Translations under genes and position numbers: made by a program
The notes under the pieces: model-generated
Told to the model about the DNA's origin: nothing
What the model saw: the letters and a program-made list of their open reading frames with translations, nothing else
The model's database searches: none
Origin: Candidatus Kaiserbacteria bacterium
GTDB taxonomy: Bacteria; Patescibacteriota; Minisyncoccia; Phycocordibacterales; Phycocordibacteraceae
DNA length: 64,000 nt
Assembly (NCBI GenBank): GCA_027451665.1
Contig: DAIDIW010000001.1
Span: forward strand, 159,773-223,772
Direction: 5' to 3'
Shown here: in pieces, positions 1 to 64,000 of the stretch
Layout: each line of letters starts with the position of its first letter
How positions within the stretch are numbered: position 1 is the first letter of the stretch

Positions 1-1041
1 CTCTCGTTTGCCGCAGGACTCATCCTCATCCTGCTCGGCATCACCTACGGCATCCAGCCGTACGGAGCATCGGTCATGTCCTGGGGAAGTCCTACGGTGC
101 TCGCGTATCTTATCGGCGGCGCGTCGCTCCTCGGCATCTTTGTTCTCGTGGAACGGCGGACGCGCACGCCTATGTTCGACCTCCGTCTCTTTAACATCCG
201 TGCCTTTGCCGCCGGGAATGCCGCGAGTCTGCTTTCCTCAATCGGCCGTGGCGGTTTACAATTCATGCTCATCATCTGGCTCCAGGGAATCTGGCTGCCG
301 CTCCACGGCTATTCCTTCGAATCGACACCGCTCTGGGCAGGTATCTTCATGCTGCCGCTCACGTTCGGGTTCCTCGTCGCCGGGCCGCTCTCGGGCTACC
401 TCTCGGATCGCTACGGCGCACGTCCGTTTGCGACCGGCGGCATGCTGCTCGGCGCGCTCAGCTTCGTACTCCTCATGCTCCTTCCGGTCGACTTCCCGTA
501 CTGGCTCTTCGGACTCATGATCTTCCTGAACGGCGTCGGTTCCGGGCTTTTTGCCGCACCGAACACGACCGGCATCATGAACGCGGTGCCCGCGCGCGAA
601 CGCGGACAGGCCTCCGGCATGCGCGCGACGACCATGAATGCCGGCATGGTCCTTTCGATAGGCATCTTCTTTAGCCTCATCATCGTCGGGCTCGCTTCCA
701 CGCTCCCGCAGGCGATCACCGCCGGACTCTCCGCCGAGCAGGTGCCCGCCCCGGTGGTGCATGAGATTGCCTCCGTGCCCGTTGTGAGCAGCCTCTTCGC
801 CGCCTTCCTCGGCTACAACCCGATGGCGACGCTCGTACCGCAGCAGACGCTCGCGAGCCTTCCTGCGAGGGACCGTCGCACGCTTGAGGGCACGACCTTC
901 TTCCCGCAGCTCATTGCGAAGCCCTTCATGGATGGACTCTCGATCGCGTTCACCTTCGCCGCGTTCCTCTTCCTCCTCGCGGCTATTGCTTCATGGCTGC
1001 GCGGCGCGCGTTACGTTCATGAGGAAGTTCTCACTACGTGA
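1..1041 (+). CDS. MFS transporter (DHA2/EmrB-like), 5'-truncated at the window edge
   Basis: The reading frame is open from position 1. Multiple hydrophobic TM segments. Typical MFS loop motifs (GPLSGYLSDRYGARP). Confidence 0.8.
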   Translation, partial: LSFAAGLILILLGITYGIQPYGASVMSWGSPTVLAYLIGGASLLGIFVLVERRTRTPMFDLRLFNIRAFAAGNAASLLSSIGRGGLQFMLIIWLQGIWLPLHGYSFESTPLWAGIFMLPLTFGFLVAGPLSGYLSDRYGARPFATGGMLLGALSFVLLMLLPVDFPYWLFGLMIFLNGVGSGLFAAPNTTGIMNAVPARERGQASGMRATTMNAGMVLSIGIFFSLIIVGLASTLPQAITAGLSAEQVPAPVVHEIASVPVVSSLFAAFLGYNPMATLVPQQTLASLPARDRRTLEGTTFFPQLIAKPFMDGLSIAFTFAAFLFLLAAIASWLRGARYVHEEVLTT

Positions 1042-1167
1042 GGCCGTTGTGCGAGTGCAGCCTACCTGCCTGAACGCAGGGGCGATACGCGCGGAACAAA
1101 AGCCCGACTTGATTCGTATTGAAGTTATTATGCCGCTCTCGCGTGCCCCCTCCGCCGCATATCCCGG

Positions 1168-1800
1168 TTGTCGAACGCTATGCTGACCCACCTCATACAG
1201 ACGTTCGGGTATCTCGCCATATTCGTGCTCATGACGCTCGAGAGCGCGCTGCTCCCGATCCCCTCGGAGATCACGATGCCTTTCGCGGGCTACCTCGCGC
1301 GCCAGGGGACGCTCATTCTCTGGGTCGTGATTCTTGTCGGCACCGTGGGGAATCTCGTCGGTTCGCTCGCCGCGTACTACCTCGGCCATGTGATTGAGGA
1401 GCGCGCGCTCATTGGCTGGATACGGCGGTACGGCAAGTACCTGCTTATCCGGGAGGCCGACTATCATCGCGGTGTCGCGTGGTTCGCGAAATATGGCGGT
1501 CCAGCCGCGTTCTTTTCGCGCATTCTGCCTGGCGTGCGTACCTATCTCTCGCTCCCGGCCGGTATGTTCGAGATGAATCTGGTGAAATTCTCGGTGTATA
1601 CCTTTGCCGGGTCGTTGCTCTGGTCCGGTTTCCTTGCCTGGATAGGCTATAAGCTCGGCGGCCAGTGGGGGAGCGTCGGTTCGCTTGTTCGCATACTCGA
1701 ATATGCCGTAGGCGCGGGCGTTGTGCTCGCCGTCGCGTATTACCTCTATCGCCGGCTCGGCAATCGTCGGCGGGTAGGTACGAACAGGCTGGGATCCTAG
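1168..1800 (+). CDS. DedA family (SNARE-associated/TVP38) membrane protein
   Basis: DedA signature region (LESALLPIPSEI...GYL...FFSRILPGVRTYLSLPAGM). About 210 aa with TM helices. Confidence 0.8.
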   Translation: MSNAMLTHLIQTFGYLAIFVLMTLESALLPIPSEITMPFAGYLARQGTLILWVVILVGTVGNLVGSLAAYYLGHVIEERALIGWIRRYGKYLLIREADYHRGVAWFAKYGGPAAFFSRILPGVRTYLSLPAGMFEMNLVKFSVYTFAGSLLWSGFLAWIGYKLGGQWGSVGSLVRILEYAVGAGVVLAVAYYLYRRLGNRRRVGTNRLGS

Positions 1801-1823
1801 GCGCATCGTGCTTTAATGGAAAT

Positions 1824-2174
1824 GTGACGAACATTCTCATCTATTTCGTGACGGGCGGCGTTGTGACGACCGCCATTGTCCTCCTCGAGGAGAGCGGTTT
1901 CCGCATCCTCTCCGGTCTCGCCACGCTCATGCCGGTCTTCACGCTCATCGCCTATTTCTTCATCGGCGAGACGAACGGCGGACGCGCGCTCAGCCAGCAC
2001 GCGGAACTCGTGCTCGTGGGCACGCTCGTCGCGTGGGTGCCCTACATGCTCGTTGTCGTTTGGCTCGCTCCCCGTCTCGATACCTATGAGACGATCGGGG
2101 CCGCGCTCGTCGTCTTCTTCGTACTCGCGCTTGGGTTCCTCCTCCTCACGCAGCATTTCGGCTGGTTCTCGTAA
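1824..2174 (+). CDS. Small hydrophobic membrane protein (hypothetical)
   Basis: The track ORF 1665..2174 overlaps dedA. An internal GTG at 1824 begins a 3-4 TM hydrophobic protein. Confidence 0.35.
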   Translation: MTNILIYFVTGGVVTTAIVLLEESGFRILSGLATLMPVFTLIAYFFIGETNGGRALSQHAELVLVGTLVAWVPYMLVVVWLAPRLDTYETIGAALVVFFVLALGFLLLTQHFGWFS

Positions 2175-2222
2175 GGCGCTCCTCGCCGCCCCCTCACATA
2201 CGTGCGTGCTAGCATACGGCGC

Positions 2223-2894
2223 ATGGATACGCCTTATAAGACATACCGGGCGGTCTTGCGTATGCGCCGTCCTGAATATGAAGGCGTCGCGACCTACGTA
2301 TTTGCGTCGGAAGAACCGGTACCGTTCTCCGCAGGCGCGTATGTGCACATGCGGATCCCCGGGGTGCCCGAAGGGGAGAAGGCGGTGCGCGAATTCTCAA
2401 TCGCGTCAGCACCGGGCGACCGAGAGTTGTGGTTCGGCATAGACACGAGCTCAGGTAGCCCGTATCAGGCGGCGCTTGAGCGTCTTGCGATTGGCGAGAC
2501 CGTGGAACTCTTCAAGATTAAGACGCATTTCACCTGGCCGCCGGAAAATGAGGAGGTGGTCATGGTCGCGGGAGGTGTCGGCATCACGCCCTTCCGTTCG
2601 CAGATCATCGATCGCACGAATCGTAAGCTGCCGTTTACGCTTTCGCTCGTGCACGCCGCCCGCGGCGCGCACCTTTATGCGGAAGAGCTTGCGCCGCTCG
2701 TGAACGAGTACCACGAGACGGATCGCGCGAGCCTTACGGAGACGCTTGTCGCCGTCGCGTACGCGCATCCACGCGCGACGTATTTCATCGCCGGTTCCGA
2801 AGGTTTCGTCGCGAGTGTTGCCGGAATCCTCCGCGCACAAGGCGTCACGCGCATCGAGAGCGACAATTTCAGCGGCCTCGGCGAGCGTTTCTGA
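2223..2894 (+). CDS. FNR-like FAD/NAD(P)-binding oxidoreductase (standalone reductase module)
   Basis: R-x-F-S-I-A-S FAD-binding motif and GGVGITPF NAD(P)-binding motif. Clear paralog of the C-terminal domain of the 6515..8017 protein. Confidence 0.6.
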   Translation: MDTPYKTYRAVLRMRRPEYEGVATYVFASEEPVPFSAGAYVHMRIPGVPEGEKAVREFSIASAPGDRELWFGIDTSSGSPYQAALERLAIGETVELFKIKTHFTWPPENEEVVMVAGGVGITPFRSQIIDRTNRKLPFTLSLVHAARGAHLYAEELAPLVNEYHETDRASLTETLVAVAYAHPRATYFIAGSEGFVASVAGILRAQGVTRIESDNFSGLGERF

Positions 2895-2950
2895 GATTTT
2901 ACCGCTGTGGAAATCCTTGCGCGGTCGCTGCGCGGTATACTGCAAGCGAT

Positions 2951-4261
2951 ATGTCATTCGTCACGCTGCATCGCCACAAGGGAAAGGGGGTCGGACTCAT
3001 CGTCCTCGTCCTGCTTGCGGGAGGCGGGTACTGGCTCTACGCGCACGCGGCCGGTTCGGCATACGCGACACCTCAGGAAGCTGCGAGTGTCTACGTCCGG
3101 TTCGACATGGAGGCGTATGACAAGATCGCGCAGAACTACTGGAATAAGCTGAGCGACGCGCAGCTCGCCGAGCTCTTCACCCTGAGCGCGGACAAGGCCG
3201 CGAGCACCACCGCACTCTTGAAGGCAACCGACCGACCGACCACGGCAAAGATGCTTGCACAGATGTTCGCCATGGCGACGAGTTCGGCAGCCCGGAAGCA
3301 GCTCGCGCTCAAGACGCTCGCCGTAGCGCTCTACAATCTCGCGCCGTTCGGCCGCGATCAGCTGTTCACGAACGAGCAAACGACGGCACTGCGCCAGGAA
3401 GTGAGCAATGTGCACCCGAACGAGAACCTGTACGGCAATCTCGGACTCTCGAAGGGAGCCAGTGCGAGCGAAGTGCAGGCAGCGTATACCGCGAAGGCTA
3501 AGGCGTTGTCGGCGAGCTCGTCGCCCGCCGCAGCGCAGGCACTCCAGACAATCGCGTACGCGAAGCAGGTGCTCACGAATCCCGAGAGTAAGCAGCTCTA
3601 TGATTCCTCAGGCATACAACCTACGGTCTTTCCGCACATACTCGGCCATACGCTCTATCTCGATCTCTCGCAGATCGCGCCGACGACGCTCCAGGAGTTC
3701 GCGATCGCGGTCAACAATGCTTCCACGACGCCCGGTCTCGACAGTATGATCATCGACCTGCGCGGCAATATCGGCGGCGCGCTCGATTTCCTTCAGAATT
3801 TCCTCGGCCTTTTCATCGGTAACAATCAGTATGCATTCGACCTCTACCATCAGGGCCAGTATGAGGTGCAGCGAACCGTCCAGCCGAAGTTCGCCGAGCT
3901 CGATCGTTACACGGACATCGCCATCCTGACCGATCATATGACCCAATCGACCGCAGAACTCACGACGGCGACTTTCGAGCGCTACCATCTCGCGCACGTG
4001 GTCGGCACCACAACGCGCGGCTGGGGCACGGTAGAAAACACGTATCCGCTCAAGACCGCGCTTGACGGCTCGACCTACACGCTTCTGCTCGTGAACAGCA
4101 TCACGCTCCGTCCCGATAATCAGCCGATCGAGGGACGCGGCGTCGATCCGAACGTCAATACGAGCGTGCCGGGATGGCAGAGTAAGCTTTCGCAATACTT
4201 CCGTTCCGCAAGCCTGATTAAGGCGATTGAACAGGTGGCTGTCCAGAAACCGCTCCGGTAG
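2951..4261 (+). CDS. S41 family C-terminal processing peptidase with N-terminal membrane anchor and a J-domain-like insert
   Basis: The S41 hallmark IIDLRGNIGG is present. A ...TQSTAE...VGTTTRGWGTVEN region aligns to the Ser/Lys dyad region of Prc/CtpA. N-terminal basic stretch plus TM. Residues ~150-215 resemble a J domain without HPD. Confidence 0.7.
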   Translation: MSFVTLHRHKGKGVGLIVLVLLAGGGYWLYAHAAGSAYATPQEAASVYVRFDMEAYDKIAQNYWNKLSDAQLAELFTLSADKAASTTALLKATDRPTTAKMLAQMFAMATSSAARKQLALKTLAVALYNLAPFGRDQLFTNEQTTALRQEVSNVHPNENLYGNLGLSKGASASEVQAAYTAKAKALSASSSPAAAQALQTIAYAKQVLTNPESKQLYDSSGIQPTVFPHILGHTLYLDLSQIAPTTLQEFAIAVNNASTTPGLDSMIIDLRGNIGGALDFLQNFLGLFIGNNQYAFDLYHQGQYEVQRTVQPKFAELDRYTDIAILTDHMTQSTAELTTATFERYHLAHVVGTTTRGWGTVENTYPLKTALDGSTYTLLLVNSITLRPDNQPIEGRGVDPNVNTSVPGWQSKLSQYFRSASLIKAIEQVAVQKPLR

Positions 4262-4336
4262 CGCCGCGTTTTCGGCTTATTGCGTGTCGCCTGCGCAAGA
4301 GTACGATACGAGCATTACGAGCTAATCTTCCGATTC

Positions 4337-4597
4337 ATGATGTGGGACTACGGCTATGGCTATGGGCATCCGATGATGTGGGGCGGCGGGGGAGGCGTCA
4401 TCGGCGTCGTGTTCTCGATTTTCTGGGTGATTCTGCTTATCGTCGCGATCGTCTGGGCGATCCGGTTCTTGCGTCATTCACGCAGCAAGCACTGGGCGTT
4501 CTCGCAGAGCGCGCTCGATATACTGCGGGAACGGTATGCGAAGGGCGAGATAGATACCGCCGAATACGAGGAACGAAAGAAGACGCTCGAGAAGTAA
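4337..4597 (+). CDS. SHOCT domain membrane protein
   Basis: C-terminal DILRERYAKGEIDTAEYEERKKTLE matches the SHOCT motif. Gly-rich and hydrophobic N-terminus. The internal Met start was chosen over the track start. Confidence 0.6.
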   Translation: MMWDYGYGYGHPMMWGGGGGVIGVVFSIFWVILLIVAIVWAIRFLRHSRSKHWAFSQSALDILRERYAKGEIDTAEYEERKKTLEK

Positions 4598-4616
4598 TTG
4601 AATCGCGTCTCTTACG

Positions 4617-4644
4617 AAAACCGTCCGGTCGTGCGGACGGTTTT
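4617..4644. terminator. Bidirectional rho-independent terminator between convergent genes
   Basis: 11-bp stem AAAACCGTCCG/CGGACGGTTTT with loop GTCGTG and flanking A and T tracts, lying between a + gene end (4597) and a - gene end (4649). Confidence 0.55.
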
Positions 4645-4648
4645 CGTA

Positions 4649-5134
4649 TCACCAGGCGCCAAGCGTGAATCGGAATCTGTCCCGGAGCACGCGATCGATG
4701 CTGTAGTAACGCCAGCATTTCCCGAGCCAGAGCGCGAGAAAGACGATGATGTAAATGATCGCGGTGCCGATATCGGTCGATCCGGCGACATACGGACCGC
4801 CGAAGCCTTCTGCGGTGCTCCAGATGACGAACGCCATGAGCATGCCACCTACCATCGTGACGCGTGTCGCCGCACCGAAAATAAGCCCGAGAGCGATCGC
4901 CGTTTCGGCAACCGCGACAATGATGCCGAAGAGATGCGGATTCACGGAGACCGTCTGTATCCAGAGATGAATCCAGGCCTGCACGGCCGCGGGCTGGCCC
5001 TGTGCACCGTCCACAAGATAGGAGGTAAAATTGTTGAGGAAGGCCGGCTGCCACTTGAAGGCGGCGTCAATGAGCCAGATGAATCCGAAAAGGATGCGCA
5101 AGAGCGCGAATGACTTGTCTTCGAGAGGTCTCAT
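4649..5134 (-). CDS. DoxX family membrane protein
   Basis: DoxX-like 4-TM pattern (LLRILFGFIWLIDAAFKW...). Start taken at the internal Met. Confidence 0.65.
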   Translation of the reverse strand: MRPLEDKSFALLRILFGFIWLIDAAFKWQPAFLNNFTSYLVDGAQGQPAAVQAWIHLWIQTVSVNPHLFGIIVAVAETAIALGLIFGAATRVTMVGGMLMAFVIWSTAEGFGGPYVAGSTDIGTAIIYIIVFLALWLGKCWRYYSIDRVLRDRFRFTLGAW

Positions 5135-5238
5135 GCTTTCATGATACGGCACCATGCCGAGGAGCCGGTCCTTATGCACAAGCCCTCACAATGAATGAAA
5201 ATCCCGCGTAGACCGTAGATAGGAGAGTACACCCCACT

Positions 5239-5748
5239 ATGAAGAAAGCTATCATCGCCGCAGTAGTCGTGGCCGCCTCGGCCCTCTATCTTTTTATCCG
5301 GACGCCCGCGGCGTCCGCGACCCAGCCGCAGCCGGTTCCTATTTCAGCTAACGTACCGTCGACGACGAGCGCCGGTGCGCCGCCCGCGGGTGCAAGCCCC
5401 TCCGGTACACCGTCTTCCGGAGCGGCATCCGGGAGTGCGCCAACAGCGCCGTCCTCGGGTCAGTATAAGGACGGCACGTACACCGGTCCTTCGGTGAACG
5501 CGTATTGGGGATACGTGCAGGTCCGCGCGACTGTCTCCGGCGGAAAGCTTGTCCATATCGCGTTCCTCCAATATCCGAACGGCCACTCGGCATCCCAGTA
5601 CATAAATTCTCAGGCGATGCCGTACCTTACGCAGGAAGCGCTTTCCGTGCAGAGCGCGAATGTAAACATCATCTCGGGCGCAACGATGACCTCTATGGGT
5701 TTCCGCCAGTCGCTCGGTGCGGCGCTTTCAAAGGCTGCAAATAGCTAA
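5239..5748 (+). CDS. FMN-binding domain protein (secreted or membrane-anchored, likely flavinylation substrate)
   Basis: Signal anchor, a Pro/Ser/Ala-rich linker, and an FMN_bind-like C-terminus carrying the S-G-A-T flavinylation-type motif (ISGATMTSMGF). Confidence 0.75.
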   Translation: MKKAIIAAVVVAASALYLFIRTPAASATQPQPVPISANVPSTTSAGAPPAGASPSGTPSSGAASGSAPTAPSSGQYKDGTYTGPSVNAYWGYVQVRATVSGGKLVHIAFLQYPNGHSASQYINSQAMPYLTQEALSVQSANVNIISGATMTSMGFRQSLGAALSKAANS

Positions 5749-5749
5749 C

Positions 5750-6505
5750 ATGCGCGCGGCGCGTCTCATCATGGGCATGCCCATCGAGATAGAAATCGTG
5801 GGCGAGGGAGAATCGATACGTGCAGCGCTCGAAGATGCGTTCGCCTACTTCACGCGCGTGGACGAGGAGTTCAGCACCTACAAGGAGAGCAGCGCGATTT
5901 CCCGCATAGACCGAGGCGAACTCTCGCTTGAAGAAGCAACCGAGGAGATGCGGCACGTCTTCGCGCTTGCCAAGGCCGCCAAGGAGGAGACCAAGGGCTA
6001 TTTTGATATACGCCGGCCGGACGGACATCTCGATCCTTCCGGCATCGTAAAGGGCTGGGCAATCGAAGAAGCGGCGGCGCACATCACCGCGGAGGGCTTC
6101 AAGGATTTTTTCGTCAATGCAGGCGGAGATATCGCTTCGTCGGGGCACAACGCCGATGGCGAGCCATGGTCGGTCGGCATCAAGAATCCTTTCGCGCAGG
6201 AGGAGATCGTGAAGGTCGTCTATCCGCGGGGGCGCGGCATTGCCACCTCAGGCTCATATGTGCGCGGTGCGCATATTTACGATCCCCACGATCCTGAGCA
6301 CCCGCTCGATGAGGTAAAGAGCGTTACCGTGATAGCGCCGTCCGTCATGCGGGCAGACATGCTTGCGACCGCGGCGTTCGCCATGGGTCGCGAGGGAATA
6401 GCGTTTCTCGAGGGACTGCCGGAGGTCGAAGGCTATCAGATTGATACGACGATGACCGCGACCATGACGAGCGGCTTCGGTCGCTTCATGCAATCACACG
6501 CCTAA
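5750..6505 (+). CDS. apbE: FAD:protein FMN transferase (ApbE family)
   Basis: ApbE motifs SGIVKGWA, NAGGD and TSGSY. About 250 aa. Immediately downstream of the FMN-bind gene. Confidence 0.85.
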   Translation: MRAARLIMGMPIEIEIVGEGESIRAALEDAFAYFTRVDEEFSTYKESSAISRIDRGELSLEEATEEMRHVFALAKAAKEETKGYFDIRRPDGHLDPSGIVKGWAIEEAAAHITAEGFKDFFVNAGGDIASSGHNADGEPWSVGIKNPFAQEEIVKVVYPRGRGIATSGSYVRGAHIYDPHDPEHPLDEVKSVTVIAPSVMRADMLATAAFAMGREGIAFLEGLPEVEGYQIDTTMTATMTSGFGRFMQSHA

Positions 6506-6514
6506 TCTTTCCGT

Positions 6515-8017
6515 ATGCGCTTCATTCTCGACCGTATCGATCGCATCACCATGTATCGCCTCGTGCTGTATTACCTAGCGGTACTCCTCGTCGTTGGTGC
6601 GTTCTTCGGCGCTATTGGTACGCTCGCGCTCTCACCGGTCTCGATCCTCTGGTCTGCGCTCGTGCTTATCGCCGCAACCTGGATCGTAAATGAATTGTTC
6701 GCGTGGATCTTCGGTGTCGATACCAACCATGAATCGTTCCTCATCACGGCGCTCATCCTTGCGCTTATTCTCCCGCCGGCGGCGTTCTCTAACCTTTCCG
6801 CGACGGGTGACCTCGCGGTGGTTGGCGCGATCGCCGTCGCATCAAAATACCTGCTTTCAGCGGGAAAGAAGCACATTTTCAACCCAGCCGCTCTCGCGGC
6901 CGTGTTTGCGGCGTTTTTCCTCGCCCCGCCTACCTGGTGGGTGGGCGGTAATCTCGCGCTCCTTCCGTTCGTACTTCTCGGCGGGCTCGCCATAGCCTAC
7001 AAGATTCGCCGCTTCGATACGGTGATCGCGTTCTTTGTGGCGGCGCTCGCTACGGTCGCACTTACCTCGGGCGTCGTGCTCTCGGGGATTCAGACGACGC
7101 TCCTGTATTCGCCGCTTTTCTTCCTTGCGTTTGCAATGCTCACCGAGCCGCTCACGATGCCGCCTACGCGCGGTCTGCGTATCATCTATGCGGGCATCGT
7201 CGGCATTCTCTTTGCTCCCGCCGTACATCTGTGGTCGTTCTATTCGTCGCCTGAGCTCGGACTTGTGATCGGTAACGCGTTCGCGTATGTCGTGTCGCCG
7301 AAGGGCCGGTATTCGCTCGTACTCGTCGCGCGCCGGAAGCTCGCGGACGGTATTTATGAATTCGTCTTCCGGCCGGACCGGCCGATCCGCTTCCGGCCAG
7401 GACAGTACCTCGAGTGGACGCTCGGGCACGGCATCCCCTTTGATTCTCGCGGAAATAGGCGCTACTTCACCATTTCTTCAGCTCCGGAAGATCCGAATAT
7501 CGCGCTTGGCGTCCGCTTCTATCCTGATACTTCCGGGTTCAAGCGCGGGCTCGCGAATCTGAAGGCGGGGGATTCCATAATGGTTGGTTCGCTTGCAGGG
7601 GATTTCACACTGCCGAAGGATACCGGTAAGAAGCTTGCATTCATTGCCGGCGGCATCGGCGTCACGCCCTTCGCGTCGATGGCGCGCCACATGAATGCGT
7701 CCGGCGAGGTGCGCGATGCCGTCCTGCTTTACTCGAGTCGTCGCGCTGCGGATTTCGCCTACGGAGCAGATCTTGCAAAGGCGGCCGAGCACGGGTTGCG
7801 TACGGTCTATACGCTTACCGATGATGTTGCCCTGCAGGGTGCGCGCCAGGGGGCGATCACGGCCGCGGTCATCGCGGAAGAGATTCCGGACTATCATGAG
7901 CGCACGTTTTATGTCTCCGGACCGCCGGGCATGGTGCGCTCACTGAGGCAGCAGCTGCAGGAGCTCGGCGTCCACCGCCTCGCCATCAAGACCGATTATT
8001 TTCCGGGGCTCGCCTAG
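6515..8017 (+). CDS. Membrane oxidoreductase: RnfD/NqrB-like polytopic domain fused to an FNR-like FAD/NAD(P)-binding reductase
   Basis: The N-terminal ~250 aa is multi-TM with KKHIFNPAALA (RnfD/NqrB-like). The C-terminal ~250 aa has RRYFTISSAP (RxYS) and GGIGVTPF motifs. Confidence 0.7.
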   Translation: MRFILDRIDRITMYRLVLYYLAVLLVVGAFFGAIGTLALSPVSILWSALVLIAATWIVNELFAWIFGVDTNHESFLITALILALILPPAAFSNLSATGDLAVVGAIAVASKYLLSAGKKHIFNPAALAAVFAAFFLAPPTWWVGGNLALLPFVLLGGLAIAYKIRRFDTVIAFFVAALATVALTSGVVLSGIQTTLLYSPLFFLAFAMLTEPLTMPPTRGLRIIYAGIVGILFAPAVHLWSFYSSPELGLVIGNAFAYVVSPKGRYSLVLVARRKLADGIYEFVFRPDRPIRFRPGQYLEWTLGHGIPFDSRGNRRYFTISSAPEDPNIALGVRFYPDTSGFKRGLANLKAGDSIMVGSLAGDFTLPKDTGKKLAFIAGGIGVTPFASMARHMNASGEVRDAVLLYSSRRAADFAYGADLAKAAEHGLRTVYTLTDDVALQGARQGAITAAVIAEEIPDYHERTFYVSGPPGMVRSLRQQLQELGVHRLAIKTDYFPGLA

Positions 8018-8213
8018 CGGAGGAAGGCTGGGGAAGCGGTCTGTGTATAACATCCGCCGTACGAGCGCGCAGCTGCGCGCTCGTTTTCGCTATCCACTTA
8101 TCCACAGCAGAAGGCGCTTGACCGTGCATTTGCGTTCATGAGCCAGGGGCGTACTCTGAACTTGTTTCTCGGGGGTTTCTTCCATTACACACGTGCACGG
8201 TAATTCGCTACTT

Positions 8214-11200
8214 ATGAATCGCTTTACGCTCGTGCCCGTTTCTCTCTCTGCGCTTCTCTTTGTCGCCGGGATGTTTTTCCCGCTCACGACGATGGCGGCT
8301 TCGGTCTCGCCGGGAGATGTCGTTATTAATGAGTTCGTCTCCAACAATAACCCGAGTTCCGAATGGGTCGAGCTCTATAACACGACCGCTACTGCGGTTG
8401 ATGTGAACGGTTGGAAGCTTCAGGACCTTACCTTTACCAGCGACGTCCCGACTGGATTCGCAACGACGACCATTGATGCGACCGACGCCTTCACGGTGTC
8501 CGGTACGGCGACGACCTCGGCGACGACGATACCCGCTAACGGCTACCTGGTCGTAGACGTGAGCGGGCTGAATAACGGCGGCGACAGCATCTCGCTCTGG
8601 AACGCCACGGGCACAAAATATGATGCGGTGACGTATGGCTCGGTTTCCGGCTATACGTCGGATGTTGCCGCGCCCTCCTACGGCTATGCGGCGTATCGCG
8701 GTCCCGACGGCTCAAGCCATTGGTACCTTACGGCAACGCCCACGCAGGGCACGGAAAATACCCCCGTTATAAACGTCTCCAATACCGCAGGCCTCCTCTC
8801 GGCGCTCTCTAGTGCCCCTGCTGGCAGCACGATCATGCTTGCGGACGGCACCTATACGCTCTCGAGCACGCTCGAGATCCCGACCGCGCTCACACTCGAA
8901 GGCGCGAGCGAAGCGGGTACCGTGATCGATGCGTCTTCGGTGAGTGGCTATGCCGTGCATACGCAAGCGAGCAATGTAACGATAGAGAACCTGACCGTGA
9001 AGGGTAATCCATCCTCATCCTCTGGCAGCTATGGTCTCAAAATTGAAGGTACGACCCCGAACTCCATGCCGGGTTCGACGAGCGACGGCGTGCGAAGCAC
9101 GAATATCACTGTGCAGAACGTTACCGTCAATGATTCTTACCGGACTGGCGTGGATCTAAACGGTGTGAACGGTGTGACCCTCACGAACGTTACTGTGACG
9201 AATGTCGGAAAGGGCACAGGAATTGGTCTCACCGATGTCGATAACGCGACGCTTTCTGGCATCACGACTTCGGGCAACGCGTGGGGCGGGATCGCCGTCT
9301 ACGCATACGGAAAATACTATCCGGGAGGTTCGAGCGACATCACGCTTACCGGTACGAATAGCATAGGCGAAACCACGCTGCCTCTCTTCGGCTTCCGTAC
9401 GGAAGTCGATAACAGCGCGTACCAGATCACAAACGTCCATGTACCATCGAGCCTCTTCCCGTATGCGGTAGGTCTCCCCTCCTACTCGGCCGGTGCGACC
9501 GTGGCGTACGTTACGAATCTTTCGGACGCAGAGACGGTCGCCGCAAGCGAATCGACGGACTCATACATCACTGCAACTGCCGACGGCAGCCTCTACGTCG
9601 TCCCCGGCCTTTCTATCCAGGCGGCGGTAAATGGAGCGGCTTCCGGCGCGACCGTGCACATCGCGGCGGGCACGTATACGGAGCAGGTATCGATCGATAA
9701 GAATCTCACGCTCATGGGCGAAGGCACGTCGACGGTCATCGCGTCGCCCGACACGCTTTCGACGTCCTTCTCGACTGCCTCCGGAGCACGCAAGGCGGTC
9801 GTGTTTGCGACAGACGCGAATGACGTGAACATCACGAATCTTGAGGTCGATGGGCTCGGGAAGGGTAACGCGAACGGCAGCTTCATGGGTATCGCGTTCT
9901 ACAACGCCGGCGGTTCTATCGCCTCGACCACGGTCACCGCCGTGCGGGAGACGCCGTTCAACGGCGACCAGCAGGGGAATGCCATCTATGCCTACAATGA
10001 TGCAACGAGTACCGCGCTCTCCATCACGGACAATCTCGTGAGTGACTTCCAGAAGAACGGCATCACCACGAACGGAAGCGGCTTGACCGCGACGATCTCC
10101 GGCAACACGGTGACGGGCCAGGGTGCGACCGCAGTTACCGCCCAGAACGGCATACAAGTCGGTTTCGGCGCAGTCGGTACCGTTACCGGAAACACAGTGA
10201 ACGGAATCTACTGCCTCTATGCGAGCGTGGGCGACAACTGTACGCTCATGCCGACCGCGACCTCAACGGCAGCTGATGGCGCGGCGGCGGTGCTTCTCTA
10301 CTCGCCCGGTTCTTCCGCTACAACGACCGTGAACGACAACACCATTACCGGAAGCCAATACGGTATCTGGACGGTCGGCGCGTATGCGCTCGACGTTGAG
10401 GGGAATGCAATCACCGGCACGACGACACCGGGCAATAATTCGACCGGTGTCGCGATATGGAGCTCGGATCAATCGGGTGCCACGGAAACGAGCACTACCG
10501 GGACGATTGCCCATAATACGATTACCGACGCGGCGTATGGCGTCCTCGTACGTGATTACACGAGCGGTCCGCCAAGCCCCGCAGTGACCATAGGCACCAA
10601 TACCTTTACGAATGTCTCGGCGCCTTTGTGGACGAACACGACGCTCCAGTTCTCTGATGTCGCGGTTGAGGCAAGTTGGGCGGGCGCGGCGACGAGCACG
10701 GCGGAGACGCTCGGCGGTACGACGTACTACTACGGCGTGAATGCGTTCCCGACTATCACACAAGGCCTTGCTGCTACCGCTGCCGGTGGAACGATCCATG
10801 TCGGTGCGGGAACGTATCCAGAGAGCCTCTCAATTTCACAGTCTGTGACGCTCGACGGCGCGCAAGCAGGAGTCGATGCGCGAACGCGTGACGTGGGTGG
10901 TGCCCAAGATGCCCAAGAGTCGATCCTCTCGGTAAGTTCCGGGAATGCGATAACGGTTCACGCGGGAACCGTGACTATCGATGGTTTCAAGTTTGAGCAG
11001 AGCGGGACGGGCGCCGGCATCACCGTGCTCGGCGGCAGCGGGGATGTGATCAAGAATTCAATCTTCTCGAGCCCGAACGGCTATGCGGCTGACGGTATCT
11101 TCTCTGCGGCGACCCTGGACCACAATCGGGTCGAAGATTCGAAGATTGGGTTCGAGGCGAATAGTGCGGCTGCGAACGATACTACGATCACTGCGAATCT

Positions 11201-13052
11201 CTTCGATAATTCAAGCGACTACGATATCAACTTCATCGAAGGCGGAAGCGGTATAACGGTCTCGGATAACGAACGCATGGGCGGCGGCGCCGGAAACTTC
11301 ATCGTCCTTTTCAAGACGACGGGAGCAAACGTAACTGGTAACCAATCAACAAGCGCGATCACCTCTTCCGCGATCTTTGTGGGAGGCGGTACGAGCGACA
11401 CAACCATCAGCGGCAATACGCTAACAGGCGGAACGGCGACCGCTGTGAACATCAGCAACATTATCGGTGCGCCGAATACGGGGACGCTCGTAATCGCTCA
11501 TAACGATCTCTCCGGTAATGCGAAGGGTGTCTACGTTGCATCGAATGCGCTCGGGACGGGCGCGACGATAGACGTGCATGACAACAATCTCTCCGGTGAT
11601 ACCACTGCGGGTCTCGATAACGAAGCGTCTGCGTTCACAGTGGATGCTTCGCCTGATTGGTGGGGAGACTTGAGCGGGCCGGCAACCTCGACAAATCCGA
11701 CCGCGACCGGCTCAGCGATCGTGGGCACAGGCCCCGTGACCTATACGCCGTGGTACAAGGACGCCGCGATGACCACCTTGAAGTGGCCGGTGTATACGAG
11801 CGGAACCTCTGCGTCGACAACCATCGCAAGCGAGACGACGCTCACCGGAACGAGTACGACCGCAAGCAGCACGAGCGTTACGGTCACGATTCCGAGCGGC
11901 ACTACCGTAACGGGCAATAGCGCCTGGGACGGCACTATCATGGCGCCGACTGCGTCATCGACGACGCTCTCGCTCCCGGGCTCCACGGTTACCACGAGCG
12001 CGGCAATCACGGTCGGTTCGAGCCAATACGATCTGTACTTCAGCACGCCGGTGAAGCTCTTCTTCGCCGGTGAAGCCGGGAAAAGCGTCGGCTTCTATAA
12101 CGCGGCAGGAGTGTTCTCTCAGATTACGGAACACTGTGACGGTGTCGGCACGCCCACAGTTGGCGGTACGGCTCTGGCGACGACCTCGCCGGGTGAAGCG
12201 TGCAGCATTGCGGACGGTTCAGACCTCATCGTATGGACGACGCACTTCTCGACCTTCGTGACGTATACCTCGACACCGAACGCGCCGGTCATCTCGCCCG
12301 ACGGGGCGGTGTTCCACGGGACGGTGAACGTCACGATGGACGATACGGCAAGCAATGCCTACGTTCGATACACCACTGACGGCACCGATCCGACCTGTTC
12401 GACTGGTAGTGGATACGCGAATGGCCAGGTGCTGTCCTTCAGTGATGCCGTGACCCTGAAAGCCATTCGCTGCGAAACCGGCGGTACGGTGTACTCGACG
12501 ATCGCAAGCGCATCCTTCAGTCCTGCGGCAGGAGGGGGTTCGGGCGGCGGAGGTAGCAGCGGCGGCGGCGGTTCGGGCGGCGGAGGCGCAATCTCCCTGC
12601 CTCCCGTAACGCAGACGCAAACGTCTACGCAGAACCAGAACCAGAATCAGAATCAAAACCAGGGTGGAGAAGTGCTTGGTGCGGCTGCGTACAACTTCGC
12701 GCACAATCTTGCGCTTGGCGCACGCGGCACGGACGTCCTGCAGCTGCAGCAGTACCTTATTGCGGAAGGCTTCGACATTCCTGCGATTACGAAAGCGCAT
12801 GCGGCCTTCGGCTACTTCGGTAGCGAGACGAAGGCGGCGGTGATCGCCTTCCAGAAGGCAAACAAGATTGCTGCAACTGGTTATGTAGGACCGCTCACGC
12901 GCGCACTCCTCAACAAGGGCGTGATCAACACGACTCCCGAGCAGGCGACGAACCTGACGCAGTCTCAGGTGAACTCAATTCTCTCGGTCCTCGAGTCCTT
13001 CAATGTGGACCCTGCGACGCTCGCGAAGGTGAAAGCGGCGCTCGGACAATAG
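8214..13052 (+). CDS. Giant secreted surface protein: lamin-tail domain, parallel beta-helix repeats, chitobiase/Hex-C-like domain, Gly/Ser and Gln/Asn linkers, and a C-terminal PG_binding_1 domain
   Basis: Signal peptide (MNRF...TTMAASV). LTD motif GDVVINEF...WVELYN...NGWKLQD. Many NxTxxNxT beta-helix turns. (GGGS)n and (QN)n linkers. C-terminal LQLQQYL...FGYFGSETKAAVIAFQ peptidoglycan-binding fold. Confidence 0.8.
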   Translation: MNRFTLVPVSLSALLFVAGMFFPLTTMAASVSPGDVVINEFVSNNNPSSEWVELYNTTATAVDVNGWKLQDLTFTSDVPTGFATTTIDATDAFTVSGTATTSATTIPANGYLVVDVSGLNNGGDSISLWNATGTKYDAVTYGSVSGYTSDVAAPSYGYAAYRGPDGSSHWYLTATPTQGTENTPVINVSNTAGLLSALSSAPAGSTIMLADGTYTLSSTLEIPTALTLEGASEAGTVIDASSVSGYAVHTQASNVTIENLTVKGNPSSSSGSYGLKIEGTTPNSMPGSTSDGVRSTNITVQNVTVNDSYRTGVDLNGVNGVTLTNVTVTNVGKGTGIGLTDVDNATLSGITTSGNAWGGIAVYAYGKYYPGGSSDITLTGTNSIGETTLPLFGFRTEVDNSAYQITNVHVPSSLFPYAVGLPSYSAGATVAYVTNLSDAETVAASESTDSYITATADGSLYVVPGLSIQAAVNGAASGATVHIAAGTYTEQVSIDKNLTLMGEGTSTVIASPDTLSTSFSTASGARKAVVFATDANDVNITNLEVDGLGKGNANGSFMGIAFYNAGGSIASTTVTAVRETPFNGDQQGNAIYAYNDATSTALSITDNLVSDFQKNGITTNGSGLTATISGNTVTGQGATAVTAQNGIQVGFGAVGTVTGNTVNGIYCLYASVGDNCTLMPTATSTAADGAAAVLLYSPGSSATTTVNDNTITGSQYGIWTVGAYALDVEGNAITGTTTPGNNSTGVAIWSSDQSGATETSTTGTIAHNTITDAAYGVLVRDYTSGPPSPAVTIGTNTFTNVSAPLWTNTTLQFSDVAVEASWAGAATSTAETLGGTTYYYGVNAFPTITQGLAATAAGGTIHVGAGTYPESLSISQSVTLDGAQAGVDARTRDVGGAQDAQESILSVSSGNAITVHAGTVTIDGFKFEQSGTGAGITVLGGSGDVIKNSIFSSPNGYAADGIFSAATLDHNRVEDSKIGFEANSAAANDTTITANLFDNSSDYDINFIEGGSGITVSDNERMGGGAGNFIVLFKTTGANVTGNQSTSAITSSAIFVGGGTSDTTISGNTLTGGTATAVNISNIIGAPNTGTLVIAHNDLSGNAKGVYVASNALGTGATIDVHDNNLSGDTTAGLDNEASAFTVDASPDWWGDLSGPATSTNPTATGSAIVGTGPVTYTPWYKDAAMTTLKWPVYTSGTSASTTIASETTLTGTSTTASSTSVTVTIPSGTTVTGNSAWDGTIMAPTASSTTLSLPGSTVTTSAAITVGSSQYDLYFSTPVKLFFAGEAGKSVGFYNAAGVFSQITEHCDGVGTPTVGGTALATTSPGEACSIADGSDLIVWTTHFSTFVTYTSTPNAPVISPDGAVFHGTVNVTMDDTASNAYVRYTTDGTDPTCSTGSGYANGQVLSFSDAVTLKAIRCETGGTVYSTIASASFSPAAGGGSGGGGSSGGGGSGGGGAISLPPVTQTQTSTQNQNQNQNQNQGGEVLGAAAYNFAHNLALGARGTDVLQLQQYLIAEGFDIPAITKAHAAFGYFGSETKAAVIAFQKANKIAATGYVGPLTRALLNKGVINTTPEQATNLTQSQVNSILSVLESFNVDPATLAKVKAALGQ
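12625..12663 (+). repeat. In-frame hexanucleotide (CAGAAC-like) tandem repeat encoding (QN)n; an adjacent GGC/AGC-rich tract (12535..12594) encodes a (GGGS)n-like Gly/Ser linker
   Basis: Direct reading shows cagaaccagaaccagaatcagaatcaaaaccag. The units are multiples of 3, so length changes would not shift the frame. Confidence 0.5.
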
Positions 13053-13071
13053 CTGGTTCCACATCGGTCGC

Positions 13072-13103
13072 ACGACAACCCGCGCAGCCGCGCGGGTTGT
13101 CGT
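13072..13103 (+). terminator. GC-rich perfect hairpin downstream of the giant gene (terminator-like, weak U tract)
   Basis: ACGACAACCCGCGC-AGCC-GCGCGGGTTGTCGT is a 14-bp perfect stem, followed by TATCGT. Confidence 0.45.
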
Positions 13104-13136
13104 TATCGTGAGTACATCGTAGAGTGAGATCACGGT

Positions 13137-14141
13137 ATGCGCTGGTGGCATCACCTCCACGACTACTTCCTCCCGCACGAGCGTAACGGTTTCCGGCCGC
13201 ACGTATTCGGGGTAACCTCGGTCGCAGCGCTAGCGATATTGATGCTCGTACTCGAGCTTGGGTTCCTCGCCCAGGTGAAGTTCGTGTTCCCGAACACGGA
13301 ATTTCTCGCCTCAGTGCTGCCAGGCGTTCTTGCCACTCTCACGAACGACGCGCGCGTGTCTGCCGGCGTCCCGGTGCTCACCCAGTCAGCGAAGCTTGAC
13401 GAAGCGGCGCGTCTTGCCGCTATCGATATGGCGGAGAAAGGGTATTTCGCGCATGTGTCTCCGGACGGGAAGACACCCTGGTACTGGCTCGGTCAGGTCG
13501 GGTATGCGTATTCCTACGCGGGCGAGAATCTCGCGGTGAACTTTTCCGATTCGCAAACGCTCCAGGCCGCGTGGATGGCCTCGCCTTCGCACGAGGCAAA
13601 CATCGTGAAGCCGCAATACACGCAGGTCGGCTTCGGCACGGCGGACGGGATGTATGAGGGGAAAGAGACAACATTTGTCGTCGAATTCTTCGCCACGCCG
13701 CTTGCTACGAGTACGAGGGAAGCAAAGCCCGCACCGATAGCCGCGACCGTCCCGGAAAAGGTGAAGCTCGCGTCTTCGACTGCCGCGATTCTCGGTGCCG
13801 CGACGCCGACGAGCGCAACGTCCGTTGTTACTTCTGTTCAAGCGCCGCGCGCGCCCGCAGCTGCACGCGCGGCACCGGTTTCCCATTGGACGGACTGGCT
13901 GCTCGCGTCGCCCTACTCGACGCTCGAATTCGTGCTCGCGCTGTTCTTTGCGATGATTGCAGGACTCGTTGCTGCGGCGATGGTGCGCCACTGGCGTCCG
14001 CCTCACCCGCATGTGGTGGTCGGCGGGGCGCTCCTGCTCGCGCTCTCTTTCGGGCTCCTCGCGCTAAATCCGATGCTCTCGGGACCGGTGCAAGTCTCCG
14101 CGGGCGTCCCGCATTTCGCGAGCGTACATGTGGCACCGTAG
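13137..14141 (+). CDS. CAP/SCP (YkwD-like) domain protein with N- and C-terminal TM segments
   Basis: CAP motifs (GYFAHVSPDG...GENLA...AAWMASPSHEANIV...VGFG). Ala/Thr/Pro-rich linker and a hydrophobic C-terminus. Confidence 0.7.
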   Translation: MRWWHHLHDYFLPHERNGFRPHVFGVTSVAALAILMLVLELGFLAQVKFVFPNTEFLASVLPGVLATLTNDARVSAGVPVLTQSAKLDEAARLAAIDMAEKGYFAHVSPDGKTPWYWLGQVGYAYSYAGENLAVNFSDSQTLQAAWMASPSHEANIVKPQYTQVGFGTADGMYEGKETTFVVEFFATPLATSTREAKPAPIAATVPEKVKLASSTAAILGAATPTSATSVVTSVQAPRAPAAARAAPVSHWTDWLLASPYSTLEFVLALFFAMIAGLVAAAMVRHWRPPHPHVVVGGALLLALSFGLLALNPMLSGPVQVSAGVPHFASVHVAP

Positions 14142-14277
14142 TCAGAAGGTCTGGTTCCGTTTGTGTCCAAGATTGCGGACTTCCGCGACACGTCTCCCGC
14201 ACTGAGTATCGCTAAAGACGATACGCATGACCCGCGTTCGAAGACGTGTGTAACGTGAGTCCGCTGCGGAAGTAAAT

Positions 14278-15354
14278 ATGGCGCTTGCGTCTCTCTTACC
14301 GTGGTGGCCATGCTATATTCACGATGTGATTCCGCTCGATAAGAACGAGAGCTATTGGCTCCTTGACGAGGAGCTCGTGCACGTAGCGAGTTCGTTCAAT
14401 CGGGACGTTTTCTCGCGCTACCCCTCCTACGACGATTTATTGGCGATGCTCGCGACCTATGCGGACATCCGGCAGGATTCGGTTCTCATGACGCCTGGTT
14501 CGGATGCGGCAATCGAGCTCATTGCGCGATCGTTTTCAGGAACTAAAGGCGTTCTACCCGTGCCGACATTCTATGGTTACGAGAAGATTCTTGATCGCGC
14601 AGGCGTTCAGACGATTCCAGTCTGCTACACCGAGGAAAGGGGATCCTTCCGATTTCCGTTCGAGGAGACAGTTAAGGCACTAGCAGATGCAAAAATACTG
14701 TTTCTCTGTCAGCCCAATAATCCGCTGGGTTCATCGATTCCCGAAGACCAGGTGAGAGAGCTCGTGCGTGAAGCGGGAAACCGAGGGGTTATGGTCGTAC
14801 TCGATGAGGCCTACTACGAGTTTTCCGGTCGCTCGATGGTGGCCGCTATGAAGGAGAATTCTCACCTCGTAATCACGCGTACGTTATCGAAAGGGTTCGG
14901 ACTATCGGGCGGCCGCATCGGTTATCTTCTCGCCGCTCCTGAGGTCGTCTCGAGATTCAAGACTCAGCTGCTCCCGTGGCCTATCGCGAACTTGAGCGTC
15001 TCGGCGGCGCGCGCCCTCCTCGGACGGGCAAGCGCGGTCAAGGCGCGTGTGCAGAAGGTCATCGAAGTTCGCGACACGTTCGCCGAAAGGCTTCGGACAC
15101 TGCCGACGTTCGTGGTCTATCCATCAGAGACAAACTTTCTACTCGTCAGGACCCCGGATGCAGATAGAGTAGTCGAAACCTGTACCGCAGCCGGAGTCCG
15201 TGTCGTCCCAGGGGAACCGATGAGTCGCTTTCCTGAAGCGCGTGCGCTCTTAAAAAACACGATTCGCATGGCAGTGCCTTCTCCTGAGGACACTACCATC
15301 GTCGAAGCAGCGTTCAGGGCGTCCTTCACAGAGGAGCCATTCACAAATTGCTAG
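14278..15354 (+). CDS. Class I/II PLP-dependent aminotransferase (HisC-like)
   Basis: LDEAYYEF and RTLSKGFGLSGGRIGY (PLP-Lys) motifs. About 350 aa. Confidence 0.7.
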   Translation: MALASLLPWWPCYIHDVIPLDKNESYWLLDEELVHVASSFNRDVFSRYPSYDDLLAMLATYADIRQDSVLMTPGSDAAIELIARSFSGTKGVLPVPTFYGYEKILDRAGVQTIPVCYTEERGSFRFPFEETVKALADAKILFLCQPNNPLGSSIPEDQVRELVREAGNRGVMVVLDEAYYEFSGRSMVAAMKENSHLVITRTLSKGFGLSGGRIGYLLAAPEVVSRFKTQLLPWPIANLSVSAARALLGRASAVKARVQKVIEVRDTFAERLRTLPTFVVYPSETNFLLVRTPDADRVVETCTAAGVRVVPGEPMSRFPEARALLKNTIRMAVPSPEDTTIVEAAFRASFTEEPFTNC

Positions 15355-16922
15355 AGTGTGGTAATGTCACGCGTATGCAATCGTCCGGCGTAAAGCCGAA
15401 GACGCGAACTCGGAGGGCTGCTCGCACGGCATTTTTCTATGCTGCACTCGAACACGCGGTTCCCGATCGTCAGAGTGCGGAGTGGATGAAGGTGCAGAGG
15501 ACTCATTTGACCTCTCTTTTTAAGAGAATGGCGGAAGGTGTTCCTGCCTATGGACGATTTTTGCGCCAGAACAAAATCAAGGTCGATCAGATTCACACGA
15601 TCGGTGATCTTGCGAATGTTCCGCTTACGAGTAAAAGCAACTATCTGCGCCAGAACGCGTTCCCAGATCTCTTCTGGGGCGGGAACCTAAAGAATTCGCA
15701 TATCCTTACCTCGACTTCGGGCTCAACAGGGAAGCCGACCTACTTCGCCCGTTCGCATGAGGTAGATGAGCACTCTTCGATAGTTCATGAGCTCATATTT
15801 CGTACAAGTTCGTTGAAACATAAGGAGTCAACGCTGGTCATCGTCTGCTTCGGCATGGGTGTATGGATCGGCGGCCTCATCACATACCAGGCGTTCGAAC
15901 TCATGAGTCGCCGAGGGTATCCGATCTCCATTCTCACACCGGGCATAAATAAGGCGGAGATCCTGAAGACATTGCGCGACCTGGCACCACATTATAAGCA
16001 GCTCATTCTTGCCGGTTATCCTCCGTTTCTCAAAGATGTGATTGATGAAGCGGTCGAGAGCGGTATTTCCTTCGACAAACACCGCGTCATGCTTCTTTTC
16101 GCTGCAGAAGCCTTTACGGAGAATTTTCGCGACCACGTGCTCGAGCGTGCCAACGTGCAAAATTCGCTTACGGATGCGGTGAACATTTATGGAAGTGCTG
16201 ATATTGGAACCATGGCCTTCGAGACGCCACTCTCCATTCTTGCACGTCGTCTCGCACTCAAGAACGAGAAACTCTTCGCGGAGCTTTTCCGGGGCACTAC
16301 CAAGACACCGACGCTGGCACAATATCTTCCGCAGTTTGTCTCGTTTGAGGCACCGAATGGCGAGATTCTTGTCTCCGGCGATAGTGCTCTACCGCTCATG
16401 CGATACTCCATCGGGGATCATGGGGGCGTCTACTCTTTTGCTGAGCTCTCTGAACGTTTCAAAACGCACGGCATAGATCTCAAGAGGGAAGCTCGCGCTG
16501 CAGGGATCGGTCCGCATATTCGCGAACTGCCCTTCGTTTATGTCTACGAACGCCTCGATCTCTCCACGACACTCTATGGACTGCAGATCTATCCCGAGAC
16601 GATTCGTGAAGTCCTGCTTGATAAGCGGTTCAACGAAGTACTTACTGGTAAGCTCTCACTCATAACAAAGTTTGATGAGGAGCAGAATCAATATCTGGAG
16701 ATAAACCTAGAGCTCAAACCGCATAAAGAGGCGGGAAAGGTTATCGCATCCGAAATCTCGACTGAGATTGTACGGAACCTGCGTGAAAAGAATTCTGAGT
16801 TCCATGAACTCTCAGACTTTCTCGGCAAGCGGTCTGAACCGCGCTTGGTCTTCTGGAAGTATGAAGACCCCCTCTACTTTAAACCGGGTATCAAGCAGGC
16901 TTGGGTAGTACGACCCTCGTAG
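15348..16922 (+). CDS. PaaK-like adenylate-forming enzyme (phenylacetate-CoA ligase / CapK / F390-synthetase family)
   Basis: TSGSTGKPT AMP-binding P-loop, and an N-terminal region colinear with PaaK (…NVPLTSKSNYLRQNAFP…). The true start is probably an internal Met (about 15375). Confidence 0.7.
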   Translation: MLECGNVTRMQSSGVKPKTRTRRAARTAFFYAALEHAVPDRQSAEWMKVQRTHLTSLFKRMAEGVPAYGRFLRQNKIKVDQIHTIGDLANVPLTSKSNYLRQNAFPDLFWGGNLKNSHILTSTSGSTGKPTYFARSHEVDEHSSIVHELIFRTSSLKHKESTLVIVCFGMGVWIGGLITYQAFELMSRRGYPISILTPGINKAEILKTLRDLAPHYKQLILAGYPPFLKDVIDEAVESGISFDKHRVMLLFAAEAFTENFRDHVLERANVQNSLTDAVNIYGSADIGTMAFETPLSILARRLALKNEKLFAELFRGTTKTPTLAQYLPQFVSFEAPNGEILVSGDSALPLMRYSIGDHGGVYSFAELSERFKTHGIDLKREARAAGIGPHIRELPFVYVYERLDLSTTLYGLQIYPETIREVLLDKRFNEVLTGKLSLITKFDEEQNQYLEINLELKPHKEAGKVIASEISTEIVRNLREKNSEFHELSDFLGKRSEPRLVFWKYEDPLYFKPGIKQAWVVRPS

Positions 16923-16946
16923 ACTCACGCGTGGTACACTTTCTCC

Positions 16947-17972
16947 ATGTCAGCGGTAACGCTGGAATCTTTTGAGAAATCTTTCCCAGAGCAGGGGGCG
17001 CTCGAGTTGCAGATACGAGCACTTCTTACGGGCGCGATGCGCGCTCCGTCGACGCATAACAGCCAGCCGTGGCGGTTCCGGATTGTTGGGAATTCGGTTG
17101 AGGTGTTCCGTGACGAACGGGTCAAACTTCCGAATTCTGACAAGGATACGCAATATGCTCACGTAAGCATCGGGTTCCTGCTGCACCATATATACGTACT
17201 GGCGATGTATCTCGGTATGCAACCCGATATTTCTGTTGCGGGAGGAATGCCGCTCGCGACGGTTCGACTTTCTGCGGCGGGCAAATCGCGAGATACATCG
17301 ACGATGACGCTCGCGAACGCTCTTTTTGAACGTCGTAACCGACGCGGCGTTTTTACCGCTACCAAAATCCCAGACGATCTCCTGGCGCGTCTGGCCGCGG
17401 TCCAGTCCTTGCCTCCCGGTCTCCCTCCCGTCGTCCCGGCTGTGATCACAGATCAAACTAAAGCGGTTCGTATCGGCGAGCTTACGCTCAAAACTATGGA
17501 ACGCGTATACGAACGTACTGCTTTTCGTGCAGAAATGTCGCGCTGGATCGTTCCAACCGGCTCAGCGCGCAAGGACGGTATCCCAGGTTATTCGTTGAAT
17601 CTCCCGCGCCCTCTCTCCTGGCTCTTGCCGATGATGATCCGCTCGTTCAATATCGGTAAATTACCGGGTAAGGCGAGTGCTGCAGCACTTGCTTCTGCAC
17701 CAGCGATATTCGCGTTTGGTGCGGACAACGATCCGCGAGCGTGGCTTGCTATCGGCTTCACGTCCTCGCGTATTATTCTCGCACTGACTGCAGAGGGGTA
17801 CGATGCGTCTGTGTTTGTCGCGACTGCGGAATTGCCTGATATTCGCGAGGAGGTGACCAGGCTCTGCGGTCTAACAGAACCGTTGCGTTTTCTTTTTGCG
17901 GCAGGACAACTTGAAGGTGCTGCTGATTGGCAGACTCCACGGGTGCCATTAGAGGATAAGCTCATGCCATGA
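16947..17972 (+). CDS. Nitroreductase-superfamily protein, tandem-domain size (SagB/Acg-like)
   Basis: Canonical APSTHNSQPWRF motif. At 341 aa it is about twice a single nitroreductase domain. The stop overlaps the next start (ATGA). Confidence 0.65.
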   Translation: MSAVTLESFEKSFPEQGALELQIRALLTGAMRAPSTHNSQPWRFRIVGNSVEVFRDERVKLPNSDKDTQYAHVSIGFLLHHIYVLAMYLGMQPDISVAGGMPLATVRLSAAGKSRDTSTMTLANALFERRNRRGVFTATKIPDDLLARLAAVQSLPPGLPPVVPAVITDQTKAVRIGELTLKTMERVYERTAFRAEMSRWIVPTGSARKDGIPGYSLNLPRPLSWLLPMMIRSFNIGKLPGKASAAALASAPAIFAFGADNDPRAWLAIGFTSSRIILALTAEGYDASVFVATAELPDIREEVTRLCGLTEPLRFLFAAGQLEGAADWQTPRVPLEDKLMP

Positions 17973-19021
17973 CTGATTTCCAGGTTCAACTTCTCGACCC
18001 AACTTCTGCAGTGGATGCTGCAGAAATCACGCGGCTCCGCACAGAGGGGTATGACTTCATCGACTCGTACGATGAGCAGCGTGCTGAACTAGCCGAGATC
18101 CGCGATCCTGAAGCGGTAGGTGGGACGCCACGGCCTCTTTCAGAGGATCCGGGGGAGATGGTTGCGGTATTTCCGTGGCGGAAAGTGCTCGTACGGATTC
18201 TTGGAAAGGCAGCATATCGCGAGCTGCGCAATAATAGGAATAGGGATCTTCTCACGAAGAGCGAACAAGACCGTTTTGCGGCGGCGTGCATCGGTTTTGC
18301 CGGACTAAATGTGGGCAACCCCGGCGCCGTGTGCATCGCGCTTGAAGGAGGCGCTCGCTCCATGAAACTTGCCGACCTTGATACGCTTTCGGTCACGAAC
18401 CTGAATCGCTTTCGTGCAGGCTTGCCGGATCTCGGCGTGAACAAGGCGATGCTTACGGCGCGTCAAATTCTTGAGGTTGATCCCTACTATACGCTTGAGT
18501 TGCACGAGCATGGCATCATGCCAGACACAGTCGGTGATTTTCTCGGGGAGCCGAGGATCGATGTCCTTATCGAAGAGATGGATGCGCTCCCACTCAAGAT
18601 CGCTATTCGCGAGGCTGCTAAGAATAGGGGAATTCCGGTAGTCATGGTGACCGGTAACGGAGAAGGGATTCTGCTCGACGTTGAGCGATTTGACCAAGAT
18701 CCGGATCTTCCGATATTCAACGGACTCATGGAGGAACGCGTCATGACCGCGATTACGCATCCGTCCGGCCCACTCGCACCTCGCGAGAAGATTGCGCTCG
18801 CGCGCGACTTTATGGGTTCCCAGTACCTGGATCCTTGCCTTGTAGATTCATTCTCCAAATTCGGTTCCGAGCTCGTCGGTATTCCACAGCTCGCCGAGTC
18901 TTCCTTTATGCGCGGAGCGGCACTCTGCTACGCGGTGAAAGCCATAATACTTGATCGTCCTCTTTCGTCGGGGCGATATTCCTTCTCCTTTGCTAGAGGT
19001 CTTTTACCGTTTGTACAGTAA
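17969..19021 (+). CDS. E1/ThiF/MoeB-like Rossmann protein with a degenerate Gly loop
   Basis: ACIGFAGLNVGNPGAVCIALEGGARSMKLADLDTLSVTNLNRF aligns to the ThiF core (…VGAGGLGS…LxLVDxDxVExSNLNRQ). The DxD and NLNR motifs are retained, and there is an insertion in the GxGxxG loop. Confidence 0.5.
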   Translation: MTDFQVQLLDPTSAVDAAEITRLRTEGYDFIDSYDEQRAELAEIRDPEAVGGTPRPLSEDPGEMVAVFPWRKVLVRILGKAAYRELRNNRNRDLLTKSEQDRFAAACIGFAGLNVGNPGAVCIALEGGARSMKLADLDTLSVTNLNRFRAGLPDLGVNKAMLTARQILEVDPYYTLELHEHGIMPDTVGDFLGEPRIDVLIEEMDALPLKIAIREAAKNRGIPVVMVTGNGEGILLDVERFDQDPDLPIFNGLMEERVMTAITHPSGPLAPREKIALARDFMGSQYLDPCLVDSFSKFGSELVGIPQLAESSFMRGAALCYAVKAIILDRPLSSGRYSFSFARGLLPFVQ

Positions 19022-19030
19022 GTTGCATAT

Positions 19031-20599
19031 ATGCAATCGATCCTAAATCTTGATTTGCTTTGGGTCGGACTCGCTGTAGCGGGCGCGGGAACGCTAGGAT
19101 TCTCGATATATTTTCCGGATACAAAAAGTGCAACTTCTCGGATGTTTCTTCTTTTCACCTCGATTAGCATTTTCTGGAGTATCTCGAATTTTGCGAGCGC
19201 TCGGGTCGTCGATCCTAGACTTGCACTTTGGCTCATTCGTGCGGTGCTTTTCTTTGCGAGCTGGCATGCGTTCTCATTTTTCCTGCTTGCATATCAATTT
19301 CCAGATCGCGCCATGCGATTATCAAAAACGCTCTTTCTAGGGCTTCTTTCTTGGACGGCCGCGATATCGCTCGTGGTACTTACTCCAGTAGTATACGAAG
19401 CAGTTACTGCGATTTCTCCCGTCATCGAAACAAAGACCGGTCCAGGTATCATCCTCTTCGGACTCACTGTTTTTGGGTTCATAGGTACCGGCATATGGGT
19501 TCTCGCGCGCAAGTATTTCGATACTGAGGGGGAAGCACATCGACAGATTGAATTCGTATTGACAGGAATGTCGACAACGTTCTTTTTCCTCATCATCTTT
19601 GATTTTATTTTCCCCGCCTTCCTGAATAATCCAACCTTTGTTCCATTTGGTGGGTTATTCCTCCTTCCTTTCATTTTTGGTACCGCGCATGCGATTCTTC
19701 ATTATCGACTTTTTAATCCTCGCGTCGCATGGTTCGGGTTATTAACGTTCATGCTAGCGACTGCGACTTTCTTCGACATACTCCTTTCTGCAACGGTTTG
19801 GCTTGTTCTTTATCGTGTAGCAGAGTTGGTCCTCGTCCTAGTAGCTGGAATCTGGTTGATTCGAAGCATGGTACGGGAATTCGAACTGGAGGAGGAGCTG
19901 AAGGAAATTAACAAGCGACAGGAGGGCCTCATTCATTTCGTGGGACACGAAGTGAAGGGCTTCCTTACGAAGGCGGCTGGCGTATTCTCCATGCTCGACG
20001 AAGGCGATCTCGGCCCCTTACCGGAGAACATGAAGCCGTTTATCGATCGCGCGCTCGAGGATACCCGCCATGGCGTCACGAGTGTCTCGGATATATTGAA
20101 GGCATCGAACCTGAAGAAGGGAACCGTGAATTACACGAAAGTGCCGTTCGATTTGAAGGCCGCGGCTAAGGAATCCGTCGATCGTGCGAAGCAGAACGCA
20201 GAACAGAAGGGATTGAGGCTCTCCTTCACGGCAGACGAGGGCGATTTCACCCTAAGCGGAGATAGAGGAGAGGTCCTCGACCACGTGCTGCGCAACCTCG
20301 TGGACAATGCAATCAACTACACGCCATCGGGTTCGATAGACGTCTCACTCACGCATAAGGACGGCAGACTCGTCTTTGCGGTGAAGGACACCGGCGTCGG
20401 TATTACTGACGAGGATAAGAAGTACCTCTTTACCGAGGGCGGTCACGGCAAGGATTCGCAGAAGATAAACGTGAACTCCACCGGGTACGGCCTCTTTATC
20501 GCGAAGCAAGTCACCGAGGCGCATGGCGGTACGGTCGCGGCCTCTTCCGAAGGCCCCGGCACTGGCTCTATGTTCACCGCTTCTTTCCCTGAGGCGTAG
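19031..20599 (+). CDS. Membrane-embedded sensor histidine kinase (about 8 TM N-terminal domain plus HisKA/HATPase_c)
   Basis: H-box FVGHEVKGF, N-box RNLVDNAINYT, G1 DTGVGI, G2 GYGLFIAKQ. Markedly lower GC (about 40-48%) than the backbone. No adjacent response regulator. Confidence 0.8.
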   Translation: MQSILNLDLLWVGLAVAGAGTLGFSIYFPDTKSATSRMFLLFTSISIFWSISNFASARVVDPRLALWLIRAVLFFASWHAFSFFLLAYQFPDRAMRLSKTLFLGLLSWTAAISLVVLTPVVYEAVTAISPVIETKTGPGIILFGLTVFGFIGTGIWVLARKYFDTEGEAHRQIEFVLTGMSTTFFFLIIFDFIFPAFLNNPTFVPFGGLFLLPFIFGTAHAILHYRLFNPRVAWFGLLTFMLATATFFDILLSATVWLVLYRVAELVLVLVAGIWLIRSMVREFELEEELKEINKRQEGLIHFVGHEVKGFLTKAAGVFSMLDEGDLGPLPENMKPFIDRALEDTRHGVTSVSDILKASNLKKGTVNYTKVPFDLKAAAKESVDRAKQNAEQKGLRLSFTADEGDFTLSGDRGEVLDHVLRNLVDNAINYTPSGSIDVSLTHKDGRLVFAVKDTGVGITDEDKKYLFTEGGHGKDSQKINVNSTGYGLFIAKQVTEAHGGTVAASSEGPGTGSMFTASFPEA

Positions 20600-20749
20600 C
20601 GACCGCAGCATCGCTTTGGCCGGCTTCTTCCCAGGCGAGCCTGAACGCTTGCCGGACGACAGTCGCAAAATCTGCGCTCTGGCTCTAGGTGACCGCGCCG
20701 AAGGATCTACCGCGCACAGCGGAAGCATTTCATGCCCGTGCATAAAGAA

Positions 20750-20772
20750 GCCGCCGCCCGAATGGGCGGCGG
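20750..20772. terminator. Hairpin between the convergent histidine kinase and GNAT genes
   Basis: GCCGCCGCCC-GAAT-GGGCGGCGG, a 9-10 bp GC stem. The flanks are only modestly T-rich. Confidence 0.4.
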
Positions 20773-20776
20773 ATAC

Positions 20777-21430
20777 TCATTTACTCTCCTTCTTCAATCT
20801 CGCGAGCTGCTGCTTTGTCAGCTTCGGCAGCTTACCCGTCTCGAGATAGCAGTTCCAGATCGGCTCGAAGTCCCCAGGGAATACATCGAAGAGGATCTCG
20901 TCCACACGTTTCCCGCTATCCAGCTCCTGGCCACGCCTGCGACCAACGTATCGGTAGCCGCACGCGATGAGGTGGCCATGACTACGCTCGTTGAATGCCT
21001 TTATGCTCGAGTTCACCTTATAGAGACAGAGTTCGTGGAATGCGACGTGGAGAAGGAGCAGTTTCGCTTCCTTCCCATAGCCCTTCCCAAAGCAGTCCTT
21101 ATCCCAGATGAGCGTGCCGCTCGTCGCGGTGCTCTCCGGCTGGCGGATCTTGTGCAGGCCGGTATGGCCGATGTATCGATATCCAACAAGCTTGCTGCCT
21201 TCAAAGACGTGAAGAAGGATCGCGAAGACCACGTCGGTTCCAGCACGCTTGCGAGCTGCTAACCCATCGAACCACGCATACTCCTCTTCGATGGTGACCG
21301 GCGGCGTCATGAGCACGCCGCGGACGACGTCAGGATCGTTCACGCCTTGCATGAGTTCCCGGACGTATTCCCGTTGCATAGCGCCGAGCGAGATGTTCAC
21401 GCGGCCATTGTAGATAGGATAGTGCGACAT
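20777..21430 (-). CDS. GNAT family N-acetyltransferase
   Basis: GNAT core (…LLLLHVAFHE…YKVNSSIKAFNERSHGHLIACGY…). The start codon is uncertain (21430 or 21442). Confidence 0.65.
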   Translation of the reverse strand: MSHYPIYNGRVNISLGAMQREYVRELMQGVNDPDVVRGVLMTPPVTIEEEYAWFDGLAARKRAGTDVVFAILLHVFEGSKLVGYRYIGHTGLHKIRQPESTATSGTLIWDKDCFGKGYGKEAKLLLLHVAFHELCLYKVNSSIKAFNERSHGHLIACGYRYVGRRRGQELDSGKRVDEILFDVFPGDFEPIWNCYLETGKLPKLTKQQLARLKKESK

Positions 21431-21691
21431 AGGTATCTCCAAAGATCATGCTCTGCTCAAGAAACGAGAAGGAATCCCAGCTTCCGCAGAGCCGGGATGT
21501 TTCTTATCAGGAGGCGGGGGAGAAGAAATATCGCGGCTATGCGCAAACGAAGATGCCGAGGTCTGAGACCTGGATCGTCTTCGTCAGGCAATTACCGCGA
21601 TAGAAATGCATGCAATTACCTTACCTCTTGCACCGCATTTGTCAAATTTCAGATTGTAAGAACGCCGCGGCTTTGCTAGTCTCTTCAGTAC

Positions 21692-21765
21692 GCCGATGTA
21701 GCTCAGTCGGTTAGAGCGTGGCATTCATAAAGCCAAGGTCGGAGGTTCGATCCCTCCCATCGGCA
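21692..21765 (+). tRNA. tRNA-Met (anticodon CAT; Ile2-lysidine type not excluded)
   Basis: Hand-folded cloverleaf. Acceptor stem GCCGATG/CATCGGC, D-arm GCTC..GAGC, anticodon loop TTCATAA, T-arm GGAGG-TTCGATC-CCTCC. No CCA is encoded. Confidence 0.8.
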
Positions 21766-22050
21766 CAACCTTTTTACAGCACCTTCGTTCCATAGGGTAT
21801 GGAAACGAAGGTCGCTGTATGTCTTCTATTTCTGCCTGCCCATCTGTGCAGGGCTCGTACTTGCGGGCATCTGGACGAATGGGGCAGACTGGCCCATCTG
21901 GCTCGTGAAGCTCATCCCGACCACCTTCATCGTGGGCCTGGCCACCTTACTTATCTGGTTTACCTACCTCATGCGCCGGCTCGCCGCGCGCTGACAAAAC
22001 AAAACCGTTCTGCTACTATTCTCCCGTCGAGCGCCCTAGGCCTCGCTTTT

Positions 22051-22125
22051 GCGGGAGTAGCTCAATTTGGTTAGAGCATCCGCCTGTCACGCGGAAGGTT
22101 GCGGGTTCAAGTCCCGTCTCTCGCG
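22051..22125 (+). tRNA. tRNA-Asp (anticodon GTC)
   Basis: Acceptor GCGGGAG/CTCTCGC (one G-U pair), anticodon stem TCCGC/GCGGA with loop CTGTCAC, T-arm GCGGG-TTCAAGT-CCCGT. Confidence 0.85.
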
Positions 22126-22215
22126 CATCTAAAAGCCCAGATAAAACCTGCGGTAGTGGCTGGTCTTGTGGGGATGCTATGCTTTGTGCAGGCGAAAGCC
22201 TTAATATTTAAGAAA

Positions 22216-22869
22216 ATGAACCGATTTTTATCGAGCCATCCCCGCGCGCTCGCCGCAGCGGTAGGCGTAGTCACGATCGTCTCGATGTTCGCGATGACGC
22301 CGGTCGCGCAGGCAAGTAGCCTCACCTCTTCGCAGGTGAACGCAATCATGACGCTTCTCCAGGCGTTTGGCGCGGATTCCGCGACCATTGCGAACGTGCA
22401 GGCAGCGCTCATGGGTACTTCATCCGGAACGACGGTACAGACTTCGACCTCAACGCCGTCGTATAACGGACCCGGTAACGCGTCGAGCTGCATGTCCATT
22501 TCCGGTACCCTCTCGGTCGGGTCCCGCGGAGAGGACGTTACGAGGCTGCAGCAATTCCTCGCGCAAAATAAGAGCATCTACCCTCAAGGATTGGTAACCG
22601 GCTATTACGGCACCGAGACGGAGGATGCGGTGCGCCGCTATCAGGCGCTGCACGGCATTGTTGCAACCGGCACGCCTTCCACTACGGGTTACGGCATAGT
22701 CGGCCCGTCTACCCGCGGTGAGATGGAGCACGAGATGGAATCCGAGTGCAACAGTGGCGATCACAGCAATAGCACCGACAATGCATCCTCGACGCCTTCG
22801 CAGGAAGGTGAGCATGGACAGGCTACGACAACATCGTCAGACAGCAGTTCTGGTTCAAAGGACAACTAA
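22216..22869 (+). CDS. Secreted protein with a PG_binding_1 domain and an acidic Ser/Thr-rich tail
   Basis: The track ORF start overlaps tRNA-Asp, so the internal Met (MNRF…signal peptide…AQASS) was chosen. GSRGEDVTRLQQFLAQN…YYGTETEDAVRRYQ is PG-binding-like. Confidence 0.6.
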   Translation: MNRFLSSHPRALAAAVGVVTIVSMFAMTPVAQASSLTSSQVNAIMTLLQAFGADSATIANVQAALMGTSSGTTVQTSTSTPSYNGPGNASSCMSISGTLSVGSRGEDVTRLQQFLAQNKSIYPQGLVTGYYGTETEDAVRRYQALHGIVATGTPSTTGYGIVGPSTRGEMEHEMESECNSGDHSNSTDNASSTPSQEGEHGQATTTSSDSSSGSKDN

Positions 22870-22940
22870 CGAACGGTATTGTCATGCGAATCCACCGCGC
22901 GGCGCCAGAGGCGCCGCGCGGTGGCGTTATAGTGAAAAAG

Positions 22941-24140
22941 ATGCGTTCTCTGCGCGCGCGAGCATTCGATCTCCTCAAAAAGAACCGGCGTACGACCGAC
23001 GGACACCTCTATACCGTCCCGTCGCCCGATACCTATCCGTACCAATGGCTCTGGGATTCGTGTTTTCATGCGATCGTGCTCGCGAAATTTGATCCTGAAG
23101 CGGCGAAAGCCGAGCTCTTCGCGCTCGCGTCCCGGCAGTTCGATGACGGTATGATCCCGCATATCCTCTATTGGAGTCCGGGTACGCTCCATCGTTACGA
23201 CTGGGGAACGCCGGGGACGAGTGCGCTTACACAGCCGCCGCTGCTCGCGTATGCCGCGTGGGAGACCTACAAGGCGACCGCGGACGCAGCGTTTCTGAGA
23301 GAGCTGTATCCGCATTTGCTGCGGTTCTATCGGTATCTGATTGAAAAGCGCGACCCGCGCGACCACCACCTTGTGGGCATCATAAACCCGGACGAATCCG
23401 GCGAAGATAATAGCCCGCGCTTTGACGACGTGCTTCACGTGCCCGCGGATATCACGCTCGCCGACCATCTCGCGCGTCGGCTCGAGCTCGTGGATGCGAA
23501 CCGAACCTGCCATTTCGACGCAGAGCTCTGCATGAAGCGGCACTTCTGGGTGAAGGACGTTCCGTTCCAGGCCGTTCTTATCGAGAATCTGCGCACGCTG
23601 GGGCACATCGCGTCCGTCATCGAGGACGCGGACGGCGAGCATTTTGCGAGCGTAAATAGCGGTCTCGTGACCGATGCGGTGCGCGAGAGGCTCTTCGATC
23701 GGGATGCCGGCGTATTCTGGAGCGCGGCCGGCAATGAGTACCGACCGCTCAAGGTCGCTACGTGGGCGCACTTTGCGCCGCTCTTCACAGACCTATATTC
23801 GCCTCCAGAAGCGAAGCGGGTCGTGGAGATGCTCTTCGATGAGCGCACCTTCTGGTCGCCCTATGGCGTACGTACGGTCTCGAAGCAGGAAACCTCATAC
23901 CGACCGGACGGCTACTGGCGCGGTTCCGTGTGGATGGCACCGCACTGGTTCATCTACAAGGGACTCATGCGCTATGGATTCATGAACGAAGCGCAGCGCA
24001 TACGAGATGCTTCCGCTCGTTTGCTCGAACAGGAAGGATTCCGCGAGTATTTCGATCCCGAGACGGGCAGGGGATATGGTGCGCACGACTTCACCTGGGG
24101 CGCACTGGTCACTGACATGGTCGAGGACGACCAGACTTAG
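22941..24140 (+). CDS. (alpha/alpha)6-barrel glycoside hydrolase, GH63/MGH-like
   Basis: YPYQWLWDSCFHAI motif typical of GH63, trehalase and mannosylglycerate-hydrolase-like enzymes. Internal start chosen. Confidence 0.65.
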   Translation: MRSLRARAFDLLKKNRRTTDGHLYTVPSPDTYPYQWLWDSCFHAIVLAKFDPEAAKAELFALASRQFDDGMIPHILYWSPGTLHRYDWGTPGTSALTQPPLLAYAAWETYKATADAAFLRELYPHLLRFYRYLIEKRDPRDHHLVGIINPDESGEDNSPRFDDVLHVPADITLADHLARRLELVDANRTCHFDAELCMKRHFWVKDVPFQAVLIENLRTLGHIASVIEDADGEHFASVNSGLVTDAVRERLFDRDAGVFWSAAGNEYRPLKVATWAHFAPLFTDLYSPPEAKRVVEMLFDERTFWSPYGVRTVSKQETSYRPDGYWRGSVWMAPHWFIYKGLMRYGFMNEAQRIRDASARLLEQEGFREYFDPETGRGYGAHDFTWGALVTDMVEDDQT

Positions 24141-24169
24141 CCGGGCCGAGCTGCCGTATACTGAATACC

Positions 24170-25102
24170 GTGACCTACGAAGAACTCCGACAAGCGCTCG
24201 CACTCGAGCCAGAGATAGTACAAGGAACCGTACCGCACGTGGCGCGTTACATCGTGGGTGGTATGGGCGGTTCCGCGCTGCCGCCAGAGGCGCTTCGTTT
24301 CCTCGACCTCGCATTCCCGATCTCCGTGCATCGCGATTACGATCTGCCGGAGGACGCGCCGGAGGATACGCTCTATATCGCGATCTCCCATTCGGGGAAC
24401 ACCGCAGAGACGCTTTCTTTCGCGAAGGCGGCGCATGAGCGAGGACTCCCGCTTGCCGTCATTACCTCCGGCGGCGCGCTCGAGGCTTTCGCGCGAGAGC
24501 ATACGGTACCGCTTGTCCTCGTCCCGCGCGGCATGCAACCGAGAAGCGCGCTCTTCTATCAGCTCGGGGCGCTCCTGCGGCTCGTCGGTCGTTCAGATCT
24601 CGCCGCGGATCTCCGCAAGGCTGATTTCCGGGAATCAGACGTAGAGGGGGAGGCTCAAAGGCTTGCCGCGGCGCTCGCGGATACGCTTCCGCACTTCTAC
24701 GCGTCGCGCAAGAATGCGTTCCTCGCCTGGGTGGCGAAGATCCATACGAACGAGGGGGCGAAGATGCCGGCGTATGCGAATGCCTTTTCGGAGTTGAATC
24801 ACAATGAGATGCAATCATTCGATCGTATGGCGCCTCCTGGCATCGCGTCCGCAGTACGTTTCGTGCTCTTGCGGGATCCGCAGGAGGACGCGCGCGTCGC
24901 GCGCCGTATGGAGGTCTTCAAGGATGTGTTGCATGATCGCGAACGGACGGTGCATGAGCTCGCGCTTTGGGGGGAGACGCGCGCGACGCAGCTCGCGCGC
25001 GGATGGTTCGTGCTCGAGCGCTACGAGCGTCTCCTCGCACAGGCACGCGGAGTGGATCCAGACAGCGTGCCGCTCATCGAGGATTTTAAAAAACGGTTAT
25101 GA
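24170..25102 (+). CDS. SIS-domain bifunctional phosphoglucose/phosphomannose isomerase-like protein
   Basis: GGMGGSA…ISHSGNTAET SIS motifs. About 310 aa. Confidence 0.65.
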   Translation: MTYEELRQALALEPEIVQGTVPHVARYIVGGMGGSALPPEALRFLDLAFPISVHRDYDLPEDAPEDTLYIAISHSGNTAETLSFAKAAHERGLPLAVITSGGALEAFAREHTVPLVLVPRGMQPRSALFYQLGALLRLVGRSDLAADLRKADFRESDVEGEAQRLAAALADTLPHFYASRKNAFLAWVAKIHTNEGAKMPAYANAFSELNHNEMQSFDRMAPPGIASAVRFVLLRDPQEDARVARRMEVFKDVLHDRERTVHELALWGETRATQLARGWFVLERYERLLAQARGVDPDSVPLIEDFKKRL

Positions 25103-25905
25103 AGCTTGTCTTCGACATCGGCGGTACGAGCATGCGTCTCGCGCGAGTCGATGGCGCTGCACTGCGAGACGTGAAGAAGGCGGCGACGCCGCCGGAAGGG
25201 GAGCACGGATTCGAGACCCTCTGCGAGCTCATCGAGCGATTGGCACCGGACGAGGGCATCGAGGCGATCGTGGGCGGTCTTGCGGGGGTCCTTCATGAGG
25301 ATGGCACGCTCTTGGGTTCGCCGAATTTGCCTGGGTGGAGCGGATTCCCGCTTGCACGTCGTCTCCAGGAGCGTTTCCACATTCCCGTCATAATCCATAA
25401 TGACAGCCTGCTCGCCGCGCTCGGCGAGGCACGGTATGGCGCTGGCCGCGCCCACCGTGTCGTTGCTCATTTGCGTATCGGTACCGGAGTCGGCGGCGCG
25501 CGCATCGTTCAAGGCAAGCTCGAGGCACACGCGAAGGGATTCGAACCGGGGCATCAGGTAATCGACCTCTCACGCGGCGCGACCCTCGAATCGCTCGTGG
25601 GCGGCGCATCGCTCGCGCGGAAGTATGGCGCGTCGCCTTCGACCCTCACGCGCGAGGCATATAGGGAAGCCACGCGCGCACTTTCCATCGGAGTGTGGAA
25701 TCTGATCGTGCATTGGTCGCCGGATGTCGTCGTCCTTGGCGGTTCGCTCATGAACGAGGAAACAGCCTATCGGCTCGCAGACGTGCGTATCGAGACGGAG
25801 AAGTTGCGCACCGTGCTCGCGCAGCTTCCCGAGATACGCGTCGGTACACTCGGGGACGACGCGGGGCTTTACGGCGCGGTGGCGCTCCTCGCAGAAAACG
25901 TTTGA
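25099..25905 (+). CDS. ROK family sugar kinase (glucokinase-like)
   Basis: DIGGT N-terminus and an NDSLLAALGE…GTGVGG ROK pattern. ATGA overlap with the upstream gene. Confidence 0.75.
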   Translation: MKLVFDIGGTSMRLARVDGAALRDVKKAATPPEGEHGFETLCELIERLAPDEGIEAIVGGLAGVLHEDGTLLGSPNLPGWSGFPLARRLQERFHIPVIIHNDSLLAALGEARYGAGRAHRVVAHLRIGTGVGGARIVQGKLEAHAKGFEPGHQVIDLSRGATLESLVGGASLARKYGASPSTLTREAYREATRALSIGVWNLIVHWSPDVVVLGGSLMNEETAYRLADVRIETEKLRTVLAQLPEIRVGTLGDDAGLYGAVALLAENV

Positions 25906-25953
25906 AAAGCGGAGCTGTTTCGCGTACTATCGGTAGCGCATTATCGTATTGCC

Positions 25954-26029
25954 GCCGAGATAGCTCAGTTGGTAGAGCACACCCATGGTAAGGGTGAGGT
26001 CGCCGGTTCAATCCCGGCTCTCGGCTCCA
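25954..26029 (+). tRNA. tRNA-Thr (anticodon GGT), CCA encoded
   Basis: Acceptor GCCGAGA/TCTCGGC, anticodon stem CACCC/GGGTG with loop ATGGTAA, T-arm GCCGG-TTCAATC-CCGGC, discriminator T plus CCA. Confidence 0.85.
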
Positions 26030-26036
26030 GAGAATG

Positions 26037-26070
26037 AAAAGCCGGTTCCAAGGGAGCCGGCTTTTCTGGT
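26037..26070 (+). terminator. Rho-independent terminator after tRNA-Thr(GGT)
   Basis: AAAAGCCGGTTCC-AAG-GGAGCCGGCTTTT, a 13-bp stem, followed by a U-rich tail (TTTTCT). Confidence 0.65.
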
Positions 26071-26094
26071 CCATCGCGTTTCCTTTCGCTCATG

Positions 26095-26430
26095 TCAAGG
26101 GAAACGGTCCGGGTAAAAAGGATTATTAAGGAAGAGGTTCGTGTTCAGGATCAATATGACCGGAATGACGCGCTTACGGTAATGGATCGACTTCCCGTCT
26201 GAGACATCAAATCCGCGCGCCTTAAGCTCCCGTCTCACTTCTGGAGAGGGCAGATTATCGAGTACCGGGCCTACTCCCTCGCAAATGTGGATAGCGCGCG
26301 CGATGCCGTCATTCTCACGTCGGATATACTCTTGCGCGAGCGTGATGAGTTTGCGGAGTCTTCGACGATTAAGACGCCGTTTTATGCGCTTATCTACAGT
26401 CCGTAACACGGTACGCAGCTTCGCGAACAT
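26095..26430 (-). CDS. Hypothetical basic protein (lower-GC segment between two tRNA-Thr genes)
   Basis: 111-aa ORF with an Arg/Lys-rich N-terminus. No family recognised. Confidence 0.3.
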   Translation of the reverse strand: MFAKLRTVLRTVDKRIKRRLNRRRLRKLITLAQEYIRRENDGIARAIHICEGVGPVLDNLPSPEVRRELKARGFDVSDGKSIHYRKRVIPVILILNTNLFLNNPFYPDRFP

Positions 26431-26563
26431 GGCCGTTCCTCCGGATGGTGCGGTCCCGCTTCAACATAACCACAAAAGACCAATCGTGGCAATGTTCCGT
26501 ATGTGTGCGGAGCCAGAGCCTTTTTACCGAAGGCGTTGTATGTTAAAAAGGACGAGCAAGCAC

Positions 26564-26636
26564 GCCGCCCTAGCTCAGCTGGTAGAGCAACCCCTTCGTA
26601 AGGGGTAGGTCCCGAGTTCGAATCTCGGGGGCGGCT
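26564..26636 (+). tRNA. tRNA-Thr (anticodon CGT), no CCA encoded
   Basis: Acceptor GCCGCCC/GGGCGGC, anticodon stem ACCCC/GGGGT with loop TTCGTAA, T-arm CCGAG-TTCGAAT-CTCGG. Confidence 0.85.
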
Positions 26637-26639
26637 CCG

Positions 26640-26808
26640 AGACATGAGCCCCGCGTTTGCGCGGGGCTCATGCTATAGTCAGCCCGGTCCTCTACGAAAG
26701 TTCCTCAGGACCGGCCCGCTCGGTAGGGTAAGTCATTCGGCGTCCGTCACGTCGAGCCAGCTTCGGTTGCACTCCCCGCCCTACCGAGCGGGTTTTGCTA
26801 TACTCGCT
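26640..26808 (+). other. Highly structured ~165-nt region between the tRNA and prfB (three consecutive perfect hairpins). Candidate leader, ncRNA or terminator array
   Basis: Hairpin 1: CATGAGCCCCGCG-TTTG-CGCGGGGCTCATG. Hairpin 2: CCGGTCCT-(15 nt)-AGGACCGG. Hairpin 3: a 13-bp stem CCGCTCGGTAGGG…CCCTACCGAGCGG enclosing an inner C(UUCG)G tetraloop hairpin. TGCTATAGT and TGCTATACT extended -10-like boxes lie at 26669 and 26795. Confidence 0.4.
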
Positions 26809-26814
26809 TGCATC

Positions 26815-27693
26815 ATGGACGATGCGGCTAAGATGCGGATGGAAGAGCTCGAGGCGATGATGGCATCGCCTGAGTTCTGGGCGGACAAGAGCGACGCGCA
26901 AGCGGCAGTCGCCGAATATCAGGCCTTGAAAGAAGGCGGATCGGGCGATCCGCATGATCGCGGGAATGCGACGCTCGCTATCCTCGCAGGGGCAGGCGGC
27001 GACGATGCGGAGGATTTCGCACGCATGCTCCGCCGCATGTATGAAGGATATGCGGCAGAGAAGGGCTGGAGCGTCCGGGTGCTGCATGCGAATGAGAACA
27101 GCCAGGGCGGCTTCCGCAATCTGCTCCTCGAGATCATCGGTCCGGGCGCGTATGGTCGCCTGAAGCGCGAATCCGGCGTGCACCGTCTCGTGCGGCTCTC
27201 GCCGTTCAACGCCAACGCGAAGCGCCAGACTTCCTTTGCGATGATCGAGGTGCTCCCGGTCTTGGCGGCGAATGAGAAGGTCGAGATAAATCCTGCGGAG
27301 GTGGAGATGACCTTCGCCCGTGCCGGAGGCGCGGGCGGCCAGAACGTGAACAAGGTGGAGACGGCCGTGCGCCTCGTGCATACGCCCACCGGCCTCTCGG
27401 TGCATGTTTCGAGCGAGCGGAGCCAGCAGGCGAACCGTGAGAAGGCGTTCGCACTCCTCTCGGCGAAGCTTTTCGCGAAGGAAGAAGCCGAACGGGAAGC
27501 GAAGGCGAAAGGCCGTTCGATCGCGGCGACCACCGCGAACGAATGGGGGAGCCAGATCCGCTCATACGTCCTCCATCCCTACAAAATGGTGAAAGACCAT
27601 CGGACGGGTTTCGAGAGCGGCAACCCGGAGAAAGTGCTCGACGGAGATCTCGACGGATTCATCGACGCCGAGCTCGCGGCGCCGGAGATATAA
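26815..27693 (+). CDS. prfB: Peptide chain release factor 2 (compact form, no programmed +1 frameshift site seen)
   Basis: SPF tripeptide ([17 protein letters not shown]) and GGQ motif ([18 protein letters not shown]). The N-terminus aligns to E. coli RF2 immediately after its frameshift site. The track's N-terminal extension into the hairpins was rejected. Confidence 0.85.
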
Positions 27694-27918
27694 AAACGAA
27701 GACCCGCCGTACAGGGGGTCTTCTGAAGTGGCTCGCAAGCGAGAGACGCCAGAGAAGGACGGATGGACACGTCTCATGAGCACATCACTCGGGTACGATA
27801 GTGGTCAAAAAAGGCCGGCACCGCTCGGTTATCCCCATGCCTCCAGGGAGGAGCGTCTTCATCTCGGCTTTACGCCTCAGGAACGGATGGGTACAATGAA
27901 CCGGTCAGTACACGGTCA

Positions 27919-28596
27919 ATGATCTATTTCGACAAGGTCACGAAGAAGTACTCCGATGTTGCGGCGCTCGAAGGGGTCACGCTGTCGGTAGCTCCGAAAG
28001 AATTCGTGTCTATCGTCGGGCACTCCGGGGCGGGGAAGACGACGCTCTTGAAGCTTCTCCTCGCCGAAGAGAAGCCTTCTGAAGGAAACGTCTTTTTCGA
28101 ATCGGTAGATGTGAACGATCTGCCGAGTTCCGCGCTCCACCATTACCGCCGGAAGATCGGGATGGTTTTTCAGGATTTTAAACTCATTCCGAACAAGACG
28201 GCATACGAGAACATCGCTTTCGCGATGGAAGCAGCGGGCCGCTCCGACGACGAAATCGAGTCCGACGTACCCTATATCCTTGACCTTGTGAATCTCGCCG
28301 ATAAAGCGCACCATTTTCCGTCCCAGCTGTCTGGCGGCGAACAGCAGCGCATCGGCATCGGACGCGCGATCATCAATCAGCCGGAAGTCATCATCGCGGA
28401 TGAACCGACGGGCAATCTCGATCCGATTAACACGTACGAAGTCGTCGAGATATTGAAGAAGATTAACGAGCTCGGTACCACCGTCGTCATCACGACGCAT
28501 AACAAAGGGGTCGTGGATGCGATCGGGCGACGCGTGGTCACCATGGATCGTGGCAAGATCGTGCGTGATGACGCCGAAGGCAGATACGTACTATGA
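27919..28596 (+). CDS. ftsE: Cell-division ABC ATPase FtsE
   Basis: Walker A GHSGAGKTT, signature LSGGEQQR, Walker B IIADEP. 225 aa, followed by ftsX with an overlap. Confidence 0.9.
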   Translation: MIYFDKVTKKYSDVAALEGVTLSVAPKEFVSIVGHSGAGKTTLLKLLLAEEKPSEGNVFFESVDVNDLPSSALHHYRRKIGMVFQDFKLIPNKTAYENIAFAMEAAGRSDDEIESDVPYILDLVNLADKAHHFPSQLSGGEQQRIGIGRAIINQPEVIIADEPTGNLDPINTYEVVEILKKINELGTTVVITTHNKGVVDAIGRRVVTMDRGKIVRDDAEGRYVL

Positions 28597-29519
28597 ACTG
28601 GACCACCATAAAACGAGTAGCCGTATCCGGCGCGAAGAATTTCACGCGAGGCGGCAGCGTCTCCGCCGCTACCGTGCTCATTATGACGGTGACGCTCGCG
28701 ATCATCGGTGCTCTCATATTCCTCTCGGCGCTCCTCACGTTCACCTTGAACTCGATCAAGGACAAAGTGGATGTCTCCGTGTACTTCGTGACGAGCGCGA
28801 CTGAGAGCCAGATTCTTGCCGTACAGCAGAAGCTCGAACAGCTCCCGCAAGTGGAGAGCGTCACCTATACGTCTGCTGACCAGGCGCTCGCCGCTTTCAA
28901 AGCGCGCCATGCGAACGATCAGCTCACATTGCAGGCGCTCGACGAGCTCGGTGGCAATCCGCTCGACGCATCGCTCGAAATACGGGCCCAGGATCCGTCG
29001 CAGTATGAGGGTATCGTGAATTTCCTTCAGGCATCGCCCGCGCTTTCCGCAAGCGGCACCTCGATTATTGACCGCATCAATTATGCCCAGAATAAGAGCG
29101 TCATCGACCGGCTCTCGAGCGCGATCACAGCGACGCGGGAAATTGGGCTTGCCGTGGTGCTCGTGTTTGCGCTCGCTTCGATACTCATCGCCTTCGCGAC
29201 GATACGGCTCGCCATTTACACAGCGAGGGACGAGATCGCCGTTATGCGGCTCGTAGGTGCGAGCAATGCTTACATCCAAGGGCCGTTCATCGTCACGGGC
29301 ATCATCACTGGGCTCATCTCCTCCATCATCGTCCTCGTACTGTTATGGCCGGCGTCCTGGTATGCCGGAAGCCAGACGGCAGGGTGGCTCGGTGGTTTCA
29401 ATCTCGCCTCGTATTATGGCAGTCATTTCCTGTTCATTCTATTCGTGCTTGTCGGTTCTGGCTGTCTCTTGGGTGCGGCCGCATCCGTGCTCGCTATCCG
29501 TAGATACCTAAAGGTCTGA
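28593..29519 (+). CDS. ftsX: Cell-division permease-like protein FtsX
   Basis: About 300 aa with four TM segments and a large extracytoplasmic loop. Immediately downstream of ftsE. Confidence 0.85.
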   Translation: MNWTTIKRVAVSGAKNFTRGGSVSAATVLIMTVTLAIIGALIFLSALLTFTLNSIKDKVDVSVYFVTSATESQILAVQQKLEQLPQVESVTYTSADQALAAFKARHANDQLTLQALDELGGNPLDASLEIRAQDPSQYEGIVNFLQASPALSASGTSIIDRINYAQNKSVIDRLSSAITATREIGLAVVLVFALASILIAFATIRLAIYTARDEIAVMRLVGASNAYIQGPFIVTGIITGLISSIIVLVLLWPASWYAGSQTAGWLGGFNLASYYGSHFLFILFVLVGSGCLLGAAASVLAIRRYLKV

Positions 29520-29521
29520 TC

Positions 29522-31171
29522 ATGGCAAAAGAAGGTCATAAATATATATTCGTCTTGGGCGGGGTCATGAGTGGCGTCGGCAAAGGCGTCGTGACTTCTT
29601 CGATCGGCCTCTTACTTCAGCAGAAGGGCTACCCGGTGAACCTCGTGAAAGTGGATCCGTATCTGAACGTCGACGCCGGCACCATGAATCCGACTGAACA
29701 CGGCGAAGTGTTCGTGTTGCGGAGCGGACTCGAGACCGATCAGGACATGGGCAACTATGAGCGCTTTCTCGGCCGTGATCTCACGAACGAGGATTATATG
29801 ACGAGCGGCATGGTGTACCAGTCGGTCATTGCCCGCGAGCGTGCGCTCGAATACGGTGGAAAGTGTGTCGAAGCCATCCCGCATGTACGCGATGAGATCA
29901 TGGGGCGCTTCGAGGCAGCCGCAGCCTATAATGGGAGCCGCATTTCCGTCATTGAAATCGGTGGCACCGTGGGCGACTTCCAGAATGCGCTTTTCATCGA
30001 AGCGGCCCGCGTCATGAAGATGGAACATCCAGACGATGTGCTCTTCGTGATGGTTTCCTATCTGCCGACTCCCGGCACCCTGGGCGAGATGAAGACGAAG
30101 CCTACGCAGACCGCGGTGCGGGATCTGAACGGATACGGCGTGCAGCCGGATTTCATCATCGCGCGTTCGAAGGAAGCGATCGATGAGAAGCGGAAGGAGA
30201 AGCTCGCGGTCTCCTGCGCCGTTAAAAAGGACCGTGTTATAAGCGCGCCGGACATCTCCTCCATCTATGAAGCACCCCTGAATTTCGAACGCGATGAGCT
30301 CGGCGATCAGCTGCTTGAGGCGCTCAAGCTTCCGGAGAAGCGCAAAGCGTCGCTTTCCGCATGGGGTCGCTTCGCAAAAGCCGTGGCAGATAAGAAGGCA
30401 CCCGCGGTCGAGATCGCGGTGGTCGGCAAGTATTTCGATACGGGCGATTTCGTCCTCTCGGATGCGTACCTCTCGGTCATCGAGGCGATCAAGTTCTCTG
30501 CGGCAAAGCTCGGGAAGCGAGCGAACATCACGTGGATCAATTCGAAGCACTTCGAGAAGGGAAAGTCCACGAGCGAGCTTGCGAAATATCAGGGCATCCT
30601 CGTCCCGGGAGGATTCGGCGAGAGCGGCATCGAGGGGAAGATCAAGGCCATTCGGTATGCGCGCGAGCACAAGATCCCGTACCTCGGACTCTGCTACGGC
30701 ATGCAGCTCATGGTCGTGGAGTACGCGCGCAATGTGCTCGGACTGAAGGATGCCACGACCGCCGAGATTAAGAAGAACGCGGAGCATCTCGTCGTCGATG
30801 TCATGCCGGAGCAGAAGGCTCTCCTTGAAGGAGGGAAGTACGGCGGTACCATGCGTCTTGGCGTGTACCCCGCGTATCTCAAGAAGGGCACGATGGCGCG
30901 CGCGGCATATAAGAAGGAGCTCGTCGAGGAACGCCATCGTCATCGCTACGAGATCAATCCTGAATACGTGAAGCGGCTCGAGAGCGCCGGGCTTGTGTTC
31001 AGCGGCACTTCTCCGGATGGCGTGCTTATGGAGATCGCGGAGCTCCCGAAGTCGAAGCATCCGTTCATGCTCGGTACGCAGTTCCATCCTGAGCTCCAGG
31101 CGCGACCGCTCGACCCGCATCCCTTGTTTACGGAATTCCTGAAGGCAGCTGCCGTGCATCGTAGGAAGTAG
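29522..31171 (+). CDS. pyrG: CTP synthase
   Basis: N-terminal KYIFVTGGVVSGVGKG-type P-loop. C-terminal glutamine amidotransferase domain (GFGERG…YLGLCYGMQ). 549 aa. Confidence 0.95.
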   Translation: MAKEGHKYIFVLGGVMSGVGKGVVTSSIGLLLQQKGYPVNLVKVDPYLNVDAGTMNPTEHGEVFVLRSGLETDQDMGNYERFLGRDLTNEDYMTSGMVYQSVIARERALEYGGKCVEAIPHVRDEIMGRFEAAAAYNGSRISVIEIGGTVGDFQNALFIEAARVMKMEHPDDVLFVMVSYLPTPGTLGEMKTKPTQTAVRDLNGYGVQPDFIIARSKEAIDEKRKEKLAVSCAVKKDRVISAPDISSIYEAPLNFERDELGDQLLEALKLPEKRKASLSAWGRFAKAVADKKAPAVEIAVVGKYFDTGDFVLSDAYLSVIEAIKFSAAKLGKRANITWINSKHFEKGKSTSELAKYQGILVPGGFGESGIEGKIKAIRYAREHKIPYLGLCYGMQLMVVEYARNVLGLKDATTAEIKKNAEHLVVDVMPEQKALLEGGKYGGTMRLGVYPAYLKKGTMARAAYKKELVEERHRHRYEINPEYVKRLESAGLVFSGTSPDGVLMEIAELPKSKHPFMLGTQFHPELQARPLDPHPLFTEFLKAAAVHRRK

Positions 31172-31182
31172 CGCACGGGAAG

Positions 31183-31207
31183 CCGGCCGGAGCTCTGCTC
31201 CGGCCGG
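31183..31207. terminator. GC hairpin between convergent pyrG and the downstream minus-strand gene
   Basis: CCGGCCGGAGC-TCT-GCTCCGGCCGG, a 10-11 bp stem. Confidence 0.45.
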
Positions 31208-31212
31208 TAGGG

Positions 31213-31533
31213 TTATGGTTCGATAGGTGTTGATGGTGAGCTTTGTGCCGTTGCGAGACCTGGTTCAGCTTCGCTGAGGCGAAGCAGATTTTTGAGATAT
31301 CTCCCGCAGACTTTATCGAAACTGCGGATCTCCTCAACCGTGGGCGGCTGCTCTCCTTTGGAGAAACGAGCTGCCTGCCGCGAAATCTCCTGCCGGATGT
31401 TACGGTGATAGGTTCGGTACAATTCGCCACTCTCCTGTCCGTCCGTGCGGTCGAGGTACCGTACGAGCTCTGTGAGGTTCAATGCTCCCGATTGCTCGAA
31501 AAGAAGCTCGAGCGAGCTTGTTGTCTCGTCCAT
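31213..31533 (-). CDS. Hypothetical protein
   Basis: Start chosen at an internal Met preceded by GGAG (MDETTSSLELL…). No family recognised. Confidence 0.35.
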   Translation of the reverse strand: MDETTSSLELLFEQSGALNLTELVRYLDRTDGQESGELYRTYHRNIRQEISRQAARFSKGEQPPTVEEIRSFDKVCGRYLKNLLRLSEAEPGLATAQSSPSTPIEP

Positions 31534-31690
31534 AGTAACTCCGCATCCAATCCGCGCGGAGGATACCATGCATGACGAAGATGACAAGTCTCCTTGCGGC
31601 ACGCATGCTCCTAAGCGCGCGTCGTGGTTGTATCCGAACCCATTTTCAGGTATCTTCTCCATACGGCGCCGCGCACGTGGCGCAGGAAAA

Positions 31691-31764
31691 TGCCGGTTCG
31701 TCTAATGGTAGGACACATCCCTCTGGAGGATGGTATTGGGGTTCGAGTCCCTGACCGGCAGCCA
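31691..31764 (+). tRNA. tRNA-Gln (anticodon CTG)
   Basis: U1:A72 first pair typical of bacterial tRNA-Gln. Acceptor TGCCGGT/ACCGGCA, anticodon stem CATCC/GGATG with loop CTCTGGA, T-loop TTCGAGT, discriminator G plus encoded CCA. A plausible sigma70-like promoter lies upstream (TTGTAT-17-TATCTT, about 31625..31660). Confidence 0.8.
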
Positions 31765-31895
31765 ACACATTACAAGCCGAGTGTCAAGGACACCTACGAT
31801 TCTAGGGCGACTGAGAAGAGTTTTTGAGGACGGGTCTAGTGAGACCGAGACGCGTTCGAGTATTAATGCCCCAGCCAACACATTACAAGCCGAGT
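31759..31895 (+). repeat. 24-bp direct repeat (CAGCCAACACATTACAAGCCGAGT): copy 1 at 31759..31782 overlaps the tRNA-Gln 3' end, copy 2 at 31872..31895
   Basis: Exact 24/24 match read directly. Classic att-like duplication of a tRNA 3' end. AT-rich DNA and low-GC cargo follow. Confidence 0.6.
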
Positions 31896-32089
31896 AACTA
31901 GGACGCGTCCATATATTTCAACATATTTTTAACACTCTAGAGGGTAGTCTAGGTTTGAGGTGTAGTCAGTGAGATAATTAATGGTATGGAAACGAATTCG
32001 GATGGAGGGTTGCCGGGTCTCCAAGTGATACCGAGTTGCTTGAGGCCCATATCTACGAGATGTCCGCCAGAATGTAGACGTGTATGTAA

Positions 32090-32272
32090 TTTTCTACGTT
32101 CAACATCGCCGACGCGGCGGCCGGCATCGGCGTAGCAATTACCAGCATCGCGGTCTTTCTCCTTCGCGGCTTCTATTGGCTGGACTCCGCCGTCGCGCTT
32201 GTGATCGCGCTCGTGGTGGGTTATCACGCCATACAACTGCTGCGGGAGGTTATCGTTACGCTGCGGGCATGA
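32090..32272 (+). pseudogene. Remnant of a cation diffusion facilitator (CDF) transporter gene (TM5-TM6 fragment only)
   Basis: The frame encodes …FNIADAAAGIGVAITSIAVFLLRGFYWLDSAVALVIALVVGYHAIQLLREV…, colinear with the CDF (CzcD-like) HxxxD…WxDP…LLRE segment. There is no start and no cytoplasmic domain. Confidence 0.4.
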
Positions 32273-32305
32273 AATTACTGATGGATTACGACGCCGAAAG
32301 GTGAC

Positions 32306-34921
32306 GTGCTACCCTTTAAATTGACTCGTATGGATAAAAAGACCGCATTGCAATTGAGGGAACAAGATTTTCTCACTAAGCTCCAAACCTCCGTCGATGG
32401 CTTGACTCAAAAAGAAGCCATAAAGCGCCAGGCAGAACATGGGTCAAACGTACTTGGAAAGAAAAGCGTCAATGCGCTCAGGATTCTCGGCCGTCAACTC
32501 CAAAGCCCGTTGGTGTACCTGTTTATCGCAGGCAGTGTTATCGCCTACGGCATACAGGACGTGCAGGATGGCACGATCATCCTCATCATTCTCCTCATCA
32601 ATACTTCCCTGGGTTTCTATCAAGAATATAAATCGGAACGCATCATCCAGAAGCTCACGCAGTTCATTACTAAGCACGCGCGCATCAAGCGCGACGGGCA
32701 GTTTGTACTGATAGATGAAACCGAGATCGTGTCCGGCGACGTGCTGCAGATGCACGAGGGCGACATTGCCCCAGCAGACATACGTCTCTTTGAGGCGACA
32801 GACCTGCAGATTAATGAGTCCCAGTTGACCGGTGAATCGGTGCCAATCGCGAAACGCGCTGCGAGCAATCAAAAAGTTTCTGAAGAGAATCTCGTATTTA
32901 CCGGCAGCACCATCGAGAAGGGAGAGGGCACGGGAATTGTGTATGCGATTGGTAGAGATACGGAGTTAGGCACCATCGCGACGCTCTCGACGGAAACGAA
33001 GAAAATCACCCAATATCAAAAATTCCTTCAATCATTCAGCTCTCAACTGGTAGGAATCGTATTGGTGGTCTTGGCGTTCGTTTTTGTTTTTAAGGCATAC
33101 CTTAGCCACGGAACGTCCAGCGTTACGGAATTACTCCTATTCGTTATCGCACTCGCAATTTCAACGGTACCCGAGATACTTCCCGTCATCGCGACCGTCA
33201 CACTCTCGAGCGGAGCTCTGAAGCTCGCCAAGAAGCGCGTCGTCGTGAAGCGCCTCTCGGCCATGGAAGATTTCGGCAACGTGAATCTTCTGTGCACCGA
33301 CAAGACCGGTACGATCACGGAGAACAAGATGACCGTCAATAAAATTACTGCTTCCGATGACGAGTTGTTCCAAAAGTTCGCTTTTGCGGGGATTGCCCCG
33401 ATCAAGGTAAGGAAACACAGAACCGCGAACTCGTACGACGACGCGTTCATCGCCTACGTCTCTCCGAAGCTTCAAAAGGAGGCGTCGCATTTATGCATCG
33501 TGAAAGAACTTCCTTTTGATCCGGCGGATCGCCGACGACGGGTCGTCTTGGAGGACAAGAAAAACAGCAAGCATTTTTTGATCGTGATCGGAGCGCCGGA
33601 GGTTCTTCTAGAGATAGCTCATACGCCGGAACACGCTAAGTACGCCCACGATATTACGCTCGAAGGAAAGACAGGGTTACACCACCTAGCTATCGCATAC
33701 AAGGAGATTTCTTACACGAACGATTTTGACATACTGAAGAACGAATCCGATCTTGTCTTCTTGGGATACGTGAGTTTGGTTGATCCACTGCGGCCGAGCG
33801 TAAAGAGCACCATAGAGCACGCGGAGAAACTCGGCATAAAACTCAAAATACTCACGGGAGACAGTCGTGAAGTAGCGGAGTATATCGGCAAGCAAGTCGG
33901 CCTTATGAACGAAGGAGACAAGGTATACCTCGGCGACGAACTCGACAAGATGTCGCCGGAGGAGTTCAAGATGGCAGTTTTTGGCACCAATATTTTCGCG
34001 CGGGTTTCTCCCGAACAGAAATTTAATATCATCAAGGCATTGAAAGAAAAATACACCGTTGCGTATCAGGGCGACGGCATCAATGATGCTCCCGCATTGA
34101 AATTGGCTGACGTGGCGATTGCCGTCAATACGGCGACCGATATTGCGAAAGAAAACGCTGATATCGTTCTCTTGAACCGAAGCCTTGAAGTTATCATCAA
34201 CGGCATCAGGTATGGCCGCGCAATTTTCATCAACATCAACAAGTACATCCGGTATACGATGAGCAATAACTTTGGAAGTCTCATCGGTCTCTCCGCGCTC
34301 TATCTATTTTCCGTCAATTTGCCAATCCTTCCCGTCCAAGCCCTCCTGAACAATCTTTTCGGCGATATTCCGCTCATCATGGTCTCATCGGATACGGTCG
34401 AGGACGACGAAGTTATCGAGCCCGAGAAACACAATGTGAAAGATCTCATGTTCATATCACTTATACTCGGTGTGCCAACAGCACTTTTTGAGATCCTGTA
34501 TTTTGGAATGATCGGATCTCAACCCTCAGCGCTCGTGCAGACAAGTCTGTATGTGTTCCTCACGTTCCAGGCGCTCATCATCTTCTATACCGTCCGCACC
34601 AGAAAGCACTTCTGGGAGGCAAAAGCCCCGTCGACACCTCTCAACATCTCGTTCTTAGCGGCCTTCGCATGTTCTATCGGTGTAATCTATGTACCGCAAT
34701 TCCAGGTGTGGTTCTCATTCGTTCCGATCTCGCCGATCACGATTGGCGTCATAGTCATGCTCATGGCGCTCTACTTTATCGCCGTCGATTATGTGAAAGT
34801 GTGGTACTACCAATCGAACAAAAACGAACTCGGGCCCGTGTATATCGATGGTTTTGCAACAGCATACGCAGATGTTTCGAGAGGAATGGTACAAAAAGTA
34901 GAGAACAGAGATGGTGAATGA
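32306..34921 (+). CDS. Cation-transporting P-type ATPase (P2/P3-type, MgtA/PMCA-like)
   Basis: CTDKTGTITENKMTV phosphorylation motif, TGES actuator motif, GDGINDAPALKLADVAIAV hinge, 10 TM segments. About 40-45% GC (foreign-looking). Confidence 0.85.
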   Translation: MLPFKLTRMDKKTALQLREQDFLTKLQTSVDGLTQKEAIKRQAEHGSNVLGKKSVNALRILGRQLQSPLVYLFIAGSVIAYGIQDVQDGTIILIILLINTSLGFYQEYKSERIIQKLTQFITKHARIKRDGQFVLIDETEIVSGDVLQMHEGDIAPADIRLFEATDLQINESQLTGESVPIAKRAASNQKVSEENLVFTGSTIEKGEGTGIVYAIGRDTELGTIATLSTETKKITQYQKFLQSFSSQLVGIVLVVLAFVFVFKAYLSHGTSSVTELLLFVIALAISTVPEILPVIATVTLSSGALKLAKKRVVVKRLSAMEDFGNVNLLCTDKTGTITENKMTVNKITASDDELFQKFAFAGIAPIKVRKHRTANSYDDAFIAYVSPKLQKEASHLCIVKELPFDPADRRRRVVLEDKKNSKHFLIVIGAPEVLLEIAHTPEHAKYAHDITLEGKTGLHHLAIAYKEISYTNDFDILKNESDLVFLGYVSLVDPLRPSVKSTIEHAEKLGIKLKILTGDSREVAEYIGKQVGLMNEGDKVYLGDELDKMSPEEFKMAVFGTNIFARVSPEQKFNIIKALKEKYTVAYQGDGINDAPALKLADVAIAVNTATDIAKENADIVLLNRSLEVIINGIRYGRAIFININKYIRYTMSNNFGSLIGLSALYLFSVNLPILPVQALLNNLFGDIPLIMVSSDTVEDDEVIEPEKHNVKDLMFISLILGVPTALFEILYFGMIGSQPSALVQTSLYVFLTFQALIIFYTVRTRKHFWEAKAPSTPLNISFLAAFACSIGVIYVPQFQVWFSFVPISPITIGVIVMLMALYFIAVDYVKVWYYQSNKNELGPVYIDGFATAYADVSRGMVQKVENRDGE

Positions 34922-35184
34922 GATTGCGAAATACTCTTAAAAGGTCGCATTAGTCTCAAGAGGGCGCCCGCAAAACTACACAAAAGTTGTAACATTTGTA
35001 ACATTTTACCCTTAGGACGACCCAACTGAGACGCCTGAAACTAATAGGGTAAAATTGCTCAAAGAGCCCTTGTGGTGCCTCACCGTACAAGGGTCGCAAC
35101 TGAGTCAGTCAGCAGTCATAAAGTATATATTTCCCGAAGAAAGAATCTTGCAATTATCGGGCATTATGCTATAGTCTCAGATAC

Positions 35185-35532
35185 GTGACCTACACAAAGA
35201 AACCGGGCAGTTATGCCCGAAAGAGCTTCGGCTCTCGCCAAAGCTACCGCACTAAAAAAGACGTCCATGACGAGCAGCAACGCTTCCAAGCGGTATGCAA
35301 TGAATGTCACAGGACCTGTGAGGTGCCATTCCGCCCCAATGGTAAGAAGCCGGTCTATTGCCGTGATTGCTTCAAGGGGAAGGAAGAGAGTCCGTCAATC
35401 GGCGTGCGTGAGTACCGAAAGGGAAGCGCTCCCCAGAATCCTGATTTTGCCAAGCGTCTAGACGCGATAGACGGAAAACTGGATCGCATTCTCAAGTCAC
35501 TAGGCAATCAAGTCGCTAAGGCAAACGACTAA
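35185..35532 (+). CDS. Small basic zinc-ribbon protein (CxxC…CxxC)
   Basis: CNECHRTCEV…YCRDCF. GTG start immediately downstream of an extended -10-like TGCTATAGT (35165..35173), suggesting a leaderless transcript. Confidence 0.45.
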   Translation: MTYTKKPGSYARKSFGSRQSYRTKKDVHDEQQRFQAVCNECHRTCEVPFRPNGKKPVYCRDCFKGKEESPSIGVREYRKGSAPQNPDFAKRLDAIDGKLDRILKSLGNQVAKAND

Positions 35533-35642
35533 CGTAGGAAAGAAAGCGTCCGGCCTCGGTCGGGCATTTCTATATTCGGGCGCTATTCGCTTGTGCGCTT
35601 CGTGCATGTGCCTCTCAGTTACGAGGCTGCTAGAATTGCTCC

Positions 35643-36218
35643 ATGGCAGATTGGCAGACGTATTACAGTCAACACCTATACAGACCTCCTCGTTCGCTGT
35701 TGGTCAAAGCGGTCTCATTTTGCATACGCAAGGACAACGCGCTTGATCTGGGCGCAGGTACGCTCATCGAGACGAAATTCCTGCTCGATTCCGGATTCAA
35801 GAAGGTGACGGCTCTCGATAGCTCTCCTGAAATTAGGACCTTCGCCGAGGGAATAAATGATGAGCGGCTCACAGTGGAAGTGCGGCCGTATCAGGAGATG
35901 GAGTTACCGCCAGAAAGCTACGACCTGATTACCGCCTCATACGCGCTTCCGTTCTACGGAAAAGAAGGGTTCGATGCATTCATCGCTCGGCTCGTTTCGG
36001 CTCTGAAGCCGGGCGGCGTCTTCACCGGACAACTATTTGGAGTGAAGGATGGTTGGAATGTTCCCGGTGACAAGAGGGCGTTTCAGACACGGGATGAAGC
36101 CGAAGAATTACTAAAGGGCCTCACGATTGAACTCTTTACCGAGGAAGATAAGGACGGGATTGTTGCCTCCGGTGAAGCAAAGCACTGGCATATCTTTCAT
36201 TTCATCGCCCGCAAATAG
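35643..36218 (+). CDS. Class I SAM-dependent methyltransferase, TehB-like
   Basis: Motif I LDLGAGTLIET, post-I LKPGGVF. Size and overall colinearity with TehB. Confidence 0.65.
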   Translation: MADWQTYYSQHLYRPPRSLLVKAVSFCIRKDNALDLGAGTLIETKFLLDSGFKKVTALDSSPEIRTFAEGINDERLTVEVRPYQEMELPPESYDLITASYALPFYGKEGFDAFIARLVSALKPGGVFTGQLFGVKDGWNVPGDKRAFQTRDEAEELLKGLTIELFTEEDKDGIVASGEAKHWHIFHFIARK

Positions 36219-36322
36219 GTTGTCATCTCGGGGCGTGTGCTATCAGGAGCAGTAGTCCTAATCCGCAGGTGCTCCGGGATACGCGGCATGCATGAAGGAA
36301 TGCATGTGATAACTTCATACCT

Positions 36323-37194
36323 ATGATGACCCGTCGATCCTTTGTTCTGATGATTGTCATACTCGGACTAAACGTCATTCCGGTCCGTGTACTTGCGGCA
36401 CCACTGTTCACGCAGAATCTTCGGGAGGGAGATACGAGCGTGAGCGTTTCAGTACTCCAATCATTTCTTGATACGCACGGCTTTCCCGTCGCGGTAACCG
36501 GCCCAGGATCCGTAAACGCTACGACCGATTACTTTGGCACGCTTACGAAGGCGGCTCTCATTCATTTGTAGGACGCGAATGTCGCACAGATTCTTACACC
36601 AGTCGGACTTGAACGCGGTACAGGGTATTTCGGACCTTCCACGCATGCTTTCATCAACAGGTACCTTGCGAGCACCACGCCTCTTGCCGTCAGTGCCACG
36701 ACCTCCCCTGCGACCGTTATCGCGACTTCGACGGCAACCTCGACATTGTCGGTGCCGAGCGCGCCGACAGACCTAACGCGATCTGTGAGCTTCCTCAAGT
36801 ACGGCTATCGTGGACTCCTTCAGCAGGGGCGACGTCGTATGTAGTTCAACGCGAGGGGAGCCACACCGGCTTCGCGGTACTCGCAAGCACGTCTGCGGCG
36901 TGGTATCTCGATACGCAGGTAGTGACGGGTCGGACTTATGAGTATCGGGTGCTCGCTTGCAATGCATCCGGGACAAGTACGCCCTCATCGACAGTCACCG
37001 CCTATCTTACGAATCCGGACGCGAGCAGCCCCGCCCCTCAGCTTTCTTCGGCTAACTGCGACGGAACGACGGGTCCAACGTGCTCAGACGGGGCTGCATG
37101 TATAGCGACTGCTACCGGCGGCTACTGTCAGTGCGCAAAATGCTACACCGGTCCGTACTGCCAGTACGTCATCTCAGGCTGCCTTACATCCTAG
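36323..37194 (+). pseudogene. Disrupted surface-protein gene: signal peptide, PG_binding_1, Thr/Ser linker, FN3, EGF-like Cys-rich domain
   Basis: An in-frame TAG at 36569..36571 falls inside the PG-binding fold, which continues in the same frame (…AALIHL*DANVAQILTPVGLERGTGYFGPST…). The FN3 N-terminus (SAPTDLT…) is in frame 2 while the rest (…VRLSWTPSAGATSYVVQ…TYEYRVLACNASG) is in frame 1, implying an indel near 36780..36800. The C-terminus is CDGTTGPTCSDGAACIATATGGYCQCAKCYTGPYCQ. Confidence 0.5.
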
Positions 37195-37218
37195 TGAGCG
37201 CTCCGTGTTCCGGGGCGA

Positions 37219-37386
37219 TTATCGGAGATAGCGCAGGTAGAAGGCGCCGAAGAGGAGGACGATTCCGACGTTCACCATCAATCGTTCCCACGTATGCGAC
37301 GAGCTCCTGAAAAAGAGCACGTCGATGCCCGCGATGAGCGCGATCATCGCGAGAAGGTAAAGCGAGACGAGCATCGATCGAGTCAT
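37219..37386 (-). CDS. Small hydrophobic protein (55 aa) downstream of msrA
   Basis: The ORF MTRSMLVSLYLLAMIALIAGIDVLFFRSS…, below the track's 60-aa cutoff. Speculative. Confidence 0.25.
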   Translation of the reverse strand: MTRSMLVSLYLLAMIALIAGIDVLFFRSSSHTWERLMVNVGIVLLFGAFYLRYLR

Positions 37387-37441
37387 GTCTCCATGATAGC
37401 GCTTTTACGCTGCGAGGCGAGACGAAGCCAGTGCGTAGACG

Positions 37442-37996
37442 TCAGGGCGTCCTGCGGCGGTGCGCGGAAAGGAGCCCCGAGAACTGCTGCTGCACCTTCT
37501 GCAGTTTCGGCGCGATGATGATCTGGCAGTAGCCCTGATTCGCATTGCGCGCATAGTAGTCGAGATGTTCGGGCTCTGCTGGGAAGAAATGTTCGAGCGG
37601 CGCGAGCTCGGTCGCGATTGGCGCGCCTTCCGAGGCCGATGCCTCAAGTGCCTCGATGAATGACGCAGCTTCGCGTCGCTGCGCGTCGGAGCTGTAAAGG
37701 ATGATCGAACGATACTGCGTGCCAACATCGTTCCCTTGGCGGTTCACCTGTGTCGCGTCGTGCGTCGCGAAGAAGACCGTCATAAGATCTCGGTAGGAGA
37801 TCTGCGCAGGATCGAACGTGATGCGTATAACCTCTGCGTGGCCAGTCGTGCCGCTCGAAACGCTGCGGTAGGTGGGGTGTTCGGTCGTGCCGCCGGCGTA
37901 GCCCGGCTCCACGGAGACAACGCCGCGGAGCATCCGGAACACCGCTTCTGTGCACCAGAAGCATCCGCCGCCGAAGACTGCGATCTCAGGGTTCAT
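37442..37996 (-). CDS. msrA: Peptide methionine sulfoxide reductase MsrA
   Basis: GCFWC active-site motif. The start overlaps the msrB stop (ATGA). Confidence 0.9.
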
Positions 37997-38382
37997 GATT
38001 CTTCGAGGTCGAGGCACACCGAATTGATGCAATAGCGCTTTCCGGTATCAGTCGGACCGTCGTCGAATACATGCCCCAGATGTGAACCGCACGTCGCGCA
38101 GCGCACCTCGGTCCGGTGCATTCCGTGCGAATCATCCTGGGTAAGTTCGACCGCGCCGGGAAGCGCCGAATCGAACGAAGGCCATCCGGAACCGGAGTCG
38201 AACTTCGCATCCGATGCGAAGAGTTTTGCGCCGCACACCTTGCAGGAGAACGTGCCGTCCTCTTCCGCGTGCAGGAGCTCGCCCGAGAACGGTGCTTCCG
38301 TCTTTCCCTCGCGCAAGACGGCGTATTCCTCGGGCGTCAGCCGTGCGCGCAGCGCCTCTTCAGAGAAATCATACGTGTCCAT
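37993..38382 (-). CDS. msrB: Peptide methionine (R)-S-oxide reductase MsrB
   Basis: CxxC…CxxC zinc site and RYCINS catalytic motif. Internal Met start. The track's N-terminal extension was rejected. Confidence 0.85.
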
Positions 38383-38425
38383 AGTGACGATAGTATAGCG
38401 CTCTCTCAGGGACTCCGGGTGTATA

Positions 38426-38731
38426 GTGACGTCCATGAAAGCGGCCCCTGGAACGGTGCACACATTGCCTGCCGATCTGCGGAAGACGCTCCTCGCATCG
38501 TCCGCGGTGCTTACGAAGTGGGAGAGCCTCACACCCTTGGCGCGCAATGAATGGATCTGCTGGACGATATCGGTGAAGCAGGCAGCCACGCGCAAGGATC
38601 ACGTGCGACGAGTCGTATCGGAACTCAAGGGTGGCATGCGCCGCCCGTGTTGCTGGATCGGCTGCATCCATCGAATGGACAAGTCGATAAGCCCATCCGT
38701 GCGCTCCATCCTGAAGAACCGGTCGCGTTAA
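38426..38731 (+). CDS. YdeI/OmpD-associated family (DUF1801-like) protein
   Basis: [33 protein letters not shown] matches the family's nEwI.WI…TR..RI core. Confidence 0.5.
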
Positions 38732-38780
38732 ATGCGCTCTGACCCACGGAAACGCACGGCGCAGAGCGTCGCGCGTTCCC

Positions 38781-39890
38781 TCAGCTCCAGCGAAAGAGCC
38801 GGAAGGCGATCACGTAGACGACGGCGAGCCAGAGGCAGACGAGCGCGAGCTGCGGAGCGACGCCCACGAGCGACTTGCCTTCGGTCGCGATCATCCGCAG
38901 GCCGTCGATGACCGGCGTGAGCGGGAAGTACGAGGAGATCGTCTGCACCCAGCCCGGCATGAGGTAGCGCGGGAAGAAGGTACCGGAGAGGAAGAGCATC
39001 GGGAAGGTGATGATGTTCGACAATGGTGCTGCCTGGCTCTGGTCTTTCGCCCAGCCACCGATCGCGAGCCCGATACCGAGTACCATCACGATTGACAGGA
39101 GAAGGAAGACGATGAGGTCCAGATAGTTTCCAATGACTTTGAGGTGGAAGAAGAATATGCCGACGAAGAACATCGCTGCAACGGTCACGAGCCCGGTCGT
39201 TGCCTGTGAGATCGCCGTCGCGATGAAATACTGGGAGACGCGCAGTGGGGTCGTATGGAGCCGCCGCAGCACGCCGAGCCGTTTCAGTTCAGGGAAGACG
39301 TTCGACGGGCCGAATATGCCGATGCCCATGAGCGCGAAGCCCAGGAGTCCAGCGAAGGTGTAGTCGAAGGAGGTGAGGCCCTGCTGCCCGGTCTCGCGCG
39401 TTGCGACCGTGAACGGAAAGACGGTCGACACGAAGTGCGCGTTCAGCGGCTCGAATTCGCTCGTGAGGAGAGAGGCGAGCGCCTGCGCTCCTTGCGCGTT
39501 CGTGTGCGCATAGTAGACGAGCGCTTGTCCCGACGGCGTCGTGCTGCCCGCCGCCTTCTCGCCGAAGGACGGCGGCAGCACGATCGCCGCATCAAGGCTC
39601 CCTTGCTCGAGCTTCTGTTTAGCCGCGGTGAGATTCGTGAGCGTCGGATCGATCTTGAGGACGGTGCTTGAGGCCATCGACTCCGTCACCTTCGTCGCGA
39701 TCGTCGTGGTGGACTCGTTCAGGAGCGCGACTTTGAACGAGACGGCGTTATTCCCTCCGAAGATGCCGCCGAGCACGAAGAGAATGACGAGCGGGAAGAG
39801 CAGTCCGAAGAAGATAGCGACGCGATTGCGAAAGAATCGCTTCGTATTCACTTTCGAGAAGACGTAGATCGTATTATAAAGGTAGTCCAT
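38781..39890 (-). CDS. ABC-2 type transporter permease with a large extracytoplasmic loop
   Basis: One N-terminal TM segment, a ~170-aa loop, then five C-terminal TM segments. The start abuts the upstream ATPase stop. Confidence 0.75.
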   Translation of the reverse strand: MDYLYNTIYVFSKVNTKRFFRNRVAIFFGLLFPLVILFVLGGIFGGNNAVSFKVALLNESTTTIATKVTESMASSTVLKIDPTLTNLTAAKQKLEQGSLDAAIVLPPSFGEKAAGSTTPSGQALVYYAHTNAQGAQALASLLTSEFEPLNAHFVSTVFPFTVATRETGQQGLTSFDYTFAGLLGFALMGIGIFGPSNVFPELKRLGVLRRLHTTPLRVSQYFIATAISQATTGLVTVAAMFFVGIFFFHLKVIGNYLDLIVFLLLSIVMVLGIGLAIGGWAKDQSQAAPLSNIITFPMLFLSGTFFPRYLMPGWVQTISSYFPLTPVIDGLRMIATEGKSLVGVAPQLALVCLWLAVVYVIAFRLFRWS

Positions 39891-39891
39891 A

Positions 39892-40653
39892 TCAGTCGCG
39901 GAGTTCCTTGCCGGTGAGGTCGATGAATACGTCCTCGAGATCCGCTTGCTCGACGCGTTGCTCCTTTTGGAAGCCACGTGATAGGAGCGCGCGGATGAGG
40001 TTTACCGGCGTGTCGAGCGCTACGATTTTACCGGTATCCATGATAGCGATTCGGTCGCAGAGGTAGCGAGCCTCGTCCATGTAATGAGTGGTGAGCACGA
40101 CTGTGATGCCCTGCGCACGCACCTCGCGCACGAGTTCCCAGAGATTGCGGCGTGCCTGCGGATCAAGCCCGGTCGTAGGCTCGTCCATGAAGAAAACTTT
40201 CGGTTTATGCACGAGGGCTGCCGCTATCGACAGCCGCTGTCGTTGGCCACCCGAGAGGTCTTCAACGAAGCTGTCTGCTTTCTCCGCGAGCCCCACGCTT
40301 CGCAGCGATTCAAGCGGATCCGTACGCATGCCGTAGGCGGCTGCGAAGAGCTCGAGCACCTCGGAGAGCGTGGTCTTGTCCTGGAAGCCGGGTGCCTGCG
40401 GCTGAACGCCAATGAGCTGCTTCACTTTCGCCGGTTCCTTCGCAACATCCGCTCCCGCGAGCGTGATCGAGCCGGAGGTTATGGGCGTAAGCGTCTCGAT
40501 CATCTCGAGCGTCGTCGTCTTTCCCGCGCCGTTCGGCCCGAGTATTCCGAAGATCTCGCCTTCGGCGACCGCAAACGATATGCCGCGCACGGCCTGCGTC
40601 CCCGTGTCGTAGGTTTTCGTAACATCCTGTACCGAGAGGATCGAACGGTCCAT
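39892..40653 (-). CDS. ABC transporter ATP-binding protein
   Basis: Walker A GPNGAGKTT, signature LSGGQRQR, Walker B FFMDEPT. Confidence 0.85.
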   Translation of the reverse strand: MDRSILSVQDVTKTYDTGTQAVRGISFAVAEGEIFGILGPNGAGKTTTLEMIETLTPITSGSITLAGADVAKEPAKVKQLIGVQPQAPGFQDKTTLSEVLELFAAAYGMRTDPLESLRSVGLAEKADSFVEDLSGGQRQRLSIAAALVHKPKVFFMDEPTTGLDPQARRNLWELVREVRAQGITVVLTTHYMDEARYLCDRIAIMDTGKIVALDTPVNLIRALLSRGFQKEQRVEQADLEDVFIDLTGKELRD

Positions 40654-40727
40654 GAGAACTACAGTATACCAGCGCTCGGATGAAGCGCAGCGTACGCGAC
40701 CTCCGGACTAGCGCCGGATGCTATCGT

Positions 40728-41267
40728 ATGCGTATGACACGCGTTCTCGTCATAGGCGCACTCGTCGTTCTCCTCGCAGTCGGGGCGCTGCTCATGTGGA
40801 AGCGTTCCGCTCAAACGCCGCGTTTTACAGAGACGTCCGTGTCGGGAAGCGTTCAAGCGCCGGTCGCGACCAGTTCGTCAGAGATGCATCTCGCAGTCGT
40901 TCTTTATCCTCTATACAGCCGCGCATCCTGGAGCCGGATTGTTGCAGAAACCGTGACGATGGGCACGACCACGTACTCCGGTGCGTATGCGACGTCGACC
41001 GCAATCGATGCAGGCATGAATCCCGGTGCCGTGCTTACGCCGTTCACCGATTATTATGACCGGCTCTTGAAATCGCGAGGCTGGCGCGTCGCAAATGACC
41101 TTGCTGCAGGCGGTCATGTGGGCGGGCAGACCGGCTATCGGAACGGTCCGGACACGATTCTCGTCGGCTATCGCATCGACTATAGCATCGTGCCGAAAAA
41201 TGCACCGTCGCAATGTCCGTGCACCGTAAGCCTCTCGCTTTTTTCGTCGGGAACCGGCGGTAGGTAA
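40728..41267 (+). CDS. Hypothetical membrane-anchored protein
   Basis: N-terminal TM (MRMTRVLVIGALVVLLAVGALLMW) plus a globular domain. No family recognised. Confidence 0.4.
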   Translation: MRMTRVLVIGALVVLLAVGALLMWKRSAQTPRFTETSVSGSVQAPVATSSSEMHLAVVLYPLYSRASWSRIVAETVTMGTTTYSGAYATSTAIDAGMNPGAVLTPFTDYYDRLLKSRGWRVANDLAAGGHVGGQTGYRNGPDTILVGYRIDYSIVPKNAPSQCPCTVSLSLFSSGTGGR

Positions 41268-41353
41268 GCAAATGTGCGGCGCATCCCTTGTGCATGAAAT
41301 TAAGATGGGCCGCTCCTAGAGCGGCCCATAAGCAGTCGACACAGACTAGCGAA

Positions 41354-41737
41354 CTATGAGTATCGGTACTGAAGGATGCCTCCGCCGCTCGTGAATGCCT
41401 CACTGAGGAATGACATCCCGTCCGGCGTCCCGAACCATTGTATGATCGTTGCGGCCGTCAGGTAGGTTACGTCCCACTCCCGCAGCGACCGAGCGACCAT
41501 GATGTTGCGCGGGCTCGATTCACTGGCAAGGAGCCTGAAAAGCAGCGAGTTCCCCGTATTGCGTCTGGCCCAACAGATGGCAAGTGCCCGCCCGACGCGC
41601 TGCACGTCTTCACTTGTCTTATGGTCTATAAGCAGCAGGTCTTCGAAATGAAGACCTTGATGGTGAGCGGGCACCTTGTTGGTGAGTGCGAGCACATTGT
41701 TCACTGCGCTGCTGATGGCATCATTGCTTTCCGGCAT
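41354..41737 (-). CDS. Hypothetical protein, divergent from the coiled-coil peptidase gene
   Basis: ORF with start taken at MPESNDAISS…. No family recognised. Confidence 0.3.
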   Translation of the reverse strand: MPESNDAISSAVNNVLALTNKVPAHHQGLHFEDLLLIDHKTSEDVQRVGRALAICWARRNTGNSLLFRLLASESSPRNIMVARSLREWDVTYLTAATIIQWFGTPDGMSFLSEAFTSGGGILQYRYS

Positions 41738-41862
41738 GAGCAGTCTCCTCTGGCTGGCGTATGGTAATGAACGTTCGCGACCCATCCTAGCCTACCTGGC
41801 TCCTGGCGCAAGCTTTGGCGTACCCGCGCCTCTAGGCGAATGAAGATGGTAGAATCCTTAGA

Positions 41863-43110
41863 ATGAGACGGTTCGGGTCGCTCTTAGGCATCGCTACGCT
41901 CATATTCCTGAATCTAGGCGGAGGATTTCGGGATATACCGGTCGCCCATGCGGCTACCAGTTCTTCCGTACAGGATCAGATAAGCGCACAGCAGGCTGAG
42001 ATTTCGCAGCTGAACGCGGAGATTGCGAAATATGAGGCGGAGATACAGCAAACCGGGGCGGATAAGCAAACCATCCAAGCGGCCATCAACGCGCTTGATC
42101 TGCAGCGCGAAAAGGTGCAGACGCAGGTGAACGCGACTCAGCGTCAGTTGAACGTGACGCAGCTGCAACTTTCACAGATCGATATCACCATTTCCGATAC
42201 CCAGAGCGCGATTCAGGCGAACCAAGCTGCGCTCGCGTCAGACGTGCGTAGCTTGCAACGAACCGATGATCAGCCGCTCCTCGTGCAGGTGCTCTCATCG
42301 GGTAGTCTCGCGCAAGCGTGGAGCGATACTGACGCGACGCTTGAAGTGCAGCGCGCCATCCAGACGAAAGTGCAGACGCTCCATGATCAGGAGACGCAGC
42401 TCACGCTTCAGCAGCAGCAGGCGAGTGCGAAGAAGGATCAGCTTGCGACGCAGAAGCAGACGCTTACCTCCCAGCAGGCGAACCTCATGCAGGCGAAGCG
42501 CGCCAAAGCGGAACTCCTCGCTCAGACGAACGCGAAACAGACGCAGTACGAAAAACTTCTCGCGCAAGCGAAAGCCGAGATCTCAAGCTTTTCGACGTTT
42601 GCGCAGAACGCGGGCGGTTCTGGCTTGCTCGCCAATCAGACCAGGTGCGACGCATGGGGCTGCTATTACAATCAACGTGATAGCGCATGGGGCAATATCC
42701 CCCTGAACGGCACGCAGTACAAGCTTAAAAGCGATGGCTGTCTTCTGACCGCGATGGCCATGGTCATGACCCACTACGGTTATCGAGACGTCACGCCGCT
42801 CACGATAAACGCGAACCCGGGTAACTTTGCCGTGTATTATCCGGCCTACCTCCTCTTCACCATTACCGCCGATAGCGTAACTGCGACCCGCAAGTCCGCG
42901 TACATCGACGCGACCCTCGCAAGCGGAAACCCGGTCATCGTGGGGATTCACGCCTATGGCGGCACCCACTACGTCGTGCTCACGAGCGGGGCGCGCGGCA
43001 ACTACCTCATGCGCGATCCTTACATCGCGAATGCTGATGACGTGCCGTTCTCCGCGCACTACCGCATGAGCCAGATCTTCAGCGCCGCGCGCGTGATTAT
43101 CGGCGCGTGA
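41863..43110 (+). CDS. Secreted coiled-coil protein with a C-terminal C39-like/CHAP-like cysteine peptidase domain (PcsB-like architecture)
   Basis: Signal peptide. About 230 aa of Q/A/L-rich heptad coiled coil. C-terminal …SAWGNIPL…KSDGCLLTAMAMVMTHYGY…GGTHYVVL… with candidate Cys/His catalytic residues. Confidence 0.6.
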   Translation: MRRFGSLLGIATLIFLNLGGGFRDIPVAHAATSSSVQDQISAQQAEISQLNAEIAKYEAEIQQTGADKQTIQAAINALDLQREKVQTQVNATQRQLNVTQLQLSQIDITISDTQSAIQANQAALASDVRSLQRTDDQPLLVQVLSSGSLAQAWSDTDATLEVQRAIQTKVQTLHDQETQLTLQQQQASAKKDQLATQKQTLTSQQANLMQAKRAKAELLAQTNAKQTQYEKLLAQAKAEISSFSTFAQNAGGSGLLANQTRCDAWGCYYNQRDSAWGNIPLNGTQYKLKSDGCLLTAMAMVMTHYGYRDVTPLTINANPGNFAVYYPAYLLFTITADSVTATRKSAYIDATLASGNPVIVGIHAYGGTHYVVLTSGARGNYLMRDPYIANADDVPFSAHYRMSQIFSAARVIIGA

Positions 43111-43191
43111 GCAGGTTCCTTAAAGGAATACGCCTGGGCACGGATGTGCCCAGGCGTTTCATAGCGATATCGGTCTGTGAGTGCGGATGTG

Positions 43192-43995
43192 CTACTCCGC
43201 TGGTTTGGCGTCGTAGAGAGCTTTGGCGCGACATAGAACGGCGAGCGTCTGTTCTTTCGTGAGACGTCGCTTCGTAATCCCAAGCGCACCTCGAATGCTA
43301 GACGCGACCGCGTTCGCGGATTTTTCCGAGGAGTATCGTCCCGCATCCGCGAGTTCCTTCCCTTGAAGACCTCGGAGCATATGGCGGAAGATTTCAAGCT
43401 GTCGCGGGGAAAGGTGCCCGATCAAGGATGCCGCACGATGTGCCATCAATTCGAGTTCCTCTACGGAAGCTGGGTTGGACACGGTGCGTTCAAGACGTTG
43501 TGGAGATTGCACCGATCCTGTAACAGTCGCTCCTTGAGTGCGGTCGGGGCACGGTGCGCGCATTCGGCTGCTGCGCGTCTCACAGTGGAGCCCGCTCGCT
43601 CTCTCGAGCTGCGCTTTCCGTATGAGCTCCTCGCGCTCGTCGCGCGGCAGATGATCGATCATCGCTCTGATGCAGATACTATGAAAGTTGCGGTCAATGT
43701 CCTCGAGACTACAGCTCATCTCCTCGGCTATCTGGATCCAGCTGAGCCCGTTGGACATATACGTAAGACACGCTTCGAGTTCGGCGCTCATCTTATCCTG
43801 CACCCGGTCTAGCGCGTTTATTACGTCTTGTTCTACAAGCGATAGGGTACTCTGTGCGCGAGTGCGTGCTTCCATCGGTTTCTCCCATTGGTACGGCTCT
43901 GAAAGGTCTTGAACCTGTTCCACTCTACGCATGGGGAACATTTTCAGCAAGCGAGCGCTCGGTCCTTCGCCTCCTGCGTCGATGTATTGAACCAC
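43192..43995 (-). CDS. Transcriptional regulator with two LuxR/GerE-type (sigma-70 region-4-like) HTH segments
   Basis: LSPRQLEIFRHMLRGLQGKELADAGRYSSEKSANAVASSIRGALGI and LTYMSNGLSWIQIAEEMSCSLEDIDRNF. The start is uncertain. Confidence 0.45.
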   Translation of the reverse strand: MVQYIDAGGEGPSARLLKMFPMRRVEQVQDLSEPYQWEKPMEARTRAQSTLSLVEQDVINALDRVQDKMSAELEACLTYMSNGLSWIQIAEEMSCSLEDIDRNFHSICIRAMIDHLPRDEREELIRKAQLERASGLHCETRSSRMRAPCPDRTQGATVTGSVQSPQRLERTVSNPASVEELELMAHRAASLIGHLSPRQLEIFRHMLRGLQGKELADAGRYSSEKSANAVASSIRGALGITKRRLTKEQTLAVLCRAKALYDAKPAE

Positions 43996-44121
43996 AGACG
44001 TGCGACTCTGCGTTTTGTATCTACCGTCGTCGGTTCGCGCCCTTACCGTATACGATTGGTCTCTTCTCGAATCTTCTCGTACGCACTCACACCGTCCATA
44101 AAGACCGGTATACTCTTCCGC

Positions 44122-44586
44122 ATGGCGAAGGGATACTGGCTCATGAAGACGGAACCGAGCGAGTTCTCGATCGACGACCTATCGCGCATCAAGGTGGAGC
44201 CATGGACGGGCGTGCGCAATTACCAGGCGCGCAACTATATGAAGGACGACATGCGGGTGGGGGACGAAGTGCTTATCTATCACTCGAGCTGCGAGGTGCC
44301 GGGCGTCTATGGTCTCGCGAAGGTATCGCACCTGGCGGAACCGGACGCTGCGCAATTCGATAGGAAGAGTAAGTACTTCGATGCAAAGGCGCGGCGCGAA
44401 TCGCCGCGGTGGTACGGTGTACGCGTGCGTTTCTCAAGGAAGCTGAAGTCGCCCGTGTCGCTCTCAACGCTCAGAGCGGATGGAAAATTGAAAGACCTTT
44501 TCGTATTCAAGAATGGGCGCCTTTCGATCGGCCCTCTCTCAAGACCCCAGTACGAGCGTATACTCGCGCACGCGAATAAACGCTAA
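44122..44586 (+). CDS. EVE (PUA-like) domain protein
   Basis: MAKGYWLMKTEPSEFSIDDL…VRNYQARNYMKDDMRVGDEVLIYHS… is the classic EVE N-terminus. The track start was rejected for the internal Met. Confidence 0.7.
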   Translation: MAKGYWLMKTEPSEFSIDDLSRIKVEPWTGVRNYQARNYMKDDMRVGDEVLIYHSSCEVPGVYGLAKVSHLAEPDAAQFDRKSKYFDAKARRESPRWYGVRVRFSRKLKSPVSLSTLRADGKLKDLFVFKNGRLSIGPLSRPQYERILAHANKR

Positions 44587-44591
44587 AGCTA

Positions 44592-44795
44592 CTAGCCACC
44601 TGGCGGCTTCGTGCCGTAAGTTTTCTCTAAGAATTGAGCGGTCTGTTGCGATTGCTTGAGGAGGTTCTGCGTGGATGTGGAGAGTCCGCTCGGATTCGCT
44701 GTCGGCTGCGTCGGCGCGCCACGGTCGAGGTATAGCGCAATGACGACGGCAACCGCGAGGAGTGCAAGGAAGACGGTGAACCTAGATCGTTGCAT
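44592..44795 (-). CDS. Small secreted or membrane protein (hypothetical)
   Basis: 67-aa ORF with an N-terminal TM or signal segment. Weak. Confidence 0.3.
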   Translation of the reverse strand: MQRSRFTVFLALLAVAVVIALYLDRGAPTQPTANPSGLSTSTQNLLKQSQQTAQFLEKTYGTKPPGG

Positions 44796-44863
44796 CTTCC
44801 CAGTATACCGCTGTTCGAAACCGGATCCGGAAAGGAAGGGTAAAAGAAAAGGCGAGCGTACTA

Positions 44864-45343
44864 CTACGCTCGCCAGGCCAGTTGCAATTGGAGGAACTCA
44901 TCCCCAATGTGGTTATTGCAGTCTAAGCATGCGATGACCAGATTATCCGGATGATCTGGTCCGTGCTTTCCGAGCGGAATCACATGCTCGAACGTCGGCC
45001 TTGTCATTGAGCGGGGATCGTCATCGTCAAGCGTCCGTATCCCGCAATAGCAGCAGCGCCAGTTCTGCGCCTCTGCTATCCGATCGAACAGCGTTCTCCC
45101 AAGAGGGAAGGCGCGCCAGTTGATTCGGCCCCTGTGAAGGCATCTGTTGACATCCTTTAGGTATTTTACGTTCCATGCGATCTCAATATCGAGCTTGTCG
45201 CCGTGTAGTTCCGGATTTACTCGAACAAGGGCTGCTCTGACCGCCTCGATTATCTTTTCCTCTGTAAGAAGTGCATACATCTCGCCAACCCCTTTTCCGC
45301 TGAAACTTCCAGCATCTGTGTTTAACATAACACAGTAATTCAT
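44864..45343 (-). CDS. HNH endonuclease
   Basis: CCYCG…TFEHVIP…GPDHPDNLVIACLDCNNH HNH motif. The track's N-terminal extension overlaps the + strand gene and was rejected. Confidence 0.65.
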   Translation of the reverse strand: MNYCVMLNTDAGSFSGKGVGEMYALLTEEKIIEAVRAALVRVNPELHGDKLDIEIAWNVKYLKDVNRCLHRGRINWRAFPLGRTLFDRIAEAQNWRCCYCGIRTLDDDDPRSMTRPTFEHVIPLGKHGPDHPDNLVIACLDCNNHIGDEFLQLQLAWRA

Positions 45344-45472
45344 CGTGTCAAAACGACGCGCGTAATCGCCCGCGCATCTTGCTTCCGGAAGGCATGCGGC
45401 CGACGCGCGAGGATTCCCGGGTACAACGGAGACCGAAAGCCTGGTACACTGCACGGAAGCTAACCGATATTC

Positions 45473-46216
45473 ATGAATAACTCGAATCGCAACATACTGA
45501 TCGGGGTCGTCTTGCTCATCGTCATCGGCGTCCTCGTGTGGTATTTCGCTGGCGCAGGCGTTGCGACCGGCAAGACGGTCGCCACGGTGAATGGCACGCC
45601 GATTACCGAAGCGCAGCTCGTGTCCGAAGAAGCGCAGATCGCCGCCCAACTCGGCGCGACGACCACGCCCGCTTCCACGTTCCAGACAGACGCTCTCAAT
45701 GAACTCATCGGGACGGAGCTCTTGAAGCAGGCGGCAATGAAGGCCGGCATCACGGCTTCCTCGACCCTCGTCGACCAGAAGCTCGCCTCTACGAAAGCGC
45801 AGTTCAGTTCGACGCAGGCGTACGAGCAAGCGCTTTCGGCGCAGGACATGACGGAGGCGAGTCTCCGCCAACAGATCGCTGACAGCATCCAAATCTCGGC
45901 CTTCCTAAACCAGCAGCTCAATCTGAATGCCGCAACGGCGACCCCCGCGCAGATACAGCAGGCCTATACGCAGCAGGCGGCTACGATGCAGAATCCGCCG
46001 CCGCTCGCGCAGGTGAAGAGCGAGGTGGCGCAGGCGGTCGTCGCACAGGAACAGCAGCGCATGATTGCAGCGTACGTGAGTCAGCTCCGTCAGAGTGCGA
46101 CGGTCGATATTCTCATTGCGACCTCGACGCCTGCGGCGGCTACGCCGCCCGTGACGACGGGTACCACTGCAGCTGCCCCAACCTCGACTGGAACGACGAT
46201 GCCCAAATCACATTAG
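45473..46216 (+). CDS. SurA N-terminal-domain-like periplasmic chaperone protein
   Basis: Signal anchor plus VATVNGTPITEAQL… and a Q/A-rich helical region typical of SurA/PpiD N-domain proteins. Confidence 0.55.
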   Translation: MNNSNRNILIGVVLLIVIGVLVWYFAGAGVATGKTVATVNGTPITEAQLVSEEAQIAAQLGATTTPASTFQTDALNELIGTELLKQAAMKAGITASSTLVDQKLASTKAQFSSTQAYEQALSAQDMTEASLRQQIADSIQISAFLNQQLNLNAATATPAQIQQAYTQQAATMQNPPPLAQVKSEVAQAVVAQEQQRMIAAYVSQLRQSATVDILIATSTPAAATPPVTTGTTAAAPTSTGTTMPKSH

Positions 46217-46334
46217 TAGCGGGGACCCTCGCGCCACTGAACCCGCCGCGTCCCCACCGCGGACGGGGCGGGCTTTCGTTCTTCAGGCGCAATTCACATC
46301 TCCTGTCCGCCCGGCCTAGGTTACACTTCGGTTC

Positions 46335-47186
46335 ATGTCAGACCGGTCTATTGCGTGGGCAGGCGACGCGAAGCTCACTTTCGATGGCGCAGGCGTTCGA
46401 TTGAAACGCGGAATCGACGCGTCGATAGCGGCGCGCTTCGATCCGTTCCTCATGTTCGATGACTTCGGCTCGGACGTGCCGGAGCATTATCTCGCCGGAT
46501 TCCCCTGGCATCCGCACCGCGGTATGGAGACTGTTACCTATATATTGAACGGCACGGTGCGCCACCGCGATTCCCTGGGTAACGAGGGTGTTATCGGCGA
46601 CGGGAGTGTGCAGTGGATGACTGCGGGTTCGGGCATCATCCATGAGGAGATGCCGGAGAGCGTACGGGGCATCCGCGGCTTTCAGCTCTGGATAAATTTG
46701 CCGCGCGCGCAGAAGATGACGTCGCCGCGCTACCAAGATCTCGCCGGAAAGACGATTCCGGAGATCGGTATCGGCGCCGCGCGCGTGCGCGTCATAGCGG
46801 GCACGCTTATGGGCGTCCGCGGGGTGCTTGAGGCGATCGCCGGGAACCCGCTATACCTCGACATCACCTTCGATGTCGAAGGTACCGTGAGCGTGCCGAT
46901 ACCACCGGGCCACACCGCGTTCGCGTACGTGATCGAAGGCGCGGTAGGGCTGCCCGGGGAGGAGGCGCTCTACAGTCCGGGCCGCGTGCTCCTGTTCGAT
47001 ACGGATGGCACGCAGGTCGCGCTTCGAGCCGGTTTGCGCGGCGCGCGCGTTCTACTCATGGCCGGTGCGCCGCTCAACGAGCCGATCGCGTGGCATGGGC
47101 CCATCGTCATGAATACGGAGCAAGAACTTAAAGATGCCTTCCACGAGATCCAGGAAGGAACGTTCGTTCGCCATGCGCCGCGTTAG
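46335..47186 (+). CDS. Pirin family protein
   Basis: HPHRGMETVTYIL…GDGSVQWMTAGSGIIHEE cupin motifs. Confidence 0.85.
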   Translation: MSDRSIAWAGDAKLTFDGAGVRLKRGIDASIAARFDPFLMFDDFGSDVPEHYLAGFPWHPHRGMETVTYILNGTVRHRDSLGNEGVIGDGSVQWMTAGSGIIHEEMPESVRGIRGFQLWINLPRAQKMTSPRYQDLAGKTIPEIGIGAARVRVIAGTLMGVRGVLEAIAGNPLYLDITFDVEGTVSVPIPPGHTAFAYVIEGAVGLPGEEALYSPGRVLLFDTDGTQVALRAGLRGARVLLMAGAPLNEPIAWHGPIVMNTEQELKDAFHEIQEGTFVRHAPR

Positions 47187-47244
47187 GCCCATACACAGGT
47201 GCGCACCCTAGGGAAGGCGCGGGATCACGGTATCATGCAGACAT

Positions 47245-48651
47245 ATGCGACCGGGCGAACCAATGCCGCCGAGGAAGACCAACGCGCTCGGCACGGAAGT
47301 AGAGCGCTCGTTCGAAGCGCCCGCGCGAGCTCTTGAAGAGGGCGTCGAACTCGCGGTGCGCGGCGAGAAGCGTTTGATCGGCAAAAAGCCGTTCCGACTC
47401 GCGGAAGAATACTGGGCGAATCTCGGGCCCGGTCTCGTGACGGGCGCCTCTGACGATGATCCATCCGGCATCGGCACCTATTCGCAGGCTGGCGCGCAGT
47501 ACGGCTTCAGGCTCATTTGGCTCTCGCTCTTCATGTATCCGTTCATGTCGACGGTCCAGGAGATGTGCGCGCGTATCGGACTCGTCTCCGGCAGAGGGCT
47601 TGCGGCGAACATCCGCGCGCATTTTCCGAGGCGCGCGCTCTACCTCGCGACCTTCCTTCTTTTCTTCGCGAATACACTAAACATAGCGGCGGACTTGGGC
47701 GCGATGGCCGCCTCGACACGCCTTCTCCTTCCGGGCGCGCATCTCGAACTTCTCGTCATCTTTTTTGCTCTTATCTCGCTCCTTCTGCAGATCTTCACGA
47801 CTTACGCGCGCTACGCGAAGCTTCTCAAGTATCTCGCGCTCGCACTCCTCTCCTATGTATTCGTTGCCTTCATCGTCGTACACGACTGGGGGCAGGTGTT
47901 TGCACATCTCATCGTCCCGTCACTCACGTTCACAAAGGGCGAGATATTCCTCGTCGCGGCTATCCTCGGTACCACTATCTCGCCGTATCTTTTCTTCTGG
48001 CAAACCTCCCAGGAGGTGGAAGAGGGCATCCTCCACGGTGAGACGAGCATCGCGAAACGTCGCCATGACATATCGCCGCAGGGCATCGGCCGCATGCGGG
48101 TAGATGTTTGGAGCGGTATGCTCGTCTCCGAAGTGATTGCCTTCTTTATCTTCGCCGCCTGCGCCGGGACGCTCTTCGCTGCAGGCAATACGCACATCGC
48201 CACTGCCGCACAGGCGGCGGCGGCGCTGAAGCCGTTCGGCGAGCTCGCATACCTCGTCTTCGCGCTCGGTATCGTTGGTACTGGCCTTCTCGCCATTCCC
48301 GTCCTCGCAGGCTCGACCGCCTATGCAATCGCGGAATCCCTCGGATGGAAGTACGGCCTCTACCGGAAGCTGAAGCAAGCCTATGCCTTCTATGGCGTCA
48401 TCATCATCTCTATGGCCGTCGGCGTCATCGCGAATTTCATGCATCTCGATCCCATCCGCGGTCTCATCTGGGCGGCGGTCGCAAACGGCGTGATCGCGCC
48501 GGTCATACTCTTCTTTGTCGTGAAGCTCTCCGGCGATCGCCGGGTCATGGGCGGCTACACGAACGGGGCCCTCGCAAACGCAATCGGTTGGCTCACCGTC
48601 TTTCTCATGGGGCTTTCCGGCGTCGCGGCCATCGTCTCCCTATTCTGGTAG
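47245..48651 (+). CDS. mntH: Nramp family divalent metal transporter (MntH-like)
   Basis: GPGLVTGASDDDPSGIGTYSQAGAQYGF. 11-12 TM segments. Confidence 0.85.
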   Translation: MRPGEPMPPRKTNALGTEVERSFEAPARALEEGVELAVRGEKRLIGKKPFRLAEEYWANLGPGLVTGASDDDPSGIGTYSQAGAQYGFRLIWLSLFMYPFMSTVQEMCARIGLVSGRGLAANIRAHFPRRALYLATFLLFFANTLNIAADLGAMAASTRLLLPGAHLELLVIFFALISLLLQIFTTYARYAKLLKYLALALLSYVFVAFIVVHDWGQVFAHLIVPSLTFTKGEIFLVAAILGTTISPYLFFWQTSQEVEEGILHGETSIAKRRHDISPQGIGRMRVDVWSGMLVSEVIAFFIFAACAGTLFAAGNTHIATAAQAAAALKPFGELAYLVFALGIVGTGLLAIPVLAGSTAYAIAESLGWKYGLYRKLKQAYAFYGVIIISMAVGVIANFMHLDPIRGLIWAAVANGVIAPVILFFVVKLSGDRRVMGGYTNGALANAIGWLTVFLMGLSGVAAIVSLFW

Positions 48652-48653
48652 CT

Positions 48654-49172
48654 ATGCGTCCTAAGACGGTACTTGTGAACGACCGCATGCAACGTGGCTA
48701 TCGCTATACGCTAGCCGCGCCGGAAGGGAAACACTTTGATCCGCGATTCAAGCCGCAGTTGACTCCCAAACAGATGCTTGCTCTCGGCGTCTTCGGGGGC
48801 GTCTACCTGCGCGACTGTACGAAGGAATTCCCGAAGGACTGGTTCACGAAAGCGAGGTTCCAGAAGGCGGGCACGTACGCTCAAGACCCACGCTTAAATT
48901 ATTTCGGGATGCGCGCTTCCGAGCCGCTTGCGATCTGGCGCAAGAAGGGATGGATCCATCCGCAGGATCCGCGCGGTTGGTTCCAATGGTACTGCCGTTA
49001 CTACCGCGGGCGCCGGACCCCGGAAGAGGATGACCGGCAGATCCGGCGCTGGCTCAACATGAAACGGCACGTTCTCCAGTTGAAAGCCCATTGCCGTGCG
49101 GGCGACGAAACCTGCGAGCCGCGTCGCCGGCAGGCGCTCCTCCATTGGGCCTACGACTCCCGGACGCTTTGA
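48654..49172 (+). CDS. Conserved hypothetical protein (Trp/Arg-rich; KGWIHPQDPRGWFQWYCRYYRGRR)
   Basis: Internal Met right after the mntH stop. The track's 5' extension was rejected. Family not recognised. Confidence 0.45.
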   Translation: MRPKTVLVNDRMQRGYRYTLAAPEGKHFDPRFKPQLTPKQMLALGVFGGVYLRDCTKEFPKDWFTKARFQKAGTYAQDPRLNYFGMRASEPLAIWRKKGWIHPQDPRGWFQWYCRYYRGRRTPEEDDRQIRRWLNMKRHVLQLKAHCRAGDETCEPRRRQALLHWAYDSRTL

Positions 49173-49243
49173 GTCGTGAGGACTCGAGGCTCGCGCGTAT
49201 CCACCCCGGGGTGCAAATGGCCGTATGCTACAATCGCTCGGTC

Positions 49244-49747
49244 ATGAACGAACTCTACGCTTTCACTGTACCCGTATTCACCAAGTCGCTCGGCGGCTTG
49301 CGCCGCGTCCTCGAGAAGGCGAAGACGCACGGCCTTTCCGACGAGACGCTCCTGAACGACCGTCTCGCGCCCGATATGTTCCCGTTCGCGAAGCAAGTGC
49401 AGGTGGCTTGCGATAACGCGAAGGGCGCCACGGCACGGCTCGCGGGGATCGAGGCACCCGTATTCCCCGACGAGGAGTCGACGCTCGACGCGCTCATTGC
49501 GCGCGTAGATGCGACGCTCGCGTTTCTCGCGACGGTCGAGGACGCGTCCTACCAGGGTGCGGCAGATCGGCGGGTGACGTTGCCATATTTCCCCGATAAA
49601 TACATGACGGGATACGATTACACGCGCGAATATGCGTTGCCGAACTTCTTCTTCCATGTCGCCATGGCATATGCGATCGTGCGTAAAAACGGCGTTGCGA
49701 TTGGTAAGGCAGACTACATAAACGGCATGCCGCTCAAGGACGCCTGA
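49244..49747 (+). CDS. DUF1993 family protein
   Basis: MNELYAFTVPVFTKSLGGLRRVLEKA… N-terminus typical of DUF1993. Confidence 0.55.
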   Translation: MNELYAFTVPVFTKSLGGLRRVLEKAKTHGLSDETLLNDRLAPDMFPFAKQVQVACDNAKGATARLAGIEAPVFPDEESTLDALIARVDATLAFLATVEDASYQGAADRRVTLPYFPDKYMTGYDYTREYALPNFFFHVAMAYAIVRKNGVAIGKADYINGMPLKDA

Positions 49748-49748
49748 T

Positions 49749-50525
49749 ATGGATGCGCTCGCGCTTAAGGCCACCGATCTTCGGAAGACATACGCCGACG
49801 GCACCGCAGCGCTCAAAGGCGTCACCCTTGAAGTACCAAAGGGCGATTTCTTCGCGCTCCTCGGCCCGAACGGCGCCGGGAAGAGCACGCTCATCGGGAT
49901 CGCGACGGGGCTTGTTATACCGACGGGCGGCGCGCTCTCGATTTTCGGCGTCGACGCATTCGCGCGGCCAGAGCACGCGCGCCGGCCGGTGGGGGTTGTT
50001 CCGCAGAATCTGAATGTCCATCCGTTCGAGAAGGTCATCGATATCGTCGTCAATCAGGCGGGCTATTACGGCATTCCGCGCCCCGTCGCGCTGCCGCGCG
50101 CCGACCTCATCTTGAAAGACATCGGCCTTGCCGATAAGCGCGAAAACGTCGCGCGCGAACTGTCCGGCGGCATGCAGCGTCGGCTCATGATTGCGCGCGC
50201 CCTCGTGCATGAACCCGAGTTCCTCTTCCTCGATGAACCGACTGCGGGCGTCGACGTGGAGAGCCGCCGCGCCATGTGGACGTATCTGAAGACGCTCACT
50301 GCCAAGGGCGTGACCATACTCCTCACGACCCATTATCTCGAGGAAGCGGAGCAGCTCGCAAAACATGTGGCCGTCATAAATCACGGCACGATCGTCGCGC
50401 AGGGCACGCTCGATGAAATGCTTGCCATGGCCGACGGCCATACGCCCGAAGGCGAGGCATTCCGCGGCGGCAAGCTCGAAGAGGTCTACCTCAAACTTAC
50501 CAAGCAAACGCCTGAACAGCACTAG
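49749..50525 (+). CDS. ABC transporter ATP-binding protein (ABC-2 exporter type)
   Basis: Walker A GPNGAGKST, signature LSGGMQRR, Walker B FLFLDEPT. Confidence 0.85.
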   Translation: MDALALKATDLRKTYADGTAALKGVTLEVPKGDFFALLGPNGAGKSTLIGIATGLVIPTGGALSIFGVDAFARPEHARRPVGVVPQNLNVHPFEKVIDIVVNQAGYYGIPRPVALPRADLILKDIGLADKRENVARELSGGMQRRLMIARALVHEPEFLFLDEPTAGVDVESRRAMWTYLKTLTAKGVTILLTTHYLEEAEQLAKHVAVINHGTIVAQGTLDEMLAMADGHTPEGEAFRGGKLEEVYLKLTKQTPEQH

Positions 50526-50526
50526 C

Positions 50527-51303
50527 ATGACTGCTTACGAGAAATGGGTCGCGTACTACACCATCATCCGCAAGGAAGTTGTGCGGCTGCTGCGCATCTG
50601 GCCGCAGACATTTCTGCCGTCCCTCGTCACCTCAACGCTCTATTTCCTCATATTCGGCGCCTTCCTTGGCAGCCGTATCGGCCTCGTGCACGGCGTGCCG
50701 TATATCATGTTCGTGGTGCCCGGTCTTGTGATGCTCTCGGTCGTAATGAACTCCTACATGAACACCTCGTTCGTGATGTTCCAGTCAAAATTCTTCATGC
50801 GCACCATCGACGAGATACTCGTCTCGCCGACGCCGCCGTGGGTGCTTATTGCCGGGTATATATCGGGTGGCCTCATTCGCGGCATCGTGACCGGCATCCT
50901 CGTCCTTCTCGTGGCGCTCTTCTTCACGCATCTTGTCATCCACTCGGTGCTCATCATCGTGCTCTTCCTGTTGCTGTCATCACTCGTTTTCGCGCTCGCG
51001 GGACTCGTGAACGGCATATACGCGAAGTCAATGGATGCGGTCAACATCGTCCCCACCTTCGTGCTCCAGCCGCTCGTGTACCTGGGCGGCATCTTCTACT
51101 CGACGTCCTCATTGCCGCCGTTCTGGGCGTCGCTCACGAGATTTGATCCTCTCTTTTATATCATCAACGGCTTCCGCTACGGATTCCTCGGCATCTCGGA
51201 TATCGCATTATGGATCTCCTTTGCCGTGCTCGCCGGACTCGTCTTCGTGCTCGCTGCCATGAATCTCTATCTTCTAAAAAGGGGACTCGGTCTGAAGCAG
51301 TAG
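50527..51303 (+). CDS. ABC-2 type transporter permease
   Basis: Six TM segments. Start abuts the ATPase stop. Confidence 0.75.
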   Translation: MTAYEKWVAYYTIIRKEVVRLLRIWPQTFLPSLVTSTLYFLIFGAFLGSRIGLVHGVPYIMFVVPGLVMLSVVMNSYMNTSFVMFQSKFFMRTIDEILVSPTPPWVLIAGYISGGLIRGIVTGILVLLVALFFTHLVIHSVLIIVLFLLLSSLVFALAGLVNGIYAKSMDAVNIVPTFVLQPLVYLGGIFYSTSSLPPFWASLTRFDPLFYIINGFRYGFLGISDIALWISFAVLAGLVFVLAAMNLYLLKRGLGLKQ

Positions 51304-51381
51304 GACAACGCAGGGCGTCCCTGTCCCCATGGTGCGTTCATCCTCACAGGGGTAGTATGAACGCATACTCGTTTAACCAGC

Positions 51382-52290
51382 TTGCACATGCGGAATGGAC
51401 CACTCCTCGGCGGGCTCGTGATCGTAGTTATTGCGGTCGGTCTCGCCCTTTACTTCACGTACGATACGACTGCACCCCGGCCGGGCAGCGTCGCTTCGAG
51501 CACGCCGGTTGCGAATACCGTCACCTTCTACTGCGGCAACGGCAACACGATGCAAGGCACGTTCGCTGCGAACACGCTTACGCTTACGCTCGACAACGGG
51601 CAGCGCCTCACGCTGCCGCAGGTGCGCTCAGGCTCCGGCATCCGGTACGAATCCACCTCGACCGGCGCCGACCTGGTCTTTATCGGCAAGGGTGATTACG
51701 GTTCATTCACGAACGCCGCCTCGACGACCGACGTACGGTATGCCGATTGCACTGCAGCGAACGTGACGCCGACTGCGATTGCCGGGTATGAGCAGTACGA
51801 GAACACGGCGAAGACTTTTGCGTTTACCTTTCCGTCGGCCTTTAGCGTCGCCGGGATTCAACCGGGATACGGACCGAACTGGTCCGCCCCGGCGACGACT
51901 ACCGGCATGGTGCTCGCTAAGGTGACCGTGCCTCAGAGCTTTGAGCCGGGCACGAACTTCGGCGACGCATGGTTCACGGTCGGCGTATCGAGCGTCCCGC
52001 AGGCGGTAACCGACTGTACGAAGAATCTTGAAGGCCGGCAGTCCACCTCGACGCCGGTCACGATAAACGGCACGACGTACCAGAAGCTCCTCTTCACGGG
52101 CGTCGGTGCAGGCAATATCTACGACACGACGAGCTATCGCACGGTGAAGGATAATGAATGCTACGCGATCGAATACACCATCCACTACGGGAACATCCAC
52201 AACTACCCGCCTGGGAAGGTATCGGCGTTCAACGAGCAGAAGGTCGCGACCGTGCTCGACGCGATCGTGCAAAGTTTCCGTTTCCAATAG
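51382..52290 (+). CDS. MliC-like (lysozyme-inhibitor fold) domain protein with an extra C-terminal domain
   Basis: TFYCGNGNTMQGTF…LTLDNGQRLTLPQVRSGSGIRYES…DLVFIGKGDYGSF…DC matches the MliC pattern (YxCxxG…LxQxxSASGARY…KG…C). N-terminal TM anchor. Confidence 0.6.
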   Translation: MHMRNGPLLGGLVIVVIAVGLALYFTYDTTAPRPGSVASSTPVANTVTFYCGNGNTMQGTFAANTLTLTLDNGQRLTLPQVRSGSGIRYESTSTGADLVFIGKGDYGSFTNAASTTDVRYADCTAANVTPTAIAGYEQYENTAKTFAFTFPSAFSVAGIQPGYGPNWSAPATTTGMVLAKVTVPQSFEPGTNFGDAWFTVGVSSVPQAVTDCTKNLEGRQSTSTPVTINGTTYQKLLFTGVGAGNIYDTTSYRTVKDNECYAIEYTIHYGNIHNYPPGKVSAFNEQKVATVLDAIVQSFRFQ

Positions 52291-52378
52291 ACTGCGTGCA
52301 CGCAGATACGCGCAGCATTGACTTCGTCAAGGCTGCGCGTATGCTCGCGACAGAGGTAAACACAGAAGGAGAGAAACG

Positions 52379-52657
52379 ATGAACATTTCTGCGGATACAG
52401 AGCTACGTTCAGCCATTGCACAGGCGAAGACCGGACGCGCGGTACTTGGCGGCGATGAGAAAACCTTCGAGCGCCTCTGTTCAACCTGGAACATTCGGAC
52501 GATCGGCCATCTTGCGGATAAGAACCGCATAAATATGCGCGTATTGCGGCAAGTGCGCTTGTCGCATGAAAGGCCGGAGGCGCTTAAGGAGGCTATGGCA
52601 TTCGGCCGGACGCTCCTTGAGTGGTTTGGCTGCCCCGCAGACCATCTTCAAGATTGA
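52379..52657 (+). CDS. Hypothetical protein
   Basis: 92-aa ORF. No family recognised. Confidence 0.3.
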   Translation: MNISADTELRSAIAQAKTGRAVLGGDEKTFERLCSTWNIRTIGHLADKNRINMRVLRQVRLSHERPEALKEAMAFGRTLLEWFGCPADHLQD

Positions 52658-52678
52658 GCGGAACGACCCAACCGGGCG

Positions 52679-52712
52679 CGGGAACCTGCATTGCAGGAAC
52701 CCGTGCCTTTTA
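52679..52712 (+). terminator. Rho-independent terminator (imperfect 12-bp palindrome plus T tract) upstream of typA
   Basis: CGGGAACCTGCA-T-TGCAGGAACCCG then TGCCTTTT. A candidate typA promoter follows (TTGCAA-17-TACAGT, 52719..52747). Confidence 0.5.
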
Positions 52713-52793
52713 GATTCATTGCAACGCGTCTTCAAGTGTTGTACAGTGCGAGTATCAGCCGCGAGGCTTTTCCGCCCGCGGCGGCTTATTTTT

Positions 52794-54581
52794 ATGGAAA
52801 TCAGGAATATCGCCATCATTGCGCACGTTGACCACGGCAAGACCACCTTGACTGACGCCATATTGAAGCAGTGTGGTATCGAGGCCGCGTCGATGGATTC
52901 GAACAAGCTCGAACAGGAACGCGGCATCACGATCTACGCGAAGAATGCGGCAGTGGAATACAAGGGTACGAAGCTCAACATAGTCGATACGCCCGGACAC
53001 GCGGACTTCGGCTCCGAAGTCGAGCGCGTGCTGCGTTCTATCGATGACGTGCTCCTTATTGTGGACGCTGCCGAGGGTCCCATGCCGCAGACCCGCTTCG
53101 TGCTCAAGAAATCGCTCGAACTCGGAATGAAGCCGATTGTGGTGCTAAATAAGATAGACAAGCCCGCGGCGAATCCTGCGCGCGCGGAGGAACAGGTGCT
53201 CGAGCTCTTCCTTGAGCTCGGGGCCACCGACGAGCAGAGCGACTTCACGACTGTCTATGCGATCGGCCGGGACGGCGTTGCGATGAAGCATCTGGATGAC
53301 GAACGCAAGGATCTCTCGCCCTTGCTCGATACGATTCTCGAGAAGGTTCCGCCAGCGAACGAGGGTCGATCTGCCGAGACGGCGCTCATGCTCCAGCCGT
53401 TCAATCTCGCGTACGACAACTTCCTTGGTCGCCTTGCGGTGGGACGCATCTACGATGGTACCGTCAAGCCGAATCAGAACGTCATCGTGAAGAAGCCGGA
53501 TGGCGTCAGCCGCACGGGACGCACAACGAAGGTATTTACCTTCCACGGCCTCGATCGCGTCGAGACGGACGCGGCCATGGCGGGCGACATCGTGCTCATC
53601 GCCGGTCTGCCAGATATTTTCATCGGTGAGACGGTGACGACTGATGAGCAAGCGACGCCACTGCCGGCGATCGCGGTCGACGAGCCTACCATCAAGCTCA
53701 ATTTCTTGGTGAATAACTCGCCGTTTGCCGGACGCGAAGGGAAGTTTGTGACCTCGCGCCAGATCCGCGACCGCCTTGAGAAGGAGCTCGAGGTGAATGT
53801 GGGGCTCCGCGTCGATTTCTCGCAGACGGATCAGTTCGCGGTTTCAGGCCGCGGCGAGCTCCATATCGCGGTGCTCCTCGAGCAGATGCGCCGCGAAGGA
53901 TACGAGCTCCAGGTCTCGCGGCCGGAAGTCATCATCCGCGAAGAAGGCGGACAACGGCTCGAGCCATACGAGGAAGCGATCATCGACACGCCGTCGGAAT
54001 TCCAGGGAGCAATCATCGAGAAGCTTGGCGTTCGCGGTTTCCAAATGACGGACATGAAGATCGAAGGTGGCGGCGTCCGCATCTCGCTCGAAGGTCCGAC
54101 GCGCGGACTCCTAGGCTACAAGAATCAATTCATCATCGACACGAAGGGCGAAGGCATCCTATCCTCGCGCTTCATCGGCTTCCGTCCGTACTACCGCGGC
54201 GAGATCAAGAAGCGCCAGGTGGGATCCATGATCTCAATGGCGACCGGCAAAGCGCTCGGCTACTCGCTTTGGAATCTCCAAGATCGCGGCGCGCTCTACA
54301 TTACGCCCGCGACCGACATATACGAAGGCATGGTCATCGGCAATACGAGCAAGGGCGAGGAGATGATGGTGAATCCTACGAAGAACAAGAACCTTACGAA
54401 CGTGCGTGCGAGCGGCACCGATGAGGCGATCGACCTAGTTCCGGTCACCCCGCTTACGATTGAGCGCGGGCTCGAGATCATGGCAGATGATGAGTATCTC
54501 GAAATAACACCCATGAGCGTGCGCTTGCGCAAACAGTTCCTCACGGAACAGGAACGCGCGAAAGCGCGCCGCAGTTCGTAG
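52794..54581 (+). CDS. typA: Translational GTPase TypA/BipA
   Basis: NIAIIAHVDHGKTTL G1, DTPGH G3, NKIDK G4. 595 aa. Internal Met start. Confidence 0.9.
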   Translation: MEIRNIAIIAHVDHGKTTLTDAILKQCGIEAASMDSNKLEQERGITIYAKNAAVEYKGTKLNIVDTPGHADFGSEVERVLRSIDDVLLIVDAAEGPMPQTRFVLKKSLELGMKPIVVLNKIDKPAANPARAEEQVLELFLELGATDEQSDFTTVYAIGRDGVAMKHLDDERKDLSPLLDTILEKVPPANEGRSAETALMLQPFNLAYDNFLGRLAVGRIYDGTVKPNQNVIVKKPDGVSRTGRTTKVFTFHGLDRVETDAAMAGDIVLIAGLPDIFIGETVTTDEQATPLPAIAVDEPTIKLNFLVNNSPFAGREGKFVTSRQIRDRLEKELEVNVGLRVDFSQTDQFAVSGRGELHIAVLLEQMRREGYELQVSRPEVIIREEGGQRLEPYEEAIIDTPSEFQGAIIEKLGVRGFQMTDMKIEGGGVRISLEGPTRGLLGYKNQFIIDTKGEGILSSRFIGFRPYYRGEIKKRQVGSMISMATGKALGYSLWNLQDRGALYITPATDIYEGMVIGNTSKGEEMMVNPTKNKNLTNVRASGTDEAIDLVPVTPLTIERGLEIMADDEYLEITPMSVRLRKQFLTEQERAKARRSS

Positions 54582-54655
54582 GCCATCCGCGCCGCTGCGC
54601 GAGAGTGTGCTTTTCCGCATAGACTTTTCGCACGAGGAGGCGTACGGTCATTCAT

Positions 54656-55771
54656 ATGGCAGATGCGCGCACCGTACTCGAGGGATTGCTCGAAAAAGCA
54701 GACATCCGGATTGGCGGCGGCCGCCCGGGAGACCTCATCGTGCACAATGATCGCGTCTATGCGCGGATCCTGCGGCAGGGTTCGCTCGGGCTCGGCGAGT
54801 CCTATATGGACGGATGGTGGGATTCTGACGCGATAGACGAAACCATCGCGAAGATACTGCGCGCGGAGCTTCAGAAGCATGTGCAGTTCAATTGGGCGAC
54901 AATCTGGCCTGTCGTAAAGGCGTTCCTTTTCAATCTGCAGTCTTCCTCGCGCGCTAGAATCGTGGGCGAGCAGCATTACGATATCGGCAACGACCTCTAC
55001 GCGAAGATGCTCGACAAGCGGATGGTCTATACCTGCGGCTACTGGAAGGCGGCGGACAATCTCGATGACGCGCAGGAAGCGAAGCTCGACCTCATCTGCC
55101 GGAAGGTCGGGCTCAAGGCGGGGGATCGTGTGCTCGATATCGGCTGCGGATGGGGAAGCTTCCTCAAGTATGCGGCCGAGAGATACGGCGTTTCAGGCGT
55201 CGGCATCACGGTTTCGCAAGAGCAGGCGAAACTCGCACGCGAGAACTGCAAGGGATTGCCCATCGAGATCCGCGTCCAGGATTATCGCTCGGTCAATGAG
55301 AAGTTCGATCACCTCGTCTCGATCGGCATGTTCGAGCACGTGGGTTATAAGAATTACCGCGCCTATTTCGAGATGGCGCGACGCTGTTTGAAGGATGATG
55401 GCCTCTTCCTGCTCCATTCGATCGGCGGCAACAGAAGCGTGCATGATGCCGATCCGTGGATCAACCGGTACATATTCCCGAACGGGATGCTCCCCTCTAT
55501 CGCGCAGGTCGGGAAGGCGATTCAGACGCTCTTCGTCATGGAAGACTGGCATAATTTCGGGCCGTACTACGATAAGACGCTCATGGCATGGCACAAGAAT
55601 TTCGAGAAGGCGTGGCCGGAACTGCGGGAAAAATATGACGACCGGTTCTATCGTATGTGGCGTTATTATCTCCTCATCTGCGCGGGTACCTTCCGCGCGC
55701 GGCACGCCGAGCTCTGGCAAATCGTGCTGTCACCGACCGGCGTGCCCGGCGGATACGCGAGCATACGGTGA
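54656..55771 (+). CDS. cfa: Cyclopropane-fatty-acyl-phospholipid synthase family methyltransferase
   Basis: VLDIGCGWGSF SAM motif. About 370 aa. CFA-synthase-like N- and C-terminal regions. Confidence 0.85.
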   Translation: MADARTVLEGLLEKADIRIGGGRPGDLIVHNDRVYARILRQGSLGLGESYMDGWWDSDAIDETIAKILRAELQKHVQFNWATIWPVVKAFLFNLQSSSRARIVGEQHYDIGNDLYAKMLDKRMVYTCGYWKAADNLDDAQEAKLDLICRKVGLKAGDRVLDIGCGWGSFLKYAAERYGVSGVGITVSQEQAKLARENCKGLPIEIRVQDYRSVNEKFDHLVSIGMFEHVGYKNYRAYFEMARRCLKDDGLFLLHSIGGNRSVHDADPWINRYIFPNGMLPSIAQVGKAIQTLFVMEDWHNFGPYYDKTLMAWHKNFEKAWPELREKYDDRFYRMWRYYLLICAGTFRARHAELWQIVLSPTGVPGGYASIR

Positions 55772-55875
55772 GCGCCTACCGAGTGGGATCTATTGACGAC
55801 CGGCGCCCTCGGTCCTACTTTTAGACGCAGGAAGGATACGGAATCATTCCGATCCCAGAGGAACAGGAGGCGCAC

Positions 55876-56574
55876 ATGACGCTCACTTGGGCTTGTGTTC
55901 TTTGCAGTATCTTCGCGCTTTCTGTCGTCGGCGCGCACGCGGCGGGACCGAAGGTTTCGTTCGATTCAGGTCTCTCGACGGACACCGTGAGGCTCGGCCC
56001 GCGCATCGTAGTGCACCCGGCCACCGTGCTTTCAAATCTGCGGCTCACCTACGGTTCCGGCCTCTACCTGCGCGAGGACTCGCGCTTCGGCGCGTCAGGG
56101 TCGGAAGCGGAGTTGGGTGTCGGGTTTGCAGGGGCTTGTTTTGACGGCTTCACCTGCGACGCTGATTCGGTCGTACAGGCTTTCCAGAGTGACGGCCGCA
56201 GCAAGCTTGCGGTCTTCTCTGCGGATGTCCGTCGCGCCTTCGGGTTCGCGGGTGGCCACGTTTCCTTTGATGCGCGTCTGGCGGAGACGTTCGATCGTCT
56301 TGTCGATCGCAATCGGCGACTGCGTCTTGACGCAGCATATAGCAACAGCATGTACGGCGTTCCGGTGCGCCTGCGCATTGGAATGCATGAAAATCGCGCG
56401 GCTAAGCACGCGTATATGCCGATTACGCTTTCTGCAGATCTCGCGCACATCGTACAGCCGGATGATACGCGGCTCTCAATGTCGTTCGACGGAAGCGCGA
56501 TTACGCCGTATGCGTCACGTCTCCCGGAGAAGGAGATATATACCGTAGGCATACGGTTACGCTATTCTTGGTGA
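55876..56574 (+). CDS. Secreted hypothetical protein with an aromatic C-terminus (…RLRYSW)
   Basis: Signal peptide (…VVGAHAAG). Alternating beta-like pattern. Ends in an aromatic residue, reminiscent of an OMP beta-barrel C-terminal signature. Confidence 0.4.
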   Translation: MTLTWACVLCSIFALSVVGAHAAGPKVSFDSGLSTDTVRLGPRIVVHPATVLSNLRLTYGSGLYLREDSRFGASGSEAELGVGFAGACFDGFTCDADSVVQAFQSDGRSKLAVFSADVRRAFGFAGGHVSFDARLAETFDRLVDRNRRLRLDAAYSNSMYGVPVRLRIGMHENRAAKHAYMPITLSADLAHIVQPDDTRLSMSFDGSAITPYASRLPEKEIYTVGIRLRYSW

Positions 56575-56585
56575 CTCGCCTCCGC

Positions 56586-57194
56586 TCATACGGAGGCGTT
56601 CTTTTTTCCGCTCACGAACGGATTGCCTTTGATATAAAAACGCCAGGGAAGCTCTACGCCTTGGCTGATGCCGATGCGACCAGAGGTGGCGATGTCATTC
56701 TTCGCGATCTCTGCCGCGTCATAGATCGCGAAGTCGCCTCCCACAGGCCGCACATTCTCGTGGCCCGTCACGCCGAATGCCTGGCAGAACTTTGCAGGGC
56801 CATTGCATAGATTCCGCGCGGCGTCCGTCTTCCGTCGTCGTTTCATGACGTCGATCCCTTCGACGGGCTCGACGGCGCGGATAAGCACGGCGCCTGCGGT
56901 GCCCTTATTCGTCGTTACGTTCGCGCACCAATGCATGCCGTACGTGAAGTAGACGTACCAGTGGCCGTGGGTCTCGAGCATGGGGAGCGAGCGCTTCGTC
57001 ACCTTATACGCGTGCGATGCGGGATCGTTCGCGTAGGCCTCGGTCTCGACGATGATGCCTGAGCAGCTTCCTTTCTTCACCACCTTGCCGAGAAGCTTCG
57101 GCGCGAGCGTGACGGCATCGCCCTCGAACCATTTCTGGGGCAAGGATTTCATTTTGGATAGCATAGAAGGAACCGGCATGTATAGGCAATCCAC
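56586..57194 (-). CDS. DNA-3-methyladenine glycosylase (Mpg/AAG family)
   Basis: IVETEAY…HAY…YVYFTYGMHWCANV motifs. Confidence 0.8.
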   Translation of the reverse strand: MDCLYMPVPSMLSKMKSLPQKWFEGDAVTLAPKLLGKVVKKGSCSGIIVETEAYANDPASHAYKVTKRSLPMLETHGHWYVYFTYGMHWCANVTTNKGTAGAVLIRAVEPVEGIDVMKRRRKTDAARNLCNGPAKFCQAFGVTGHENVRPVGGDFAIYDAAEIAKNDIATSGRIGISQGVELPWRFYIKGNPFVSGKKNASV

Positions 57195-57214
57195 CCCTAT
57201 AGGCTGGGAAGAAT

Positions 57215-57244
57215 AGAGAAGCCCAGCGTACGCGGGGCTTCTCT
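57215..57244 (-). terminator. Terminator hairpin downstream of the tmRNA
   Basis: AGAGAAGCCC-(10 nt)-GGGCTTCTCT. On the minus strand it is followed by AUUCUUCC. Confidence 0.45.
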
Positions 57245-57256
57245 AGTGAATTATGT

Positions 57257-57667
57257 GGAGGTGCGGGGAATCGAACCCCGGTCCGGATCTATCAGAGAAA
57301 GCGAGTCTACGACGCATAGTCCCCGTTAGGTATTCCGCTTAGATGCGAGGAACGGGAACGAAACCATTCTAAGCGTAGCCCTAAGGTTCAGCTGCGGATC
57401 GGGCGGTCCGCGACCTAGCTCACAGGAGATTCCGCCAGGCTCCCGCGCTGTGGGCGCCGGAAGGGAGCTGACGTCGCGCTAAGCGAAACCGGTCAAAAGC
57501 GGTTTACGCGTAGGCGAACGTGAAGTCGTTAGCCGTAAAGTACGGCGACGTCACGCTTGCAAGAGTGTTCTTGGCAAGTTTTGTGCCTCGCAGATTAAGG
57601 TGTCGGCGAGACATGCACCGCGTCGCACGTCTTTCAATGAGCAGACCGTCAAAGCCGGTCACCCCCG
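57257..57667 (-). ncRNA. ssrA: tmRNA (ssrA), about 411 nt; tag ORF 57505..57534 encodes ANDFTFAYA plus UAA
   Basis: 5' GGGGGUGACCGGCUUUGACGG… is colinear with the canonical tmRNA 5' end. 3' tRNA-like T-arm CCGGGGUUCGAUUCCCCG plus acceptor CACCUCC plus A. Acceptor pairing includes the G3·U70 Ala identity wobble. Resume codon GCU then AAC GAC UUC ACG UUC GCC UAC GCG UAA. Adjacent to smpB. Confidence 0.8.
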
Positions 57668-57728
57668 AAGAGCACAGGAGACGTATAAATAGTGAAAATG
57701 TCTTCCGTGCTCTTCGGGGCTGATCGAA

Positions 57729-58175
57729 TCAGCGGTTCTTTAAGAGCCGCTCGGTCTCGCGTGAAGCGTCGCGCTTCTTCAAATCCTCGCGGCGATCGGC
57801 TTTGCCTTTGCCGCGTACGATCGCGACGCGAACCTTGAGATGCCGCCCAGCAGTATACACCTCAAAAGGCACAGTTGTCAACCCCTTCTTGCTCTCCGCG
57901 TCCGCGAGCAGCGCGATTTCCTTCTTATTGAGGAGGAGCTTGCGCGGCGCTTCGGCGTCGTAGTCCTTTCGCGCGTTCGATGCCTGGTAGGCGGGGATGG
58001 TCATGCCGGTAAGGAACGCCTCGCCGCCGCGCACGATGACCCGCGAACCCTCCATGCTCCCGAGCTTGTTCCGGAGCGCCTTCACTTCCTGGCCGGACAG
58101 CACGATACCCGCCGCGAATGTCTCGAGGGCGGCGTACTTCAGATGAGCTTTCTTATTCTCGACCAGGGTGGCCAT
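57729..58175 (-). CDS. smpB: SsrA-binding protein SmpB
   Basis: …AGIVLSGQEVKALR…FLLNKKEIA… The size (148 aa) and order (smpB then ssrA) are typical. Confidence 0.9.
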   Translation of the reverse strand: MATLVENKKAHLKYAALETFAAGIVLSGQEVKALRNKLGSMEGSRVIVRGGEAFLTGMTIPAYQASNARKDYDAEAPRKLLLNKKEIALLADAESKKGLTTVPFEVYTAGRHLKVRVAIVRGKGKADRREDLKKRDASRETERLLKNR

Positions 58176-58190
58176 GAACGCGACTATACA

Positions 58191-59030
58191 CTATGAATGC
58201 GTAATACCGAGGAACGCTTCGATCTCCGTGCGCTTCCCGAGCAGGTCGTCGACGCCCATGTTGTAGGCCTCAGCGACCTTGCGGCGTACGCGCGTGAAGA
58301 TGCTCGTGGGAAGCGGATAGGTGGGCGAAATGACGAGGATGTCGACGTCCGCGGGCAGGTGGTCCCATTCGGCACGCGTGATGTCCTTCATGACCAGGTG
58401 GCGGACCATGGGCGGCGCAAAGAGCGCATACAGTCGAGTGAACCATTCCTCGATGGGCGGCAGCGCAGTCGCATTCGCGATGACTAGGATCTTCGTCGCG
58501 CCTTCCTTTCGCGCCTTCCGGATGAGGTCTGCGACCGAGAGCGAGATGTCGCCGTCGATGTAGCGTTTGCCTCCGAGCCGAACGGCGCTGTTATAGAGGA
58601 ACGGTATAGCCTTTGCTGCGCGCATGATCTCATACGGCTCAAACCACAGGTCGTTTGTCGCATAGTCCGTCTCGCCGGTCTCCAGATTCGTGATGGGGAC
58701 GAACCAACGCGTCTTCGTCCGCGCGAGCGCATCGTGCGAGAGTGGGAGGTCGCGCCGCAAAATCGTGTCTACCACGTAGTCGAGTCGCAGCCGAGGCGGG
58801 AAGATGCCCACGATCTCCGGGGAGGGGATGTAGCGGAGCCACACTTTTGCGATGTCCTCATATTGTTTGGTGAGGTAATAGAACATGGCGCCGACCGAGC
58901 CGGATGCGGATATGAAGATATCGGGTTCGACGTACTTGAGTCGGGTTGCGAGCGTGACAAGCGCGCCGGCAGCATAGGCGCACTTCATACCCCCTCCGGA
59001 CGTGACGATGGCAATCCGTTCCTCAGGCAT
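58191..59030 (-). CDS. Patatin-like phospholipase
   Basis: Oxyanion loop SGGGMKCAYAAG, GxSxG nucleophile elbow (ASGSVGA), DGD catalytic Asp. Confidence 0.8.
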   Translation of the reverse strand: MPEERIAIVTSGGGMKCAYAAGALVTLATRLKYVEPDIFISASGSVGAMFYYLTKQYEDIAKVWLRYIPSPEIVGIFPPRLRLDYVVDTILRRDLPLSHDALARTKTRWFVPITNLETGETDYATNDLWFEPYEIMRAAKAIPFLYNSAVRLGGKRYIDGDISLSVADLIRKARKEGATKILVIANATALPPIEEWFTRLYALFAPPMVRHLVMKDITRAEWDHLPADVDILVISPTYPLPTSIFTRVRRKVAEAYNMGVDDLLGKRTEIEAFLGITHS

Positions 59031-59055
59031 TATCTAGAGTATAGCGGCAAAAATA

Positions 59056-61065
59056 GTGCATTCTCGCTTACTTTTGTATAATCACCTCATGCCTGCACCG
59101 CGCAAGCCCCGGAATCCGGGCAGCACTGATCCGAAGAACCGGAAGAAGAACGGGAAAGGTCCTGGATGGCGCCCGTTCTTTGGCGGACCTACGTTCTTTA
59201 GCAACCTGGTGACGACCATTGTCATCTTCCTGCTCCTCATGAGTGCCTATTCGCTCGCCGTGAGCTTCTCGCAGCCGTCGAACGTGATCCCGTTCTCGCA
59301 AGTGGCGAGCGACGTCGCATCCGGCAAGGTGCAATCGATCGACGTATCGGGCGATTCGCTCAGCCTCACATACGTAAATGGCGCGACGAAGACGTCACGG
59401 AAAGATTCATCTTCGGACCTCACGAGCGAGCTCGCCAATTACGGCGTCACGCCCGCAGAGCTCTCAAAGGTCGCCGTGACCATAGAAGGACAGGGCGGCC
59501 TCTCGTTCTGGCTCATCACGCTCGGACCGACGCTCCTCGGCTTTATCTTCATCGGGCTTCTGTTCTGGTTTCTTATGCGTCAGGTTCGCGGCGCGGGCGT
59601 CCAGGCGTTCTCCTTTGGACAATCGAAAGCGCGCATGATCGATCCGGCAGACCTGTCCCAGCGCGTTACCTTCAAGGATGTCGCAGGGGCCAAGGAGGCG
59701 AAGGAAGAGCTTGTCGAGATCGTGGACTTTCTCAAGAATCCGAAGAAGTTCCTCGATATCGGGGCACGCATCCCGAAGGGTATCATCCTCATGGGCGCGC
59801 CGGGTACCGGGAAGACCTTGCTCGCCCGCGCGGTTGCCGGGGAGGCGGGCGTGCCGTTCTTCTCCATTTCGGGTTCCGAGTTCGTGGAGATGTTCGTTGG
59901 CATCGGCGCTTCGCGCGTGCGCGATCTCTTCCAGATGGCTAAGCGCGCTGCGCCGGCCATCATCTTCGTGGACGAGATCGATGCGGTTGGTCGCGTACGC
60001 GGTACGGGTGTCGGCGGCGGTAATGATGAGCGCGAACAAACCCTCAATCAGATCCTCGTCGAGATGGACGGTTTCGAGCCGAATGAGAAGGTTATCGTCA
60101 TGGCCGCGACGAACCGGCCGGATGTGCTTGATCCTGCGCTCCTGCGCCCGGGACGCTTCGATCGCCGGGTTACGATCGACCTGCCGGATCGCTCCGATCG
60201 CGAGGCGATATTGAACGTGCACGCGAAGGCGAAGCCGCTCGGTCCGGACGTGAAGCTTTCAGTCATCGCGGAACGTACCCCCGGCTTCTCAGGCGCCGAG
60301 CTCTACTCGCTCATGAACGAAGCGGCGATCCTCGCCGCGCGTGAGAACCGCAAGGAGATCACGCAGTACGATCTCATCCGCTCGATCGAGAAGGTCATGC
60401 TCGGTCCGGAGCGCAAATCGCATCTCCTCACGAAGAAGGAAAAGGAGCTGACTGCGTACCACGAGGCGGGTCACGCCCTCGTTTCTTCAATACTACCCTT
60501 TGCGGATCCGGTGCATAAAGTCTCCATCATCAGCCGCGGCCGTGCGGCAGGATACACGCTCAAGCTTCCGTTCGAGGACAAGAAGATGCAGTCGAGGAAG
60601 CAGTTCTATGATGACATCGCGGCGACCCTGGGCGGCTATGTCGCCGAGGAGATGCTCTTCGACGATCTCACGACCGGACCTTCGAACGACCTCGCGGTCA
60701 TCACGAATATAGCTCGCAATATGGTGGCACGGTTCGGCATGAGCGAGAAGCTTGGGCCGATCGCCTTCGGCACGCGCGAGATGGGTAATGAGCCCTATTC
60801 AGAGAAGGTGGCCGCAGAAATCGATGCCGAAGTCTCTCGCATCATCGACACGCAGATGAAACGGGCGCGCACGGTGCTCGAGGATCATCGTGGTGCGCTC
60901 GATTCCATCGCGAAGACGCTTGTCGAAAAGGAGACTATTGAACGTGAAGATTTCGAGAAGCTGCTCATCCTGAACGGTATCGAACCGAAGAAGCCCGACG
61001 AGGATATTGTGCAGCCCGCTGTCGTCATCGCTCCGGACGCTGACAAGCCGCACGGCATCGACTAG
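59056..61065 (+). CDS. ftsH: ATP-dependent zinc metalloprotease FtsH
   Basis: Two TM segments, AAA+ Walker A GAPGTGKT, Walker B IIFVDEID, second region of homology, HEAGHA zinc motif. Alternative start ATG 59089 lies just after an extended -10 TGTATAAT. Confidence 0.95.
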
Positions 61066-61120
61066 GCTTCTCAGGTGCTATACTGGAATCCTGGAACGCA
61101 CCTAAGAGAGGAGTAGAGCG

Positions 61121-61447
61121 ATGTCTCAATCAGAAGAAGGTATCTTGCTGCCTATCGAGTGGCTCAAGAATGCGCGGCCGTTCAAGCCGTGTGCCCGTTT
61201 CATACCGCCCATGAATCAGCTGACGCTGCTCAACGAGGACGCACCGTATCGTTCCCGGGAGTTCGGGCAATTTGCCATCCTGTACGCACCGGATGAGCTA
61301 CAATCCGTAGGCGTGCATGTGTTCAATGCGCACGCGCTCATAGCGTCGTCCGTTCATGAAGCGCTCACTCCGGGAGAACTCGCCTGCGCGTGCGTACGCT
61401 CGCTCCGCAATCGAGTCAAGCGACGCATATCAAGATGTTTCCGTTGA
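61121..61447 (+). CDS. Hypothetical protein
   Basis: 108-aa ORF with a strong GAGGAG RBS 8 nt upstream. No family recognised. Confidence 0.4.
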   Translation: MSQSEEGILLPIEWLKNARPFKPCARFIPPMNQLTLLNEDAPYRSREFGQFAILYAPDELQSVGVHVFNAHALIASSVHEALTPGELACACVRSLRNRVKRRISRCFR

Positions 61448-61537
61448 ACATCGTGCAAACGGGCGCTCCGCGAGCGCTCGTTTGTTCTTTCGCGTGTGGC
61501 GTGCGAGGAACGCGCAACCAGTGTAGATTTAGGTAAT

Positions 61538-61611
61538 CCGCCCTTAGCTCAGCTGGTTAGAGCACGGAGCTTATACCTCCGGGGTCCTTGGTTCGAGTCC
61601 AAGAGGGCGGA
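61538..61611 (+). tRNA. tRNA-Ile (anticodon TAT, reads AUA)
   Basis: Acceptor CCGCCCT/AGGGCGG, D-arm GCTC-AGCTGGTTA-GAGC, anticodon stem CGGAG/CTCCG with loop CTTATAC (U33, UAU, A37), T-arm CTTGG-TTCGAGT-CCAAG, discriminator A. Confidence 0.75.
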
Positions 61612-61616
61612 CTTGG

Positions 61617-61648
61617 AACATGCCCCGCCGATTTTGGCGGGGCATGTT
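61617..61648 (+). terminator. Perfect 13-bp GC-rich hairpin after tRNA-Ile (no U tract)
   Basis: AACATGCCCCGCC-GATTTT-GGCGGGGCATGTT. Resembles the hairpin after tRNA-Thr(CGT). Confidence 0.4.
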
Positions 61649-61661
61649 GGTCCGGAAGCAT

Positions 61662-62123
61662 TCAGCGCGACCGGTATTCGGAAAGGAACGGATTATGTCC
61701 TTGCATGAGGTCTTCCTTGAGCATGAGGAGTGTGTGTCCCCGTCGACGCTCGACTGAAATCCGTATCGAGAGCGCGTCGACGCGCGGTACGTCCGCGTGT
61801 TCGGCGGTAGTGATGCCAAGCACCACGATACCGCGCTGGTTTGCGAACAGGCGTTCGCTTTCATGCTCGTGATATGGCTGCAGCAGCACTGAGCCTTCGC
61901 CCGGTGCGAGGGCGATCCGGGCAGCGGCCACTTCGCAGAGGCCGTACCGAAGGCTCAAGAGTGCAGTGGACAGATTCGAGGCGGAGATGAGGAGATCTTC
62001 GGCAGGTACCCATAGGTGGTACCACGTGGTGAGAATTCCTGTGCTCGCGTTCGCCTCCACGGAAAATGAAAATTGACGACGGATGACCGAGTGGCCAATC
62101 GGTACGGCAGCACGTTCTTCCAT
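61662..62123 (-). CDS. Hypothetical protein (possible metallophosphoesterase-like fold, weak)
   Basis: 153-aa ORF. A His/Asp-containing segment (…LLQPYHEHESE…IVVLGITTAEH…) is only faintly reminiscent of the YfcE class. Confidence 0.3.
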   Translation of the reverse strand: MEERAAVPIGHSVIRRQFSFSVEANASTGILTTWYHLWVPAEDLLISASNLSTALLSLRYGLCEVAAARIALAPGEGSVLLQPYHEHESERLFANQRGIVVLGITTAEHADVPRVDALSIRISVERRRGHTLLMLKEDLMQGHNPFLSEYRSR

Positions 62124-62178
62124 GGCAAGTCCCCCAACGTTTCTAAATGAAGTCTAGCACCATGCGCGCTGTATGGGA

Positions 62179-64000
62179 TTACTCAAGGTGGAGCGACGCG
62201 CCAGCACCCCGTGCTCGCGAAGCGAGCACGGGGTGCTTCGCGAGCTTCGGATCCGCATCGAGTAGCCGCGCGGCCTCAGTACGTGCGGCTTCCACCATGC
62301 GGATGTTCTTCAGCGCTTCCATCGCGATATCGGAAACGCCCCATTGACGGGAGCCGGCGAGTTCTCCCGCGCCCCGAAGCGCGAGATCGTACTCTGCGAG
62401 CTCAAAGCCGTCCTTAGCTTCCTTGAACGCCTTCATCCGTTCGTGTGTCGTCTGTCCGGATGATTCCGGGAGCGCGAAGCAATACGCCTGGTGCGTGGAG
62501 CGGATGACGCGGCCGCGTAGCTGATGGAGCTGCGAGAGCCCAAAGCGTTCGGCACCCTCGATGAGGATAACCGTCGCATTCGGCACGTTTACGCCGACCT
62601 CGACCACCGAGGTGGCGACGAGGATATCTACCAGTCCTCCGGCGAAGGCTTGCATCGACGCCTCTTTCTCAGCCGGTTTCATCTTGCTATGCAGGATGCC
62701 GATCGTCGCGGTCGGGAAAACCTCCTTCTTCAGACGTTCGGCCTCCGCCTTCACGCTCTTTGCCTGGAGCGCAAGTTCCTTTGTAGGATCCGGCTCATCG
62801 ATCCGCGGGCAGATGACGTAGGCCTGCCGGCCCTGCGCGAGCTCTTCGCGTACGCGCGCGTACGCCTCTTCGCGCCGGTCCTTCGCGAGGACCTCGGTGC
62901 GGATGGGTTTGCGGCCTGCGGGCATCTCGTCGAGTACCGTAAGGTCGAGATCACCGTAGATCGTGAGGGCCAAGGTACGGGGTATCGGCGTCGCCGACAT
63001 TGAGAGCAAATGGGGAGCCACGGTATCTTTCGTGACGAGCTTTTGCCTGTGGACGGTGCCGAACCGATGCTGCTCGTCGATGATCGCGTAGGCGAGATGC
63101 TTAAATGCGAGCGATCGCTCGATAAGCGCATGCGTGCCGATAACGATGGGGATGGTTCCGTCGAGAATGCGCTTGCGGAATGCCGCCTTCGAGATCTTCG
63201 CTGACTCTTCGTAGCGGACCTTCGACGGAAATACGCGACATTCGTTGCCGGTTACGAGCCCAATCGGTATGGGATGGTCCCGGAAGTACGAGACGAACGT
63301 AGAGAAATGCTGCTTTGCAAGTATTTCGGTCGGTACGAGGTACGCGACTTGCAGAGTTCCGGCGATGCGGCCGGGCGGCGTTGAGGTCGCCACGAGATAG
63401 CTGGTCGCGGCCGCGACTGCGGTTTTGCCGCTGCCTACATCACCCTCGAGGAGCCGCAGCATGGGATGTGCCTTCTCAAAATCGGTGACTATTGCGTCGA
63501 TAGCGCGCGTCTGCGCGCGCGTCGGCGGGAAAGGGAACGAATCGATGAAGCTCCGGAGCGCAGCGCGGTCGACCGCGACCGGCAACGCTTTCTCCTCGAC
63601 AATCTCTCGCCGGCGTTTCTGCACCGCGAGCTGGAGCGCGAAGATCTCCTCGAACGCGAAGCGCTTGCGCGCTGTCTGCGCGTCGTCAGTCTTGCGCGGT
63701 GCATGTATCCAGACGAGCGCGCTCTGGAGCGATGGCAGCCTATATCGCTCGAGGATTTCGGACGGTATCGGATCCTCGAGCTGCTCATGAGCGTGCGCTT
63801 CAAATACCTTCCGCAGCGCATGGAAAAACCAGAGCGAGGAGATGCCCTGGCTTTCCGGATACACGGGATACAGCGTATCGATCGATTTGCCCGACGCATG
63901 GGTGAACAAAGTCTCGTGCACATCCTCGGGAGCGACGGCGGCACGGTCAATGTCAGGGTTCGCGATATAAGGCGCCTCGGCTGAACCGGTAACCCGCCCG
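62179..64000 (-). CDS. recG: ATP-dependent DNA helicase RecG (N-terminus beyond the window edge)
   Basis: Helicase motif I GDVGSGKT, motif II IIDEQHRFG, motif VI QLRGRVIR. The frame stays open upstream to position 64000. Confidence 0.9.
   Translation of the reverse strand, partial: GRVTGSAEAPYIANPDIDRAAVAPEDVHETLFTHASGKSIDTLYPVYPESQGISSLWFFHALRKVFEAHAHEQLEDPIPSEILERYRLPSLQSALVWIHAPRKTDDAQTARKRFAFEEIFALQLAVQKRRREIVEEKALPVAVDRAALRSFIDSFPFPPTRAQTRAIDAIVTDFEKAHPMLRLLEGDVGSGKTAVAAATSYLVATSTPPGRIAGTLQVAYLVPTEILAKQHFSTFVSYFRDHPIPIGLVTGNECRVFPSKVRYEESAKISKAAFRKRILDGTIPIVIGTHALIERSLAFKHLAYAIIDEQHRFGTVHRQKLVTKDTVAPHLLSMSATPIPRTLALTIYGDLDLTVLDEMPAGRKPIRTEVLAKDRREEAYARVREELAQGRQAYVICPRIDEPDPTKELALQAKSVKAEAERLKKEVFPTATIGILHSKMKPAEKEASMQAFAGGLVDILVATSVVEVGVNVPNATVILIEGAERFGLSQLHQLRGRVIRSTHQAYCFALPESSGQTTHERMKAFKEAKDGFELAEYDLALRGAGELAGSRQWGVSDIAMEALKNIRMVEAARTEAARLLDADPKLAKHPVLASRARGAGASLHLE

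Follow-up and report, generated by a model that had tools for sequence, protein, structure and literature searches.

Does the locus at positions 5239..8017 of the window (that is, the whole 64,000-nucleotide stretch of DNA analysed here, which comes from a candidate-phyla-radiation (CPR) bacterium) encode an electron path that starts at cytoplasmic NAD(P)H and ends at a flavoprotein outside the cell and, if it does, is such a path new? A sequence-only reading of the window had proposed this path, built from an FMN_bind protein, an ApbE flavin transferase and a membrane domain fused to a reductase, and every ORF that it named is present in the window where it was placed. Profile, fold, topology and linkage support the interpretation, but the idea is not a new one: the operon is a member of a published class, the NQR/RNF-like flavinylation-associated system, and is thus already known.

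Three genes in a tightly packed operon

The genes for FMN_bind, ApbE and the fusion protein follow one another on the forward strand (5239..8017) and are recognized as an operon by their ORFs and tight packing: a single base separates the FMN_bind stop codon from the ApbE ATG, and 9 nt lie between ApbE and the fusion gene. The three-part composition is confirmed by these ORFs together with matches to PF04205, PF02424 and PF03116/PF00175. A terminator-like GC hairpin (8065..8078) with a T-rich tail (8065..8088 overall, forward strand), recognized as a consensus match of a kind that is not enriched relative to shuffled sequence, starts 48 nt past the fusion stop codon and likely marks the end of the operon. 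The cysteine count is zero in all three operon proteins, so they hold no Fe–S clusters.

A predicted extracytoplasmic flavoprotein and a leaderless flavin transferase

The FMN_bind protein (5239..5748, forward strand; 169 amino acids; PF04205, E = 1.6e-6) begins with a signal-anchor (MKK and 17 hydrophobic residues); a linker rich in Pro, Ser, Ala and Gly leads from it to the compact FMN-binding domain (residues 80–166). The solved FMN-binding domain 8p2a matches it with E = 1.6e-14 and with SGAT in register; a pairwise comparison with E. coli RsxG gave no significant similarity. This SGAT flavinylation-type motif (residues 146–149; 5674..5685, forward strand; motif definition from PMC10979944) makes Thr149 the predicted FMN phosphoester site. 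Each of the 53 scored homologues contains [ST]GA[ST] (SGAT in 51, SGAS in one and TGAT in one), the lone TGAT match sitting at residue 16 and not within the FMN-binding domain of that homologue. The protein has one N-terminal hydrophobic segment, with a net charge of +2.8 ahead of it and 0 behind, and in every one of the 53 homologues the N-terminal side of the helix is more positive than the C-terminal side, which corresponds to an N-in/C-out arrangement; because of this charge bias, the FMN-binding domain is predicted to lie outside. The N terminus also contains a possible AxA site, hydropathy and charge bias point to export, and actinobacterial orthologues carry classic lipoprotein signals. 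The earlier description of an exported, SGAT-bearing FMN_bind protein thus holds, with export as a prediction. We presume that ApbE acts on this protein, which has the FMN_bind domain and motif of the NqrC/RnfG/PplA class, and that the wire ends with it on the outside.

The second gene (5750..6505, forward strand; 251 amino acids from the ATG) encodes an ApbE-type FAD:protein FMN transferase, as had been read from the sequence and as PF02424 (E = 1.2e-44) establishes. ApbE of V. cholerae (6nxi) aligns with it (E = 1e-20), YSHIIDP lying opposite GAHIYDP of the operon protein, the His of which we take to be the catalytic base. The enzyme is predicted to transfer FMN from FAD onto the motif Thr of FMN_bind. 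Signal peptide, lipobox and transmembrane helix are all absent from the operon ApbE, and its peak 19-residue Kyte–Doolittle hydropathy is 1.31. The longest ORF, which begins at an in-frame GTG (5717) shortly after an in-frame stop codon, adds only 11 residues. Across CPR loci, none of 55 ApbE homologues has a hydrophobic stretch 5′ of the conserved IMGMP start. ApbE has no leader either in loci L084, L085 and L086, and a signal peptide is absent from ApbE of the Mesorhizobium plasmid and Pseudarthrobacter-type loci. The missing export signal, which in lipoprotein or secretory form is typical of ApbEs with exported substrates, had escaped the sequence-only reading.

An RnfD/NqrB-fold membrane domain fused to a reductase

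The fusion protein (6515..8017, forward strand; 500 amino acids; PF03116 and PF00175) joins a ten-helix membrane domain of the RnfD/NqrB fold (residues 1–262; 6515..7300), assigned by profile, fold and topology, to an FNR-like FAD/NAD(P)H-binding module (residues 266–500; 7310..8017), assigned by PF00175 and fold. With a gathering score of 27.7, PF03116 reaches 27.8 bits on the isolated membrane domain and 24.3 bits on the full fusion, and it is matched by all 14 of 14 fusion homologues. A PDB profile search with the membrane domain returned a single match, RnfD 8ahx_D, and Foldseek comparison of an AlphaFold model of this domain alone with the PDB returned RnfD/NqrB chains as the entire top 14 (TM 0.56–0.73, E = 5e-5 to 3e-3), the following matches having E > 0.3. 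Lys and Arg residues of the fusion are confined to the N terminus, loops 4–5 and 6–7 and the C terminus, a distribution that predicts ten helices with both ends inside and hence a cytoplasmic FNR module.

The HIFNPAA (FNPA) motif is kept (residues 120–126; 6872..6892), as is LT(E)P (7139..7150), and both the FNPA Asn N123 and T210-E211-P212, the counterpart of TDP, are invariant in the family. The TDP Asp of NqrB (D346) is a riboflavin ligand (PMC9293633), and we infer, via RsxD and not by alignment to NqrB itself, that NqrB N200/N203 correspond to H120/N123 of the fusion. In an alignment to E. coli RsxD, an outer loop of ~73 residues that includes the flavinylated T187 (GISQAT) is deleted from the fusion, the sequence of which contains no [ST]GA[ST] motif. 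The curated rnfD model TIGR01946 gives the fusion 17.4 bits (cut-off, 207). The fusion departs from a genuine RnfD/NqrB subunit in its deleted flavinylation loop, in this score below the cut-off and in the absence of RNF/NQR partner genes.

In the reductase module, PF00175 covers fusion residues 376–478 (E = 4.5e-13), and both motifs of the ferredoxin–NADP reductase superfamily (R-x-[YF]-[ST] and GGxGxxP) are found, as RRYFTISS (residues 315–322; 7457..7480) and GGIGVTPF (residues 379–386; 7649..7672). HIFNPAA and GGIGVTPF had been quoted correctly from the sequence, but the supposed ‘RxYS’ is really R-x-F-T. A PDB profile search with this module returned many FNR-family reductases, NqrF among them, and Foldseek matched it to 4eh1 (target-normalised TM 0.84, rmsd 2.5); SpNOX is also among the fold matches, via the FNR module. 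As the fusion has no cysteine, it has no 2Fe–2S domain. The proposed fusion of an RnfD/NqrB-like domain to an FNR-like reductase is therefore upheld by Foldseek, PF03116 and PF00175. Two results that would speak against the sequence-only reading, a cytoplasmic FMN_bind domain and a membrane domain unrelated to RnfD/NqrB, were looked for; the FMN_bind domain is predicted outside and the FNR module inside, and the membrane domain is related to RnfD/NqrB.

Genes beside the operon

A standalone FNR-like protein (2202..2894, forward strand; 210–230 amino acids depending on the start codon), recognized by homology to the fused reductase, had been called an obvious paralogue of it and given a start at 2223, which is an internal Met; the NCBI start is 2262 (210 amino acids). 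Homology is clear: the two align over their full lengths with 28% identity (E = 3e-17), and the standalone protein reaches 55 bits with the fused domain but no more than 31 bits with any solved FNR. The pair is not co-conserved, however: no standalone copy lies near the fusion in 80 related loci, and the few homologues of the standalone protein occur in unrelated redox and stress contexts. It is a distant homologue of the fused reductase, probably functionally independent, and not a conserved partner. Of the two genes said to lie between this ORF and the operon, the S41 peptidase (2951..4261; E = 3e-21) is verified, and the DoxX-like membrane protein (4649..5179, reverse strand) is a sub-threshold match (E = 0.005; 17.8 bits with a gathering score of 23.6). 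The DoxX-like gene and the operon point away from each other, with 59 nt between them, and this divergent arrangement recurs in L003, L004 and L033, the three nearest relatives of the locus. In about nine further loci, a DoxX-like gene with 28% identity is located close to the fusion. The protein may belong to the system in this sub-clade.

A known class and its relatives

[quoted passage not shown] 2021, eLife, PMC8238504; Huang et al. 2024, mSystems, PMC11334425). It was reported mainly in Actinobacteria and CPR bacteria, a flavin wire from NAD(P)H to the outside was already proposed, and an NqrB-like domain without the flavinylated Thr was noted (by the description of Huang et al. 2024). 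The operational definition of Méheust et al. 2021 is an N-terminal PF03116 and a C-terminal PF00175 in one protein, with ApbE/FMN_bind within five genes. Here, PF03116 and PF00175 are arranged in this way, ApbE and FMN_bind lie immediately upstream, and the flavinylated Thr is missing from the NqrB/RnfD-like part, as in Huang et al. 2024, through the reproduced ~73-residue deletion; the defining architecture is identical, with no difference in kind.

With the RnfC–RnfD–RnfG branch of RNF (8ahx, 7zc6 and 9eri), the operon shares the RnfD fold, the FNPA and T(D/E)P motifs, an outer-face partner with covalent FMN (predicted for the operon) and an inner-face NAD-linked flavoprotein; it differs in lacking RnfA/E, RnfB, RnfC, Fe–S clusters and the RnfD flavinylation loop (~73 amino acids), and in having a fused FNR-type FAD module where RNF has RnfC. 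Genes for RnfA/E (NqrD/E) and RnfB/C (NqrA/F) are absent from the operon and from the recurrent neighbours of 80 loci. Na+-NQR likewise combines a domain of the NqrB fold with an ApbE-matured FMN_bind partner and with an NAD(P)H dehydrogenase module of FNR type, which in Na+-NQR is the C-terminal portion of NqrF, but the operon lacks the NqrF 2Fe–2S domain, NqrA/D/E and the N-terminal amphipathic helices that form the NqrB quinone site according to the RNF/NQR review, and electrons would go outward, not inward, through the B-type subunit. NOX/FRE-type reductases (SpNOX 8qt6) and MsrQ-like systems also combine a cytoplasmic FNR-like dehydrogenase with an outward transmembrane redox domain, although their carrier is bis-heme b, whereas that of the operon is a heme-free, Cys-free RnfD-fold domain, presumably flavin-based. 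Listeria flavin-based EET (Ndh2, EetA/B, PplA and FmnB) shares with the operon an outward path whose last carrier is an FMN_bind protein, flavinylated (in the operon, by prediction) by an enzyme of ApbE type, but the operon is without Ndh2, the quinone step and EetA/B (no Ndh2-type gene occurs in it, and the PplA model NF041941 gives 15.8 bits with a cut-off of 325). Listeria FmnB is a lipoprotein. FmnB is extracytosolic (PMC9973259), whereas the operon ApbE is leaderless.

Proposed electron path

We consider it probable that the operon encodes a transmembrane electron wire of two subunits, with flavins as its only carriers, and the enzyme that matures it, and that this wire leads from NAD(P)H inside to a flavoprotein outside. 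The FAD of the cytoplasmic FNR-like module would oxidise NAD(P)H and pass the electrons to the RnfD/NqrB-fold domain, probably via a non-covalent flavin in the riboflavin pocket of RnfD/NqrB, from which they would reach the covalent FMN placed by ApbE on Thr149 of the membrane-anchored FMN_bind protein at the outer face and, finally, an extracytoplasmic acceptor. Such a scheme would amount to the RnfC–RnfD–RnfG half of RNF driven from NADH outward, with the FNR module in the place of RnfC and the tethered FMN of the partner in that of the covalent FMN of RnfD itself. The two flavins of RnfD/NqrB are ~8 Å apart, with riboflavin nearer the cytoplasm and FMN nearer the periplasm (PMC12174285). 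Domain identities, fold, topology, loop loss, absence of Cys and conserved linkage are results of the present analysis; we infer the cofactor content, the electron direction, the preference for NADH or NADPH and the acceptor. It counts against the scheme that RNF bridges riboflavin to the NAD site by Fe–S clusters, whereas the step from FAD to the membrane flavin would be unbridged here, and that no acceptor gene conserved beside the operon is found among the recurrent neighbours of related loci.

Conservation and competing explanations

The order FMN_bind–(ApbE)–fusion is found in 60 of 70 related loci, in which an FMN_bind homologue immediately precedes the fusion or ApbE, and ApbE is present in 50 of the 70. 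The three-gene architecture singled out by the sequence-only reading is therefore a conserved linkage: the order is kept at ~50% protein identity and recurs in three phyla, equivalent operons are found on a Mesorhizobium plasmid and on Pseudarthrobacter-type chromosomes, and the stop and start codons of the three genes are closely spaced or overlapping. Chance adjacency of three genes without a joint function is already contradicted by these conservation data, and we give it hardly any credence.

An energy-conserving mini-pump, in which electron transfer is coupled to Na+ or H+ movement and makes or uses membrane potential, seems unlikely to us. In its favour, E73, E211 and E247 of the membrane domain are invariant, intramembrane and acidic, and CPR bacteria are, to our knowledge, otherwise without obvious redox pumps. 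RnfD/NqrB belong to the ion-translocating core of RNF/NQR and share their fold with urea and ammonium channels, but current NQR/RNF models need RnfA/E (NqrD/E) and an intramembrane 2Fe–2S cluster (PMC12174285), neither of which is provided by the operon or its recurrent neighbours, and the NqrB pocket earlier assigned to Na+ entry is now the riboflavin site (PMC9293633). We find it quite improbable that the path runs in reverse, from an external reduced donor to NAD(P)+ inside, or merely equilibrates both pools, although nothing in the sequence fixes a direction. With NAD(P)H at about −320 mV, transfer from flavin to NAD(P)+ would be uphill without energy input, and the coupling subunits are absent. 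RNF is itself reversible (PMC12174285); a related flavinylated FMN-binding protein was measured at about −184 mV (review PMC12052999). An NAD-dependent D-2-hydroxyacid dehydrogenase, a recurrent neighbour in 23 of 80 loci, suits NADH disposal better. The absence of an ApbE export signal in every examined lineage, the cytoplasmic substrates of known leaderless ApbEs (PMC12052999) and the DoxX-like gene that adjoins the operon in this sub-clade would fit a flavoprotein at or inside the membrane, in which FMN_bind receives its FMN in the cytoplasm and remains at the inner face or within the RnfD-like cavity, the acceptor being a component of the membrane such as the DoxX-like protein or a quinone. 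The apparent mismatch between a leaderless ApbE and a substrate predicted to be exported is likewise a point, at the biogenesis step, against the explanation that we prefer. We nevertheless doubt such a location, as the anchor charge bias favours N-in/C-out in all 53 homologues, actinobacterial orthologues carry lipoprotein signals, the FMN site of RnfD/NqrB is on the periplasmic side (PMC12174285) and, in an AlphaFold-multimer model published for the NQR/RNF-like system, the FMN_bind subunit sits against the outer face.

Possible implications for CPR bacteria

With at least 554 confirmed GTDB species loci and 541 clusters at 50% identity (E ≤ 1e-30), the family looks much larger here than the 127 genomes reported for the published class (Méheust et al. 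2021; Huang et al. 2024). Since the published survey applied a filter for predicted signal peptides, the system appears to be far commoner in CPR bacteria than had been indicated there; in the available text of both papers, no discussion of an ApbE without a signal peptide was found. For the outward wire from NAD(P)H to an external flavoprotein, we tentatively raise the possibility, which we hold to be the less probable case, that a cytoplasmic ApbE flavinylates FMN_bind before or during Sec-dependent export and that the wire is perhaps the main NAD(P)H outlet of fermentative CPR bacteria. If this is true, cytoplasmic FAD would serve ApbE without any need for flavin export, and flavinylation before or during export would be a route so far undescribed for extracytoplasmic flavoproteins.

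Architecture and class of the operon

The three genes lie on the + strand and are closely packed: FMN_bind (5239..5748; 169 aa; Pfam FMN_bind, E 1.6e-6) is followed, with 1 base between its stop codon and the ATG, by ApbE (5750..6505; Pfam ApbE, E 1.2e-44; the longest ORF begins with GTG at 5717) and, after 9 further bases, by the fusion gene (6515..8017), which encodes a 500-aa protein with a PF00175 match at residues 376–478 (E 4.5e-13) and has a terminator-like hairpin on its 3' side (8065..8078). An ORF check of the window bore out the gene positions of the sequence-only reading, and three of the motifs that it quoted are present (SGAT at residues 146–149 of FMN_bind; HIFNPAA at 120–126 and GGIGVTPF at 379–386 of the fusion), the exception being 'RxYS', where the sequence reads R-x-F-T. 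The C-terminal half of the fusion can be overlaid on reductases of the FNR family (4eh1: target-normalised TM 0.84, rmsd 2.5 Å), and NCBIfam models match this half only, with generic FNR-family similarity (nqrF among the matches). As the fusion, FMN_bind and ApbE have no cysteine at all, an Fe–S cluster is impossible and the chain must be all-flavin. The module resembles NOX/FRE-type enzymes in function, although their transmembrane domain is bis-heme whereas that of the operon is presumably flavin-based.

Flavinylation gene clusters encoding an NqrB/RnfD (PF03116)–PF00175 fusion are termed 'NQR/RNF-like systems' by Méheust et al. 2021 in their treatment of such clusters (PMC8238504). The operon has this composition and is therefore one more member of an established kind. 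Comparative genomics had already brought the system to light, so it is not novel; the observation made in the sequence-only reading is confirmed, and its interpretation is supported.

Distribution of the operon

Relatives of the fusion protein number in the thousands, and one already in NCBI is 100% identical to it. The 120 closest are all approximately 500 aa long and, where a source is named, come from Patescibacteria/Parcubacteria-type MAGs. Among GTDB species representatives, at least 554 of 600 candidate stretches were confirmed, and a profile of the membrane domain recovered 541 clusters at 50% identity (E <= 1e-30; lengths mostly 490–515 aa); the class is far more frequent than the first report of it indicated. 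Among 70 related loci with enough upstream sequence to count gene order, an FMN_bind gene is present in 63 and ApbE lies within 8 kb in 50, with the order FMN_bind–ApbE–fusion, as in the window, in 33 and FMN_bind–fusion in 27.

The operon is also found outside the candidate phyla radiation (CPR), in cultivable bacteria. All three genes are carried by the 460-kb plasmid pB2-1-1 of the cultured Mesorhizobium sp. B2-1-1 (locus L084; NZ_CP083955.1, 188558–192989), where the fusion is 47.5% identical to the CPR protein over 99% of its length and the genes next to the operon encode VIT family, cytochrome b/b6-domain and PepSY proteins and a two-component system. This plasmid copy suggests horizontal transfer and an iron-related role. 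The 2021 survey's account of the class lists VIT1 neighbours for six NQR/RNF-like clusters (PMC8238504). Further copies lie on Pseudarthrobacter-type chromosomes (L086 and L087), and many genomes of Arthrobacter and Pseudarthrobacter have an annotated protein closely homologous to the fusion.

The record 'Pseudomonas sp. DR48 plasmid pDR48-1' (L085; NZ_CP081947.1; 19 kb, GC 0.67) encodes a fusion protein 100% identical to one from Pseudarthrobacter sp. CC12, and its ORF translations, as read here, include arginyl-tRNA synthetase-like, diaminopimelate decarboxylase-like and large helicase-like products; the record is probably a piece of actinobacterial DNA that was mislabelled or entered as a contaminant. 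Three fusions approximately 50% identical to that of the window come from MAGs labelled Hyphomicrobiales, Acidobacteriaceae and Alphaproteobacteria (L054, L066 and L080), which may reflect either mis-binning or real transfer, the latter being shown to be possible by the operon on the Mesorhizobium plasmid.

A divergent RnfD/NqrB-fold membrane domain

Full-length, the fusion scores 24.3 bits against PF03116 (NQR2_RnfD_RnfE), below the gathering score of 27.7, and PDB profile and Foldseek results are dominated by matches to the FNR domain; the membrane domain was accordingly modelled and searched by itself. The isolated domain (residues 1–262) reaches the gathering score (27.8 bits), PF03116 matches all 14 homologous membrane domains (14/14), and a profile built from such domains retrieves a single PDB sequence, Azotobacter vinelandii RnfD (E 0.0047). 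AlphaFold2 models are confident (full-length pLDDT 85.3, pTM 0.71; membrane domain alone pLDDT 79.6), and the best 14 Foldseek matches of the membrane-only model are all RnfD/NqrB chains (TM 0.56–0.73, E 5e-5 to 3e-3). Urea transporters, which are known structural relatives of RnfD/NqrB (PMC12174285), rank next with E > 0.3. Profile and structure searches thus agree with the kinship proposed from the sequence. The domain is nevertheless not a genuine RnfD: with the curated rnfD model it reaches 17 bits, where the cut-off is 207.

When the domain is aligned with E. coli RsxD, approximately 73 outer-loop residues are seen to be absent, including the flavinylated Thr187 (GISQAT), yet the FNPA and LT(D/E)P motifs are kept. 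A conserved Thr/Ser in the fusion (T140, within A-T-W-W) was considered as a relic flavinylation site and rejected, as it aligns with 'QMTSW' of RsxD, upstream of the true site, and T187 itself sits in the deleted loop. In NqrB, riboflavin is liganded by N200, N203 and D346, the last within a T-D-P motif (PMC9293633); in the fusion family, T210-E211-P212 and N123 of FNPA are invariant. This gives indirect support, from residue conservation, to the retention of a putative inner flavin pocket.

Predicted topology was derived from charge rules rather than from a trained predictor. Across 26 fusion homologues, Lys/Arg residues average 2.1 at the N terminus, 1.9 in loop 4–5, 1.8 in loop 6–7 and 4.4 in the segment after helix 10, and the odd-numbered loops are essentially free of them, a distribution that predicts a ten-helix membrane domain with both ends inside and hence an FNR module on the cytoplasmic side. 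The FMN_bind proteins have a single N-terminal hydrophobic segment with a net charge of +2.8 ahead of it and 0 behind, a bias seen in 53/53, which would place the FMN-binding domain outside the cytoplasm. The charge bias thus favours the orientation originally proposed (FMN-bind outside, FNR inside) over a cytoplasmic FMN-bind domain.

A leaderless ApbE with a substrate predicted to be exported

The ApbE of the window has no export signal, and an in-frame stop precedes codon 5717. All CPR homologues (55/55) start M-(K/R)-x-T-R-(I/L)-(I/L)-M-G-M-P, even with the longest possible ORF; none (0/55) has a hydrophobic stretch upstream of the start, and no signal peptide, lipobox or transmembrane helix was found in any of these 55 copies (from loci L001–L080). 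An export signal is equally absent from the ApbE of Mesorhizobium (L084:7228-7992), of the Pseudomonas-labelled record (L085:7066-7938) and of a Pseudarthrobacter-type chromosome (L086:5132-6004). The FMN_bind substrate of this leaderless enzyme is signal-anchored or a lipoprotein; at L086 and L087, both actinobacterial, it carries a classic lipoprotein signal. The FMN_bind-like partners at these two loci (L086:4658-5128 and L087:4616-5086) have no Pfam match in precomputed tables and read V-A-G-S-S-L-T-S instead of SGAT, so that FMN may be attached there to a Ser whose surroundings are non-canonical.

Characterised ApbEs for exported substrates are secreted lipoproteins, and the only known substrates of ApbEs without a leader are cytoplasmic (PMC12052999). 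The window encodes one ApbE only, and no second, exported ApbE or FMN_bind is found within its 64 kb. We suggest, from these sequence features, that flavinylation before or during export would be the simplest way to reconcile a leaderless enzyme with an exported substrate. No discussion of the missing signal peptide was found where the papers of 2021 and 2024 deal with the class. The 2021 survey, by its description of the gene set, dropped genes without predicted signal peptides and called CPR 'strikingly underrepresented' (PMC8238504), a statement to which this filter may contribute.

Genomic neighbours

Clustering of neighbours across 80 loci revealed no conserved acceptor gene, only FMN_bind and ApbE being conserved. 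Next in frequency, and confined to a minority of loci in each case, come an NAD-dependent D-2-hydroxyacid dehydrogenase (23/80, often directly upstream), an ECF sigma factor (23/80) with an unannotated 237-aa membrane protein (16/80), and a DoxX-like protein; the dehydrogenase, sigma factor and 237-aa families have no member in the window. The dehydrogenase (D-isomer type) lies on the same strand, directly 5' of FMN_bind, at loci including L008, L013, L014, L017, L028, L030, L043 and L056, and hints at a link to NADH balance in fermentation. In approximately 15–20 loci (L012, L020–L022, L027, L034, L040, L042, L062 and others), the ECF sigma factor and then the 237-aa multi-pass protein (no Pfam match; possibly an anti-sigma factor) precede the operon, an arrangement that suggests envelope-stress control.

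The standalone FNR-like ORF (2202..2894), read from the sequence as an obvious paralog of the fused reductase, is indeed related to it: the two align end to end (28% identity, E 3e-17) and share a C-terminal D-x-F-x-G-L ending. The protein scores 55 bits against the fused domain and at most 31 bits against any solved FNR. It is, however, a distant relative rather than an established partner and comes from a small separate family; no copy stands beside the operon in the other related loci. Its homologues sit in unrelated redox and stress neighbourhoods, which suggests that it serves redox or stress functions separately from the operon. In one genome they stand beside DoxX, aldo-keto reductase and pirin genes, and in the other the region also encodes an MsrA/MsrB–DM13 protein and a MerT-like protein (L081:6672-8687 and L082).

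Between the standalone gene and the operon, the supposed DoxX gene gives a sub-threshold match only; the three closest loci keep this gene, again divergent and at the corresponding place. The S41 peptidase (2951..4261) is real. This membrane-anchored peptidase contains a DnaJ-like segment (residues 159–218, 33 bits) that, as read from the sequence, lacks the HPD motif, an unexpected and odd pairing for a peptidase predicted to face outward. Directly 3' of the operon, 8193..13052 encodes a 1619-aa protein with a lamin-tail domain, right-handed beta-helix repeats, an Fn3-associated domain and a C-terminal peptidoglycan-binding domain, a position not kept in related loci.

Proposed mechanism and significance

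Méheust et al. 2021 proposed, for the class as they describe it, one-way transfer from NAD(P)H to extracytosolic FMN (PMC8238504). Huang et al. 2024, in their section on the class, modelled the two-subunit complex with AlphaFold-multimer, noted that the flavinylation site is missing from the NqrB-like subunit and suggested that the FMN covalently held by the partner visits the site for a non-covalent flavin in the membrane subunit (PMC11334425); the corresponding parts of both papers contain no experiments on the class. We consider the published path the best-supported reading for the operon: NAD(P)H would reduce FAD on the FNR module, from which electrons would pass to a non-covalent flavin held in the RnfD-fold domain, then to FMN covalently bound to Thr149 of FMN_bind on the outside, and finally to an external acceptor. 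The cofactors present, the direction in which electrons run, the choice of nucleotide and the acceptor are all inferred. In RnfD/NqrB, riboflavin on the cytoplasmic side lies approximately 8 Å from an FMN near the periplasm (PMC12174285), and given this geometry the partner's tethered FMN could fill the site left empty by the deleted loop.

The significance of these observations attaches to the published class rather than to the instance in the window, and what interest remains concerns the leaderless ApbE, the acceptor question and the cultivable hosts. The consistently leaderless ApbE poses a concrete question of biogenesis, and cultivable carriers (Arthrobacter, Pseudarthrobacter and the Mesorhizobium plasmid) open the class to genetic testing. 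CPR cells are generally regarded as fermenters that lack respiratory chains. A conserved module that moves NAD(P)H reducing power across the membrane would be among the few membrane redox devices of these organisms, and could underlie iron reduction, defence against oxygen or other oxidants, or redox exchange with a host.

Follow-up and report, generated by a model that had tools for sequence, protein, structure and literature searches.

The locus lies in a window of 64,000 nucleotides (the whole stretch of DNA analysed) from a Candidatus Kaiserbacteria bacterium, whose genome is of Patescibacteria type (CPR, Paceibacteria-like), and it consists of five open reading frames on the plus strand. 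The first (14278-15354) encodes a HisC-family class I/II PLP-dependent aminotransferase (AT), which is an accessory gene. The four core genes follow: the first encodes a PaaK-family adenylate-forming ligase of about 515 amino acids (15375-16922), then come a flavin-dependent oxidase (FDO, 16947-17972), proposed to be a C-alpha/C-beta desaturase, as third core gene a putative ThiF-type ATP-dependent adenylating cyclase of the TrzS/OxzB/TyzB kind (17969-19021), and as fourth a membrane sensor histidine kinase with HisKA_7TM sensor region, dimerisation/His region and HATPase_c domain (19031-20599). The ligase ORF opens with a TTG at 15348, its probable start is the ATG at 15375; the first would give a 7-nt overlap with the AT gene, the second a 20-nt gap. 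The ligase and FDO genes are separated by 24 nt, the FDO and ThiF genes share an ATGA overlap, and there are 9 nt between the ThiF and the kinase gene. These coordinates and junctions bear out the tight co-directional five-gene operon, ATGA overlap included, that an earlier note had described. A GNAT gene (20777-21442) is convergent to the kinase gene, and the terminator scan located between them the GC-rich hairpin that had been reported (20751-20772, GCCGCCGCCCGAATGGGCGGCGG). Its stem has 9 GC pairs and its loop 4 nt, the minus strand carries a tail rich in T, and the hairpin is likely a transcription terminator. Also as noted earlier, genes for tRNA-Met (21692) and tRNA-Asp (22051) lie 3' of the operon.

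In Pfam and NCBIfam profile searches the family assignments of the earlier note held for all five proteins, and the two motifs it had quoted, TSGSTGKPT and LADLD...NLNR, are both present. The AT matches PF00155 (6e-43) and contains the PLP-lysine motif LSKGFGLSGGRIGY; its top NCBIfam model is hisC, with 207 bits under a cut-off of 276. The kinase matches PF16927 (2.8e-8) and PF02518 (5.4e-23), and has about 7-9 hydrophobic segments in residues 4-285 with no large loop. The ligase had no match in the Pfam profile search; it matches the PaaK model TIGR02155 (3.8e-19) with 68 bits against a cut-off of 646, and FlxY weakly (5e-8). In a Foldseek comparison with the PDB its AF2 model (pLDDT 85.7) was closest to the CoA ligases PaaK1/PaaK2 and BT_0428 (E 1e-23 to 1e-21, with PaaK1/PaaK2 on top at 1e-23), followed by the amide/ester ligases NatL2 (6siy), AjiA1 (6wuq) and ClxA (9s45) at about 1e-16.

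Relatives of the locus were collected by a stringent pattern scan, which confirmed 240, and 80 loci, all from Patescibacteria-type MAGs, were kept with their 10-kb flanks; with the window this makes 81 sequences. The ThiF family is present in 77 of the 81, the ligase and the FDO in 72 each, and the kinase in 68, where it is mostly the final gene of the set. All four core genes occur together in at least 57 of the 80 loci (co-directional in 55 of the 57, median span 5.4 kb). The operon is an instance of this set of four genes (ligase, FDO, ThiF, kinase), whose conservation across Patescibacteria speaks against a chance juxtaposition. The order of the genes is permuted, with five main arrangements. 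The catalytic motifs of all four proteins persist down to 14-32% identity. Natural fusions were also found, namely dehydrogenase-ligase (P0258), ligase-ThiF (P0263), ThiF-ligase (P0335) and dehydrogenase-ligase-ThiF (P0361), the last of which has an FDO and a HisKA_7TM kinase as neighbours. The ligase family alone has 508 representatives at E<=1e-30. The AT, which the earlier note had counted as part of the system, and the GNAT protein do not belong to its core, being found in 10 and 2 of the 81 sequences, respectively.

By sequence, the genes previously called E1-like and nitroreductase are identified as the known oxazolone-synthetase pair, a ThiF cyclase and an FDO, whose biochemistry has been published for TrzS, OxzB and TyzB/TyzC (PMC10404671, PMC12856293, de Rond et al. 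10.1101/2020.06.11.147165, PMC12596934). The ThiF protein matches PF00899 (5.9e-10) and, much more strongly, the ThiF half of the Rv1355c (TrzS) family model NF005901 (3.7e-83, 280 bits, positions 11-333 of 722); the runner-up model scored 46 bits. Conservation over 75 family members is 93% or more for the variant Gly loop AGLNVGN, D136/D138, NLNR147, K159 and D205. Since the catalytic residues are kept, the protein is not degenerate, contrary to what had been thought. Its nearest homologues (63-78% identity) are all from Patescibacteria. The FDO is a double-length nitroreductase-superfamily protein with A33-P-S35..N38.Q40-P-W42, R129 and R133 at least 93% conserved in 67 members; two models of ThiF-FDO fusions, PRK07877 (Rv1355c) and PRK14851, align with it through their C-terminal halves, and it also matches the PDB structure of Acg (2ymv) at 1.2e-8. 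Its match to the Acg-family FMN oxidoreductase model NF047509 (4.5e-50, positions 2-318 of 319) reaches 171 bits, under the cut-off of 199, versus 42 bits on the FDO half of TrzS. Where the ThiF gene precedes the FDO gene in CPR loci, the FDO matches best, and over its full length, the C-terminal half of Rv1355c itself (143-171 bits, positions 374-713 of 722); such a pair is a split TrzS.

It is instructive to compare the module with the characterised systems. TrzS of the TrzS/TrzA tryptazolone pathway of Mycobacterium tuberculosis and its relatives provides, with its ThiF half, the best sequence match for the window ThiF, has an FDO partner as well, and its domain order is mirrored by the ThiF-FDO gene order of some CPR loci; loss of a residue of the kind of D205, which lies in the adenylation motif, abolishes its cyclase activity (PMC12856293). 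TrzS is, however, one fused protein from a mycolic-acid actinobacterium, whereas the CPR bacterium has two genes in the order FDO-ThiF with an FDO nearer to the Acg family, and in place of the N-acyltransferase TrzA the module has a PaaK-family ligase, a 7TM kinase and a deaminating enzyme. The TyzA/TyzB/TyzC system of M. tuberculosis and OxzA/OxzB of Pseudoalteromonas rubra combine ATP-dependent cyclisation with flavin-dependent desaturation on aromatic amino acid substrates (PMC10404671; 10.1101/2020.06.11.147165), and in Tyz the ThiF and a single-domain monomeric FDO of about 340-370 amino acids are, as in the window, encoded by separate adjacent genes of one operon. They differ from the window in having no linked kinase and in the acyl donor: there a FeeM/LuxI-like acyltransferase brings in a fatty acyl-CoA, here the ANL/PaaK ligase probably activates a deaminated aromatic amino acid. 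The N-acyl dehydrotyrosine clusters (stieleriacines, thalassotalic and kyonggic acids; NasY, ThiF and nitroreductase) contain the same ThiF-FDO pair in an operon-like arrangement, with a methyltransferase as occasional accessory, as in 8 CPR loci; their hosts are Planctomycetota and Pseudomonadota, and their NasY synthase is absent from the module (PMC12479983). As with these clusters, the module may end in the ring-open dehydro-N-acyl amino acid and not in the oxazolone.

The claim that no described pathway has this gene set can thus be upheld for the whole set only, because the ThiF protein and the nitroreductase-superfamily oxidase form a described pair (OxzB; TyzB/TyzC; TrzS). In the literature searched no paper connected the set with Patescibacteria, a PaaK-type ligase or a kinase, and the pathway is as yet unreported there for Patescibacteria. 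What is new is the presence of a PaaK-family ligase where the N-acyl-amino-acid synthase is lacking, and of a 7TM histidine kinase in the set.

Three accessory enzymes, of which the AT is one, exclude each other: a ScyB-like dehydrogenase was found in 26 loci, an AT in 10 and a tyrosine-ammonia-lyase (TAL)-like enzyme in 6, never two together. Of the 26 loci with the dehydrogenase, 19 have its gene directly 5' of the ligase gene; for the AT this is so in 10 of 10. In the window and nine relatives (10 of the 81 sequences) the AT gene adjoins the ligase gene; among the relatives it shares the strand of the ligase in L001-L004 and L008 and lies on the other strand in L035, L045, L046 and L075. 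We propose that the AT deaminates an amino acid, presumably aromatic, to the 2-oxo acid used by the ligase. An accessory deaminating enzyme was not seen in about half of the loci, hence the acid donor may be scavenged there or may be something else. The acids produced by the lyase and by the dehydrogenase or AT are chemically different, an observation that counts against the pathway proposed below.

Taken together, these data support the view of the earlier note that this is a conserved amino-acid-derived small-molecule module, and we consider it most likely (with a probability of about 0.55) that the module makes, and perhaps senses, an oxazolone-type molecule. Judging from its family, the mutual exclusivity and the fusions, the AT would strip the alpha-amino group from an aromatic amino acid to give an aryl-2-oxo acid; in other lineages the ScyB-like dehydrogenase would perform the deamination, or the TAL-like enzyme would yield an arylacrylic acid. 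The ligase is proposed to adenylate the acid and to acylate an amino acid with it at the amino group, possibly through a CoA thioester, and the resulting N-acyl amino acid would be made without the N-acyl-amino-acid synthase of the characterised pathways. By homology to TrzS, OxzB and TyzB/TyzC, where this chemistry was shown, the ThiF protein would then adenylate the alpha-carboxylate, the amide oxygen would close the oxazol-5-one ring, and the FDO would desaturate the C-alpha/C-beta bond. That an aryl-adenylate can be coupled directly to a nucleophile is known from NatL2, AjiA1 and ClxA of benzoxazole biosynthesis, PaaK-family enzymes which form amide or ester bonds without CoA (PMC7204872, PMC12519233, PMC9400959). 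They share the PaaK-type ANL fold with the window ligase, but identity is only 14-18%, the gene context differs, the model is closer to PaaK1/2, and their substrates are aminohydroxybenzoates, unlike those proposed here. In the ligase, the P-loop S124-G-S-x-G-x-P130, Y281-G282, R352-Y353...D357 and K516 show conservation of 93% or more over 68 members. It must be noted that the characterised FDOs use O2 and many CPR bacteria inhabit anoxic water, and that the window FDO resembles the Acg-family model more than its TrzS counterpart; both count against the proposed pathway.

Structurally the ligase is nearest to genuine CoA ligases, which leaves room for a CoA-dependent route in which the acyltransferase is unlinked. 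In its classical form, an ordinary aryl- or acyl-CoA ligase would supply an N-acyl-amino-acid synthase encoded elsewhere, which would make the amide, and the ThiF protein and FDO would act as in Tyz, Trz and Oxz. Every characterised pathway uses an acyl-CoA-dependent synthase; however, no N-acyl-amino-acid synthase family recurred in or beside the module in the 80 loci with their 10-kb flanks, the ligase-ThiF and ThiF-ligase fusions speak for two steps that follow one another directly, with no enzyme between them, and CoA-independent amide ligases of the PaaK family exist. We regard this route as unlikely. Somewhat less probable still is a salvage or catabolic pathway like those of anaerobes, in which the AT or dehydrogenase and an aryl-CoA ligase interconvert aromatic amino acids and aryl acids, the ThiF protein and FDO serve some unrelated function in redox chemistry or activation, and the kinase regulates uptake. 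The accessory enzymes are typical of amino-acid catabolism or anabolism and the ligase resembles phenylacetate-CoA ligases, but neither an indolepyruvate or 2-oxoacid:ferredoxin oxidoreductase nor paa genes were found in the module at the loci examined, and the invariant pairing with a TrzS-type ThiF and FDO, as well as the ligase-ThiF fusions, would be left unexplained.

We think it very improbable that the module modifies a macromolecule, the ThiF protein adenylating a peptide or protein C-terminus (as MccB, PaaA and IndF do) or a tRNA nucleoside (as TcdA) and the FDO acting as an azoline/SagB-type dehydrogenase. Most characterised ThiF-like enzymes do act on peptides, proteins or tRNA (PMC12596934), the best PDB matches of the window ThiF by sequence are TcdA proteins (7e-7), and PaaA, MccB and TcdA are, with AclA (9egb), ThiF and MoeB, among the fold matches of its AF2 model (pLDDT 82.4). 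The TcdA profile, however, scores 31 bits against the 280 of the TrzS model. The RiPP reading of the earlier note is not supported either: as it had stated, YcaO and a sulfur carrier (ThiS/MoaD-like) were not found at the module by Pfam or family searches, and neither was a recurrent small-ORF family; the gaps are too short for a precursor gene, and the only ORF upstream is an unconserved one of 31 amino acids.

Returning to the oxazolone pathway, the kinase may be a sensor of its product or of its cue. H306, N422/N426, D453-x-G-x-G457, F467 and G485-x-G487 are at least 93% conserved in 65 members, and the conservation of the kinase in the set supports a functional link to the module. From the conserved adjacency, the membrane-embedded kinase might sense the oxazolone, the hydrolysed N-acyl-dehydroamino acid or a cue for synthesis, and adjacency would be equally compatible with ordinary regulation. 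In Vibrio the synthase genes of CqsA/CqsS and LuxM/LuxN also adjoin a multi-pass membrane histidine kinase without a large extracytoplasmic domain, and CqsA belongs to the PLP aminotransferase family. The Vibrio proteins are not homologous to those of the window, and a ligand-receptor relation in the module would be an analogy. In contrast to the Vibrio pairs, no phosphorelay partner was found for the window module: an HMM built from receiver domains found no response regulator in the 64 kb, in agreement with the earlier note, and a single-domain receiver is nearby in only 18 loci.

That the operon is a horizontally acquired stress or defence island at a tRNA gene is hardly credible: its GC is 5-6 points under that of the flanks and tRNA genes lie downstream, but the tRNA order and the downstream genes are common to six relatives, module GC follows the host genome (flanks 0.25 to 0.60 across loci), PADLOC gave generic domain matches only, and the four-gene set is conserved across the phylum. 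An island with a chance collection of genes is contradicted by synteny: the order kinase, tRNA-Met, tRNA-Asp, tRNA-Thr(ggt), tRNA-Thr(cgt) recurs in L005, L006 and L009, whose downstream genes are 70-86% identical, and tRNA-Met with tRNA-Asp follows in L002 and L003, tRNA-Met in L007. The two palindromes before the first gene exist, but at chance frequency (3 occurrences of the pattern in the window versus 1.5 expected; 16 of 100 shuffles reach 3), and the folding of the leader is no stronger than that of shuffled sequences (z = -0.14), with no Rfam match there. The GC drop is real, but modest (operon 0.531, window 0.579, flanks about 0.59) and not the 40-50% versus 63% once noted; among segments of 6.3 kb the operon ranks close to the 5th percentile, not at the minimum, and the lowest 500-nt value, 0.454, falls in the membrane region of the kinase.

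The five co-directional open reading frames claimed by the earlier note (14278..20599, +) were all recovered by ORF analysis, and its guesses about the families of their products were borne out by profile searches. [quoted passage not shown] Packing is as tight as described, every junction being 24 nt or less, with a 4-nt ATGA overlap between the FDO and ThiF genes. Also present are the GC-rich hairpin (20751-20772), a GNAT gene in convergent orientation and the nearby tRNA-Met and tRNA-Asp; the GNAT is of the Acetyltransf_3 type and was found in only 2 relatives. The ligase reading frame opens at TTG 15348, and a start at ATG 15375 gives a protein of ~515 aa, matching the length in relatives. 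The public NCBI call (P0121) is 464 aa, ~50 residues shorter than the relatives (about 515 aa). The alignment of the relatives begins at ATG 15375, and the start in the public annotation probably lies too far downstream.

The earlier note recognised no described pathway with this gene set. This holds only for the set as a whole, since the profile matches of the two proteins, together with published TrzS, OxzB, TyzB/TyzC and N-acyl-dehydrotyrosine clusters, identify ThiF plus FDO as a described enzyme pair. The ThiF protein of the window matches NF005901 ('Rv1355c family protein') with 280 bits (3.7e-83) over model positions 11-333, which spans the whole ThiF half of the 722-aa fusion; the cut-off of 476, a value meant for the entire fusion, is not reached. 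No other ThiF, MoeB or TcdA model exceeded 46 bits. The FDO match to NF047509 (171 bits) is under the cut-off of 199 and covers the full length, and weaker matches were obtained to the FDO (C-terminal) halves of the fusion models PRK07877 and PRK14851. Nor is the E1-like protein degenerate, as had been supposed: across 75 relatives, D136/D138, NLNR147, K159 and the adenylation-motif aspartate D205 show at least 93% conservation, which holds down to 32% identity. The unusual Gly loop AGLNVGN is a signature of the family. Judged from sequence, the ThiF protein thus belongs to the OxzB/TyzB/TrzS clade and has an intact adenylation site, and the FDO, which in oxazolone synthetase systems is fused to or adjoins ThiF, would be the adjoining partner.

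TrzS (Rv1355c) turns N-acyl-tryptophan into an oxazolone in two reactions, an ATP-dependent cyclisation and a desaturation that depends on O2 (PMC12856293). In TrzS, the D217A substitution blocks cyclisation and R540A blocks desaturation. OxzB of Pseudoalteromonas performs this chemistry too (bioRxiv 10.1101/2020.06.11.147165), as do TyzB (ThiF) and TyzC (FDO), two separate proteins of M. tuberculosis (PMC10404671). In Planctomycetota, N-acyl dehydrotyrosines come from clusters of ThiF, nitroreductase and N-acyl-amino-acid synthase (PMC12479983), and in a 2025 review of ThiF-like enzymes OxzB is the only small-molecule-acting one named (PMC12596934). TrzS is one fused ThiF-FDO protein, whereas here ThiF and FDO are encoded by two overlapping genes. 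OxzAB, TyzACB and TrzAS include an adjoining FeeM-like N-acyl amino acid synthase, whereas the operon has none among its five genes, and no such family recurs within the module or its surroundings across the 80 related loci described below. The best fold match of the ThiF model in the PDB, which holds no solved OxzB or TrzS structure, was AclA (9egb; E 6e-11, TM 0.78 on the target). AclA of Tenacibaculum discolor (PDB 9egb-9egd) is a ThiF-type protein of recent release, solved 'in complex with substrate', and may be a relevant small-molecule ThiF; a literature search for its function found nothing.

The ligase scored 68.5 bits against the PaaK equivalog model TIGR02155 (cut-off 646), and neither profile search nor the neighbour families revealed paa genes in the window region or in the relatives. 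The PaaK/ANL fold and catalytic motifs (P-loop, A10 Lys K516) are present. Since fold and motifs are there, while the score is far below the cut-off and paa context is missing, we take the ligase to be a member of the PaaK/ANL family and not a PaaK orthologue. Its AlphaFold model (pLDDT 85.7) had PaaK1/PaaK2 and BT_0428 as best fold matches (E about 1e-23), followed by NatL2, AjiA1 and ClxA, PaaK-family enzymes that form ester or amide bonds straight from the acyl-adenylate (PMC7204872, PMC9400959, PMC12519233). It is possible that a CoA thioester is the only product of the ligase. The subfamily comprises 508 cluster representatives at E<=1e-30, and across the family the P-loop, YG, RY..D and A10 lysine motifs are conserved.

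The nearest homologues of both ThiF and the ligase are all from Patescibacteria (CPR), among them Paceibacteria, Kaiserbacteria and Minisyncoccota. With each GTDB species represented by a single genome, a scan with two stringent peptide patterns confirmed 240 relatives, and 80 loci were kept, all from Patescibacteria-type MAGs; some SRP co-assembly bins among them carry the label 'Gammaproteobacteria', which we think is a mislabel. When the core was defined by tblastn and ORF clustering in 81 sequences (the 80 loci and the window), ThiF was present in 77, the ligase in 72, the FDO in 72 and the kinase in 68. At least 57 of the 80 loci contain all four genes; most of the others are cut by contig ends or were missed by the crude ORF caller. 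The four genes are co-directional in 55 of the 57, with a median span of 5.4 kb. Complete CPR genomes with the module include CP011209 and AP024681. With P for ligase, F for FDO, T for ThiF and H for kinase, the main orders are PFTH (18), FTPH (16), PTFH (11), TPFH (6) and TFPH (2). The catalytic motifs of all four core proteins are conserved family-wide, those of the FDO being APSxHNxQPW and two arginines, R129 and R133 in the window protein. The test of gene-neighbourhood conservation suggested by the earlier note thus came out in favour of a ligase-FDO-ThiF-kinase core that is linked phylum-wide. The module often lies between grpE-dnaK-dnaJ upstream (e.g. related loci L017, L027, L036, L065, L079) and trpS-aspS downstream (e.g. 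L008, L010, L027, L035), as assigned by reading the sequences, not by HMM. This housekeeping-gene neighbourhood argues for an old, vertical inheritance of the module in CPR.

Comparison of five loci and the window showed that the FDO subtype follows gene order. In loci with the order ThiF-FDO (L063, L066, L080) the FDO matches the corresponding half of TrzS best (143-171 bits, positions 374-713 of 722), an arrangement that amounts to a split TrzS. In the order FDO-ThiF (L011, L027 and the window) the best match is the Acg-family model (171-190 bits), matches to TrzS being weaker. Both types probably belong to the monomeric double-length FDO subgroup of PMC10404671. The ligases split as well, with ~45-76% vs ~30-40% identity to the window ligase, and the split tracks their position relative to ThiF. 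Since FDO subtype and ligase split both follow gene order, the module may exist in two or more lineages, whose substrates could differ.

The aminotransferase, found in the window and 9 relatives, is not a core gene. An ELFV dehydrogenase, with the tryptophan dehydrogenase ScyB as best model (290 bits), was present in 26 loci, and an aromatic ammonia-lyase, matching the flexirubin tyrosine ammonia-lyase FlxA better (575 bits) than HutH (452), in 6. We observed that the three enzymes are strictly mutually exclusive (26, 10 and 6 loci, none with two), and the gene directly upstream of the ligase is the dehydrogenase in 19 of its 26 loci and the aminotransferase in 10 of 10. All three are predicted to strip the alpha-amino group of an (aromatic) amino acid. 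In about half of the loci such an accessory enzyme is absent. Fusions were also observed among the ligase relatives: a ScyB-like amino-acid dehydrogenase with the ligase (P0258), the ligase with a TrzS-type ThiF (P0263), ThiF with the ligase (P0335), and dehydrogenase, ligase and ThiF in a single protein of 1242 aa (P0361). The last has an FDO gene upstream and, downstream, an alpha/beta hydrolase followed by a HisKA_7TM kinase. Natural fusion proteins lie at 6001-9729 in locus L081 and at 819-4547 in L082.

Other genes are found occasionally in or beside the module: M19 membrane dipeptidases of the dehydropeptidase family (L015 11108-12043; L024 12516-13457), a family consistent with a dehydroamino-acid product, class I SAM methyltransferases (L056 8498-9217; L069 13500-14252) and alpha/beta hydrolases (L026 13385-14269). 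An uncharacterised 310-aa family (f27) with a methyltransferase-like GxGxG motif occurs in 6 loci (e.g. L047 8453-9385), and TrmB-type regulators (f11) in 8 (e.g. L004 5756-6592). A TrpRS gene as neighbour, alongside a ScyB-like tryptophan dehydrogenase, may or may not carry meaning.

The kinase conserves the H, N, G1, F and G2 boxes (H306, N422/N426, D453xGxG457, F467, G485xG487) and matches HATPase_c at 5.4e-23. Its sensor region consists of 7-9 membrane helices without a large loop. As the earlier note had remarked, there is no response regulator: the receiver-domain HMM detected none within the 64-kb window. In 18 of the 80 loci, a single-domain receiver is encoded close to the module.

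We propose that the aminotransferase or dehydrogenase would convert an aromatic amino acid to an arylpyruvate, or the lyase to an arylacrylate. The PaaK-type ligase would adenylate the deaminated acid and join it to an amino acid, a task that falls to an acyl-CoA-dependent synthase in the known pathways. Cyclisation of the ligase product by ThiF and its desaturation by the FDO would then yield an oxazolone, or a dehydro-N-acyl amino acid once this is hydrolysed. We put the probability of this biosynthetic core (deamination, ligase coupling, and ThiF/FDO action to an oxazolone-type product) at roughly 0.55. The kinase may sense the product of the pathway or a cue that controls it, but we are less certain of this signalling part than of the biosynthetic core and hold it only tentatively. 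It would be bolder still in scope, and we consider it rather doubtful, to see here an ancient, phylum-wide CPR signalling circuit, in which an oxazolone or dehydro-N-acyl amino acid derived from an aromatic amino acid, made through a ligase and by a route unlike any known oxazolone pathway, is detected by the dedicated 7TM kinase of the same operon, autoinducer-like or directed at the host. The main uncertainties of the proposed mechanism are the possible restriction of the ligase to CoA thioesters, the O2 dependence of the known FDOs, the accessory-free loci and the lack of a response regulator in the window.

Patescibacteria make up a large share of bacterial diversity, have genomes of less than 1 Mb without most biosynthetic pathways, and live attached to host cells. 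To our knowledge very little has been learned about how they sense hosts or each other, and we know of no physiological role established for oxazolones, even in M. tuberculosis. Our literature search found nothing linking Patescibacteria, a PaaK-type ligase or a kinase to this gene set, and these genes go unmentioned in papers on CPR bacteria in culture or enrichment. New here are a known pair in a new pathway architecture, a proposed new substrate route, a new lineage and a conserved coupling to a receptor kinase. A four-gene module that many CPR classes have retained, its catalytic sites intact while gene order is permuted and fusions recur, must do something important for the CPR lifestyle. 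If the proposed pathway is correct, oxazolone/dehydro-N-acyl-amino-acid chemistry reaches a fourth, very different lineage, and there is a new route to N-acyl amino acids, with an ATP-dependent PaaK-type ligase taking the place of an acyl-CoA N-acyltransferase. The physiological role of oxazolones would then become testable through their natural link to a receptor kinase, and CPR would have a concrete candidate signalling molecule, testable with four or five genes.

Several other readings were considered. The operon had been proposed to be an island inserted beside tRNA genes, partly on account of a GC dip. The dip is real and its size was overstated (operon 0.531, window 0.579, flanks about 0.59); the operon is at about the 5th percentile of equal-sized windows within the window and is not the minimum. 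The lowest-GC 6.3-kb stretch is at about 31201-37500 (0.518), below the GC of the operon itself. The island reading was rejected because relatives share the order of the tRNAs and the genes downstream, and because module GC goes with that of the host. The kinase is followed by tRNA-Met, tRNA-Asp, tRNA-Thr(ggt) and tRNA-Thr(cgt) in the related loci L005, L006 and L009 as in the window, by tRNA-Met and tRNA-Asp in L002 and L003, and by tRNA-Met in L007. The window genes at 26644-29519 have 70-86% identity in L005, L006 and L009, and module GC follows the host genome (flanks 0.25 to 0.60), with a mean only 0.02 below the flanks. What varies among relatives is the spacer between tRNA-Asp and tRNA-Thr. 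In the window its stretch from tRNA-Asp to tRNA-Thr(ggt) (22127-25953) is occupied by four ORFs, two of which encode a PG_binding_1 protein and an MGH1/GH63-like glycoside hydrolase; none of the four has a homologue in the 80 related loci. The spacer is only about 270 nt long in L005, against 2.3 kb in L006 and 1.7 kb in L009. It is this spacer, not the operon, that looks like the variable insertion site of the tRNA cluster.

A sulfur-carrier E1 of the ThiF/MoeB type was rejected on the scores of the ThiF and MoeB models (17-44 bits vs cut-offs of 152-647). No small ORF in the module (gaps of 24 nt or less) encodes a ThiS/MoaD-type carrier, and no small family recurs among the relatives. The RiPP-like role suggested earlier fails for want of a YcaO, a precursor or a carrier protein. 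YcaO domains, which would mark a TOMM system, are absent from the five proteins and the recurrent neighbour families. Upstream of 14278 there is only a 31-aa GTG ORF (14163-14258) with overlapping antisense ORFs, no short ORF is conserved, and within the module no gap is long enough for a precursor peptide. As to defence, PADLOC-DB 2.0 gave generic, domain-level matches only (E1 1.8e-6, HATPase 4e-8) and none for the other four proteins; this reading was rejected. The palindromes 5' of the first gene, as an operator or riboswitch, can be dismissed: they are no commoner than in shuffled sequence, the leader folds no better than shuffles (z = -0.14), and there is no Rfam match.

Some further features of the window deserve mention. 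Upstream of the operon, a gene at 8193-13052 (+) encodes a giant surface protein (1619 aa) of a kind common in CPR genomes; it combines a lamin-tail domain, right-handed beta-helix repeats and an Fn3-associated domain with a peptidoglycan-binding domain at the C-terminus. It is followed by a gene for a YkwD/CAP-family protein (13137-14141). A full-length tmRNA, unreported by the ARAGORN scan of the whole window, was found by Rfam at 57253-57666 (-) with 97 bits (E 9.5e-37).
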